From Ginglymostoma cirratum (lineage: Eukaryota), in contig JAHRHZ010000102.1 in assembly GCA_024137785.1 (NCBI GenBank), positions 1,048,220 to 1,112,219 of the forward strand: 64,000 bases of DNA. Direction: 5' to 3'. The position numbers were made by a program, and so were the translations under genes. Position 1 is the stretch's first letter. Each line of letters starts with the position of its first letter. Shown one piece after another: positions 1 through 64,000 of the stretch. A model generated the notes under the pieces. It did not search any database. It was given only the letters and a program-made list of their open reading frames with translations, and was not told the DNA's origin.

Positions 1-3000
1 GATCTCAAAATGACCATCACATGAAGATCTAATGGAGTCACTGAAATAACTGGGACATGAATATCATAAACTTCCACATTGGCTGTTTCTTTACTCTTAA
101 ATGATTCAAAACCCTGCAATTCTCCCAAATAACATTGTGGGTGACCCCACACCTCAAAGACTGCAGTGCCAGAAACCACCATCTTCTCAATGAGGGCAAC
201 TGGGATGGGCAATAAGTGCTGACCTAGACATTGATACTATACCCCATGAGTTGATTTGAAAATGAGGGAAAATGACATCCAAGACTGAGCCATGTTCATT
301 CTGACAGTGGGTGAAGTGGGAGGGTCAGAGGGTTTCTTTCTGCTGGACTGGCCGCTCTCAAGACTTTGCTTCTAGTGGGGATGATGCTGTTTGAGTCTGG
401 GACTGCACATTCCCAAGGAAATGATCCCCAAAATCTGATGAAGCAAATTTATTTTGTACTAGATAGGAAATGATGTTTTCCTCATCACTACAATTAGATC
501 AGAAGTAAATATGTTTGTCTTTGTTCCATTGAGTCTTTCGCCCAATCAACTCAATTCGTCTCCGTCAGTATTTATGCTCCACATTCTTCCCTTTCATCTC
601 CCCTATCAGCAGATCCTTCTATTTCTTTCTCCCTCACATATGCATCCAACTTCTTAAATATATTCCTCTGTTCAGCTCCATCTCACGCTCTTGGAGTGAA
701 TTGCACGTTCTGACCTGTCGCACGGTAAAGAGGTTTCTCATGAAGTCACGATGGATTTTTAAATAACAAAGTGCAAATGATAGAGTGGTGATAAAGAGAA
801 CCACACCCCTTTAACGTGTGGTCTGTAAATATCCTGTTCCGGTTTTCTTGCTAATTAGCATATATTAATTTAAATGTGATAACTATTTTATTTGCTTATG
901 AATCATTGGCATCACTGGGCAGAGCCAGATTTATTGCCCATCACTGACCACCCTGGAGAGGATGGGGCCACCTATAGTCCATGTACTGTCGGTAGATCCA
1001 CGGTGCCATTAAGGGAGACTTCCAGGAATTTGACCAAGCGACACAGAAGGAACATGATATATTCCCAGGTCAAAGCCAGAAGTCACACAACACCAGGTTT
1101 AAGTCCAACAGGTTTATTTGAAATCATAGACTTTTGGGACGTTCCTCTTTCGCCAGGTGAAGCACTGCATTATTACTTTGTTACACATCGTAAGAAAGTG
1201 ATAAAGTCAGGTGCAGCGTTCAGAAAGCTTGTGATTTCAAATACACCTGTTGATCTATAACCTGGTGTCATCTGACTTCTGACTTTGTCCACCCCAATCC
1301 GACACCAGCACCTCCACATCATATTTCCAGGCCAACACGGTATGTGGCCTAGAGGGGATCTAGCAGGTGGTAGATCCCATGTGACTGCTGCCCCTGTCCT
1401 TCTGAATGGTAAAGACTGCAGATTCAGAAGTTGTGCTGTCAGCGGAGCCTTGCTGAGTCACTGCAGTGCATCTTGTAGATGGTACAGACTGCTGCCACTG
1501 TGCATCGGTGGTGAAGGGAGTACAGGGCCGTAGTTTGGGTGCAAATCAAGAGGGCTGTTTTGTGTTAGATTGTATTAAACCTGATGTAAGGCTTTTGAAA
1601 TTAAAAAAAAAAGCAAACATTGTCATATGAAACTGTCCACAAAGTGAAATATTGGTTTTTGATAGTTACCTCTGGATCAGACAAGTGAATGGAATGTAGT
1701 CAAGTTGGAAAATGATATCAAAGTGGGAATAAAAGACATGTCCTGGAGACATTCACATTAGGTTAGACATCATGAGAAAGTGATAAAGTCTCAGATGAGA
1801 TTCCTTCAGAATAAAGTCTTCCCACTGCAAGCACTAACCCCATTACACCCTTTCCTGTCCAATATATGCTTGTTACGTGTAGTTATTGAAAATGAAAATT
1901 AACATTTTGTCCACACTCCTCATGTCATCACTGTTAGTGAAAAATAACCCCCACCCTTCTTTCACTTCACCCTGGTGCATCCTGTGTGGTTACAGTAGAG
2001 GCAGAGACAGGTTACTCATACCCCTGCTCCCACTGCTCTGGATCTCAATGTTGTACGTTTACCAAACACAGTTTTATCTTTACCAATGTAGAAGAAACCT
2101 AAACCTGAACCAATCAAGAACAGATCGTTGATTTACACTAATCTCTAATTTGAAGCCCGATTCCAGCATTCACCGTTGTTCTTCCTCTGACTCTAAACCC
2201 AGTCAGAAACGAAATTCTGTTTCGTGCATAGGAGCTCTGAGCTATGGAAGACAGTAGCTGGGACACATTTCTTTTCCACAGCAGGATTAACCCACACCGT
2301 GGATTGGCGGTCAGCGAAGAGAGACGTGAAAGAGTAAAGTGCCATATGATCCCCTCTGTGTGACCCTGAAGGATGTGTCCCTGCTGAAGTTCTGTTGCTG
2401 CCATACGAATCTGCCCCACCCTGAAATTGTCCTTTCTGAGCTCCAGGTGCCGTTCAATCCTCTGGGCAAATACAACAATCTACAGTGATGTGCTGAAGCA
2501 TAGCTGATTTATTTTACATTTCTCTGGAATATAAACTTTAGTCCAATTTGACAGGTTACAAACATCATCAGAAACAAACTCCAAATGTCAGAACAAAGGT
2601 GTCAGAAAATTACAGTGCAGATCAAGGCCATTACTTTAAAATTTATTTGTATGATGTGGGTCTCGCTGACCACCAGCTTTACTTGGCCTGTCATATTTTG
2701 TGTTGCCTGAAATAGAACCACCCAGGCTTTGCAGCTTTCTGGACTCACCATGGAGACCAACAATTTCAGACTGTGAAGTCTGCCCCCAATTTGTTTACAT
2801 TTCTTGTTTCAATTTGTTTCTGTGTCTGCTGCATACTTGGTTCCAGGCACATCTTTTGTTTCTTTGTTTCTTTTCCAGCGCCATCTCCATTCCCCATGAC
2901 CTTGAAGGACTAATAACATTTCTGCAGTTTAATCTCTCCTGCCTTCCCCCTGTGACAGACCGCCTTCTTGCCCTTGTCTCACCCTCACTTTACTCAAAAC

Positions 3001-5770
3001 CTGTTACATTTCTGATGGGTCCCAGACCCCTGTGACATCACCGCGCCCCCGGGTCAGTGGCATGAGTTTTGAATTATCTTCCTCCAGAGAGAATCTGAAA
3101 TCTTTGTGGCTGCAGCTTTCCCAGATTTTATTTTGGAACAAAAACAGCGAAGTTGTTTCAGAGGTGAGGTTTTTTTTTGAGCCTTCACCCACAATTTAGT
3201 GTCTTTAGAGCTAAGCTGTAATCCTTCCAGAGTCCAAAAATGTTCAGGTTAGATGGATTGGCCACACTATATTACTAGTGTGCAGATTAGATGGTTGAGT
3301 TAGGCATGGTAAATGTGGGGGTTATGGGAATAGGATAGAAAGTCAGTGCGTACTCAATGGGCCAAACGACCTCTTTCTGCACTGTCGGGATTTTGTGATT
3401 CTAACCAGTTGTGATCATGGTCACGTTTTCCTCATGTCAGCCCACACATAACCAGGTTCATTCAGATGATGTATTCATGCTGCCTTTGTGATTTTGTGGG
3501 TTCTTACTCAGACCCTTTTTGGTTTACACAGTGTAAATGAGAATGAATTTGTAAACAGAAATTTTCCAACCAAAATCCCTTGCAGATTAGGAACTATTTC
3601 TGCTGCTGGCATCACTCACAAGGACCAGGAAAATAAAGGTTCAGTCACAAATCTTACTGGAACACAGGTTATAATTGCCCGGAAAGACTGAACAGCTTAA
3701 AACTCTTTCCTCAAGAAAACAGGAGGCTGAGAGTTAAGCTGATACAAATGGGAAGCTTTGTTCCTGTGAAATGAAATCATTGGATCTTAAACAAATAATG
3801 GGAATCAGTACTGAGGAAGAGTGACTCGACCCAAAACATTAACTCTGATTTCTGTCCACAGATGGCACTAGACCTGCTGAGCTTTTCCGCAATTTCTGTT
3901 TTTGTTTCTGATATACAGCTTCTGCAGTTCTTTCGGTTTATAAAAATTGAATCTGTCGCATTTTTCATTGCCCTGAGGTCATCAAAGGAACTGTCTAAAG
4001 GTGCATCTTTCTTTCTGTCTGTCTGCCTGAGTTAACAATCAGATGGAGAGGTCACTGACTTTTCTCCACAAATCCACGATTGAATCAGCCTTCCTCACAC
4101 TCTCACGCCCGTCACCACTCGCTGGGTCATGGAGAATGGCTGTTAGAATGGGAGCTTCCTTTGATGTGGCCTGAACTTGTGCTTCTGCCCACTTCCCAGT
4201 TCCCTGCATTAATTCCAGATGCCTCTCGTCTGCCCAATAGTGTTGTTGAAGAACTTGAGAGGAGAGCGGACTGAAACTAAGAAATTAAAGAGTCAGATGA
4301 AAGAGCAAGAGAAAAACAAACAGGTTTTTGTGGATCCCAAGGGGATGAGACTCCAGGATCTGTCTGTTGTGACTGTTCACACGGTAACAAAAGACAATAT
4401 TCTCTGATGAGGGTCAAACCTGGGCAGGAGGAGACAGAGCACTGAATAGCAACAGATTTAGTTCAAACACAGGAGATTTATTCAGCCAGTAATACATGTA
4501 GTGTAATAGTCATGGATGAGAAGTGAGTAGTGAGGGGGAAATATTGCCACAAACTGCAGATGGACAACTTTTATAGAAACAGCAGTAGACCATTCAGGCC
4601 CTCAAGCTTGTTCTGTCATTCACTGAGATCATTGCCTGGTCTGTGGCTCAACTTTCAATTTCCAAAACCCACCAAGCCTATTAATGAGGCTCCTCTGAAA
4701 CAGACAAGGTGAATATTGAAAAGCCTAAAAAACTGCAGATGCAGGGAAATCAGAAACAAAAACAGATTGCTGGAAAAATTCAGCAGGTCTGGCAGCATCT
4801 ATGGAGAGAAATCAGAGCTAACCTTTCAGATTCAGTGACCCTTTGAGTGACCAAAAGCAGCTGACCATTCCGTCTTTTCTGTAACACTCTCTGGGACAGG
4901 TTATGGTGTGAGGGCCATGAGATTGTCAATAACAACTGTGAAAACAGCAGGATATGCTCAATCAGAATAAAACACATTTTGGTCTTTCACTTTCAAATCA
5001 ACTATAACAATTTATTCACTAATTATTTCAGAAACAGGATAAGAGACCAGAAAATCAACTCAGTGCCATTGGGTCTGGGAACCATTGTTAACTCTGACCA
5101 GGTCTGGCCTTCGTGTGAGTCCATACCATAATGACAATATTGATTCTTAACCATCCTCTGGGCAGTTAGATCGGATGATGTGTGCTTGCTGAGCTTGTGG
5201 TGCCATGATCCCATGAACAAGCACAAAAAATAATTCAATTACTGAAGTTACTTGTGAACCTGCTGTTGTTTCATCAAGCTAGATGACTGAGTGATTTTTT
5301 CCCCCCACACTCATAGCAGGTGAACGACCTCTCTCCAGTGCGTATTTGCTGGTGTACAGTGAGGGTTGATGATATCCTGAACGCAGCCCCACAGTGAGAC
5401 CTCCTGAATGGTCTCCCTTCAGTGTGAACATGTTGATGGTACATCAGTCCACTTGAGCTTTTATAGCACTTCCCACAATCTGCACATTTAAAAGGGTCAC
5501 TCTTCAGAGTGAACCTGTTGGTGTTTCGACAGAAATCATTCCCGCACCTGGAGAAGATGAATGGTCTCTCCCTAGTGTGGACTCAGTCTTGTGTCAGCAG
5601 GTGGGATGACTGAATGAATTCCTTGCCACACTTACAGCAGGGAAACAGCCCCATTCCAGTGTGAAACTGCTGTGAATACCTTCTCACACACGAAGCAGGT
5701 GAACGGTTTCTTTCTGGTGTGATTGGGCCGATGTGTTTGTAGCTTGGATGGCTATTTTACCTCCTTTTCC
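1..5770 (+). repeat. Segmental duplication copy A (runs off the window start)
   Basis: Colinear similarity to 38364-45470, e.g. 1-70 vs 38364-38430, 2200-2400 vs 41865-42060, 3540-3800 vs 43225-43480, 5000-5750 vs 44670-45440. Confidence 0.92.
1072..1320. mobile_element. Penelope-derived inverted-repeat mini-element
   Basis: 1078-1135 is an imperfect reverse complement of 1224-1280; flanked by imperfect direct repeats; absent from copy B near 40795. Confidence 0.65.
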
Positions 5771-5790
5771 AGGATGCCTGCTTCACACCA
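5240..5790 (-). pseudogene. C2H2 zinc-finger pseudogene
   Basis: Minus-strand HTGERPFTC-type linkers (plus-strand gaatggtctctccc..gtgtg) with frameshifts and stops; paralogous to 44920-45660. Confidence 0.8.
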
Positions 5791-6020
5791 TTCCCTTGGT
5801 GACACTAGAGCACAGGTACAGCTTTAGGCTGCTCATTTGAGCCATTGGAGGTGTTTAAATGAACACTACCCCCCTCTGCTGTTGCCATTTAAAGGGACAG
5901 AGACATTGTATGAGAGTGACTGGTGTCAATCTGGACAGCAGGGAAATTGGATCTTGAGAAACAATTAACAAAGTAGTAAGTTAGAATCTGGTCTGAATTC
6001 CTCTTGCAATTTCGTTACAG

Positions 6021-6870
<850 letters not shown>

Positions 6871-8139
6871 CAAACGTCACTGCAGGATTCTGATTTCACT
6901 GTTATTGTTCATCAGATTCAGGACTGGACTTTGTTCATGATGATATTGTCAGAGTATTGATGTTGTTTACCACGGTTACTGGGTTTGAGTTGACTGAATT
7001 TATCAAACTTTCTGAACCTCAGGATGACTCTGTGGGTAGTAAGTCTCCAGGACAGCAAAGTGACAATGAGCAGGGATCATCTGTTTTGACTGAGATTGGT
7101 TAGGTGGAGTGGTTTCACAGCCAGGTGACCTTGGAGAAGGTGCACTCGATATCCTTCAATACTCTCAAAGCATTCAGAGATAAGTGGCACTGCGGGCGAT
7201 ACACCTCTTTATTTCCACCTTCAACTAAACTTTGATTTAGTCCCTTAGCACTTTCCCTACCCCATCCCTCACTTTTGATCGTTTTCATTGCCCATAATGG
7301 GATTTGCTTGTAAATATTTAACTGGTTATGAGAGAGTTTTACTGGTGATGGTTGTTAGTAAACAAAAAGCAAAAAGAACTCATGGTGATTTTAGTGGTGG
7401 GAAGGCACTCACCTGTGTTTGATAACACTTCTGAGTAGGAGAAAAGGGGAAGAAAAAAGGTTTCTCCACTGGTGAAACCAGAACTGAAAAGCAGTTAAAT
7501 CGAACCAACAGATTGGACAGGGAAGGAACATTTCCCTGGCTTTTGACTAACTGTAAAGTGGTGCTATCTGGGAGGAGATGGGTTTTTGTTTCACAGAGTG
7601 AATGAAATTTTTAAACTACTATATTTAGATAGCTTTGTTTGTTCTATTTTCATGATATCTATTGTAGAATGGACTTCTATTTCGTTGTTAAAACCAAATC
7701 TGAAACCTTGTGTCTATGTTTCAGTGAAAGGCTACCATGTAACACAAAATACAAGATGACATATCAAACCGTAATTCATTCTGAGATCTAACGAATCCAG
7801 GGTAAACAGCAGCTGGGATCATAACACCTCACACAAGCTGTCCTCAACTTTGTCTCTGAAAACTGATGTGGAGACAATTTCCTGGAGAATACATACCCAG
7901 CCTGCCTTTCTTACCTTCCCCCACCCACCCACCTCCAACCCCGCTTACGTGGAAATATAGAGGATAAAGAGTAGGAGTAAGCCATTCAGCTTTTTGTGCT
8001 TGCTCCGCCATCATGGATGATTATCCAAGTCAGTACTTTGTTCCTGCTTTCCTTCGATACCATTTGATCCCTTTACCACCAGAAGTATATCTAAGTCTTT
8101 CTTGAAAGCAATGTTTTGGCTTCACCGCTGAGTGCTTCA

Positions 8140-8970
8140 ATGATATGCTATACCTGCCCCCACACCTCCTCCCTCACCCCAATCCCAGGCCCCAAGAAGA
8201 CTTTCCACATCAGGCAGATGTTCACCTGCACATCTGCCAATGTGGTATACTGCATCCGCTGTACCCGTTGTGGCTTCCTCTACATCGGGGAAACCAAGCA
8301 GAGGCTTGGGGACCGCTTTGCAGAACACCTGCGCTCAGTTCGCAACAAACAACTGCACCTCCCAGTCGCGAACCATTTCAACTCCCCCTCCCATTCCTCA
8401 GATGACATGTCCATCCTGGGCCTCAGGCAATGCCACAGTGATGCCACCTGAAGGGTGCAGGAACAGCAAATCATATTCAGCCTGGGAACCCTGCAGCCCA
8501 ATGGCATCAATGTGGATTTCACAAGCTTCAAAATCTCCCCTCCCCCAACCACATCCCAAAACCAGCCCACCTCATCTCCACCTCCCTAACCTGTTTTTCC
8601 TCTCACCTCAAGCCACACCCCCATCTCCTATCTACTAACATTATCCCGCCCCCTTGACCTGTCCGTCCTCCCTGGACTGACCTATCTCCTCCCTACCCCC
8701 CTACCTACACTCACCTTTACTGGCTCCATCCCCGCCTCTTCGACTTGTCTGCCTCCTCTCCACCTATCCTCTCCTCTATCCATCCTCTATCCGCCTCCCC
8801 CTCTCTCCCTATTTATTTTAGAACCCTCTTCCCCTCCCCATTTCTGATGAAGGGTTTAGGCCCGAAACGTCAAGTTTTCCTGCTCCTATGATACTGCTTG
8901 ACCTGCTGTGTTCATACAGCCCCATGCTTGTTATCTCGGATTCTCCAGCATCTGCAGTACCTTTTATCTC
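8140..8970 (+). mobile_element. Penelope-like element (Neptune type), 3' part: GIY-YIG endonuclease plus pseudo-LTR
   Basis: NVVYCIRCTRCGFLYIGETKQRLGDRFAEH...VANHFN GIY-YIG motif, C-rich tract, and terminal repeat containing a hammerhead motif. Confidence 0.9.
8840..8875 (+). ncRNA. Minimal type I hammerhead ribozyme motif
   Basis: attt-CTGATGA-agggt ttag gccc-GAAACGTC-aagt: intact core boxes, stem II, ACGT mini stem III and 4-bp stem I. Confidence 0.8.
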
Positions 8971-9122
8971 TGTTCCAGTGATATTGCTGTGTTACTGTAT
9001 GGGCATAGGCAGGGGTGATGTGATGGTTCTGCCTCCTGTCTGATGCACTCTGTGTCCAATATCATCCTGCAGTCAGCCAGATTTGAGTGACTGGAGGTAC
9101 AAAGCATTTCAGAGTTCTCACT

Positions 9123-9377
9123 TGTAGGAGCAAAGCCCCTGAGCGAGGACAAAGACTCAGGAGGCAGGCAGAATTCAGGATCATGGCAGACTTTATTTGA
9201 GCAGTCACTGGATCATGCAGGGAGACAGTCAAAGACCTCCCTCCCCAGGCCCAACCCCCGAATCTGGCCTTGATATGCGTACTTGGCTATTCCCGTAATT
9301 TTTAGCTCAGATTGGAAGAGATACAATTTTACAGTGAGATACAATAATTTTATATATTTTATGTTACAATAATCACA
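9123..9377 (-). mobile_element. LTR-like element
   Basis: TG...CA ends, minus-strand AATAAA at ~9192-9197, purine-rich tract just upstream on the minus strand (~9387-9398). Confidence 0.4.
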
Positions 9378-10794
9378 CACAATGTGCTCTTCCCCTTATT
9401 CTAAAGGTCCAATCCTATGAAACATCTAATCACTGATGGACACTCCTATAGACAGCCCTAGGTTCCCATGATCTAATGGTGTTTAAAGGACATTGTAATC
9501 ACCAAGCCTTGGGATCTTTCCATGCGCCCTATTAATTCTCTTTCCAAAGGTACTGGCTGTACTCCTTCGGACATATCCCACTTTTGCTTATCTTTAAAGG
9601 ACTATTGGTATTCTGTTATTCATTGCATTCATTTGCTATCTCTATCAAATTCAATTAGATCCCTTATATTTTCCATTGTCCTAATTATATAAAAAAAGAC
9701 AACAGAGAGTTTGTTCTTATTAACTGCTATAAGGTTTGTAATGTTAATTCCTATTATAAAGCTGGTTATATGTAAAGTTTTATATCTACCCCTGTTGTTA
9801 GCACTGTTTAGCTAATGAGTTGTAAGCAATTCGTTTCTTGCAGGGTACACCAGGTATTCCTGTAGTCATAAAGAAAAGTTTCCCGAGACTAATTAACTTT
9901 CACATCTATATTTGAATCTTTCACCGTAATGCTTTACATGATCGTTGTATTTTCGTTATATGTGTATATAATCATGGTGAAATCCATCTCTGATTACCTG
10001 AAGAATCTTTAATTAGAACCTATTCCTCAACATTGTGAATAGTTTCAAATAAACAACTAATTCCTGCAAAATGACATCATCTGCTGTTTTCATAGCTTAG
10101 GCTGACCATTTGCTGTCTTCTGGACTAAGATTTATTGACCTTATTCTAACAAATTATTTTTACCTAATGTGACAACATCCTTTCATTAATGAGGCTACAG
10201 ATAGTCACTGTCGTAGTTTAATGGACTTGTCTCATCCTTCGAATTTTTATAAGCCATAATCCCATTAATTTATCTGTGTTTGTTATTTCAAGGGTTACGC
10301 TCCCCTTAAATGTTTGTTACAAATCTTCAAACTGTCTGTCCCTGGACGTATCTTCCCAAACTGTCTCTAACAAATCCCTTTTGCCTCAGAATAACCCCTT
10401 CTCAAAAGGTTCCATTGTGTCATACTTAAATGCTGAAGGAGGCTTTTAATTCTGTTTAATCACTTGTCAGCCATTTTGTGCAGGACTAAAAGGACAGCTT
10501 AGCCGCAAGTCATCTTTTGTCTGAAATATGGACATGCCTAATAGGCCCCCTGTTTGGCCCAAGGGCAGATTATGGCTGCAGGGACAGTATTAACATGTGC
10601 TTTCAAAGCAAGGTAAAATAGGGTTCAGGGTCCAATTTCAAATTTTAAAAGTTTGTTCGACTCAGGTGGTCACCTGTGGCAACGTACTTATGCCTGTAGA
10701 CAGAATATCAGTTCATGAGTAGTTTTCTTTCAGTGGTGTTGCACCTATGACACTCTTGTCATGTAATGAGCTTATCATTTCTTTAGATGTTCCA

Positions 10795-10940
10795 CTAAAA
10801 ATCTGTTGACTTGGTGGTATGCAGGAGAGCTCCCTTCTCAGTTCGTCCTCCATTCACAGTCATCTTCTTCATTATTGTAGCAATGAAACATATTAAAAAG
10901 CTATAAACAAGATAACATAGGAGAACGATAAATGAAGAAA
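10795..10940 (-). mobile_element. Possible ERV env transmembrane anchor and cytoplasmic tail remnant
   Basis: Minus frame reads FSSFIVLLCYLVYSFLICFIATIMKKMT..., positioned 3' of the pol remnant. Confidence 0.35.
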
Positions 10941-10942
10941 AT

Positions 10943-12132
10943 TTAAGGTTTTGGAGTAGATTTGTAGCTCGGGTTGTGGGTGTTGAGGTTGGTTGGCTCG
11001 CCGAGCTGCTTTGTTGTTCCGCAGACGTTTCATTACCGTGCTTGGTAACATCCTCTGTGCAACCTCTGATGAAGTGTCGGTGTGTTTTCCCGCCTGGTTT
11101 TTAAACTCTGGGGTCCATTGAGCTGGATTGCCTGACTTCCGGTTTTCCTTCATGGTAGAATGTATATGGGGTCGAGTTCAATGTGTTTATTAATAGCATG
11201 CTTCGTGGAGTGCCATGTTTTCAGGAATTCTCGTGCTTGCTTCAGCCTAGCCTGTCCCAGGATCTTGGTGTTGACCCAGTTGAAATAGTGGCTCTCCTTG
11301 TCCATGTGGATTGAGATGAGTGAGTATTGGTCATGTCTTTTTGTCGCCAGTTGGTGTTCATGTACTCTTGTTGTTAGTTTCCTTCCTGTTTGTCCGATGT
11401 AGTGTTTCTCGCAGGTTCTGCAGGGGATATTGTAAATGGCATTGGTCCTGTCCATGGCGGGGAGTGGGTCTTTAGTTCGGATGAGCACTTGTCGTAGGGT
11501 TGACGTGGGCTTGTGTGCCACTCAGCTGCCTAGCGGTCGTAGGAGTCTTGTGGTGAGTTCTGACATACTCCTGATGTAGGGTAGTGTGATGAGTATGTCG
11601 GGGAGTGAAGAATCTTTCTGATGCTGTTCCTGTAGGCATCTCCTGACCCAGTTCTTTGGATATCCATTATCCTTGAACACTTAGAAGAGTTATTCCTCCT
11701 TCTCTTGGCATAGTTCCATGTTGCTGCAGTGTGTTGTTGCCCTTTTAACTAGTGTTTGCATGCAGCTTCGTTTGTGTGTGCTGGGATGGTTACTATTGAA
11801 GTTCAGTACCTGGTCTGTGTGTATGGCTTTTCAGTGTACTTTCGTTTGCAGTTCCCCATTTGTCTTGCGCTCTACCATGACGTCCAGGAATGGGAGTTGC
11901 TTGTTCTTCTCCTCCTCTCTGGTGAATTTTATTCGGTGAGGGTGTTGTTTATGAGTTTGTGTGTCTCTTCTAATTTGGTCCATTTCATGATGACAAAGGT
12001 GTCATCTATGTAGCGTATCCATAGTTTAGGTTGAATTTGCGGAAGGGCAGTCCTTCCCAGTCTTTGCATCACTGCTTCTGCTACGAGTCCGGAGATAGGC
12101 AATCCCATGGGTGTCCCATTGATTTGCTCGTA
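10943..12132 (-). mobile_element. Penelope-like element (Penelope/Poseidon type), 5'-truncated: RT C-terminus plus GIY-YIG
   Basis: YEQINGTPMG...WIRYIDDTF RT motifs; NAIYNIPCRTCEKHYIGQTGRKL..RVHEH endonuclease; terminal repeat with a hammerhead variant. Confidence 0.9.
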
Positions 12133-13300
12133 TGGACTATACCAAAGGCTCATTGACTGTCAGTATAGATGTTAACTTTTTGTCCTTTCTCCTAGCTGGA
12201 GGGCAGCAGTTAGAGCTTTTAGATCATTGCTTTTATTTCAGCTACCTGGGAAGAGAAACATCCTTCTTTCCTCTCTTCTGCCAAAAGTTCCCCTTTCAAA
12301 TTAACCATGCCCCACTCCGTTGTGGCCTCACCATCATAGTACCTCCATGCCACATCTACAAACATGTATTTCATATCTGGCCCCTCTAATGGCTCCTCCT
12401 TAACTCAACCCTGTCTCTCTTCTTCATGCGGGGAATATAATCACATGTCTCTCTTTCTTGATTCACATAGCCTGCTGGGTTCTCTATAGTGTCTTTAAGA
12501 ACTTCCAAGTGATTATCTCCTGGCATCGCTGCAGCTTCACATTTGGCTCTCTCTCTCTGTAACACCTGTCTATTTGCCAGCTTCAACCAGCTGGACTGTT
12601 CTATGTGGGGAGTGTAATATCACCCTGCTCAGTTGTGTCAAGGGGGAAGATGTCATTAGTGCTCAGGTAGCACATTGGATGGCTCGAATACACGAGTATT
12701 ATCCCAACATGACCAAATCCGTTTTGCCTGAGCAGTAACTCACAGGCTATAGCTTGTTTCCATGTCTCTGTAACACTACTGCAGATTGTTTGCCCTTGCT
12801 CTCACTGCAGAAGAGGTGAAATGGCTTTTTCAGGTCACAAAGTCGTAGTGCTGGTATAGAGGCCAGTGTCTGTCTGACCTTGACAAACGCCATCTCTTGC
12901 TCAGGTCCCCATTCATTTTTTTTATTTTTTNNNNNNNNNNNNNNNNNNNNNNNNNNNNNNNNNNNNNNNNNNNNNNNNNNNNNNNNNNNNNNNNNNNNNN
13001 NNNNNNNNNNNNNNNNNNNNNNNNNNNNNNNNNNNNNNNNNNNNNNNNNNNNNNNNNNNNNNNNNNNNNNNCCCGCAACGCCCCCCCCCACCACTCCTTT
13101 TGTAAGGTGTTGCAGAGGTCCCACTAATTCACGGTAGTTTTCTACAAAGTTCCTGCAGTAGTTAAATAGTTCTAAGACTTATCTTATTCCTTTATCAGCA
13201 ACTGTTTCTTTCTTATCATTTCTGGTAATGTCATCTGACTGAGGCAACCAGAATATCATCTACATTTTTCAGTTAATCCATTCACATAATATGCTCTAAA
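12133..13300 (-). mobile_element. Endogenous retrovirus pol remnant (RT, connection, RNase H), internally deleted
   Basis: Minus-strand (Y)VDDILVAS at ~13240-13266, LFNYCRNFVENY, WGPEQEMAF...PAL.L.D..KPFHLF and GQKVNIYTDSQ*AFGIVH. A connection domain plus a separate RNase H is the retroviral layout. Confidence 0.85.
12931..13071. other. Assembly gap (141 N)
   Basis: Run of N. Confidence 1.
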
Positions 13301-14383
13301 ATTCAGTATATCCCAGATTCAGTTTTCTTAATTGGAGTATTTCTAATCCTTAATTTCCCTTTCCGTGGAACACTTCACCCAATAATACTAAAATAACATT
13401 ATACATGGACTCAAAATCTCTCCAGCTTTCTTCATCTCCATCCATCTTGAGAATACTTCTTGAATATGTTTCCTTCCTTGCCAATTTTTTGAATGGTTGT
13501 ATCATTGTAGATCAAAGGCGGTACTTGCATATGGAGTTAGTTGCCACTCAATATACATGGTATCAAACAATAGAGCTCTAAACTTCACCAGGCTCTACCT
13601 TCAATTTATGCTTCCCACCTTTTATTTTTCCCTGGGGACCAACTTTCAGTGTCTCCAATTTCTAAAATATACAACTAAACAAGCTCCATCCATTCCACAT
13701 TAAGCAGAATGGGTTAATTAGTATTAATCGACAATGGATTCAAAAAAGCGGGTGGAGTGTAAACTCTTGTAGGTAATTACATCATCTGTCTCTCCTCCTC
13801 CTGTGAGGAAATAAGTGAATATATTTTATGTAAAGGAAAAGACTGCCTCTTTTGTTAAATTCTCCTTTTTTAAAATTCCTCTATTAGTTTTCTCAGATTT
13901 TAGAACATGCCATCGGAATTTTGTTCAAAGAGAATTGTATTTCCAAGATTCCAAATTTGCTATTACTTGCATACTTTCACACCAGAGTACATTTACAGTG
14001 AGCAAATCTTATCATCTGGAATTAAAGATTCACTTGTGTTAAAATAGCATTTGGAATTTTGCTCTGGCCAGAAAATGAAATTCCAAACATGGTCAATTCT
14101 GGAATTTAAATTTACCCAAGTCCAAACAAAACATGAAGTCAATACCAATACGCAAATTTTTACCAAGCTTTACAAATCAGTTTGTTGAAAACAACATTTC
14201 GTCGCAGATTTTTGCTTTACACAACCACTGATGGTTTCTTAAAAGGACCTTACATTAGCCATATGTGTTCCACATTGATACAGGCATACGCACCACTTTC
14301 AAATCACCATACATTCCCAAAAAGGAAACTAATTTTAAAGTATCTCCTGAGCTTGGGCTTCCAGGGAACAAAACACTTCTATT

Positions 14384-17262
14384 GGGAAGGCGATGGCCTA
14401 GTGGCATTATCGCTAGACTATTAATCCAGGCACACAGATAATGTTCTTGGGACCCAGATTTGAATCCCACCAATGGCAGATGGTGGGATTAATTTCGAAA
14501 TTAAAAAAATTAGGAATCTACTGACAACTATGAAATCATTGTCAATTGTCAGAAAAACCCATCTGGTTCACTAATGTCCTTCAGGAAAGTAAATCTGCCA
14601 TCCTCACCTGGTCTGGTCTACATGTGACTCCAGACGCAGGGAAATGTGGTTGACTTTCAACTGCCCTCTGAAATGGCCGAGCAAGCTATTCAGTGTACCA
14701 GTCGCAACAAAGTCTCAAAGAAATGAAACCAGATGGATCACTTGACATTGACCTAGGCACCGGAAAAGTAAACAGCAGAAACTGCTCTGTCGACCCTGTA
14801 AACTCCTCCTCACTAACATCTGGCGGCTAGTGCCAAAATTGGAAAGCTGTCTCACAGATTAGACAAGCATCAACCTGACATAGTCATACTCACGGAATCA
14901 TACATTACAGACAATGCCCCAGACATTACCATCACCACTCCTGGATATGTCCTGTCTCGCTGCGAGGACAGACCCAGCAAAGGTCGCAGCACAGTGATAT
15001 ACAGTGGGGAGGCTGTTGCCCTAGGATTCCTCAACATTGACTCCTGATCCATTGAAGTCCCATCGCTTCAGGTTAAAGATGGGCAAGGAAGCCTCCTGTT
15101 GATTACCGCATACCATCCTCCCTCAGCTGATGAATTGGTACTCCTCCATGTTGAACAACACTTAGAGGAAGCACTGAGGATGGCAGGGGCACAAAATGTA
15201 ATCTGGGTGAGGAATTTCAAATGTCCATCACCAAGAGTGGTTCAGCATCTATACTACTGATTGAGCTGGTGGGGTTCAAAAGATCTGCAGCAGGTGGTGA
15301 GGGAAACAACAGGAGGGAAAAAACATACTTGGCGTCATCCTTCACCAACAGCCAGCTGCAGATGCATCTGTTGATTACAGTATCAGTAAGAGCGACTACT
15401 GCACATTCCTTGTGGAGACGAAGTCTCACTTTCACATTGAGAATAACTTCCATCGTGTTGTGTGGCACTATCATGCTAAATGGGACAGATTTCAAATAGA
15501 TCTAGCAACTCAAGACTGGGCCACATCCAGTCATGAATGGTGATGGACGATTAAACAACTCACTGGAGGATTAGACTCCACAAATATCCCCATCCTCAAT
15601 GATGGAAGAGCCTAGCACATCAGTGTATAAGAGATGGCTGAAGATTTTGCACTCAGCTTGGCATTCTCCAGTGGTCCCCAGCGTTACAGATACCAGTCTT
15701 CAGCAAATTTGATGCACTCCATGTGATATCAAGAAATGGTTGGCGACACTGGATACGACAAGGGCTATGGGCCCTGACAACATTCCAGAAATAGTATTGA
15801 AGACTTGTGCTCCAGAACTTGCTGCTCCCTGAGCCAAGTTGTTCCAGTACAGTTACAACACTGGCATCTACCCGACAATACAGAAAATTGCCCACGTATG
15901 TCCTGTACATAAAAAGCAGTACAAATCCAACCTGGCCAGTTACCACCCCATCAATCTACTGTTGATCATCAGTAAAGTGATGGAAGCTGTCATCAACAGT
16001 GTTGTCAAACAGGACCTGCTCAAAAATAACCTGCTCTGTGACGCCCAGTTTGGGTTCCATCAGGGCCTCTCAGCTCCTGATCTCATTACAGCCTTGGTTC
16101 AAACATGGACACCACAGTTGAATTCCAGAGGTGAGTTGAGAGTGACAGCCTTTGACATCAAGGCTGCATTCGACTGATTGTGACATCAAGGAGCCCTGGA
16201 AAAACTGGAATCAATGGGTATCAGGGGGCTAACTGTCTGGTAGTTAGTCATACTTGACACACAGGAAGAAGATCGTGGTTGTTGAGAGGTCAGTCATCTC
16301 AGCTCCAAGACATCTCTGCCAGAGTTCCTCCTCTCGTAGGCCCAACCGTCTTCAGATGCTTCATCAATGACCTTCCCTCCATCGTAACGTCAGAGGTGGG
16401 GATGTTTGCGGATGATTACACAATGTTCAGCATCATTCGTGACTCCTCAGACACTGAAGCAGTCCATGTCCAAAGGCAACAAGACCTGGACAGTATCCAG
16501 GCTTGGACTGACAAGTGGCAACCAACATACACGCCACACAAATACCAATAAGAGACAACCTAACCACCATCCCCTGATATTCAATGGTGTTACCAATACT
16601 GTATTCCCCACTATTAATATCCTGGGAGATATCATTGACCAGAAACTCAACTGGACTCACCACATAAATGCATTGATTACAAGAGCAGGTCTGAGGCTCG
16701 CAATACTGTGGTGAGTAACTCACCTGCTGACTCAGGAAAGCCTGTCCACCATTTATGAGGCATGAGTCAGGAGTGTGATGGAAAACACCCCACTTGCCTG
16801 GATGAGTGCAGTCCCAACAACACTCAAGAAGCTTGACACCATCCAGAAAAAGCACCCTGCTTGATTGGCACTGTATCCACTAGCATCCACTCCCTTCACT
16901 ACCGATGCTTGGTTGCAGCAGTGTGTACTATCTACAAGATGCACTGCAGAAATTCACCAAAGGTCCACAGACATCACCTTCCAAACTCATGACCACTTCC
17001 ATCTCAAAGGACAAGGGCATAAGATAAATGAGAACACTATCATCTTCAAGTTCCCCTCCAAACCACTCACCATCCTAACTTGGAAACCTATCGCTGTTCC
17101 TTCCCTCCCTAATGGCATTGTGGGTCAACCTACAGCAGGTGGACTGCAGTGGTTCAAGCAGGCAGCTCACCACCACCTTCTCAAGGGCAACTAGGGACGG
17201 GCAATAAACGCTGGCCAGCCAGTGATCCCACATCCCACCAATAAACGAATAGATTAATAAAA
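14384..17262 (+). mobile_element. Decayed near-full-length non-LTR retrotransposon (APE endonuclease + RT, CR1/L2-group) with tRNA-like 5' head
   Basis: A box TGGCCTAGTGG 14394-14404 and B-like GATTTGAATCC 14457-14467; endonuclease LLTNIW..QPDIVILTESY; RT YHPINLLLIISKVME, QFGF, DIKAAFD and MFADD; 3' tail gggcaataaacgctggcc. Confidence 0.9.
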
Positions 17263-17537
17263 TGGTACAAGATGACATTTAACAAATAACAAACAAAGGT
17301 GCATTCAAACCAGACCAAAAACAGTTAACACTTCTACATGGTTCAGTGAACTATCACAGCACTGAACCCTGATGTCCATTTCCTTTTCCAGTTATAACTG
17401 CCTGCCATCCTTTCTGGCTCCAGTTCTGCTAAAATATTAGCTACAGACCCGAATCCAGAGTCTGCCGCATTCCACCCTGGAATACAGGAGGTCTTTGGAG
17501 CAGCACATTATATTTCCCTTCTCATAAACATTTTCCT

Positions 17538-17557
17538 GAATCCAATCCTCATCACCA
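17538..17557 (-). other. Primer-binding site complementary to tRNA-Ser(GCT)
   Basis: TGGTGATGAGGATTGGATTC vs expected TGGCGACGAGGATGGGATTC (17/20, two CpG decays); 4 nt after an LTR CA end. Confidence 0.7.
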
Positions 17558-17561
17558 ACAT

Positions 17562-18028
17562 TGTCTTGGATGAAAGAGTGTATCCAAGCAGGTTTTGTTA
17601 TATTCAGTTAAACATAGTTTAAGACTCAACAACAGCAATTTGCTTAAATATGAATATTTATTGAGGAATAATAAAAGATGAAAGAGGAAGGGAAAAAAAT
17701 CAATAAGTAAAAGATGAAAAAAAGGTAAAAAAATAAGCCTCATACACTTCTGCTAGTCGAGGACTCCTCAATCGACGGCTGGTATAGAGGCTTAGGTTTG
17801 TTCCTGGCACCACGCGTGATCCCAGTCCAAGGTGAAGTCCAACAACTTGGAAAGAAACTCTTTTATATAGGGTAACAAACAGCACATACAGAAAAACGAT
17901 TTAATTTCACCATCTTTGATGCAGACAGGGATGTTCACAGGACACATTCAAGGTCATGCAGCTGTACAATATCATCAACAATTTTAGACCTTCAGCCTAC
18001 ACTATACACCAAAAGAGTTTTAAAGACA
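17562..18028 (-). mobile_element. 5' LTR of an LTR retroelement/ERV
   Basis: TGTCTT...AAGACA terminal inverted repeats, minus-strand TATATAAAAG (~17860-17869), AATAAA (~17657-17662), adjacent PBS. Confidence 0.6.
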
Positions 18029-18792
18029 GGCTGCCAGAAGTGAGGAAAATAAAGCCCAGAAGATTTATTGAGCATATTACTGGCATGTGAGAATGAGAAA
18101 TAAATCAAGGATTAAGCCTTTCAGCTTTCTAAAGATCCACTGAGATTAATGCAATAATGCTGGATTTATTATCTAACTCCTCCTTCATGCAGTATGTTGG
18201 TACACCTTGTCAAACAAGAAAATGTCCATTCCAATCTTGTATATTTCTGACAGATGCACATTCACAATATTGTCTAACAGAGAATCCCAAAGATTCAGAT
18301 CAAAATGTACAATCAATTCACTATTTACCTGAGCCCAAATATTTAAATGTTATTCAGAGACATTCTTCTCATTCTAGACTCCAGTGCCATATTGTGTGGT
18401 AATATGAGTTTAAGATGAAATGATATAGAATTACTTCAGTTATGTGCCTTGTACAAGTGGGGACGCAGCACAGCAACATCGTTTAAATACAACTGAAATA
18501 TACGATCAAAATTACCAACAAAACTTTACATAACTTGATGGCACAGATGGAGCTTGGCATATTCACTGCATTTCATTTACAAACTGGAGTGCAGAAACTG
18601 AGTTCAGATGAAAAGAATTCACGCATGGATTATTCCTACTCAAAGAGGCCTTAAGATGATCTCATCATGTTTCATCATATTTAGTACACTTGTCTTGCTT
18701 GTGCAAAAGTTACTTTTCCCTTAAGAGGTTCAATAAAGTACTTTATATTAAGAAAGAGAAACAGAACAGAAAGCAACAGAAAATAAATATGT

Positions 18793-18901
18793 GAGAGATA
18801 TATGATTTCTGATGAAGGGTTTAGGCCCGAAACGTCAAGTTTTCCTGCTCCTATGATGCTGCTTGACCTGCTGTGTTCATCCAGCCCCATGCTTGTTATC
18901 T
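18793..18901 (+). mobile_element. 109-bp Penelope-derived insertion with intact hammerhead motif (18805-18840)
   Basis: Nearly identical to 8840-8936; flanked by a perfect 15-bp direct repeat AGAAAATAAATATGT (18778-18792, 18902-18916). Confidence 0.85.
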
Positions 18902-19691
18902 AGAAAATAAATATGTACTTGCCTGATAACTTTTTCCCCAATGTCTCTTCTATGAAATTTTCTCTATCCTAATTCAACTTTGTCAAGTCTTCTATCGTTT
19001 ACTTACAGTTCATTTGACTTGTTCCTTCATCATTATCTTTGTATTTTCTTACTGCTTTCGCTTGTTTGCCTCCTACCTGAACCCTCTTGAATGCTGTTTC
19101 TTCCGTCTTTCCTTGTTGCCATTGTACTTACAGCAAGCGTTTATTCATCAATGGCTATTCTCCAATCGATTTCTTTTTTCAAATATGGTGTTAACCATTC
19201 GCTTAACACTTTCTTTATTTTTGTGAAATATTAATTTCAGTAAACAATGTGTTCATTCCCACACGTTCAATCTCATTTCTTCCATTACACAACTTAACAT
19301 GCATTTATATCTTGCATGGAAGCAGCAGAATAATAATTGTTACTTGTAATTTATTTGACATTATTGTAGAATCGTATGGATGCCTCTATCAAATACAACA
19401 TGGCTGACAATTTTGATTTGATCTGGAGGAACCAAGAACTATTTGTGAACTTTTGGACACGATAACATCAAAGAGATTTCATTTAACCAAGGTGCGTTTC
19501 TTTTTCAGTTTGACGTCAAAGTATTGGCCAGATTTATACGACAAATTCAACAGGTAACATTTTGCTTATACTAGTCATCAAGTGAACAGCAAAAAGAGTT
19601 TTCAAATCAAATAAATGAAGAATTTCCTATTATTTTGAAGCTGTCCATTGTAATTCTTTAGACAAAGCATTAATGTATGATTTATGTTTGC

Positions 19692-20593
19692 TTAATTTAG
19701 TATGTTTGCTAATAGGCTGTTTGGATGTTTGAACACCTTCTTGACTTCCTCTCTGAACTTACTCTGAGTTAATGCGTAAATAAGAGTGTTGGTACAACAA
19801 CTGAAGAGCTGGAGCATATTTGCACTTTCTTGCAGAATAAATCTGGAGTCACTGAAGCTGCTGATCTGATAATCAAGTTTGAGGAGCATGTGAAAGAAAT
19901 GTACAATATATGTCATCCACAACACAATGAAACTTCCAGAGACAGCAAAGAGCAAAATGATAGATTTTGTCCGTTTCTCAATTTCGGAGTCTGTCAAATT
20001 ATCTCTATTTCTGCAAGACAAAATTCTCCTGCATGCTCGATTCGCTGCTAGGATGTATCTGATAGTCAGAGCATTGAGCAGGAGAATCAGAAAGAACGGC
20101 AGACAGGGGTTTAAAATTCGGTCAATCCAATTAAATGTTGCCCATATTGGTGATGTAACAATTATTTCCTTCAATTTGCAATACCAGGGGTTGTTGTTAA
20201 TTATGTAGATGGGTTCATGCAGAAAGTACCAGGGAACACTCTTTAAACATGCAAGGAGACCAATAATTCCAACAACTGCCACTGCCATATTTTCAGTGCA
20301 ATATTTTGTTTTCAAACTTTGACAACAAATAGACACATATCGATCAAAAGTGAAAGCAACTGTTATCCACACAGAACTGTCCCTGGCTGCAAAAGTTAAA
20401 GCATTGCTGACACTGCATATGGGAGTAATGGACAGCAAACTACCTGGAAAATAAATAGCAGGAATCCGGTTTAACAGCACGGCAGTGATGACGACAAGAA
20501 GATCCGCCACTGCCATGGACACGAGGTACCAAGAGACACATCTAGCAAGGCCGCATCTTCCTTGTGATAGGATCAAAACAGCTACTAAACTGG
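19692..20593 (-). CDS. GPR139-like class A (rhodopsin-family) GPCR, exon 2 (TM1 C-terminal part to stop)
   Basis: Uninterrupted ORF with TM2 MAVADLL, TM3 TFDRYVSIC, TM5 PCLPFFLILLLNALT and TM7 CCTNTLIY. Polypyrimidine acceptor tgctttctatctttcag ends at 20594, so the ORF-track N-terminus MLSAFYLS is intronic. Confidence 0.92.
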
Positions 20594-22242
20594 CTGAAAG
20601 ATAGAAAGCACTGAGCAATACTAAAGAGCTACTCAGCTCCTAGACACAGCGGTTTAATCAAGTACGCAGTTTTCTTTCCTGATCAGCTAAAGCATATTTC
20701 ATCATCCCATGCTAAATTTCGGTACTCAGAAATCGAGGACGAATGCACTTCCATTTTTAATCATAAGCAAGATGTATAACTTGAAATTTTCAGGGAATGA
20801 GAATAATTCATATACTGATTTCGTTACAAGTAAAGTAGAATGGTGAACATAGCTAAAGTAAATATAACATTATCCTGTTTGTGGAGAACAAAAGAAAGCC
20901 AGGAAGACTTGAGCAGTATCTGAGAAAAAGTTGTTAGAAGCAGCGAATATGAAAGACCTGCGATGTAGAATTCACTTGAGGGGTTTCAAATGATTAATAA
21001 GATTCGAAAGAAAAGTGGATTAGTTTTTGTAGCATACTGGACTCTCTTTAGGTTCACTTAATGTCGAATTGATGTATTTCCCGTTCACAAGTCTGCAACT
21101 TTGCTTGTTTCGTTGATATGAATGTCTAATAATATTTTGACATTTAAGCTTCATTGGGAAACTTCAACACGTAACCAAACATGATGCAAATGCTGTCACT
21201 ATCAACAATTGGTTAGCAATTAATCACGACGCACAAACAAATGTTAATTATATTCTTCTGAAGATGCGTTCAACCTCCCTAAATATGCTTCTGCCTTACT
21301 TCAAAGGATAACACAGTACGAGATTTATGTTTGATCTTCACTTAATATTTAGTTATTGATCGTCTCACATGAAAACTTATTTTCCATCAATTTGTATGTC
21401 ATTACTTGTCTATGCATGCTGTGTGCAAATGTGACGTGGTTTTCGCCTAGCTGCATTGCATTTAGAAATATTTGAGATTAGAGATGTATGGAAGTCAGAA
21501 GACCCCATATGAACGTGAATCTCTGAAAATACATTATATGTGTGTGTATCTCCTACCTTCTCTAAAGCTTCGCAAATGACAGCAATTTTGTAAAATACAC
21601 TGTGAAATACATTACGTTATCATGGCATTTGTAATGATACAACATTGTCTTTTTTTTTGATAATTGATCAGGAAGAGTCACGATAGAGTATCGTGGACTA
21701 GCTTGTGTTTTGCAACAGATCTACCGCGCATGGAATGCAGTGACATACCGCATCATCACATTTCAAAGGACATTTAGGAAGGGGCTACAAATGCTGGCTT
21801 GACTGGCAAGACCCACGTTCTACGAATATTTTTTTCTAGGAAAAGAACGAAAAGAACTTTCTGTCGTTTTGCCAGTATTAAAAGAGTCAATTAGATGCTC
21901 TTATTCAAGTCGCTCTGTTTACTCTGGAACAATTGGAAAACAGGGTCAAGTACAATTCTAGCGACAAATACAGGTTGAACACTTAAAAATCAGTTGACTG
22001 AATCCTACATCTGAAGGAAACTGTCGTCCAAGAACAAAAAAACTTAAAGATATTTTCAACAAATAACAGCACTGAAAAATAATACCGTCGCACTGCAGCT
22101 TGTATTATTGTTCCAAATATGACCACTGTGCAGTCTTCTGTGTGGAATACAGGTTACGGTATGTGTTGTTAAATGTCAGGTGCCTAGATAATCCGCACAT
22201 CCAGTGCTTTAACAAAGAACATAACATGCTGAAACATTTTAC

Positions 22243-22312
22243 CTGGAAGGGCGACAATTGCAAGCACTGTGTAGTATATGCCATAGACGAGGCCTTTTGG
22301 TGGAGTGTGCAT
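22243..22312 (-). CDS. GPR139-like GPCR, exon 1 (MHTPPKGLVYGIYYTVLAIVALP + G)
   Basis: ATG at 22312, 70 nt, phase-1 donor CCAG|gtaaaa. Joins exon 2 (G|CC = Ala) in frame, giving 323 aa and completing TM1. Intron 20594-22242. Confidence 0.88.
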
Positions 22313-22476
22313 ATTCTGTCAGAAGCAGTGATATCTCTTTGATAACCCATACATTTATTGCTCGATTATCAAAGCATCCATTAATATACCCGATGTAAGC
22401 CGCAGAGACAAAAATTATGCGGCTGTATAATTAATGTGCCTATCTGCCTTTAAACAAGCAAGTTATGTAACCTCAA

Positions 22477-22484
22477 CTTTTATA
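22477..22484 (-). promoter_or_regulatory. Candidate TATA box of the GPCR gene
   Basis: TATAAAAG on the minus strand ~165 bp upstream of the ATG; the AT-rich context makes this weak. Confidence 0.3.
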
Positions 22485-22831
22485 TTAATTACGGTAATTA
22501 AACAAACTAAATAAACGTTAAATTAGCCCCTGTATTCGATGCAGTACAGCTGACAAAATTGGATTCAACAGAATTTTCATGGGATCGTGATAGTTGCAGT
22601 GCAGCCGAATCTTAAATCACGTGATTACTTACTTCTGATTTATAAAACTCTCTGGAAATAAATGTAAAATAATGAATATGAATTCGGAATAGATACCACG
22701 CACAAAGTATTACAGTTACTCAATTACTTAGGGAAAATTTGTGTTTTCAAAAGTAAAATATTCGTGTACATTTTTAGTGAATGGCTATGTTCTAGAAAAA
22801 CATAATTTACTACATAACAGAACAAAATCAT

Positions 22832-23060
22832 GGCGGCACGGTGGCTAGGTGGATAGCACTGCTGCCTCACAGCGTCAGGGACCAGGGGAAAATTCGACCC
22901 TCGGGCGACTGTGTGGAGTTTGCACGTTCTCCCCGTGTCTATGTGTGTTTCCACTGGGTGCTCGGGTTTCCTCCTACAGTCCAAAGATGTGCAGGTGGGG
23001 TGGATTGGCCACAGAAAATGCAGGGTTACAGGGACAGGGTTGGTCTCGGTGGGATGCACT
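22832..23060 (+). mobile_element. HE1-type V-SINE
   Basis: tRNA-like head ggcggcacggtggct..tagcactgctgcctcacagc and V-domain gtgtggagtttgcacgttctccccgtgtct. Other copies at ~3225-3403, 30650-30941, 42880-43072, 56420-56660 and 63655-63760 (-). Confidence 0.85.
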
Positions 23061-23689
23061 TTTGGCTCCCCTCTGACAGTCTGTTACGATGCCAATAGTT
23101 AACTGTCAGCACCAATGGCTGAAGTGTCAGAATTCTTAATTCCCTTTGAGAAACCAATAGTAATGAGACTACTTGAATTGCTGCAGTTCATGCGGCATTA
23201 ACATGTCTACAGCGCTGTTAGCAAGCGAGTTCCACGGTTGTGACCCAGAAACAGTGAAGGGACAGTGAAATAGTTGCAAGTCAACAGCAGTGTGATTTGG
23301 AGGAAAACTTTCAGGTGAAGCACTTCCATGCATGTGTTTCCCTTGTCCTTTAGGTTGAAGTCTTTGGGCGAACTGCCGAATGAATATGTGAACATACAAA
23401 TGACAATTTTATGAAGGCCTCTTGGCCCATCCAGAATGCTGTTACATTCATGAGACCATCATAAATCTTGCTACTTGACAGTCTTTTCAACTCTCAAAAA
23501 ATTTAACCCGATTGTTTACCGTTCAACTCGAGAATGGTGAACCTCTGGAATTCCCTGCTACAAAAATTGGTTGAGGCCAAATCATTAAATGTTTTCAAGA
23601 AACGTGTCGTTTTTTTGAAGGAGGAAGGAAGCAGTAGGTATGTGGAAAAAGTGGATGATATTGGTGATTAGCTATGAAAACATTGAATG

Positions 23690-24590
23690 AAACATGATTA
23701 GTAAGTTTGCAGATGACATCAAAATTGGTGGTATAGTAGACATTGAAGAAGGTTGTCGACAAGTATAATGGGATCTTCATCATCTGAGGAGTGGCAGACG
23801 GAGTTTAATTTAGTTGAATGTGAGATGTTACATGTTGGCAAGACAAACCAGGGCAGGATTTACACAATTAATGGGAGGACACTGAGGGGTGTTGGCCAAC
23901 AGAGTCCAGGGGCTTCATGCAGATAGTTCCTTGAAAATGGGCAGTGAAGAAGGCAGTTGGCATTCTTGCCTTCATTACTCAGAGCATTGAGTATAGGAGT
24001 TGAGCCATCAAGTTGCGGCTATACAGACCATTGGTGAGGCCACTTTTGGAGTGCTGCATATAGTTCTTGTCGCTCTGCTATAGGAAAAATATTGTTAAAT
24101 TAGAAAGGGTACAGACAAGTTTGGCAAAGAAGTTACTGGGGCGGGGTGGTATCTAGATATGAAGAGAGGCTGGATAGGCTGCGACTCTTTTCCCTGGAGC
24201 GTAGGAGGTTGAGGGATGACCTATAGGGGTATATAAAATCATGAGGGCCATAAATAAGGTGAATAGCAAAGGTCTTTTCCTGAGTGTAGGAGAGTTCAAA
24301 ACTAGAGGGCATAGGTTTAAGTTGAGAAAGAATAATTTGTAAATGACCCGAGGGCAACTTTTTCACACATAGGGTGATGTATATATGAAATGAACTTCCA
24401 GAGGAAGCGGCAGATGCAGGTAAAGTTACAATAGTTAAAAGACATTTGGACAGGTACATGAACAGGATAGGTTTCAAGGAATATGGGCCAAATGCAGGCA
24501 AATGGGATTGGTTTAATTCGTGAACTGTGGTTGGCATGGATGAGTTGAACCAAAGGGTCTGTTTCCGTGCAGTATGACATTGTGACTCTT
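23690..24590 (+). mobile_element. CR1 LINE 3' fragment
   Basis: KFADDIKIGG, LVRPLLE.C and CR1 3' tail gggtctgtttccgtgcagtatga. Confidence 0.85.
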
Positions 24591-25729
24591 AGGAGGAGCA
24601 GGCTCGAAGTTTGAAGGTAGAAAGCTGGTGAGGGGATAGAGTATGAGCTAGGAGTCTGTGATGTGTTAGATGGCTGCTGGATAAGCTGGTATGCACATAG
24701 TCTGGTAGAGTGGCACCAAGGCAAACAAGTATGGCCACACTGAACTAGGTTGGTAGAGTGGTGCTTGTCGATGAGGTGTAGTTTGAGGAGAAGCGCAACT
24801 AGTGTGCCGTGTGCCAGGTTGGTAAGTTGAGAGGTCGGTAGGGCGCCAAACTGGATCGATTGCAGAAGGGCATCTTGGCAAAGTGGCATGTGGACACGAT
24901 GTGAAAAGGCAATGCTCAGAATTTGGAAAAGTAGCCGGCGGGAAAGGACAGATGTGAAGGGAGATAGGACACAAGGTGCACGGGTTGACTTGGGTAAGTG
25001 ATCGAAGGCTGACAGCATGTCTGGATGGGTTCTGCCTTGTCAGGGTTTGCTGCCAGATCCAGTCAGAGCCAGATACACCACAGACCAGGTACAGGGTGGC
25101 AGGAGGGGAATTGAGTGAAAGGAATCAAAAGTTCATGTCCATCTGGATTATAGATTGTCTTGAACGCGTGTTATTGTCGTGTAATGGGTGTCACGTGTTC
25201 CGAGGGTGAGCACATGTCTGGCAGGGTTGGGGGTTGTCATTGTTGTTGGAAGTTCAGGTCTACACAGAGAGTGAGAGAGCAGTGCTCAGTATGAGAAATT
25301 TTGTGGTAAACTAGGTGTCAGTTTATTAGTTATTGAAGGTACAGTGGACTTGTTAATTTCACAAACTATACATGGGTATATGTTCAACCTAGTTAACCCT
25401 AACACTACAAAGTCTCTGAATCTTAATGGAGGTATGCATAATTTCAGAGGCCTTCAGACTTCAGATAATTGCCAACTAGAAGTTTAAACTTCCAGACAAT
25501 TTGTATTAAGTCACCTGCAACATACATCCTCACAGTCCTGGTCCTCAGCTCCTGTCCATGTTGCTGCAGCAACCTTCTTCCCAGAGATAATTCTGACATG
25601 CACTGGTAAGTGCAAAGTAAGTTTCCCAACTCAATTGTGCCATGCATTTCCATGAAGATTGATTTTAAATATTTCTCTTGATTTTCAATGTTATTACCAT
25701 TGCAGAATCCCACATAATCAACGTACTGT

Positions 25730-26330
25730 CACAAAGCAAATACCGTGGTAACAACAGCAGGACAGAGAGACCAGACGTTTCGGAAGAGTAATTCACCTCC
25801 TATCCCCAAAATGCCTGTCCACCTTCAACAAGGCACAAGATAGTTATGTTCTGGAATATTATCTGCTTGTCCGGATAATTGTACCTTTTTAACAGTAAAG
25901 AAGCTCGTCACCATCCAACGCAATGGCATGCGCTTGACTGGCATCCCAATTCACCACGTTCAATATTCACTCCTTCACTACTAATGCAGAGTGGGACCAT
26001 TATTAGTTCTCTGTTCTACTGCAGAAACTCAGCCAGACTCCTTCCACAGCAGATTCTGAACCCATGACTTACAAAGGCAGGGGCAGTAGATGAACAACAA
26101 CAAAACCAACTGCAAGGTGTCCTCTATTTTCAACAATATTGCTGTTTCTTCACAGCCATTTGGACAAAAATCCTGCCACTCCTGTCCTAACAATATGACG
26201 AGTGTATCTGCTTTGCAAAGTCTACTATGGTTCAAAAAAGTAGCTCTCTGCCACCTGCTCAAGGACAATTAGCGATGGGAAAATAATGCTGCTGTATTCA
26301 GCAATGCCGACATCACATGAACAAAATATG
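25730..26330 (+). mobile_element. Old 3' fragment of the 14384-17262 LINE family
   Basis: Similar to 16660-17250. Other tails at ~80-260 (+), 890-1590 (-), 23160-23390 (-), 38440-38620 (+), 40630-41060 (-) and 60530-60720 (+). Confidence 0.7.
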
Positions 26331-27954
26331 GTCAACGAACATGAGCCCATATTGTTTCCAACTCAGCAGTTAGTTGCCCTTCATTGCTCCTATTGGTGAC
26401 ACTCGTTGAAGTCTCCACCATGAGGGGAATGACAACACCATCCTCTCTGCTTCTTCCAGTTCACACTCAAACTGGACGAGTATTTATACCTCAATCAAGA
26501 TAATGTGACATTGCAGCATCACACAAAAAGCAGTGTGTTGTCTCGTCCATTTCTTTCCTCAATTCAAGAGACATCATGCACTCAGGAGTCAACGTTGATC
26601 ACTGCTCTGGCAACTCTGGCTCAAATATTTAGGAATGTCTCGCTACCTCATGTGGATCTTGCAGCAGCTGGAATAGGACTTTTTAAAAAAATGCTTAAAT
26701 GAATGACTTTTCTTGTTTTGCAATGATCTAATTTGCATAAAGGCTGATAGCCAACATGGATACATTGGGATGTGTTCACAGAATTATGAGAAAATATAAA
26801 ACATGAAAATTTGTGGGAAATGTTAAATCTCCGTTATGAGGATCAAGGGATGTAGAAAACCAATGATACAATATGAGCAATTTCATTCGGTGTGAAGCAT
26901 TGGCACGAACAAAACTTTCCCTTCAGACACATCATGTTTCTTGTATTTTAGACTAGAATTAGATGAAAGGGATTCGCTGAGTCTCACAATCCGGAAAAAG
27001 CTTATAAACCATTGCATATTTTTACAACATCAGATTTTTATGATTGCTTATATTCTAATCATTTGTTCATGGATTATAGAGTTACTTTCAAATTTCTGTC
27101 ACTTCATAGATTTTTGGAGGCATGCCGAACCTGAGGACGTATGCGGTGGCAGCAGTTAATCTCAATGAACCAGTTTACTGAACAGCAGTGATGTAAAGGA
27201 CAGGGCAAATTATTTTTTGCATAATATTCTTGATTGAGAAATGCAGACGGACTAAATGCACAGTGAAATTCCTCTGCTTTTCATTTGTAATCCAATGGAA
27301 CTGTCAATTGTGTTACTGGCAAAATTTTCGAACAGTTACTGGTAATGGGATCAGAGTGTTCTTATTTCTTAGTTAATGATTATGCTCAAGATAGAGTGCA
27401 TGTTTCTGAGGAAGGAACCAACAGATCATGATCAATAAATGACAGAAAACAACAATAAGCTGCCATATTGAAGATTCTAGTGAAACATGCGGGAGTAAGT
27501 TTACACCTGTGGATACATTTGAGTAAATAATAATGTCTAATCAACAGAGTTTAACTTGCTCAACCAGACATTCTTTCCTACCTACACCTCTTCCGCAAAC
27601 TTTATGGCCTATTCTCCTGTCAGCAAAACGGCACCGACGGTTCTGTGATCTTTGGTTGTTTGGTGATGAACTATTCCCATGATGTCACCAGAGTGACCTG
27701 AATGAAAGGTGGGGAACCAATCACGACTAGACTGAAGACTTACCCATCAGTGAAAAACAAATAGAGAATGTACACTCTGATCAGCCAGTTAACCTTCAGC
27801 ATGTCAGAGCTGGAATGCAGCAAAATCTACGAGGAAGTTTGACACAGCAGGTCAGCCAAGAGCATTGGAATGCCACGTAAGTGTTTTGGGAACTGAGATA
27901 AATAGGACATCTGTAATTATCATGAATAGTTATCATGAACTGTTAGAAACAGTT

Positions 27955-30645
27955 CTCACAGAGTCAAAGAGGTTGGCAGTACAGAAAATAAACTTATCCT
28001 TTGCGCATCAAATTCACGCCTATTAAAAAAAATTACCTAACTATTCTAGTCCAATTTGCCAGCACTTGATTCATTATATATATGTCTAAATACTTCTTTT
28101 TTAAATGAGGGTTTCAGCCTCCACATGACTTACAGGCACTGAGCTCCAAATTCCACCACTGTCTAATTGATTTCTTCCCCTGATATACCATCTGAACCTC
28201 CTGCCCTTACCTTGTATCTATGCTCCTTAGGCACTTATCCCTCCATTAAGGGGAAATGTTTCTTCCAGTCTATCCTGTCTATACCCCTCGAAAGGCCATA
28301 CGTCTCAACCATGTCCTCCTTCAGTCTCCTCTGCTCCAAGGAAAAGCCCAGTCTATCCAATCTCATTTCACAACTCTTTCATAACTCTCAAACTCTCCAG
28401 TCTGCGCAACATCCTTGTAACTTTCCTCTGTGTCCTCTACAATGCAATCATTCCTCCCATAATGAGGATTACAGAACTGCACACAATACATTGGTATGGC
28501 CTAACTCACATCTTATTAAGTTCTCGTATCATCTCCCTACCCTTAAACTCAATGTCTCAGCTAGTAAAGGCAAATATACTATACAACTTATTAACCTCTT
28601 TATCCACCTGCCCCAGTACTTTAAGCGAATTGGTAGGCATGCATACTAAAGATCGTCAGTGCATCCCAGGGCCCCACCATTCATAAAGTAATACTTTGCC
28701 TTTTCTTCTGCCCAAGTGCATCACCTCACACTTATCCAGAACAACTTCTATTTGCCACTGATCAGCCCATCTGACCAACCCACCTATATCTTCCTGTAAT
28801 CTAAAGATATCATTCTTACTACTCACCAACTCAACAATATCCTTTTCATCTGTGAAATTACTGGCCACTGCTCCACATTCAAGTCTAAACCGTTTCTGTA
28901 TATTAGAAGCAACAAAGACATAGACACTGAACCCCGCAAAACACCACTAGCCACAGACTTCCAGTGGCACAAAAACCTTGTGACCATCATTCTCTGCCAG
29001 TTCTGTATGCAATTAGTCAAATTTACTCTGATCCCATTGGCTGTTATCTTTGCTATCATCTAAACACTTGGTAATCTCTTTGTAAAATCTCATCAATTTG
29101 GTTAGACATGACTTTACCTGAACAAAACTATGCCATGAATTTTTGATTAATCTTCCAAATGAAGACTAATTCTGTTCCTCAGCATTGCTTCCAATTGTTT
29201 CCCTACTACTGAGCTAGCTTGAGTGGGCTTGACTTTATCCCTTGATCCCGTGTGCAAACCAGTACTATATTGGCTAACCTACAGTCATTTAGCATATTTC
29301 CTGTGGCCAGAGAGCATTTCAGAATTGTTGCCAGCATCTCAACTATCTCCTCCTTTGCCTGGGATATATTTCATCTGCCCCTCAAAATTTAATCCTGCAA
29401 GAAAACACGAACATCCCATTGTCTACGCTGATTTGTCAAAATAAATCATGGTTCTTCTCGATGATTTCTATACCAATGTCAGCCCTCTTACTAGCAAACA
29501 CCAACACAACATATTGATTTAGAACACAACCTATATTCTCTAACTCCATGCAAGTAATACCACTTTAGCACTTAATTGGTCCGACTATTTCTTTAGTTAT
29601 ACATTCATCATTAATGACCTTGTAACATAATTTTTTTAGTCTGTGTTTTCCTTTATTTTTCCTGCCATTATTCTTTCATGCTCATTTTTTACTCTCCTAA
29701 TTTCCCATTTGTTAAACCTCCTCTTGCACGTTCTTCACTTCTTGAGAGCTTCTATTGTTTTCAGCCTTCAATATCCCTTTTCTCTTTATCTAACTCTGTA
29801 TGTTCTTTGATGTTCTGGTCTTGCTGCATGTTTGGTCCCACGCTGTGTCTTTATTGGAACATATCGTCCCTGTACTTTCCTAGATCCTTTATGAATATGT
29901 CCTACTACTCTGACTCAGATTGATCAGTAAGTGTCACCTCCCAGTCTACTCTGGTCAAAACGTACCTGATCTTATTCAAATTGGCCTTACCCAATTTCAG
30001 GATTTTGGTTCAGGCCCATTCCTATCCCTTTCCATAACAATTTTGAATCTAATGGATTTATAATTGCTGTCTGCAAAATACTCTCCATTGATATTTTAAA
30101 CACTTGGTTGGCTTCATTACCTAAATTTTATTCTAATTTCACCACTTTCTTTCAAGGTTTTCTGTGTACTGTATTAAAATGATCTCCTGGGTGTGCTTTT
30201 AGAATTATGCTCCCTCTAAACATTTGACATGATGAATGCTGCAGCCTACACTGAGGAATTTGAAAACCCCTATAATCATTACTCAATTAATTTACACTTC
30301 TTTGAAATTTGCCAACCTCTCTGCATTTTATATTTCTCTGAACTATTATGTGGCCTATAGTGCTCAACCAGCAATGTGTTTGCTTTAATTTGGTTTCTAA
30401 GGACTGTCTATTTGCCTTCATTTGAGGTAGTATCTATGATTTTATTCCTCTTTACTGCGGAAAATACCCTGATGAATATTGCAACAGCACCTCCCTCCCT
30501 CTTACATCTTTCTGTGTCTTGCCTTAAGGCCCTATATCTTGGAATATTGAACTGTCAATCCTACCCCTCTCCTAACTTGTTTCCTCGATATCAGGTCCAT
30601 AATCTGATCGTTTCTGCCCTCAACTCATTCACCTTGAAGGACTGA
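27955..30645 (-). mobile_element. Long decayed CR1 LINE
   Basis: Minus-strand RT remnants (LQEDIGGLVRWADQWQ..DKCEVMHLGR; SGVLRGSV). Confidence 0.8.
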
Positions 30646-32049
30646 CCTGTGGCTAACATGGTGGGTCAGTGGTTAGCACTGCTGCCTTACCCAGGTCCCT
30701 GGTGCTGTTCGATTCCACCCTCTAGTGACTGTCTGTGTGTAGTTTGCCCATTCTCTCTGCGTCTGTATGGGTTTCTTTCCACAATCACAAAGATGGGCAG
30801 GCTGGGTGGATTAGCCATTATATATGCAGGGTTACAGGGATAGTGTATGGGCGTGTGTCTGGGTGGGATGCTCTTCAGAGGGTTGTTGTAGGGCTTGATG
30901 TGCTGAATAACCCGCTTCTGCGCTGTAGGGATTCTGTGACTCCTTTCATTAAAACAAATACCATCCAACATTGCTATCTCCGTTTTGATTTAACTGGCCT
31001 ATAATTTCTATGCCTTCTTGACTCCATGCTATTTATTCTCATTTTGGCCCTTTATCACCCTGCTGATCTTTCTGGATCCCAGCTTCTGTAGTACCTGCAG
31101 AATTTTGATCCTTGTAATATCGAGGTTAATGTCTATTAACCAAAATGAACCTTGATGTCCAAAAACTCAAAGCTTTTGGTACCAAATACGTCAAATGATT
31201 TATATGATACATTTCCTTAAGGTCCATTGAACTCTTCTCCTAACTGAGTTCCAGTGAAGAAATCAGAAGCAGTACATTTGCAACCGTCATCTGTTCAATC
31301 ATTGACTTCCATCCAAAGTCAATCTACGTAACTTGGATGAAAAATGGACAATCCATAGATTCAGGCTTCCTCACCTCTCCCGTGGGTGAAGCAAATGGAA
31401 CTTCTCAGCAACCAGTCGGCTGAGAGACCCAGCTGGGTTCAACAATGCAGTCTACACTTGTCAGATCACTCATCAAGGGATTACTCAAAGTCAAAACATC
31501 ACTGGATCCCAGGGTCACAGACACAAACCAAGGTAATTAGAAATCATTCTGAACTTGGGTGTGAATCAAGTACACAAATTAATCAGTCTTAGTAAACAGC
31601 ATGGTGTAGTTTCTAGGTTACAATCATGCTGTGTATGTCTCACTTTGGATTAAGTGTTACATTAGCATTGCTCATAATTCCATATTTCAGCATATCTGAA
31701 AACCGAAGAAAATGCAGATGCTGTAAATCAGAAACAAAACCAGAATTTGTTGTTAAAGCTCATCAGGTCTGGCAGCATCTGTGGTTGTTGAGGAAGGATC
31801 ACTCGACCCTAAAAGTTAACTCTGATTTTTCTGCAAAGTTGCTGCTAGACCAGCTGAGCTTTTACAGCAATTTCTGTTTTTGTTGTTGTTGTTGATGATC
31901 AAAAAAACATGCTTCTCTCCAAGTTGAAGACATGTAGTCAGTAAGTTGGATTCACTATTTTTTAATCATTGTGTTATTTTTGCTTGGAGAATATTATTAT
32001 GTATTTGCTTACAATACAGAAACAGGGAAGTTATAATGTGAAATAAAGA

Positions 32050-34232
32050 GATAGCAGACTAATTGCATTCAACTACATACCTTGGTTCTTTCCTGACAAA
32101 AGATGACCTAAATAATATTTCTAAAAAGGTGGGGGACACATGAGAGGGAAGAACTGAAGGAAATCAGAATTATTGGGGAAATTGTGCGGGAAATTTATGG
32201 GATTAAAAGCCAACAAATCCCAGCACCTGGTAATATGCACCCCAGAGTACTTAACAAAGTGGCCCGAGATACAATGGATACTCGGGGCTGAAACTTAGTG
32301 CTTGAAGCTAAATAGACAAAATTGATGGTCATCTTCAAGATTCTGTAGACTCTGGAATAATTCCCATGGCTGGAAGGTCGTTAATGTAACCTCACTAAAA
32401 AAGGAAGTAGAGAGAAAACATGGAATTAATAGACTGGTTAGCCTAAAACTGGAAAACAGTGACAGGGGTATTAATAACTGCAGATGCTGGAGTCAGAGAT
32501 AGCACAGTGTGGAGCTGGAGGCACACAGCAGGCCAGACAGCATCAGAGGAGCAGGAAAGTTGACTTTTCGGGTCAGGACCCTTCTTCAAAAAAGTTCTGA
32601 AAAATTTTCTGGAGAAGAGTCCCAAACCAAAAAGTCAGCTTTCCTGCTCCTCTGATGCTGCCTGGCCTGCTGTGTGTCTCCAGCTCCACACTGTGTAAAA
32701 ACAGTGACAGGAGAGAATGGAGTCAGTCAGCATGGGTTTAAGAACACAACATTCAGAGTTGATAAAGAGGCAGTGAATGTGAATTACTTGGGCTTTGAGA
32801 AGGCATTCGAAAGGTTTTCACAGAAAAAAAATAGCATGTAGAATTAAATCAAATGGGATTGGGGATACTGTATTGATGCAGATACAGAACTAGCTGGTAG
32901 ACAGGAAACAAAGAGTCAGAATAAACAGGTCGTTGTTTTGAGTGACAGCCAGTAACCAGCGTTGCACCGCAGGCATCAGTGCTTGGACCCCAGTTATTCA
33001 CAACGTTTGTTAATGATTTAGATGAAGAGATTTAAATGTCATATCTCCAAACTTGTGGCTGACATGTGATGAAGAGGATTGATGAAGGCAGAGTGGTGGA
33101 GGATGTGGTCTATATGGACTTCAGAAATGCATTCTACAAGGTTCCACGTGGTAGAATGATTAGCAAAGTTAGCTCAGGTGGAATACAGGGAGAACCAACC
33201 ATTTGGATACATGGCTTAAAGGTAGGAGGCAGACTGTGGTGGTGTTGGGTTGCTTTTCAGAATGGAGACAAGAGATGTGCCGCAAGGATCAGTGCTAGGT
33301 CCATTGATTTCTGTCATTTATATAAATGATTTGGATACAAATATAGCAGGCATAGTTAGGAAGTTTAGACAGTGAAGAAACTTGTCTCACAGTATGACGG
33401 GACCTTGATCAGATGGGTTGAGGAGTGGCAGATGGAAATATGTAAATGTGAGGTGCTCTATATTGGTAGGGCAAATCAGGGCAGGACTTTTATACTTTAT
33501 GGTAAGATCCTGGGGAATGTTGCTGAAAAAGAAAAGACTGAGGGGTTGCAAGTTTATAGTTCCTTGAAAGTGAGGTCATGGGTGATAGGGTAGTGAAGAC
33601 GACATTTGGTACGCTTGCCTCTATAGGTCAGTGCATTGAGGAAAGGAGTTGGGAGGTCATGATGTGGCTGTACAGGAAATTGGTTAGGCCACTTTTCGAA
33701 TCCTGCATGCAGATCTGGTCTGTCTGCTTTAGGAAGGATGTTGTTAAACTTGAAAGGGTTCAGAAAAGATGTACAAGGATGTTGCCAGGGTTTAAGCTAT
33801 AGGAAAGGGCTGAACAGGCTGGGGCTATTTTTCCCTGGAGCGTTGCGACTGAGGGGTGACCTTACAGACGTTTATAAAATCATGAGGGGCATGGATAGGG
33901 TAAATAAACAAGGTCTTTTTCCTGGGATGGGGGAGTCCAAAACTAGACAGCATAGGTTTAAGGTGAAAGGGAAAGACTTAAAAGGGACTTGAGGTGCAAC
34001 TTTTTCAAACAGCAGGTAGTGTATGTATGGAATGAACTGCCAGAGGATGTGGTAGAGGATGGTACAAATACAACATTTAAAACGCATTGTGAATGAGTAC
34101 GTGAATAGGAATGGTTTCGATGGGCATGGTCCAAATGCTGGCAAATGGGACTAGATTTATTTAGGATATCTGGTCAGCAAGGATGGGTTGGACTGAAGGG
34201 TTTGTTTCTGTGCTGTATAACTGTATGCCTCT
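32050..34232 (+). mobile_element. Two abutting CR1 fragments (older 32050-33060, younger 33060-34232)
   Basis: DVVYMDFRNAFYKVP, LVRPLFE.C.Q.WS, LERVQKR and CR1 tail. Confidence 0.85.
32467..32696. mobile_element. Inverted-dimer Penelope-derived mini-element with two decayed hammerheads
   Basis: ~32493-32590 is the reverse complement of ~32605-32696; flanked by a 14-bp direct repeat AAAACAGTGACAGG. Confidence 0.8.
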
Positions 34233-34420
34233 AAAATACATTGTTTATGGCAATTTTATGTTAGAAAAATGTAACAATTGATTTTTGTTACAATGTTCTA
34301 GATTAGTCTTTGACATAAAACATTTTATACAAATATATCTGATATAAACCTGTGTAAGCTTAAATTCAGTCTTTTTTGTATTGAATTAATAAATATTGTA
34401 ATATTTTGAATATATGTGAT

Positions 34421-34672
34421 AATGTCACTGTGCTCACAATCCAAAACCCCAGGTTAATGTTCTGGGAACATGAGTTCAGTTTCCACCTCTGCAAGTGGTG
34501 AAATTTAAAATTGTGAAAATTGAAATTGTGTAAAACCCATCAGGTTCATGAAAGGAAATCTGCTGTTCTTACCTGGTTTGGGCTACATTTGACTTCAGAC
34601 CCACTTTTAACTGTCCCTCTCAGCAATTAGGGACAATAACATCCCGCACATCCTGTGAATGGATAAGAAAGA
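34421..34672 (+). mobile_element. tRNA-derived SINE sharing head and tail with the 14384-17262 LINE
   Basis: Matches 14400-14670, then jumps to the gcaattaggg...cacatcc tail; another copy at 59738-59975 (-). Confidence 0.7.
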
Positions 34673-36411
34673 ACATAAATTTGGCATTCTGATTGGAGCA
34701 GACAATGAAAAGGCTAGGACTTATGATGTCAGATTATCATAAATTTGTCGGTATTTATTTCTGCTGCAAGAAGTGGGTAATGTTTGTAATCCTCCCATGA
34801 AAGTGCATCCTGATCTATTGCCACTGTTTGAATCATTTGTCATTGAACTGCCCAGTGTGAGTTTTGCAATATTGTTTTTTGTCGTGTTACATTTTTCCTC
34901 AGTTTCGATGCACATCTTGTTATCAGCTGCAAACTTCAACATTGAGTTACTTGTTCTCAAATCTAAATATTCAAAGACAGAAGTTTCTCGAAAACACTCA
35001 GTACACCAGGAAGTAAGTGTGCAGAGAGAGAAAGAAAAACAGAGTGACTGTTTCAGATCTGTGAGCTTTCATCAGAACTGGGGAAGATCAAGTGTTGAAT
35101 AGGCCTCGAGTAAGGTGTGGGTGGGACCATGACAAAAGGAAGGTCTGCGATAGATTGGAAGACAGGAGAAATTCAAGAATATTAGAACATTAGTCCCTTA
35201 GAAAAGATGTGCTAGGAGCAGATATGCTGCTGACTGAAAGAAACAAATGAAACAAGCAAAGGTAAAGAAACAAAATGGGGACAGTGTTTCATTGCTGAAA
35301 TTATTGAACTCTACTGAGTCCAGAAGGGTATAAAGTGTGGAGGAAGGAAGTTGGGTAAGTCAAAGGATTGTCACATGGTCCTGGTTCGAACAGCAAATTG
35401 TAGATCAGAATGTGTGGGTCCAAAGTGGAGGTGATCACCGCCTCTCAGCCTGTCTTCCCTGGCCATGTCTGCACATTTGTAACCTTGGAGACAGAGCTTT
35501 CTGCGAAACTATTTGCCGATTTTGGCTTTTATTAGTTTGATTTTGTTCTCATATTTGGGGAAACAGGAGGAAAGAATGTTCTACCAAAAAAAGGCAAATA
35601 GTTTGTTCACTTCTGCGCCTTGCTACTTGTGATCCTCACACTGTCATTTCTTTTCACAGGTATTCGATGGAGATAATGTTCAGACTCGAAATAAACAACG
35701 AATCAATATCTGGAGAATGACTCTTCTTGGCTTGAAAAATCATGAGCCTTTGACTGTAGAGGAAGAAATGTTTTTTTCTGTGGAAGATGATTATTTGAAA
35801 ATTTTGATAGTTCAGATTAAGTGATCAGAGTGTGAGAATGTGAAACGATGGAATGTCTAACTGCCAAACTGGAAAGAACAGACAGTCCCACGGGGGTGGA
35901 GGGAAGAATGGGTGACAGAAAATGTATCAAGCAAAGCTAAACGAAAGGGAAGCAATGGGCTCACGATTTGGAGGTGTTGTACTCAATATTAAGTCTGGAA
36001 GAGATCGTTCTCTCTGGGGCTTGATCTGAACTATCAACATCCTTTCTCCTCCAGCACACCAACCCCTCAAACTCCAGCCCACCCACTCCTCCACACATCA
36101 CTTCAGCTCTGTTGAAGAGTTATCTAGACTCAATACGTTTGTTTGTTTTCGCTCAATGGATGCTGACTGACCTGCTGTGATCTCTAGCACTTTGTGTTTT
36201 CAGTTCTGATTCCAGCATCTACAGTAATTTGCTCCAACCCTAAGTCTTTATGACTGATATCAGAAAACGTTTTGGCTAAGCAGGGTGTCTTGGTAAAATC
36301 AGTGACGGCCCACATGTCCTGTGTGTCTGGATGGGGATCCTATTGCAACCACCCTCCGCCCCACTCTTTTCATCTACCTTCAAGAGACAGAGCTCCACAG
36401 GCTTCATGGGG

Positions 36412-36431
36412 ACTACAATTCCCACAATCCC
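36412..36431 (+). promoter_or_regulatory. ZNF143/STAF-type motif ACTACAATTCCCA in a CpG/E-box-rich patch
   Basis: Exact ACTACAATTCCCA with CACGTG E-boxes at ~36459, 36484 and 36608; upstream of a ZNF pseudogene. Confidence 0.55.
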
Positions 36432-37015
36432 TGTCGATGCTGGTCATGTGGCAGGCTCCACGTGGATGGGAAACCGGGATTCGCACGTGTTCAAGTTTTC
36501 TTTGGACCGGAACATGTCTCGTTAAATGATTGGTTCGTGATCACAACACCCTCTTTTTCTATTGACACAAATTTTCAATCGTCATGGGGTCATGGCAGCT
36601 ACTTCGCCACGTGGATCCGTGTTGCACTCCAATTCCGTCGTAATTCTGTAATGTGACTAACAGAAAGAGCTGGAGGACTGGATGCAAGCTTGACCTCCAG
36701 CTAATCAGAGCTCCCCTATTGTCTGAGCGCAAATGCGGGACAGTCCAGTGAAACTGTTGTTGCTACTCTGTCTGAAAGAAGATTGAGCTGAACTTAAGTT
36801 CTTCCTCTGACCATCACCTGTGTGCAAGCAATTTTTCCCAATTTCTTTTTTTAAAATTCTGGTGTTAAATTATTTACTTGCAGCGACTGAAAGGAAATGA
36901 AATGAACTCTGGGAGAGAGTCCAGGAAAAGAAATGGTGACCACTTAGATTTGGCTGTTCTGAATTTCTCACCGAATTTCTCATCTAATCGTGATGAATTT
37001 TATATCTCTTTTTAG

Positions 37016-38180
37016 ATTATGTTAAAAAGGCAAGACTTACCCAACAATTTCAAAACGACCATCACGTGAATAATTGGCATTTGAGTATCCTTCGCTTGAA
37101 ACCATAAATCCAGAATATTTGTCTATTCTATCTGCTTCAAAATATTTGAAACATCAGTTTGTCTGGAAAAGTACTGAGACATACACACCGAAGTGAGAGT
37201 TTTCTAGTGAACTGATATACCTTCATCCAATCTCCCAGCCTCAAGAAACATTGCACTGTTCACAGGAGGAAGAGACCATACCTGTGTTTCTGGGTGGACA
37301 AGGATTCAACTGACTGTAAAAATTACAGAGACAAAAAGCTGCACATGAAATGGAGAAACCATGGAAATGTGAGGACCGTGGGAAAGTATTTCATTCCCTG
37401 TCAATGTGAAATGTTAAAGGTTAATGTTTGTTCTGCTGACATGTAAGAAATTAAGTGCTAAGCTGCACTGTAGGTGCCTCTGTCTTGCAGACAAAATATG
37501 GTAATCTAATTATACTCTGCTGTCTGTAAATGTTGAACTAAGGCTAAAAAGATACGGAACTGTCTAGTTGTACACATTGTTTTTGTGCAGCTGACCATTG
37601 CTTCTAATGTTAGGTGATTAAGTCATGTACTATCACTGTAGCTAGGCATATGACTATGGGGAAGGAAAAAATTGTATCTTGCATACATGACTGACTGTGA
37701 TGTAAAATCCTATATAAAGGAAGGACGGTTCCCTTATTGGGGAGCATCACTTGACACGACTCCGCAAGCCCTGTGAAGATTTAAAGTGATCCTCTAGAAG
37801 CTTGTACTTGCTTAAATAAACTGTGGCTGTTCACAAAAGTCAGCGTATTGCATTTGTATCAAGTGTGTAGGAATCTCCTAAAAGGGAACTCCACAAACGC
37901 TGGACTTTCATCAACACAGTCGCAGCAGGGAAAGACCATTCACTTGTTCTGAGTGTGGGAACAGATTCCCTGATTCACCTGCTCTGCGGAAACAGCAGCG
38001 TGCTGCCACTGGAGAGAGGCCATTCACCTGCTCCGAGTATGGGAAGCGGTTCCGAGGTTCATCTACACTACAGAAACACCACCAGGTTCATACTGGGAGT
38101 AACTGTTTATCCGTTCTAAATGTGGGAAAGGATTCACTCAGTCATCCTGTCTGTGGAAGCATAAGAACGTTCACAAATGA
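37016..38180 (+). pseudogene. C2H2 zinc-finger pseudogene interrupted by a solo LTR
   Basis: EKPWKCEDRGK and [10 protein letters not shown] remnants with stops and frameshifts. Confidence 0.8.
37407..37895 (+). mobile_element. Solo LTR
   Basis: TG...CA ends, TATATAAA ~37711, AATAAA 37815, 4-bp TSD AATG/AACG; splits a zinc finger. Confidence 0.75.
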
Positions 38181-38363
38181 TCATAGGACTTGGATCCGCA
38201 GTTAATCTGCAATATTTGAGCTGCTAGACAGACCTACAACTTCCACCATCGAGAAGAACAAGTGCAACAGTTACATGGGACTGTTACCACCTGCATGCTC
38301 GTCTCCATATCACACACCATTCTCATTAACAGGATGTTATAAGAGGAAGATTTGCAGAGAGAA

Positions 38364-41300
38364 GTCTCAAAACGACCTTCACATGAAGATCTAATGGAGT
38401 CACTGAAATCACTGGGATTTGAATATCATTATCCTCCATATTAGCTGTTCCTTCGTTGTCAATGAGCCAAAACCCTGGAACTCCTCCCTAACAGCATTGT
38501 GGGTGATCCTACACCACAAGGACTGCAAGTCCCAGAAGGCAACTCACCATCACTTTCTCAAGGAGGACAATGGAATGGACAATAAATGCTGAAGTAGAAT
38601 TTGATAGTATACATCACGAATTGATTTTAAAAATGAGGGAAAATCATATCCAGGACAGAGCCGTATACATTTGGACAGTGGGTGAAGTGGGAGAGTCAGA
38701 AGGTTTCCATTTGCTGGACTAGCTGCTGTCATCACTTTGCTTTCAGTGAGGCTGATGCTCTTTGTGCCTGGGACTGTACATTGACATGAAAATACCCCTA
38801 AAAGCTGCTGAAGTACATTTACTTTATCCTGAATAGTAAGTGATGTTTTCCTTACCATTCCAATTAGATCAGAAATAAATATGTTTGTCACTGTAGGCCA
38901 GTGCCAGGCCAGTCGCCTCAGTTGGTCTGTATCATTTTTAATGCTTCACATGAGTTTCCACCCTCCCCTCTTCATCTCCCCCATCAGCAGATCCTGCTAG
39001 ACCTTTCTACCTCATGTATGTATTCGGCTTCTCCTGAAATATATTCATACCGTTCACCTCAACCACTCGCTGTGGGAGATAATTTTTGATTCTCACTCCT
39101 CATTGGGTAAAGAGGTTTCTCATGAAATCCCTTTTGCATTATTGAAGCCCTTCATCATTTTGAAGACTTCCATCAGGTCACTATTCAGGCTTCTCTTTTC
39201 TAGAGAAAAGCTCCTTAGCCATTCCTGATGTTTATATGTTTTCAGTTCTGATAATACCTTTGTGAATCCATGTAATAATGTTTTCCAGTGCCTTTGTTTC
39301 CTTTATCTAAATGGAGATGACAAATGTTGATGTGCTCACAGTGGAGTCAAACTAAGCTTTGAAATATGTGAAACTTCATTCTCCTCCTTTTTCAGCTCTG
39401 TTCTGATAGAAAGGAGCCCAAATATGGGCTAGGCCTTTGCAGAATGATGTTAAGTTCCATGAGCTATCTGAGACAGGAATTAGGGGTATTTCATCAGGGA
39501 TTTGGGACTTCAGCTGGTTGGAGTGACTGGAGCAGCTCATCCTGTTCTCTTTGGATCATGTATTCACTGCTGCAGAACAGGGAGGGAGGTCAATAGCCCT
39601 CTGAGGTCATGCTGGCTCTGTTTGGAACAAGTGTCAGTCCATGTTCTATCCCAATAACCCTGCAGGTTTATGTCTGTCAAGGACTTTCCAATTAAAAAAT
39701 AAGTAATGAATATACTGTTCAGGATGAGAAATGAACTGGAATAATTTATTTTAGATGTAGCTGAGGACAACCTTCCAATCTAGTATTCACTTATATTTTA
39801 GCTGAAGTGTGGAAAGTTGAGATGATTTATATAACTTGATATCTTTCCTTCAGAATGTTTGCATTGTTTGCCAATAAATGTTGTTTTGGGAAACCACATT
39901 TGATAACTGGTCAAGACCTGACAGATCAGGATCACACAGGGAGATGTTGAAACAGACATCCCTTTTGATAAATGTACCTGAATGTTAATATTTGCCATGA
40001 TGGCGGGCTATCAGTGGATGTGCAGATATAATATGCTATACATGAAAGGAATAACATGTAAATTCACAGTGAACCCGCACTGCAGAGAGGGTCCCAAACA
40101 CATGCAGCTCCTTGAGAAACAGCCAGAAATGAAATGGTTAATGTGGCCAGGGGTAATGAGACAGCATTGTGACATCATCAAGACAGTGACACGTTCTCCC
40201 GATAGAAACTGACCTGAAACAGTCAGGAAAGAATTCAACCCACAGGGAATGGTCAGAAAGTCAGTGAGGTTCATTAGGAAGGGGTTAAAAACTTAGACTG
40301 GGATCATTAAGAACGCTTCACATTTAGGACACAGGTAAATAAAAAGATTGGAGAATTTTTATGCCCATATTTGATCGTTGCTTGAAGCTCATGAATCTGT
40401 GGACGGGTAATTTATAAACTCATGGCACTCCTCAGGAGGATAGATCGAGTCATTGTGACCCAAGCAGTGGCCAGAGCAGAACTATAAAATAACAAAGTAC
40501 AGTTGAGTGAGGGGTGTTGCATGTGTGAGAGAGAGAATTACATGCCTCTCAAGCAAGTAAATATCATTTTTCCGATTTCTTGCTAATTAATGGACATTAC
40601 CTGAAAACCTATAATTAGTTTATTTGCTTATGAGACATAGGCAGCATTGGTGAGGCCAGGTTTTATTGCCATATCTAACCTGCATGGAGAAGGTGGCAGT
40701 GAGTTGCCTTCTTGAACTGTCCACCCACAGTCCCGTTAGGCAGGGAAATCTGGGATTCTGACCAAGCAACACTGAGGAACATGATATATTTCCTAGTCGG
40801 CATAGCATGTGGTCTGGAGGGGATTTAGCAGGTGGCGGCAATCCCATGTGACTGCTGGTTTTGCCCATCTGCAATGTAAGGGTTGCAGTTTCAGAAGCGG
40901 CTGTTGAAGGTGCCTTGCTGAGTCATTGAAGTGCTCCTTGTAGCTGGTACACACGACTGCCACTGTGCATCAGTGGTGAAGGGAGTCAGCGTACAAATAG
41001 GTGGTCGGGGTATGAATTGACAGAGCTGTTTTATGTTGCATGGTGTCAAGTATTTTGTAAGGCTTTAGAAATAAAAAGCAAACACTATCACATGAAACTG
41101 TCCACAAAGCGAATGGTTGGTTTCTGACAGTAAACTCTGAAGAGGACAAGTGAATGAAAGTTGGGTACATTAAGAAATGATCTCAAAGTGGGAATAAAAG
41201 ACACATCCTAGAGACAGTCTGAGCAGGTTACACTTTATTAGAAAGTGAAAGTCTTATACGAGACTTCTTCAGACAAAAAACCCTTTTCGCTGCCAGCACT

Positions 41301-44300
41301 AACTCCTATTACACCCCTTCCTGACCATTAAATGTTACATATGATTATTGAAAATGAAAATTAACGTTTTGTCAACCTTCCTTGTGAACTCACTCCTGGT
41401 GGAGTATAATTTCTAACCGAGACCCTTATCTCACGTCACCCTCGGGCATCCTGTGTGGTTTCAGCACAGGCAGAGACAGGCTGATTATACCCCTGCTCTC
41501 ACTGCTCACATGCTTTTGATCTCCAAGTTGTACGTTTACCAAACACTGTTTGATCTTTACCAGTGTAGAGGAAAGCTAACTAAAATCCAAAAGAACTGTG
41601 GATGCTGTAAATCAGGAACAAAAACAAAGTTGCTGGAAAAGCTCAGCAGGTCTGGCAGCATCTGTGAAGGAGAAACCAGAGTTAGCGTTTCGGGTCCGGC
41701 CAGACCTGCTGAGCTTTTCCAGCAACTTTGTTTTTGTTGTTGTAGAGGAAAGCGAAACTTGACAGTTCATTTCCAGTCAGGAACAGATCATTGTTTTACA
41801 CTAATCTCTGATTTGAAGCACATTTCCAGCATTCATCGTTGTTCTTTCCTTGATTCAAGACTCCGTTAGAAACGAGATTCTGTTCCGTGTCTAGGAGCTG
41901 TGAGCCATGGAAGACAGTAGCTGGGACACATTTCTTATACACAGCAGGATTAACCCACACCGTGGCTTGGCTGTCAGTGAAGAGAGACGTGAAAGAGTAA
42001 AGTGCCATCTGACCCCCTCACTGTGACCCTGAAGGACGTGTCCGGCTGAAGTTCTGTTGCTGCTGTACGATTCCACCCCCACCCCACCCCCCTACCCTGA
42101 GATTGTCCTTTCTGAAATCCAGGTGCTATTCAACCCTCAGGACAAATACAACAATCTACAGTGATGTGTTTGAAGCAAAGCTGATTTATTTTACATTTCT
42201 CAGAATGTTAAACTCTAGTCTAATTTGAGAGGTTAGAGAAACAAACTCCAAATGTCAGAACAAAACTATCAGAATATTACAGCGCGGATCAAGGCATCTT
42301 TAAATTCATTTTTGTAATATGGGAATCTCTGGCTGGCCAGGATTATTCACGCTTTGTCCGTGTTTGTGTTGGCTGAAAGAGAACTACCCAGGTTTTAAAA
42401 CTTTCTGGATTCACCATTGAGATCAATTATTTCAGACTGTGAACTCTGCCCCCTTTTTGTTTGCATTTCTTGTTTCAATTTGTTACTGTGTTTGCTGCAC
42501 ACCTGGTTCCAGGCACATCTTTTGTTTCCTTGTTTCTTTTCCAGCCCCTTCTCCATTCCCCATGTCCTTGAGGGACTAAAGTTTCTGCAATTTAATCTCT
42601 CCTGCCTCCACCCCCCCAAGCCCTGCGAAGACCGCCTTTCTGCCCTTGTCTCACCCCGACCTTGCTCAAAACCTGATGGGTCCCAGCCCTGTGTGACATC
42701 ACCGTGCCCCTGGGTCAGTGGCTCGAGTTTTGAATTCTCTACCTCCAGGCAGAATCTGAAACCTTTGCGGCTGCAGCTTTCCCTAGATTTTATTTTTGAA
42801 ACAAAAACAGCGAAATTGTTTCAGAGTTGAGTTTTGTTTTGAGCCTTCACCCAACATTTCGTGTCTTCAGAGCTGAGCTGTGATCCTCCCATAGTTCAAC
42901 AATGGCAGGTTAGGTGGATTGGCCACACTAAATTGTCCCCTGGTATGCAGGTTAGGTGGTTGGGTTAGCCATGGTAAATGCAGGGTTAGGGGAACAGGGT
43001 GGGATAGAGGGTCAGTGCAGATCGATGGGCTGAATGATCTCTTTCTGCACCGTAGAGTTTCTGTGATTCTAACCTGTGGTGATCATGGTCACATTTTCCT
43101 CATGTCAGCCCGCACATCACCATGTGTATTCAGCTTAGGCTTTCATGCTGCCTTTGTGTTTTTGTGGGTTCCTACTTAGACATTTTTTGGTTTATATCAA
43201 TTTCGCAATGTATTTGAGAACTGAGAATGAATTTGTAAATATAAATTTTCCAACCAAAATCCCTTGCAGATTAGAAACTTTTTCATCTGCTGGCATCGTT
43301 CACAAGGATCAGGAGATTAAAGGTTCAGTCACATATCTTACAGAAACACAGGTTGTAATCGCCAGGAGAGAAAGAACAGCTTAAAACTCTTTTCTCAAGA
43401 GAAGAGGAGGCTGACAGTTAATGTGATACAAATTGGAAGCTTTGTCCCTGTGAAATGAAATCATTGGATCTTAAACAAAAATGGGAATGAATTCTGACGA
43501 AGAGTGACTCGACCCAAAACAATAACTCTGATTTCTCTCTACAGACAGTGCCAGGCCTGCTGAGTTTTTACAGCAATTTCTGTTTTTGCTTCTGATATAC
43601 AGCTTCTGCAGTTCTTTCAGTTTCTATTAATTGAATCTGAAGCATTTTTCACTACCCCGAGATCGTCAAAAGCGCTGTCTAAATGTGTATCTCTCTTTCT
43701 GTCTGTCTATCTGAGTTAACAATCAGATATCGAGGTCACTGACTGAATGTCTTCACAAATCCCCGATTTAATCTGCCCCCTCCACACTCTCAGACCCCTC
43801 ACCACTCGCTGGTTCATGGAGAAGCTCTGTTCTTAGAATGGGAGCTTCTTCGATGTGGCCTTTCTTTCTGCTTCTGCCCACTTCCCAGTTCCTTGTGTTA
43901 ATACCACCTGCCTCGAGTCTGCCCAAATGTGTTTGTTAAAGAGCTTGAGACGAAAGCAGAATGAAACTAAGAAATTAAAAAGTCAGAATGAAAGAGGAGG
44001 AGAAAAACTAAACGGGTTTTGTGGATCTCAGGGAATGAGACTCCAGGATACGTCTGTTGTGACTGTTCATGCAGTAAAAAAAATAACATTCTCCGGTGAG
44101 ATTCAAACTAGGGCAACGGGAGATGGAGCACTGAATTTTAACAGATTTAGTTCAAACACAGGCGATTTGTTCAGCCAGTAATAGTGTATTAGACATGGAT
44201 GTGAAGTGAGTAGTGGAAAAATTGCCACAAGCTGAAGATGGACAAGTTTTATAGGATCAACAGTAGACCATTCAGCCCCTCAAGCCTGTTCTGTCATTCA

Positions 44301-45470
44301 ATGAGATCATTGCTTGATCTATGGCCTAACTTTCAATTTCCAAAACCCACCAAGCCTGTCAATGAGGCTCCACTGAAACAGACAAGGTGAATAGTTACAA
44401 ACCTAAAAAACCTGCAGATGCAGGAGATTCAGAAACAAAAACAGAAATTATTGGAAACATTCAGCAGGCCTGGCAGCATCTGTGGAGAGAAACCAGAGGT
44501 AACCTTTTGGGTCCAGTGACACTTTGAGTAACCAGATGCAGCCGGCCATTCCCTCTTATCTGTAACACTGTCTGGGACAGGTTATAGTGCGAGGGCAATG
44601 AGCTTGTCAATAACAACTGAGAAACAGCAGGACATGCTCAATAAGAATAAACTCATGTTCGTCTTTCACTTTTAAAGCAACCGTAATCATTTATTCATTA
44701 TCATTTCAGAAACTGGATAAGAGACCAGAAAATCAATTCTTTGTACCATTGGGTCTGGGAACCATTGTTAATTCTGACCTGGTCTGACCTACATGTGAAT
44801 CCATACCACAGCAACGAGCTTGATTCTTAACCATCCTCTGGGCAGTTAGAACGGATGATAAATGCTTACAGAGCTCATGATGCCACAATCCCATAAATGA
44901 ACAAAAAAAGTCCAATTACTGAAGTTAATTGTGAGCCCGCTGGTGTTTCATCAAGCTAGAGGACCGAGTGATTTTTTTCTTCCCCACACACATAGCAGGT
45001 GAATGACCTCTTCACAGTGTGCATTCGCTGGTGTACAGTGAGGGTTGATGATGTCCTGAACCCAGGCCCACAGTGAGAGCATTTGAATGGTATCCCTTCG
45101 GTGTCAACATGTTTGTGGTACATCGGTCCACTTGAGCTTTTGTAGCACTTCCACAATGTGCACATTAAAACGGTGTCTCTTCAGAGTGAACCTGTTGGTG
45201 TTTCAACAGGCTGGATGACCGGGAGAAATCCTTCCCACACTCTGAGCAGGTGAATGGTCTCTCCCCAGTGTGGACTCGCTGTTGTGTCAGGAGATGGAAT
45301 GACTGAATGAATTACTTGCCACACTCACAGCAGGGAAACAGCCCCTTTCCAATGTGAAACCGCTGTGAATGCCTTCTCACACACGAAGCAGGAGAATAGT
45401 TTCTACCTGGTGTGATTGCACCAGTATGTTTGCAGCTTGGCCGGGTAATCGAAATTCCTCCCACTGTCCC
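38364..45470 (+). repeat. Segmental duplication copy B
   Basis: Same-orientation diverged paralogue of 1-5770, with an extra ~1.4 kb block (39125-40560). Confidence 0.92.
41577..41740. mobile_element. Penelope-derived inverted mini-element
   Basis: Inverted arms and 13-bp TSD TGTAGAGGAAAGC (41564-41576, 41741-41753); empty site in copy A at ~2087-2100. Confidence 0.8.
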
Positions 45471-45660
45471 CATGGATCCACAGTTTCTTGTCAATGTGAC
45501 ATTGCTTTGGTTTCAAAAAGTCAGATAATCACCTGAAGCCTCATCCACACATAACCTGTGCACAGTTTCCCTTCACTGTGAATGGTGCATCCACCTTCCA
45601 TAATCAAAATCTGATGATATTCAACTTACATTAAATGCAACAATTCTGTCAAATCCTGTC
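44920..45660 (-). pseudogene. C2H2 zinc-finger pseudogene (paralogue of 5240-5790)
   Basis: PFKCSHCG..STLTVHQRMHT and [18 protein letters not shown] remnants with frameshifts. Confidence 0.82.
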
Positions 45661-46088
45661 CCTCTCGAGTGCACATCCTCAAATTCCAAAGCAATGTGGA
45701 ATTGACCGGAAACAAAGGAAAGGAGCAGAAGATAACACACAAAAAGAAAGGCAGCTTGTGAAATCAAGGTGAATGATATGGAAATTTATGGGGCTGGCAC
45801 AGGGGAATAGTGACCATAAAAGCTGTCATCTTGTCATTAAATCACCGACTTATTTCCCTCATGCTCATCAGGGATGGGAACCTGTCATACAATCAGGACC
45901 TACGCAAGACTCTGACCTCAATGGGAAGAAAGAGAGCATTGGGCAGGGGCTAAGAACAGTCCATGCTTTCAGTGCAAGAGCCTGTACTCTCTGTACAGTT
46001 CCCTGAAGGAGTTCCTTCCTTGCTCTTTTGTTCAGAGCAATGACATAAGAGCCTGTTTTAAGGGATTGTGCAAATCAGCTACTTGGTA

Positions 46089-46162
46089 GCTTCTGTGGCA
46101 CACCTGGTCAGCGCTTGCTGATCGTAAGTGTGAGGTTGGTGGTTCGAGGCCACAAAGGCAGG
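46089..46162 (+). pseudogene. tRNA-Asn-derived pseudogene
   Basis: ctgtggcaca..ggtcagcgc and aggttggtggttcgag.ccac match vertebrate tRNA-Asn(GTT); 74 nt; anticodon arm decayed. Confidence 0.6.
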
Positions 46163-46286
46163 AGCAAGTGCTGATCTCACTGTACCAGTTCTGTATTTGC
46201 GATTCACCTCCGGGTTTTTAATGTGGTCAGGAAAATGCTCTCCAATCAGAAATCTTATCCAGTGAGTAACCATTAAAAAATAATTC

Positions 46287-47137
46287 TGTTGTGAGCAGCA
46301 GTTGAAGTTGCCAGGACAGAGAGCCTCAAATGTGAAACAAATGTATTAAAGCCTTACAGGCGGCAGGCAAAACATCCGCCTTGTTTGAATTTGGTCAATT
46401 AATGGAAACGAAGCCCCTAGATACAGGAATCCAATTGGATTCAAATCTGATGGTGTTTACAACCTGAAACCAATCACATGGTAAGAATGTGATGCTGTCA
46501 TAATGGGTATATAAGATGAGGGCATTTGGAAACTCGGAAAGCGCCGATTGTCATCTGCCAGAGTCAGCACCATTCAGCTCTCAGAGAAAGCACATCGAAT
46601 TCATCAAAAGTACCACAGCATTTTAGCTCCTCAGTCCTCATTGATGAAATTATAGAGGTAAAACATTCCTGACAGCAGAATTAATGGAACAAAGGCGTTT
46701 GTGAAGAGCGCAGAGATAACAGAATATTCCAGAAGACAGTCTGTATGAATATGAAGACATTAAGTTATAAGTTATTTATTGTTTCTCATTAATTGAGTTT
46801 GTATTAGTGGGACTTGTTTTTATTTAAACAGCATTCTAGTAGAATTTAGACCATTTAGGGAGTAGTTAGCAGTCTGTGAATTATCAGTTTGTTAATTTTG
46901 TTAATTTGTTTAATGTTGGGTTAAATAAATAAATTGTTTCTTGTTACTTGTAGAGTGGAGATCAAGAATATTTTTTTCTATTAAATATTCTTTCAATAGA
47001 TTATGAGGGAAAAGGTAAGCTTTTCTGGGTGTTTAGGGAGTAATTTTGAGACGGAAACCTCTGTTCCTGTCATAACAGATCGGGGTTTGTGTTTTAGTTT
47101 ATTTACCAGAGGGGTTTGGCCATTCCATGTCGTAACA
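46287..47137 (+). mobile_element. LTR-like element
   Basis: TGTTGTGA...TCGTAACA ends, TATATAA ~46508, AATAAA ~46924; no clear TSD. Confidence 0.45.
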
Positions 47138-47803
47138 CATTATGTCAGTTGTCTTTAGTGAGGGATGTCTGCTGGGCGCTGTCCTGTCAGATTCCCAGGA
47201 GCTGCAGTGATTGGGTCAGTGAACTGTCGCAACTGTAGGTTGAAGATGAGAAGCTTGTGGGACTATTTCATCTCAATTGTCCATTTTATATCCCAGCTCA
47301 CAGTAACGGTTCTCAGTGTCTGGAAAAGTCACTTGTGTTCCCCCTAAAGCTGCCTTTTGTCAGATAAACTTGTGTGTGCGGATGGATAGCAGATGTGAGG
47401 CACGTGGAGCGGGTCTAATCCTGAGGCCTCTGTCACTCTCAGGGATGTGTCTGTGTGTCTCTCTCTCTGTGTGTGGAAATGAGGATGAGTTCCTCAGAGA
47501 GGTATTAACGCAGTTTTACAATCTCAAACTTCACTCCCATTGGTTGTCGTTTGACATTACAGGGATAAGCTCATTGCCATTTGCCCTCAAAACGTCAGAG
47601 CATGCAAGACTATGGGCCAAATGTGAAAAACTGAGACTAGAATAGATGGAGGTTTGATAATCTGCGCTGACACGATGGGCCGAAAGGTCGTCTTCCACGC
47701 TGTAAAAACTCGAAGATGGAGAAACTGATGTGCAGTGAAAATGGTCACAAATGAAAATGCAAAAGCAGTGTCATTGCGAAAATGTACGACATCTTCTGCC
47801 CTT

Positions 47804-47875
47804 TCACTAGTCGTCTAGTGGCTAGGATTCAGCCCTCTCGCCTCCCTGGCCCAGCTTTGATTCCTAGTCAGGGAT
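47804..47875 (+). pseudogene. tRNA-Glu(CTC) pseudogene
   Basis: Full-length 72-nt match to vertebrate tRNA-Glu(CTC) (gtctagtggctaggattc...ctctc...gattcctagtcaggga) with stem-breaking changes. Confidence 0.8.
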
Positions 47876-49131
47876 TAGACACTCTGCTGTGTTATTTTAT
47901 CGTGGTGACAGCACTTCTAACTGATCCTTCAGGAGATGGAAGGAGAACTGTTTAGTCTCAGCTGTTATTCAGATTAAAATAAAACAAAGAACTGTGGAAA
48001 TAAAGCACAAAGGAAAAAATGGTATGGAAGCTCAACAGGCCTGGCAGCATCAGTGTAGAGAAACAGAGTTAACGTATCAGGTCCTGTGACCGTTCATCAG
48101 AACCAGGTTAGTTATACATTTCTGCAGTGTAATACCGGGGCAAATAATCGGCTTTATCTGTCAAATCAGCATATTAATCAAAATTGCTCTCTCTCATTAG
48201 CTTACAACTGTCAACTTTACAACTTTCAAGGGATTTCATCAGCTCCGATGCTTCTTCCATTCCCCTCCGTGGTGAAAGGCTCTGCCTAAATGGTTCCTTT
48301 TTCTTTTCCTTTGAGTCAATTAGAAGCCATGTCAAATGGAGAATTGGTTCTTTCAATGTCTCCCTCAATGTGTCTCTATTTGTCTCTCTTTGTCTCCGGA
48401 TATCCACCTCACCCCCTTTCACACTCTCCGACTCTCCTTCTATCACTATCCCTCATTTCCCGTTCCTGCGCTGTTTAAAGTCAGGAAGTTGAAGATAATT
48501 TGAGAGTGGAGCTGCTGGGAGACTTTTTCCTCCTGGCTGTAGTGTTTAGAACTGCACTCCCATTCTCTGGATAATGTGTCTGTCACTTAGGACGGAAATA
48601 ACGAGACATTTCTTCTCTCAAAAGATTGTGAATCTTTCGAATTCGAAATAAAATTCCGAATCCATCAGAAAAAAAAAGACCACCACATGATAGGATTATA
48701 GTGATATATTTTCTGTTGGTGTAAACTGAATGAAAGGAGGATGAGGGTGATCAGCTCGTTCTGTCTGTGTCACTACCACAACATTCCCTGCGAAACCTGC
48801 AGCTTCTCCGGCCTCACTTCATTATTCCTTCCAAACTGGGAATGAAGGGATGAGAAGAGAAGAAAAGGAGAAGCAGATGTGCTTGTGGAACAGCTGAAAG
48901 GAACTTCATGATGAATCCAGCAGAAAAAAGGAGACACTATAGCAGACTCTTGACGACAAATGTATTTTCTTTGCCGGTAAAATTCACCACTTCACTAAGC
49001 GGGAGCCATTGACCTGAAGCAGTGACGGTGATTATCTTTGCTGGTTGTTCATTTTGTGTCCACCAAACTATTGCTGCTCATGTCCCTGTCAACACCACAA
49101 CCCTGCCATATGTAAGCATTGTGCTTAAGTG

Positions 49132-49204
49132 GGTCCAGTGGCACAGTGGTTATCATGCCTGACTATGAATCAGGTGAATGTAGGCTCGACTGCTACCTAA
49201 CTCA
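49132..49204 (+). pseudogene. tRNA-Arg(ACG) pseudogene
   Basis: ccagtggcaca.tgg.ta..ctgactatgaatcag..tgtaggctcgact.ctacct; anticodon ACG decayed to ATG. Confidence 0.72.
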
Positions 49205-49669
49205 AATATAATTCATAAATTCTTTACGCTTCCAAATTAATCTTCCTCATTGCTCTGAAACTGAGATGAGCTTTGAATTCCTGACCTGCAGGAATGAGAA
49301 TCCTTTCAATGTCTAGCATCAGTAAATGTGAATATCAGAGGAGGGGAAGCTGAAGTCATCCCTCAAGCTTCAGTTCAATTTCCCACACCCACCATCCCAA
49401 TCACTGCATCTCCCAGGAATGGAAACGAAACAAAACAGAAAATGAAACCAGTTTCAGCTTTGTGAGCCTTTGGGAACCGGAATCAGAGGAGAATGAAGGT
49501 CAACTTTCCAACTCAGCAGAGACAGTTGAGGAAGCTTTCACTTCTCGAAGAGGCTGGGATATTGACTCTGATGTTCTTGGGACATTAACTGACCTGAGAC
49601 ACTGAAAGGATTCCCGTCAGAGACTGCTCTGTGTTTGATTTTGTTCCTGTCAAGAACAATAAATCCTGA

Positions 49670-49741
49670 TTCCCTGACTGGAAATTGAACCCGGGCCACA
49701 GCAATAAGAGTGCCAAATCACAACCACTAGATCAGCAGGCG
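49670..49741 (-). pseudogene. tRNA-Glu pseudogene
   Basis: Reverse complement reads ..tctagtggtt..gatttggcactctt..ggcccgggttcaatttccagtcagggaa. Confidence 0.78.
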
Positions 49742-50696
49742 TGACAGTGGAAAAGCGTACATATATTCTTACCGACAAAGCTTTTGGCCTTTTTTCACTG
49801 GAGATAAGCTTCCTCTTCAAAATAATTTAGTTACTGAGTTTGTACAGAATTGAAAGAGGCCCATCATCCCAGCTTCCAGCACTTAGCCTGCAGCCCTGTG
49901 TGCTCTGACGTTTTAAGCGTTCATCTCAACCATATTTTCCCTGTAATGTTTTAAGCTCAAGTGACACAAAGAATGGGACTGAGATTTGAGATGGTAAAAT
50001 TGTGTTCACGCCCCCTCAGGGAACTGAACCTCATTTTCACCCTCAGAGAGAAACAGACGGACACATTTCCTCAAGAGTGACAGCGGCCTCAGGAGAGACC
50101 AATCCCCAGAACGCAAGGATTTCACCCACCTAGCTTATATCATCCCAATTTAGACTTCAAAGCCAATGTCTAGTTACAGTAAATAAAGGAAGAATTCGGC
50201 CTCTCCTTTATCCCTGTTACTCCCCCATTGTTCCCTCGTCACTCTGCAGTTTATTCGGCCGAACTGGAACATTGCTCACATCAGCTGCTTTCCGTTCTTC
50301 CGAAAGATCTTCCTCAAGTACCTGAAAGGACAAACAGGAATGTGGTGTTTCAAATCCATTTCTGGCTGGTTGAGGAAATGACAAGGTGGTGTTAACGCTA
50401 TTTAACGAGAAATAATTTTGAACGACTTTAAAGAGCTCCGTCGGACGTTGGTTGCAGAATGTGCTGAAAATTCTCTCACTCCCCAGGAAGAATGGAACTC
50501 AAGACCACGAGGCGAACCACTAAACTGCAAAGTCATGCATTAGAAACTGCAATGTAATAGATTACTGGAGATCCTGTGCATCATACACGAAGACAATGTG
50601 GCAAATCCGAAACAGAGCCGAGGCGATCATGTGCAGAAGAATGGGAGATTGTAATGCCAAATCAAATATTGTCCAGGGTGATATGAACAGAGATCT

Positions 50697-50744
50697 ACCC
50701 TGGTCGTCTAATGATGAGGATTCAGTGCCTTCACTGCCATGGCC
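50697..50744 (+). pseudogene. tRNA-Glu(TTC) 5' fragment
   Basis: ccctggtcgtcta.tg.t.aggattcagtgccttcactgccatggcc; T arm missing. Confidence 0.6.
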
Positions 50745-52679
50745 TTTTAATGGTTAGCATTTACAGTAATAAATAAAAAATACTGACTGATCTTGAGAAG
50801 CAGAACTATGTCATGGAACAGTCAGAATCACTTCACTGCATATTACAGGCCCATATCAGCAAAGTCAGCTGCAAGTGCCTGACGTTCAAATGGATTAATA
50901 CAAGAAGACATGGAACGTCAGGAAAAGTGAAGGGCCATGGTGGTTTGTGAGAGCTGACTGTAGGCCTAATGCTGCCAGGCCCAATGTGAGTCCTGAAGGC
51001 AGGAAAGCTGACTTTTCGGGTTTTGAAGAAGTGTCTGGACCTGAAACGTCAGCCTTCCTGCTCCTGTGATTCTGCTTGGCCTGCTGTGTTCATCCATCTC
51101 GACACCTTGTTATCTCAGATTCTCCAGCATTGGCAGTTCCTACTATCTCTGGGTTTGAAGACTGGTTTTCACTGTTTACCCTGGTATATCATCAATCTGG
51201 ATCAATCACCCACAATGACTCTCCTTTGTGTGTTGCCCTTTGCAGGTCGCACCTCGGTTCAGACCCCAGAGGGGATCCATGCATGTTAACTTGGCAAATT
51301 TCACTCAGGTCAGCTGAACAGTCTCTTATTAAGACCATAAACTTTAGGAGCAGAAAGGGACCATCCAGCCCATTCAGTCTGCTCCACCATTCACTGATCT
51401 TGTGTCTGATATAATAATCCTGAACTGCACTTTCTTGCCTTTCCCCATAACCCTTGATACCTTGACTAATTAGAAATCTGCCGATCTCACCATTGAAATA
51501 CACTGAATGACCCAGATGTGACAACCCTCTGTTGCAAGAAATTCCATGGATTCACCACTATCTGAGAGAATAAATGTTTCCTCGTCTGTCTTAAATGTGC
51601 AACCCCCATTCTGACATTAGCCAATCTGGTGCAAGATTGCCCAGAAAGAAAATCCTTTTTTTGTGTCCAACATATTAAATCTCAAAGAAACCCGTATGCT
51701 TTAATAAGGAGCACGTATTGTTTTTGGAGAACTGTGTCTGAGCACGTGAAGTCGATGGATTTCATCACTTCCTCCTGTTTGGTTGCATCCCTGATGTAAA
51801 ACTTTCACCGATTCTGACAGAGCTGTCCCCTATTTGTCTTTTCATGTCAAGAATTCACGTTCATTTTCAGAGTTTCAACAGGAACAATAAAATCCTCATT
51901 CCTATTTCGGAATCAAACCGAAAACACAGCAGTTGCAATGCTGAATCCCAAAAAGGAAGGTGCACACAATACTTGCACCTTTCTGTCTTGACACTGCTTT
52001 TGACTTTTTGTTTCAGTTGCAAAATGTTAGTCAGTGAGATTTTAACGCCACGGAGAAATACCCTTCGGCCCATTATATCTATGCCAGTCATCAAATATGT
52101 CATTTCTAAACCCGGTTTCCAGCACTTGGCCTATCACCTCGTTTGCTCTGACGTTTCAAGTGCTGATCCAAATAGGTAGTCAATGTTTGAGGGGATCAGT
52201 GGAACAAAAACACTTTCTTCAACAAATGACAGGAAGCATTGCTGTTTGCTACAACATGAAATCTACATTTACCTATTTGAAGGCAGCTATGAAAGCCAAA
52301 CTCTTTCTCAGAGCCGTTGCCAGTCTCCCCAATGATGCCAACAGTGTAGATTTAAATCCCACACTGCCTGAGGCTACCACTACTGACTCTGTACTTTCAA
52401 CTCTCTGCTGACATGAGATGTGGTGTCCCTCAGGTTAAACCACCACCGGTTTTGTCTCCCGAATAAGAAAGCAGCTGTGTGGCCCAGAAGGCGTATGGCG
52501 ACTCAGTGTGTCTCAGTGTCAGACTTTGTAATATTCTTTCTCTGGGATGCAAAAGGCACGTTTTATACTCTATTAAATGTATTACATACGTCAGTTGTCC
52601 AGGCAGGAAGTAAAGAGAAAGATTGCTTGTACACGAAAAATAAAATTCTATCTTGACAATGGTGGGCACTTAACCCAGA

Positions 52680-53035
52680 ATTCCGAGCGCGCTGCACTGC
52701 ATTGCTGATCACTGCGCAGGCTCAGTATGTTCCCACGTGCCCACAGACTAGAGCATGCGCAGTGGGAGCGATCCTGAGAAGTAGTCGCTCTTTTTCTCGG
52801 CTCCACAAAAGGTAACAATGAGGCGGAACAGAGGAGGTGACATACCGGGCGGTAGACGGGCAGGCTTTCTAAACACTTTGTGGATGCGACAGACCCCACG
52901 TAAAGAAACTATCTGTACCTGTTTCAAAAAACGGGACAGATTGAGGCTCCGTCTCCATGACAGGCCGTGGGTCATGCCCGCCATCTTTGTAGAAGGCAAA
53001 GAGGCGCAGGGCGCATGTGCGGTCACCCTCGGCCA
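52680..53035 (+). promoter_or_regulatory. CpG-rich promoter-like patch with NRF1-like and YY1 motifs
   Basis: GCATGCGCA ~52752, TGCGCAGGCTCA ~52713, GCGCATGTGC ~53012 and CCGCCATCTTTG ~52978; followed by ZNF-type acceptor exons at 53102 and 53218. Confidence 0.55.
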
Positions 53036-53217
53036 GGGGAGAAATTTTGTCAATGTGTCTCCTGGACTGCCAGGGATGGAGATTCTCAACTCCTTTAACA
53101 GGGAGTGAGGAGGGGAGGATTTACACACAGCAAACTCCAAAGCAAGGAAATATTTGCTTCTTCTGAAATTTTGTCCCTGACTGACTGAGATGGCTCTTGC
53201 AAATTTTTTTTTTACAG

Positions 53218-53330
53218 CATGTTAGAAGAGGATTTGCAGATCGGAAACTCAAACCAAACATGATGCACCAAGATCTAAGTGAGTCACTTTATTCATTCGG
53301 TCCTGGATATTATTGGCCTTTGAATGTAAG
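53218..53330 (+). pseudogene. Zinc-finger-associated N-terminal exon (disrupted)
   Basis: ttttacag acceptor; reads MLEEDLQIGNSNQT*/HQDLSESLYSFGPGYYWPLN; homologous to 38333-38435 and to the sequence leading into the 6138 ZNF. Confidence 0.55.
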
Positions 53331-54674
53331 TATTGAGTAAAATAAAAGTAATGTAAAGTTCCTTCCTTCTAACTCTCAGTAACTATTGCCAATATCTTAA
53401 ATCTGTGTCTTTCATATCTTTACTACCAGTGAAGATCAGCTGCTCTTTATCTGCCTTATTTAAACTAGACACTTTAACAAATCTCATTTCAATCTCCTTT
53501 GCTCTGTGCAAAACAACTTCAGTTTCTCCAACCTGATCTTACAACTAATATCCCTTGGTTGTTGAGCCATTCTGATTCATCTCCTTTCAAGTCTCTCCTC
53601 AGACCCTCACATTCTTCGTGGAGATCACCTGTTTGTGCAGGCCCAAATGCTCTGTGTTCAAGTAGGTGATGATATTCTCACACAAGCAATTGCTCACTGA
53701 CAGCAGCCTGATTTCAGGGTGTTTCCTGAACTGTGCGTTTACTCTGACCCCAGTGGTTCTGGTATCTTTTGAGCTGCAGACTCTGGCATTTGATTTTAAA
53801 CTTGAACAGAATGAAATTATTTCAATATTTTAAACCAGTAATCTGCACCATTAAGCTTCTCCAGCTGTTTTCTGTTATCTGACTCTGGAGCTAATGTGAC
53901 TCATTTTGTCACCCCCTTGCTATGTGGGTGGTGTCAAAAGCTGCTTTATAAGACCATCCATTGTTCTGGTTCATCTCTGTTCTCCCTGATCAACTCTGTC
54001 ATTTTCTAACCTGCTCTGTCTTCAATAATGGATGTAACCGACTTCGGTATTGTATTGTTACTCCCATTGACTCTCTAAATGAGGTTTTGTTTACAGATGA
54101 ACATTGCCTGACTGTTTGTTGCTGGCGATTACCTTCCCTTAGCAGCTCGACAATGCTCTTTACGAACGGAGTTATTCACCAAGTGATGACGAAGGAACTG
54201 TGATATGTGTCCAAGTCAGTGGCAAATAATTTGTATCAATATAGTGCCCTTCACATCATGGAAACTTCCAAACTGTTCCTTGGTAGTGTTGTAATGCAAC
54301 TTCTGACCCTAGATGCACAATGAGATATTAAGGTAGTGACAACATGTTTTATGGTCAAATATGTTGTTTTCAACCAGTATTTTAGGGTGCAAAACTGATG
54401 TCGAGAGAGAAAGAGAGGTTTAATGAGGACATTTCACAGTTTGTCACCTTGGAAGCTAAAGGGTGAGGGCACCAAATGTGGGACAGTTAAAATCGAGAAC
54501 GCCTGCAAACACCTCATACCATTGTCATTTTCTCTCTTTAGATTTTGGCTCCGAGTCTCAAAATCAATGTTAATGAAGAGTTCTATCATTAAGAGATCTT
54601 CACATTTCCCCATGAGGCCTTTCACAGCTAGATTGCCAATTAATCCACTATTATTACACAATTAAAATTTTGAA

Positions 54675-54895
54675 AGAGTTACCATAGTTTCTGAAGACTG
54701 TAGGACTGTTCTCTCACTTCAGAGAGAGAGATGACAAATGGTGCTTTAACCTCAGGGTTACCACATCTCAGGCAATGGGCAAGGTTAAGATGGTGGCACC
54801 TTCATGGTGACCTCAGCTGTTGGAGGAATTAAGCACATGCTGCTGGAGTCAATCTGCATCACAAACCAGCTGTTCAGCCAACTGAGCTAACCCAC
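54675..54895 (-). mobile_element. tRNA-derived SINE (third family); related copy at ~52290-52510 (+)
   Basis: Minus head ggttagctcagttggctg..; shared gagatgtggt..cctcaggttaaa.cacca core. Confidence 0.6.
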
Positions 54896-55064
54896 CCCTG
54901 ACCATTACACAATACACCATTGAAAATGGCCTGTCCTTTCTTTGGTCACTCAATATATAAATGTGGAAAACCATTTTGTACACACTCCAAGAATTTCTCC
55001 TCCATGGTATAGTTACTGATTTAATTTACTCAACCTATGTGCAGATTGAAGTCACCCATAATAA

Positions 55065-58000
55065 CCATGAGCACAAGATCTCGGCGCAGAATTAGGCTAT
55101 TTGACTCATTAAGATAGCTCCACAATTTGATTGTGACTGATACGTTTCTCAACCCCATTCTCCTGCCTTCTCCCACAACCGTTGCTCCCCTTATCAATCA
55201 AGAACCTATCTGTCTCTGTTTAAATTCACTCAATGAAGTGGCCTCTACTGCCTTCTATGACAATGAGTTCCAAAGTATCACCACCCTCGGGCTGAAGAAT
55301 ATCCTCCTCCTTTCCGTTCTAAACGGTCATCCCTTCACTGATTAGCTGTGCCCTCAGGTTCTAGTCTCTTCTACAAGCTGAAACATCTCCATGTCTAATT
55401 ATCCAGGCCTTTCAGTATTTTGTAAGTTTCAATCGTGTTGCGTCATAGAGTCTGAAAGCACGGAAGCAGACCCATCGATCCAAACAGTCCGTGCTGACCA
55501 TGTTCCAAAACTAATCTAGTCCCATCTGCCTACACATGGCCCATGTGTCTCTGAACATTTCTTATTTATGTATTATCTCAACATCTTTTAAACATTGTAA
55601 ACTCTACCTGTATCCACCATTTCCTCTGGAAGTTCATTCCACGCACAAACCACACTCTGGGGAAAGAAAAAATGGTTGCACCCCCATGCCTTTTCTCAAT
55701 CTTTCACCTCTCACCTTAAAAATATGACCCTGGTCTTGAAATCCCCCACCCGAGGGAAAAGACACCTGCTATTCACCTTATCTGTTCTCCTCAAGGGCAA
55801 GGCTTAAACAGTTCATGGTAGGGCCCTGGGTAGTGTTGTATCTCGGTACCTTTGTACCTAACATGGTGCCATAAGTGGCAACTTGTAAACATTTCACTGT
55901 ACTCATGTGAGGACATACGACAATAAAACTGATCCAGTTGATTAAAAATATGCCCCCCCGCCCCCCCCCCAAGGTCCTCAAATACCCACCCCAGAGAAAG
56001 GACACCTGCCAATCAACTTTTGTTACCCCTCAGGATTTCACAAACCACTTTCAGGTCAACCTCAATGTGCTACACCCCTGTGAAAGGAGTCCCAGTCCCC
56101 CATTATGACTCAACCCCTCCGTTCACAGCAACGTCCCGGTAAATCTCTTCTGAACTCTGTCCAGCTTAATAATATCCTGGCTATAACAGATAGACCAGAA
56201 CTGGACACAGTACTTCTGAAGAGGCCTCACCAACGGCCTGTACAATTTCAACATGACGTCCCAACTTCTGTACACAGCTGTCTGAGCAATGAAGGTAAGC
56301 ATGCTAAACACCTTCTCAATCACCCTGTTTATATGTGACGCAAATTTAGAAGAATTAGGTAACTGAAACCTGAAGACTCTCTGTTCTGCAACACCCAAGG
56401 CCCTACATTAATTTGTAAGTGGATTTCTTCTGGGTGCTCCAATTTCCTCCGGGTGCTCCAATTTCCTCCCAATGTCCAAAGATTTGCAGATTGGGTGGAT
56501 TGGTCGTGCTAAATTGAGCATAATGTTCAGGGATGTGTAGATCAGATGGATTATAGAGGTATGGTTCGGAGTGGGGTGCTCTGAGGGTAAGTGTGGACTT
56601 GTTGGGCCGAAGGGCCTGTTTCCATACTGTAGGGATTCTATGATTTTATGATTTTCTATGAAGTCCTGCCTACCTTTGTTTTAGCACTATGCAGTACCTC
56701 GCATTTATTCAAATTAAACTCCATCTGCCAGTCCTCAGCACATCGACCCAAATGATCAAGATCTCTTTGAAATCGTAACCTTTTTCACTGCCCACTCTTG
56801 CATTAGTTTGGAGTCATCCGCCAAGTTACTAACCATGTCTTCTGTATTCTCCTCTGAATCATTTATATAAATGTCAAACAAAAGTGAACCCGACACTGAT
56901 CCCTGCGGAACACCACTGGTCACCGCTGAACACGAGGCCTTCAGTCCGAATTACAACTCCACTTCCACAGCCTGTCTCCTGACGTTAAGCAAATTTTGTG
57001 TCCAATTGGCAAGCTAATCCTGGATCCCATGCAAGCTAGCTTTACTAATTAGTCCACCACTTGGAACCTTGTCGAAGTCTTTACGATAGTCCAAGTAAAC
57101 AATGTTTACTGCTCTGCCCTCATCAATCATCTTGGTTACTTCATCAAAAACCTCAATCAAATTTGTGAGACACGATTTCTCTTGCAGACAACCATGCTGA
57201 TTATCCATAACCATTCCTTGCCTCCCCAAATGCTATCTTTCAGCGTCACCTCCAACAAGTTATCCACCGCCAAGGTCAGACTCTCAGAACAAGAGTTCCC
57301 AGGCTTCTTACATCATTCAAATGAAGGCACAACATGAGCCACTGTGCAATCATCTGGCACCTCACCTGTAGTTATAGATGATAGAATATTTCTGCAAGCG
57401 ACCCCACATCTTCTCATTTAACTTTCCACACGATGGGATGCACGAGAACCGGTCGTAAGATTTAGAGTCACAGAGTAATACAGTGTGGAAACAGGCCCTT
57501 TGGCCCAAGCTGGTCCATGCTGACCATCGTGCCCACTCAGCTAGTTCCAATTGCTGGATTTGGTCCATGTACCTATCCAATTATTTTTTAAATGTTGCTA
57601 TTGAACCTGCCTCAACCACTTTCTCTGGCAGCCCATTCCATATATGCACCACTTTCTGCATGAAGAAGTTGCCCCTCAGGTCCTTCTTAAATCGTTCCCC
57701 TCTCACCTTAAATCTATGACCTTGAGTTTTGAATCCCCATCCCTGGTAAAAAGACTACATGCATTCATCCCATCTATGCCCCTCATGATTTTATACATCT
57801 CAATAAAATCACCCCCGCATTCTCCTATGTTCCAAGGAATAAGGTCCTATCCTGACGAACCTGTCCGTACAACTCAGGCCTGGCAACATCCTAGTAAATC
57901 TTCTTTGCACAATTTCCAGTTTAACTGTCTTTCCTATAACAGGGTGACCAAAACTGTACACAGTATTCCAGTGCGGCCTCACCAATGACTTATACAGTTG

Positions 58001-59060
58001 TAACATAACATCCCAGCTTCTATACTCAGTGCTTCAACCCATGAAGATGAACATGTTGAATGCCTTCTTCACCACCCTTGTCTACCTGTGACACTGCTTT
58101 CCATGAACTATGTACTGGTGCTCCTGGGTCCCTCTGTTTCACAACAGTCCTCAGGACCTTACCATTTACTGTATAATTCCTACCTTAATTATATTGAATT
58201 GCATTTGCCAATCCTCAGCCCACTTCCCCATCTGATCAAGATCTCTCTGTAAATTTTAATCGCCTTCCTTGCTATCAACACCAGCTTCTAACTTTATATC
58301 ACCCACAAACTTAGTGATCATGCCTTGTATATTCACATCCAGATCATTTACGTAAATAACAAATAACAAAGGTCCCAGCAGTGACGCCTCTGGCACACCA
58401 CTAGTCACAGACCTCCAGTCTGAGAAACAGCCTTCAACCATCACCTTCTGCTTCCTACCATTGAGCCAATTTTGAATCAAATTAGCTAGCTATCCCTGGA
58501 TCCCATGGCTAGCCTGCCATGCGGGACCTTGTCAAAGGTATACTAAAGTCCCAGAGACAACACCCACTGCCCTATCCTCCTCTATGCTCTTGGTTACCTT
58601 TTAGAAAAACTGTGAAGAAAATTGTCAGACATGACTTCCTGCACACAAATCCACACTGACTATCCCTAATCAGACCTTGGCTATCCAAATGTTGGTTGAT
58701 CCTGTCCCTCAGTATCCTCTCCAATAACTTGCCTGCCATTGCTGTCAGGCTCACTGGCCTTTGCTACCTTTCTTCAACAATGGAACAAAGTTAGCCGCCC
58801 TTCAGTCTTCCAGAACTTCACCAGTTGCTAAAGATGAAGCCAAAATCTCTGCAAGGACCTCTGCAATTTCGTCCCTAGCCTCCCACAATGTCCGAGGATG
58901 GATTTGATCAGGCCCAGGGAATTTATCCACCTTAGTGCGCTTAAAGGCAGTCCAAAACATCTGCACTTGTTTCCCTTATTTCCTCAGCATCCATGAATCT
59001 CTCCTCAGTAAACATTCAGGAGAAATAATCATTCAAAATCCCGCCAGTCTTCTGTGGCTC
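55065..59060 (-). mobile_element. Stack of nested CR1 fragments (with HE1 SINE at 56420-56660)
   Basis: Repeated minus-strand CR1 RT motifs (SCLTNLIEVFDEVT, VYLDYRKDFDKVP, SGVPEASLLGPLLFVIYVNDLD) and several 3' tails. Confidence 0.85.
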
Positions 59061-59229
59061 CTGTGAGCTTGTTTTCAAAATACGATATTTCTTTCCCTGA
59101 GATCTTTAGCCTCCATTTCTTTCTCCACAATCATAACTGATACAAAATATTCCTTTGATGTCTCCCTCATCTCCTGAGTTTCAATACAAACATGACCTCT
59201 TTCATCTTTGCAGGGCCCTCCTTGGTGAA

Positions 59230-60510
59230 CAAGCAAATGGGTGTTGGACAATCAGAAAGGACTAATTGATAATCAAGTTGAGTGTGGGCTCTTAGGGAAA
59301 AGTGACCACAGTGGATTGAATTCTTCATGAAGATGGAGAGTGATATTGTTGTTTCTGACTCTCAGGTCCTGTAATTAAATGAAATAAGTTATACTGGTCT
59401 GACACATGAGCTGCTTGTGATAAATTGTGGATCAGTATTTCAATGGATGATGGGAGATCGATGATGGTAAACATTTAAAGAGGAAGTCGACAAGCTATGA
59501 AAGTTATTCATCTCAGTCTGGCATGAGAACAAAATGGGAAACATGGTCAAACCATGGCAGAGAAAGGGAAATGAATGGGTATTAAATTTAAGGAAATGGC
59601 ATTCAAATTAGGTAAACAAACTAACAGACTGAGGATTGGGAACAGTTTAGATTTCAGCAAAGGGAGACAAAGGGATTTATTAAGAGGGAGAAAATTGAAT
59701 ATGAGACTGCCCTTGCAGGGACCATACAAACCAATGGCTTTTTTTTTATTCATTCACAGTATGTGGGCATCGCTAGCTAAGCCAGAATTTATTGCCCATC
59801 CCTGATTGTCCGGAGGGCTGTCAAGAGCTGACTGCATTGCTTTGGACTGGAGTCACTTATATACCAGACCGAGCAAGGATTACAGTTTCTTCCCCTGAAG
59901 GATACTAGTGAGCCAGATGGGTTTTTCCTGATAATCAAAAACAGTTTCCTGATCATCATTAAACTCTTAGTTGAACATTGACAGCAAAAGATTAGTCAAG
60001 AAGAAATTAGGGTCTCCCTGCAGTCAGAAACATGGACATTATAATGGGGTACAAAATGATGGCAGACCAATTACGTACGTCTTAGATTGTCAAAAAAGAG
60101 GACACGAATAACGACCCAAAATTAAAGGGTTCCCAGGGTCTAACGGGAAAGTAGAATTGAAAGAAATTGCTATTAGTAGGAAAATGATATTGGGAAAGCT
60201 CATGAGACAACCGGCAGATAAATCCCCAGAGATTGATAACCTTTATCTCAGAGTAACTGAGGGAGTGGCCCTAGAAATGGCTGATGCGCGAGTGGTTATC
60301 CTGAAATTCTATTGATTCTCCGAGTTCCTGTGGATTAGAGGGTACTTAACATTGCCCAAGTATTTAAGAAGGGAATCAGAGCGAAAATAGGGCATTTCAA
60401 AGCATTGATGGTGGGAAAAAGTGTTAGGGTCCACTGTAAAAGTTGGGATAACGGAGTACTTGGAAGATAGCGACAAGATCAGACAGAGTCGGCAGAACCT
60501 TTGTCTGTGA
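59230..60510 (+). mobile_element. Decayed CR1 ORF2 middle fragment, interrupted by a SINE
   Basis: LGKSDH and DKSP..D.LY.RV remnants. Confidence 0.65.
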
Positions 60511-60954
60511 GATCTCTGAGATTCTCTGTTGGGCATGAATTCCCTCCACGCCACTCTCCATCCTGACTTGAAGAAGTATCACTATTCTTTGAGAGTTACT
60601 GGGTCAAAATCCCGAATTCCCTCCCCAACAGTATTGTGGGTTCACCTCATGGACTGTAGTGGTTCTCAAAGGCAGATCACTATCATCTTCTCAATGGCAA
60701 CTCAGCTCGGCAAAGCCCACAGAAATTTGAGAAAAGCATTATCAAGGCCAACTGGGGATATGGAATAGAAGCCTAAATAGATCAGCTTTGACCTTTTTTG
60801 AGGCTCACTGGGCAGAATTAACTGCTCTGACTCCTATTTTCTACGTTCTCAACTCTTTGTATCGAAATGCATCTCAGCGGGAATGGTGCATTCCCTGGAA
60901 CTTGGAAGGATGAGGGCTGATTTGATTACAACTCAATTCTCAGGAGTTTTGAAC

Positions 60955-61068
60955 ATGGAAGGAAACAGCACCATTCACAGTGAAGAGAAACCATACAAGT
61001 GGACTATGTGGGAAAAACCTTCACTCGATCTGCTGGACTTTTGAGATGTAAATGCAGTCAAAACAGGG
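60955..61068 (+). pseudogene. C2H2 ZNF first-finger fragment
   Basis: MEGNSTIHSEEKPYK..., similar to the start of the 6138 ZNF. Confidence 0.55.
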
Positions 61069-61488
61069 TAACAACGATGACATCAAGCTTTCTTTTGTAA
61101 CATCATAGTCACAGATCTCAGTTTGAGTTAAGCAAGGGCCACTGAGCTCCTGATCTCTTTACATTCTTGCTGCAAACACGGACCGAACAGCTGAATTCCA
61201 AATATGGGAATGTCAATCTGCTATTTTAAGGCTCCGTTTGACAGAGCATTGTGTCAAGGAATCATAGCAAAATTGGGATCAACAGGAATCAGAGAATATT
61301 ATTCTCCCTTTGAAGGCAGGTATTTGAAAAGATTGCATCTTCAGACCTGAGTAGATAAAAACAAAGTGAATTTATTCAAACTTTTACCACATACATGCAG
61401 AAGAGATCTCTAATTTTAGTGTCTCCAGTTTCGGGACAATCCACTATTTACAGCTCAAAACAGAATATTAAGACATTTTCACGTTAGA

Positions 61489-61557
61489 CTGGTTGAAGGC
61501 AATGGATTACTAATCCATTGTACTCTGCCCATGTGGGTTTGAATCTTGCCATCGTTG
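61489..61557 (+). pseudogene. tRNA-Ser(GCT) pseudogene, 5'-truncated
   Basis: tggtt.aaggcaatggattactaatccattgtactctgc..gtgggtttgaatc..catcgttg, followed by TTTTT. Confidence 0.78.
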
Positions 61558-63102
61558 GTTTTTCAGGCCATTATTCCTGTTCTCATTCTTATTTGAATTT
61601 CACACATTAGTACAAATTGGACTTGACGCCTAATTCTCATCAGTTTATGTCAGCAGAGATTCTTGAATTGTCGACACGACAGTAAAGTCTAAATCAAGAA
61701 TTACAACCTATCACTTTAAAATTGTTAAATTGCAGATTAAACTGGAATCGCGGAAAAGCACACCATTTTCCCTCCCGTCATTTCTTCAATCTGTGGTAAG
61801 TAGAGTGCCATTTGTTGCCTCCAGGTCACGGCACATTTGTTCTTCATCAGCAAATGAAGCTTGTTACTGAGCTGTCTGATCAAATACATAGACCTTTTCT
61901 ACCAATTTATCGAACTCCCTCACAATTTTAAACTTTTCGATCAGTGGGACCATCGGCGAAATGATGCAGAGGCAAAAGTAAGCCAGTCAGCTCATCAAGT
62001 CTGCTCCGCTATTCAATGGTGTCATGGCTGCTCTGATAATCTCCAACTCCATTCTGCTGCCCAACGTGAATAACACCTAACTCCTTACTGATTAAACGTT
62101 TGTCTAGCTCAGCTTGAAAATACTCAACAATTCAGAGAGAAAATTCCAGACAATTACTGGGTCCTGAGCAATACAATTCCTCCTCGTTTCAGAATTAAAT
62201 GGGCAACACCTTGTTTCTGAGATTGTGTCCTTTGGCCCTCGACTTCACACAAAGGTAAACCACCTGTCCATATCTATTCTTTCAACGTCCCTAAGAACAT
62301 TGAATGTTTGTGTGGTTATAAATCTACCCACCCCCAGCCTCCTTTGTTCCAAGGAGAACAATCCCAGCCTAACCAAACATTCCATTCCATTTTATCCAGT
62401 CTTGGGAAAATGCCAGGATATCTCCAGCAGTGTCCATGCATATTTTTAAGGGAAATTGACGACGATTCTGTGAAACAAGTGGTCGGGATTTAGGATCACA
62501 ATCAGAATTACCCGAAAATATAGAATAGTGGGGCGTTGAGTTTCTCTGATTCAAGGACTGGGAACTGGGATTATGTGGTCGTCTGCAGCCGTAGTCACTT
62601 CCTTCTCTGAGGAAACTGCTGGTATGACCGTTGTAAAACTCAAATGCTCATTGAAAAATGCACCCAATATTACATTCCAGCAAAAAATCATTTCCACATG
62701 AAAATGAATCATATTCACTAAGTGAATATAAGACAGAAACTCTTCATTTTAAGCTGTAAGAAATTGGAGTATGATGCAGCCACTCAGCACTTCGAGCCCA
62801 CCTCGCCGTTCAATGAGATCTTGGATGGCCTCCGACTTCAAAACCATTTTTTCCTACACTATTCGCTGAGATCTTGATTTTTTAAAACATCTGTCGAAAT
62901 CTATCAACGACAGTCTTTTATAAACTCAATACCTGGCACTTATGACTTCCGGGGCTCAGAATTCCAAAGATTCTACCCATTGTGTGTTCCCTCATCTCAG
63001 TCCGCTGTTTGGCAAGTATTCCTGTTGTGTGCCTGGTGATGCTCCTGTCACATCCTACAGCACTGCGCTTTTTTCCTGTTCCCTGATGCCTCATTGTGCG
63101 GC

Positions 63103-63173
63103 GCCGTGACCATATAGAGGTCCTTACTGTATGATACGGCTGCAGCAGCTCTTGCTCGAATCCGGCTACGGCA
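63103..63173 (+). pseudogene. tRNA-His pseudogene
   Basis: gccgtgaccatatag.ggt..tact..ggctgcagca..ctcgaatccg..acggca matches tRNA-His(GTG). Confidence 0.72.
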
Positions 63174-64000
63174 TTGACTGTGGTCCACAATTTCGCCGTA
63201 ACATGTGCTAAAGGAACGCAATGAGGAGTCAATTTAAATTCCAGAAAGCATGCTCATAGAGGCATGTTCAATACTGATGTTGTGAGAACACGCATCACCC
63301 AGAGCAGCTTTTATTAGCATAGACCAATGATTCTTGAAAGTTCAGGCTCAGGAAAATGACAAGAGAGAGATGTTCAGTGCAACAGACGTCATTACAAAAG
63401 ACCAGTTTCTGCATTGTGCAGTTCAATTGTCAGGTTTGCCTCATTTAGCATTTTGAAATTGTCCGCTCTGTAAACAAGTAAGAGTCATTAATATCTGTTG
63501 AGTAGAGATCTGGTCCCAGTACTGACTTCTGGGAACAGCAGAGTGCACTCTCCTCGAATCTGCAAAACAATTCCTCACAGACCATGTCACATCCCCGCTA
63601 TCACCAGGCTTTTCATTCAATCGGCTTCAATTCCTCATCAAATTCGCTTCAATAGATCATAGATCGTAGAATCATAGAATCCCTACAGTGTGGAAACAGG
63701 CCCTTCGGCCCAACAAGTCCACACCGACCCTCAACGCATGTCACCCAGACCCATTCCCAATAAACCACTTAATCTTGTAATTGAGAAATTTCTTCATTTG
63801 TATTCAGCTCATGCGAGCAGTGTGTCCAATGGGTGTGACCCAGAAGTCATACCATACTCTGGAAATCATACCCCACTGCATTTCATTTCACAAACAAGAG
63901 GGAGAAATACCTGCTACTCTGCAAACTTTACTTCAGTGAGAGAAACATGAGGTCTTGATCAGATCACATGCCATCCTCTTTACCTATGTGAGGAGATGGC

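What the first reader, a model, noticed from the sequence alone, without database searches (positions are those of the whole stretch)
14384..17262. Candidate RNA polymerase III-transcribed LINE: tRNA-like head, no ORF1, sense strand almost free of TTTT
Seen: the element begins with a consensus A box (TGGCCTAGTGG) and a B-like box, and the APE endonuclease starts only ~400 bp later, leaving no room for ORF1. By eye the ~2.9 kb sense strand has one TTTT (15645-15648) against ~13 AAAA runs, whereas the ordinary CR1 at 33066-34230 has at least 6 TTTT in ~1.15 kb. No in-frame ATG is visible in the ~130 nt before the endonuclease. Known: T4+ terminates vertebrate Pol III, and LINEs are normally Pol II transcripts. 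Inference: the family is under selection to be read through by Pol III from an internal tRNA promoter and would need cap-independent or non-AUG translation.
Basis: partly seen in the sequence, partly recalled or inferred. Interest (0 to 1): 0.78.

Follow-up and report, generated by a model that had tools for sequence, protein, structure and literature searches.

The report
Shark LINE with a SINE head
This is a dead copy of a very abundant shark jumping gene (a LINE) whose front end is the same tRNA-type sequence that heads its small parasite (a SINE), an unusual design, but whether the LINE is really read by RNA polymerase III is not shown.

Summary
The layout is real. Window 14384-17262 is a decayed (17 in-frame stops, 8 frame changes) single-ORF endonuclease/reverse-transcriptase LINE. 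Its first 287 nt are the head and body of an abundant SINE, and its last ~76 nt are that SINE's tail. The SINE looks like this LINE with 14671-17186 removed. The linkage is not a one-off: contigs from two other organisms bridge the SINE-body/LINE boundary, two whale-shark gene models carry SINE body upstream of the same leader and endonuclease, and 12 earlier first-reader notes describe the same layout elsewhere in this genome (unchecked; so the scan found this before on other DNA).

The T-run count is correct (one TTTT, 14 AAAA runs). It is low against mononucleotide shuffles (P 0.008) but not against dinucleotide (0.066) or codon-preserving shuffles (0.12).

The claim of no in-frame ATG is wrong. 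A good-context ATG at 14673-14675, three bases after the SINE-shared part, opens the family's ORF; this copy is one base short just after it.

No covariance model recognises the head as a tRNA; only the A box and a B-like box support that label. Pol III transcription of the LINE remains open (about 0.3). I found no published description of a LINE with this kind of head.

The parts
14384..14470 (+). tRNA-type head: A box at 14394-14404 and B-like box at 14457-14467. The 5' end of the element is at about 14384.
   Evidence: Sequence. Depth rises about 30-fold between bins 14214-14327 and 14328-14441. The window SINE at 34420-34670 aligns to this head from 14399. No tRNA call by ARAGORN or Rfam.
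14463..14490 (+). 10-bp hairpin directly after the B-like box
   Evidence: Fold of 14384-14490: -37.8 kcal/mol, z -2.70. Stem shown.
14471..14670 (+). SINE-shared body, the rest of the LINE 5' UTR. Segment 14556-14669 is the most abundant of the whole stretch.
   Evidence: Matches window SINE copies. Summed depth in run X1 is 1.35 million against 46,000 for the next bin. SINE-form joints run 14670->17187 (X13) and 14635->17187 (X19).
14673..14675 (+). Start codon of the single ORF (G at -3, G at +4). A second in-frame Met lies at 14723-14725.
   Evidence: Whale-shark models P0153 and P0157 begin here and run into the endonuclease. P0155 and P0158 begin at the second Met.
14794..15500 (+). APE-type endonuclease region, broken by stops and frame changes
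   Evidence: tblastn with P0151-P0160 and with full-length relatives P0029 and P0095, which carry Exo_endo_phos(_2) plus RVT_1. The window pieces themselves give no Pfam endonuclease hit.
15530..16900 (+). Reverse transcriptase region
   Evidence: RVT_1 on pieces 15908-16174 (E 5.5e-6, 26.7 bits, below the 29.6 cut-off) and 16336-16545 (E 0.0099). 15,505 library proteins match at E<=0.001.
15645..15648 (+). The only T4 run on the sense strand
17192..17194 (+). Stop codon (TAG) of the ORF
17187..17262 (+). 3' tail shared with the SINE. AATAAA at 17203, 17240 and 17256.
   Evidence: Alignments to window SINE tails, joints, AATAAA positions. Fold not distinctive, z -0.70.
34420..34670 (+). SINE copy of the same family with head, body (with gaps) and tail joined directly
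59739..59972 (-). SINE copy: body joined directly to tail, A-rich end
44771..44905 (+). 5'-truncated SINE copy: end of body plus tail

Best explanation
Window 14384-17262 is a dead, nearly full-length copy of a very abundant, old shark LINE family. The family encodes one ORF (leader, APE-type endonuclease, reverse transcriptase) and no ORF1. Its whole 5' UTR (289 nt) is a tRNA-type SINE module: a head with A and B boxes plus a conserved body.

The partner SINE is the same element without the ORF: 5' UTR up to 14670, joined to the last two codons, the stop codon and the 3' UTR from 17187. This looks like an internal-deletion ('bipartite') derivative of the LINE. The shared 3' tail lets the LINE's enzyme copy both. 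The shared 5' module gives both an internal promoter and a defined first base.

Shown here: the layout, its recurrence in this genome and in other sharks, and the conventional AUG three bases after the SINE-shared part.

Inferred: the SINE is made by Pol III from the head. For the 3-kb LINE RNA the polymerase is unresolved. My split is about 0.45 for a Pol II mRNA starting at or near the head, about 0.3 for Pol III, and the rest for other routes. I favour Pol II because the family is highly successful and opens with a good-context AUG. The T-run paucity is real, but this copy's low Phe content and codon use explain it about as well as selection would.
For: Layout: head, body, ATG, endonuclease, RT, stop and tail lie on one strand with no SINE tail in between.

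SINE as LINE minus ORF: 3 of 3 window SINE copies join body directly to tail, and contigs show joints 14670->17187 (X13) and 14635->17187 (X19).

Recurrence:
- Of the 32 contig pieces listed out of about 515,000 laid, 2 bridge the boundary at 14671 with at least 31 nt on each side. These are X13 record 9 (14549-14796) and X3 record 25 (14577-14838), from organisms C and B.
- The LINE-only leader bin 14670-14783 has about the same summed depth as the endonuclease start (46,000 against 56,000 in X1).
- Of 13 whale-shark or ENA proteins related to the endonuclease N-terminus, 2 reach upstream of the start codon (P0151, P0159). Both carry SINE-body translation, and P0159 runs through the junction. 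None of the 13 shows another sequence directly upstream of the leader.
- 12 first-reader notes describe the same layout elsewhere in this genome; they are unchecked.

Start codon: P0153 and P0157 start at the ATG equivalent.

No ORF1: depth drops upstream of 14384.

Old and dead: 17 in-frame stops and 8 frame changes. In the 1.84-billion-protein library every hit at 55% identity or more is 256 aa or shorter.
Against: The two bridging contigs cover body to leader, not the A/B-box head. Depth is a per-contig figure, and the tool warns against ranking parts of a stretch by it.

The whale-shark proteins are ab initio gene models with possible false introns; P0151 skips about 150 nt between body and leader.

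The direction (LINE to SINE by deletion, or a LINE lineage capturing a SINE 5' part) is not settled.

The head is not recognised as a tRNA by any model.

Against my Pol II preference: eight upstream ATGs in the 5' UTR would hamper cap-dependent scanning. A LINE that starts exactly with an A box at +11 is what a Pol III unit looks like. This sense strand has far fewer T runs than the two other LINEs in the window: 1 in 2.9 kb against 6 in 1.0 kb and 8 in 2.8 kb.
Confidence: 0.72

Rival explanations
1. [quoted passage not shown] It is kept nearly free of T4 terminators by selection, dispenses with ORF1, and is translated from an uncapped RNA.
For: There is a perfect A box 10 nt from the element's first base, and a B-like box 52 nt later whose main mismatch is a CpG decay. 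The head-LINE linkage is family-wide. One T4 lies in 2879 nt against 6.6 expected from base content (P 0.008), and this is the lowest of 291 windows. TTT occurs 13 times against about 37 expected from base content (my arithmetic); within the ORF span 14832-17016 it is 10 against 28.6 expected. Phe codons are 4 TTT against 13 TTC, while Lys is 19 AAA against 20 AAG. The other two LINEs in the window are not depleted. Eight upstream ATGs argue against plain scanning. In the L1/Alu system, Pol III-made templates need no ORF1p (Kroutter 2009, PMC2666806, abstract read).
Against: Codon-preserving shuffles give 3.25 T4 runs (P 0.12), dinucleotide shuffles P 0.066, and a trinucleotide model 1.14, so one copy gives no significant excess depletion. 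The ORF opens with a good-context AUG. AATAAA signals sit at 17203, 17240 and 17256 near the 3' end. From my own knowledge, not from a call: no vertebrate Pol III transcript of about 3 kb and no Pol III-made LINE is known. No RNA evidence exists: all 4 runs laid were contigs, and the one guessed to be RNA has a depth profile like the DNA runs.
Confidence: 0.3
2. Secondary capture. The SINE arose first in the usual way (tRNA head, then body, then LINE tail). A LINE lineage later acquired the SINE's head and body at its 5' end, by template switching or recombination, and that chimera became the successful master.
For: Template switching that joins small-RNA or SINE parts to LINE parts is the accepted origin of SINEs and of U6-L1-type chimeras (Kojima 2018, PMC5786205, passages; Luchetti 2017, PMC5499810, passages). 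The body segment is far more abundant than the head (1.35 million against 100,000 in X1), as expected if the body is a widely shared conserved SINE domain. Published shark SINE descriptions report only tail homology to the LINE.
Against: The SINE-shared part ends 3 nt before the LINE's start codon, and the SINE keeps only the last two codons plus the 3' UTR. That precision is simplest as an ORF deletion. A short similar string (CCCTCT / CCTTCT) lies at both deletion edges, 14664-14669 and 17176-17181; this is weak evidence. The body shows no significant similarity to the LINE's pre-tail 3' region (P 0.08-0.77), so the body is not just a longer LINE tail.
Confidence: 0.3
3. One-off artefact. 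A SINE copy, or a single template-switch chimera, happens to lie next to a 5'-truncated LINE in this locus only.
For: No target-site duplication flanks the unit: the only shared string is a 6-mer away from the ends. No second head-bearing LINE copy is present in the 64-kb window.
Against: No SINE tail lies between body and LINE. The same junction appears in contigs of organisms B and C and in whale-shark model P0159. 12 earlier notes describe the same layout elsewhere in this genome.
Confidence: 0.03
4. Processing signal. The tRNA-like head serves as an RNase P-type 5' processing site that cuts the LINE RNA out of longer host co-transcripts. This would be analogous to the ribozymes at the 5' ends of R2 and some other LINEs (recalled, not from a call).
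For: It would explain a defined 5' end at the head, a LINE without an evident Pol II promoter, and a 5' UTR unsuited to scanning (8 upstream ATGs).
Against: The head does not fold or score as a tRNA in this copy. No data on transcripts.
Confidence: 0.07

Closest known systems
SacSINE1 / LmeSINE1 Deu-SINEs with an L2-2_CM-type partner LINE (Luchetti et al. 2017, PMC5499810; section 7 and passages read)
   Same: A tRNA-headed SINE with A and B boxes and a conserved central domain, present in sharks including the whale shark, with a tail homologous to the 3' end of an L2-type LINE. The conserved domain is at about 124-258 of that SINE. Here the most abundant segment lies at about 170-290 from the start.
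   Different: The paper describes only tail homology to the LINE. Here the LINE also carries the head and body as its 5' UTR. Identity of this SINE with SacSINE1 could not be tested: no reference sequence was available, and supplementary figures S1 and S2 are closed.
HE1 V-SINE / HER1 LINE of sharks and rays (Ogiwara et al. 1999, seen only as a row in the table of Ohshima 2013, PMC3747384)
   Same: A tRNA-derived SINE and a partner LINE of elasmobranchs sharing a 3' tail.
   Different: I could not read the 1999 or 2002 papers (not held). Whether HER1's 5' end is known or resembles this one is unknown to me.
Bipartite non-autonomous LINE derivatives: RIME/ingi, NARTc/L1Tc, Vingi derivatives, Bov-A (Kojima 2018, PMC5786205, abstract and passages)
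   Same: The short element consists of only the 5' and 3' parts of its autonomous LINE, made by internal deletion.
   Different: Those are taken to be Pol II units, with a tRNA head added later by template switch. Kojima found 5' contributions to SINE bodies only from the RTE and Vingi clades. Here the autonomous element itself carries the tRNA-type head.
Single-ORF L2-clade LINEs such as UnaL2 and ZfL2-2 (recalled, not from a call)
   Same: Endonuclease plus RT in one ORF, no ORF1, 3' tail recognised stringently and shared with SINEs.
   Different: I know of no tRNA-type head reported on them. Clade membership of this family was not tested here.
U6-L1 and other small-RNA/LINE chimeras made by template switching (cited in Luchetti 2017 passages; bioRxiv 10.1101/2025.02.02.635956, listing only)
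   Same: A Pol III-type small-RNA sequence at the 5' end joined to LINE sequence.
   Different: Those are sporadic dead-on-arrival insertions with 5'-truncated LINE parts and varied junctions. Here a single junction just before the start codon recurs across copies and species.

Membership tests
APE-type non-LTR retrotransposon (LINE) | Reverse transcriptase domain | tested here: met
   RVT_1 on two window pieces (E 5.5e-6 and 0.0099, both below Pfam's cut-off because the pieces are short and decayed). 15,505 library matches at E<=0.001. Relatives P0029 and P0095 score RVT_1 at 1e-38.
APE-type non-LTR retrotransposon (LINE) | N-terminal apurinic/apyrimidinic-type endonuclease | tested here: met
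   By homology only. 14838-15218 aligns to the endonuclease part of P0029 and P0095, which carry Exo_endo_phos and Exo_endo_phos_2. Family fragment P0154 has a weak Exo_endo_phos hit, E 0.0014. The window pieces give 0 Pfam hits. Catalytic residues were not checked.
Single-ORF (ORF1-less) LINE | No second ORF upstream of the EN-RT ORF within the element | tested here: met
   289-nt 5' UTR, all shared with the SINE up to 14670. The ORF start is at 14673. Family depth ends at about 14384.
tRNA-derived SINE (SINE2) with partner LINE | SINE and LINE share the 3' tail | tested here: met
   3 of 3 window SINE copies align to 17187-17262. Joints to 17187 in contigs.
tRNA-derived SINE (SINE2) with partner LINE | Head derived from a tRNA (cloverleaf or sequence similarity to a tRNA) | tested here: inconclusive
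   A box perfect and B-like box with 2 mismatches (consensus motifs recalled). ARAGORN finds 0 tRNAs. Rfam gives no tRNA hit at E<=1 or at E<=10. This copy is old and decayed.
Deu-SINE (SacSINE1) or V-SINE (HE1) superfamily | Central body matches the Deu or V conserved domain consensus | not testable with these tools
   No reference sequence is held. The relevant papers or supplements were not available (supplements closed).
Bipartite internal-deletion derivative of a LINE | The short element equals the 5' part plus the 3' part of the long one, with one junction | tested here: met
   Joint 14670->17187. Window SINEs. The body is not similar to the LINE pre-tail region.
RNA polymerase III type-2 transcription unit | A and B boxes at tRNA-like spacing downstream of the first base | tested here: met
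   A box at +11 to +21, B-like box at +74 to +84, 52 nt apart. Sequence level only.
RNA polymerase III type-2 transcription unit | No T4+ terminator inside the unit | tested here: not met
   One T4 at 15645-15648 in this copy. Whether it is ancestral is unknown. The depletion is not significant against codon-preserving shuffles.
RNA polymerase III type-2 transcription unit | Actual Pol III transcription (occupancy, 5' triphosphate, inhibitor profile) | not testable with these tools
   Only contigs could be laid, and no run is on record as RNA.

The most novel reading that the evidence does not exclude
An autonomous, ORF1-less LINE whose own promoter is a tRNA-derived Pol III head, so that a 3-kb protein-coding retrotransposon RNA is made by Pol III. 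Its SINE would then be simply its ORF-deleted form. This would also make a widely conserved SINE body domain the 5' UTR of a LINE, and it would reverse the usual order of SINE origin for this family.
Probability: 0.25. Interest if true: 0.9.

Novelty: new variant of a known kind. Interest (0 to 1): 0.6.

Why it matters
SINEs are thought to arise when a small Pol III RNA is fused to a LINE tail. The origin of their conserved middle 'bodies' is an open question, and Kojima 2018 found LINE 5' contributions only from the RTE and Vingi clades.

Here a LINE of another type carries the whole SINE front end, head included, as its 5' UTR, across shark species. This gives a concrete family in which to test three things:
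- whether a SINE can be born by simple deletion of a tRNA-headed LINE;
- whether a conserved SINE domain is a working LINE 5' UTR;
- whether a LINE can be driven by Pol III, which would tie in with the finding that Pol III templates need no ORF1p (Kroutter 2009).

If the LINE is made by Pol II, the case is still useful as an example of one 5' module serving two polymerases.

Tried and rejected
A 20-nt junction string found 2 metagenome loci that match over only 20-27 nt, so by chance. It found 0 in viral contigs and 0 in genome contigs.
- No intact family ORF exists in the protein libraries. The best full-length relatives are only about 34-37% identical (P0029, P0016, P0095, P0047, P0026).
- The endonuclease-piece search gave 1 hit. 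The P0151 search gave 13 proteins. The P0159 search added only P0163.
- tRNA detection failed three times.
- Idea rejected: the SINE body might be an older copy of the LINE's pre-tail 3' region. Local alignments are not better than shuffles (P 0.08-0.77).
- No target-site duplication was found.
- The 3' tail fold is not distinctive (z -0.70).
- Depth in the run guessed to be RNA (X19) resembles the DNA runs and says nothing about the polymerase.
- Literature: searches returned no paper describing a LINE with a tRNA-type head. Searches returned 0 papers. The library lacks most subscription journals; Ogiwara 2002 and Nishihara 2006 are not held; I did not look for Ogiwara 1999. So 'not in print' is only as good as these searches.
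- Supplements are closed. Figures S1 and S2 of Luchetti 2017 might show whether L2-2_CM shares more than the tail.
- The clade (L2 or CR1) was not determined.
Full report
WHAT IS THERE. Window 14384-17262 (+) is one element. It has these parts, in order:
- A head with the string TGGCCTAGTGG at 14394-14404 and a B-like box at 14457-14467.
- A 10-bp hairpin at 14463-14490.
- A body that runs to 14670.
- An ATG at 14673-14675.
- A leader of about 47 codons.
- Endonuclease homology from about 14794-14838.
- Reverse transcriptase (RVT_1 on 15908-16174 and 16336-16545).
- A TAG stop at 17192-17194.
- A 3' tail to about 17262.

The copy is dead. Along the frames set by protein matches there are 17 in-frame stops and 8 frame changes. 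The closest full-length relatives (P0029 and P0095, about 34-37% identical) carry Exo_endo_phos(_2) plus RVT_1.

THE SINE RELATION. The window holds three copies of a SINE: 34420-34670 (+), 59739-59972 (-) and 44771-44905 (+). In each, the body found at 14471-14670 is joined directly to the tail found at 17187-17262. The first copy also aligns to the head from 14399. Contigs of public runs show the same joint: 14670->17187 with one letter between in X13, and 14635->17187 in X19. So the SINE equals this LINE minus 14671-17186. That is the 5' UTR plus the last two codons, the stop codon and the 3' UTR. The SINE body is not a diverged copy of the LINE's pre-tail region (P 0.08-0.77 against shuffles).

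IS THE HEAD-LINE LINKAGE A ONE-OFF? No. Four lines of evidence bear on this.

(a) No SINE tail separates body and LINE.

(b) Contigs of four runs were laid at 80% likeness, and 21,000 to 241,000 contigs per run matched, so the family is enormous. Summed depth in X1 by bin:
- flanks: 1,300-3,400
- head bin: about 100,000
- 14556-14669: 1.35 million
- LINE-only leader 14670-14783: 46,000
- endonuclease start: 56,000
- 3' end: rising to 0.5-0.9 million, the usual 5'-truncation gradient

Of the 32 pieces listed (out of about 515,000), two bridge 14671 with at least 31 nt on both sides. These are X13 record 9 (14549-14796) and X3 record 25 (14577-14838), from organisms C and B. A third, X13 record 10, starts at 14649 and does not count as bridging. 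The tool warns that depth is per contig and should not rank parts of a stretch, so I use it only for the element's ends and the rough gradient.

(c) The endonuclease piece 14817-15044 found one protein, P0151. P0151 found 12 more. Most are whale-shark (Rhincodon typus) ab initio gene models from EukProt. A related RT fragment, P0048, is from Heptranchias perlo. The 13 proteins divide as follows:
- Two reach upstream of the start codon, and both carry SINE-body translation. P0151 residues 1-14 map to 14571-14612. P0159 residues 31-62 map from 14581 through the junction.
- Two begin at the ATG equivalent (P0153, P0157).
- Two begin at the next in-frame Met (P0155 and P0158, at 14723).
- One (P0152) starts in the leader in another frame.
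- Six start inside the endonuclease or have unrelated N-termini.
- None shows a different sequence directly upstream of the leader.

(d) Twelve first-reader notes describe the same layout on other pieces of this genome, mostly 3.2-4.3 kb long. They are unchecked AI notes and count only as leads.

The public collections I could scan hold no shark DNA with this junction.

THE START CODON. In the family there is one. P0153 and P0157 open with a peptide that matches the window's frame from 14673 and continue in one frame into the endonuclease. In the window the next residues map one base early (14693 instead of 14694), which is a one-base loss, and later frame changes and stops hide the frame. The context has G at -3 and G at +4. 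The ORF therefore starts three bases after the SINE-shared part, so non-AUG initiation is not needed. The 5' UTR does hold eight upstream ATGs, which is awkward for simple scanning.

THE T RUNS. The count is right: one T4+ (15645) and 14 A4+. Expected T4+ runs under each model:
- mononucleotide shuffles: 6.6 (P 0.008)
- dinucleotide shuffles: 4.0 (P 0.066)
- trinucleotide Markov model: 1.14
- synonymous-codon shuffles: 3.25 (P 0.12)
- codon-order shuffles: 3.39 (P 0.11)

The underlying signal is a shortage of TTT. Over the whole element TTT occurs 13 times against about 37 expected from base content (my arithmetic). Over the protein-matched span 14832-17016 it is 10 against 28.6 expected. This comes with few Phe codons (17 of 770) and 4 TTT against 13 TTC. 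The two other LINE fragments in the window are not depleted. The one at 33102-34087 has 6 T4 and 28 TTT (19 expected). The one at 56138-58954 (-) has 8 T4 and 55 TTT (54 expected). So the family is T-run-poor compared with its neighbours.

IS THE HEAD A tRNA? ARAGORN finds none in the window. Rfam gives no tRNA match at E<=1 over 13000-19000 or at E<=10 on 14370-14500. The label rests on the boxes, on their spacing and position at +11, and on the head being that of a SINE.

HOW IT MOST LIKELY WORKS. Shown: a single-ORF LINE and its ORF-less short form share both ends. Inferred from established knowledge of SINE/LINE pairs: the shared 3' tail is what the LINE's RT recognises, and the head's internal promoter makes SINE RNA by Pol III. 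For the LINE RNA I put about 0.45 on Pol II, about 0.3 on Pol III, about 0.07 on RNase P-type 5' processing of co-transcripts, and the rest on other routes.
- For Pol II: a conventional AUG, AATAAA near the 3' end, and a very successful family.
- For Pol III: an A box at +11 of the element, no ORF1, few T runs, and many upstream ATGs.
Direction is open. I favour deletion from a headed LINE because the cut is so exact around the ORF.

COMPARISON WITH WHAT IS KNOWN. Luchetti 2017 (section 7 and passages read) describes SacSINE1 in sharks, including the whale shark. It has a tRNA head, a Deu domain and a tail like the 3' end of L2-2_CM, and only the tail is related to the LINE. Ohshima 2013's table lists HE1/HER1 for sharks and rays. 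Kojima 2018 (abstract and passages) found LINE 5' parts in SINE bodies only for RTE and Vingi, and proposes that heads are added to bipartite LINEs afterwards. I could not test which named SINE this is. None of my searches returned a paper describing a LINE that carries the tRNA-type head itself. The library is incomplete and Repbase was not available, so the family may already be catalogued there.

VERDICT. The layout is real, family-wide and unusual. The Pol III reading is open and not supported by the T-run statistics on this copy, and the non-AUG claim is wrong. I class it as a new variant of a known kind and score interest at 0.6.

Noticed in passing
window 33102-34087 (+) and 56138-58954 (-): Two other LINE fragments of different families. 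Their sense strands are strongly C-poor (C 12-15%, G 31-33% at all codon positions) and not T-run-depleted. They served as controls.
   Followed up: partly
window 61119-61292, 60617-60702, 38483-38591, 122-246 (+); 1344-1521, 40687-40986 (-): Short fragments matching the RT or the 3' end of the same or a related LINE family (68-87% identity).
   Followed up: no
window 14100-14327 and 17292-17500: Both flanks of the element are themselves moderately repeated in the runs laid (summed depth in the hundreds to low thousands), with many shared differences. The LINE may sit inside another, lower-copy repeat.
   Followed up: no
window 16846-16915 and about 17101: Hundreds to about 1,500 contigs per DNA run end as loose ends here with a consensus unlike this copy. 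This copy therefore carries internal replacements or deletions, which fits its 2.9 kb against the 3.2-3.4 kb of other noted copies.
   Followed up: no
window 14664-14669 and 17176-17181: A similar 6-nt string (CCCTCT / CCTTCT) sits at both edges of the stretch that the SINE lacks. It could be microhomology from a template jump, or chance.
   Followed up: no
protein P0163 (JGI, 2270-nt contig): An endonuclease fragment of this shark LINE family sits on a JGI contig, so some host DNA of a shark or ray is in that collection, although the junction 20-mer did not find it.
   Followed up: no
window, whole: 141 N in the window. They were left untouched and are not near the finding.
   Followed up: no
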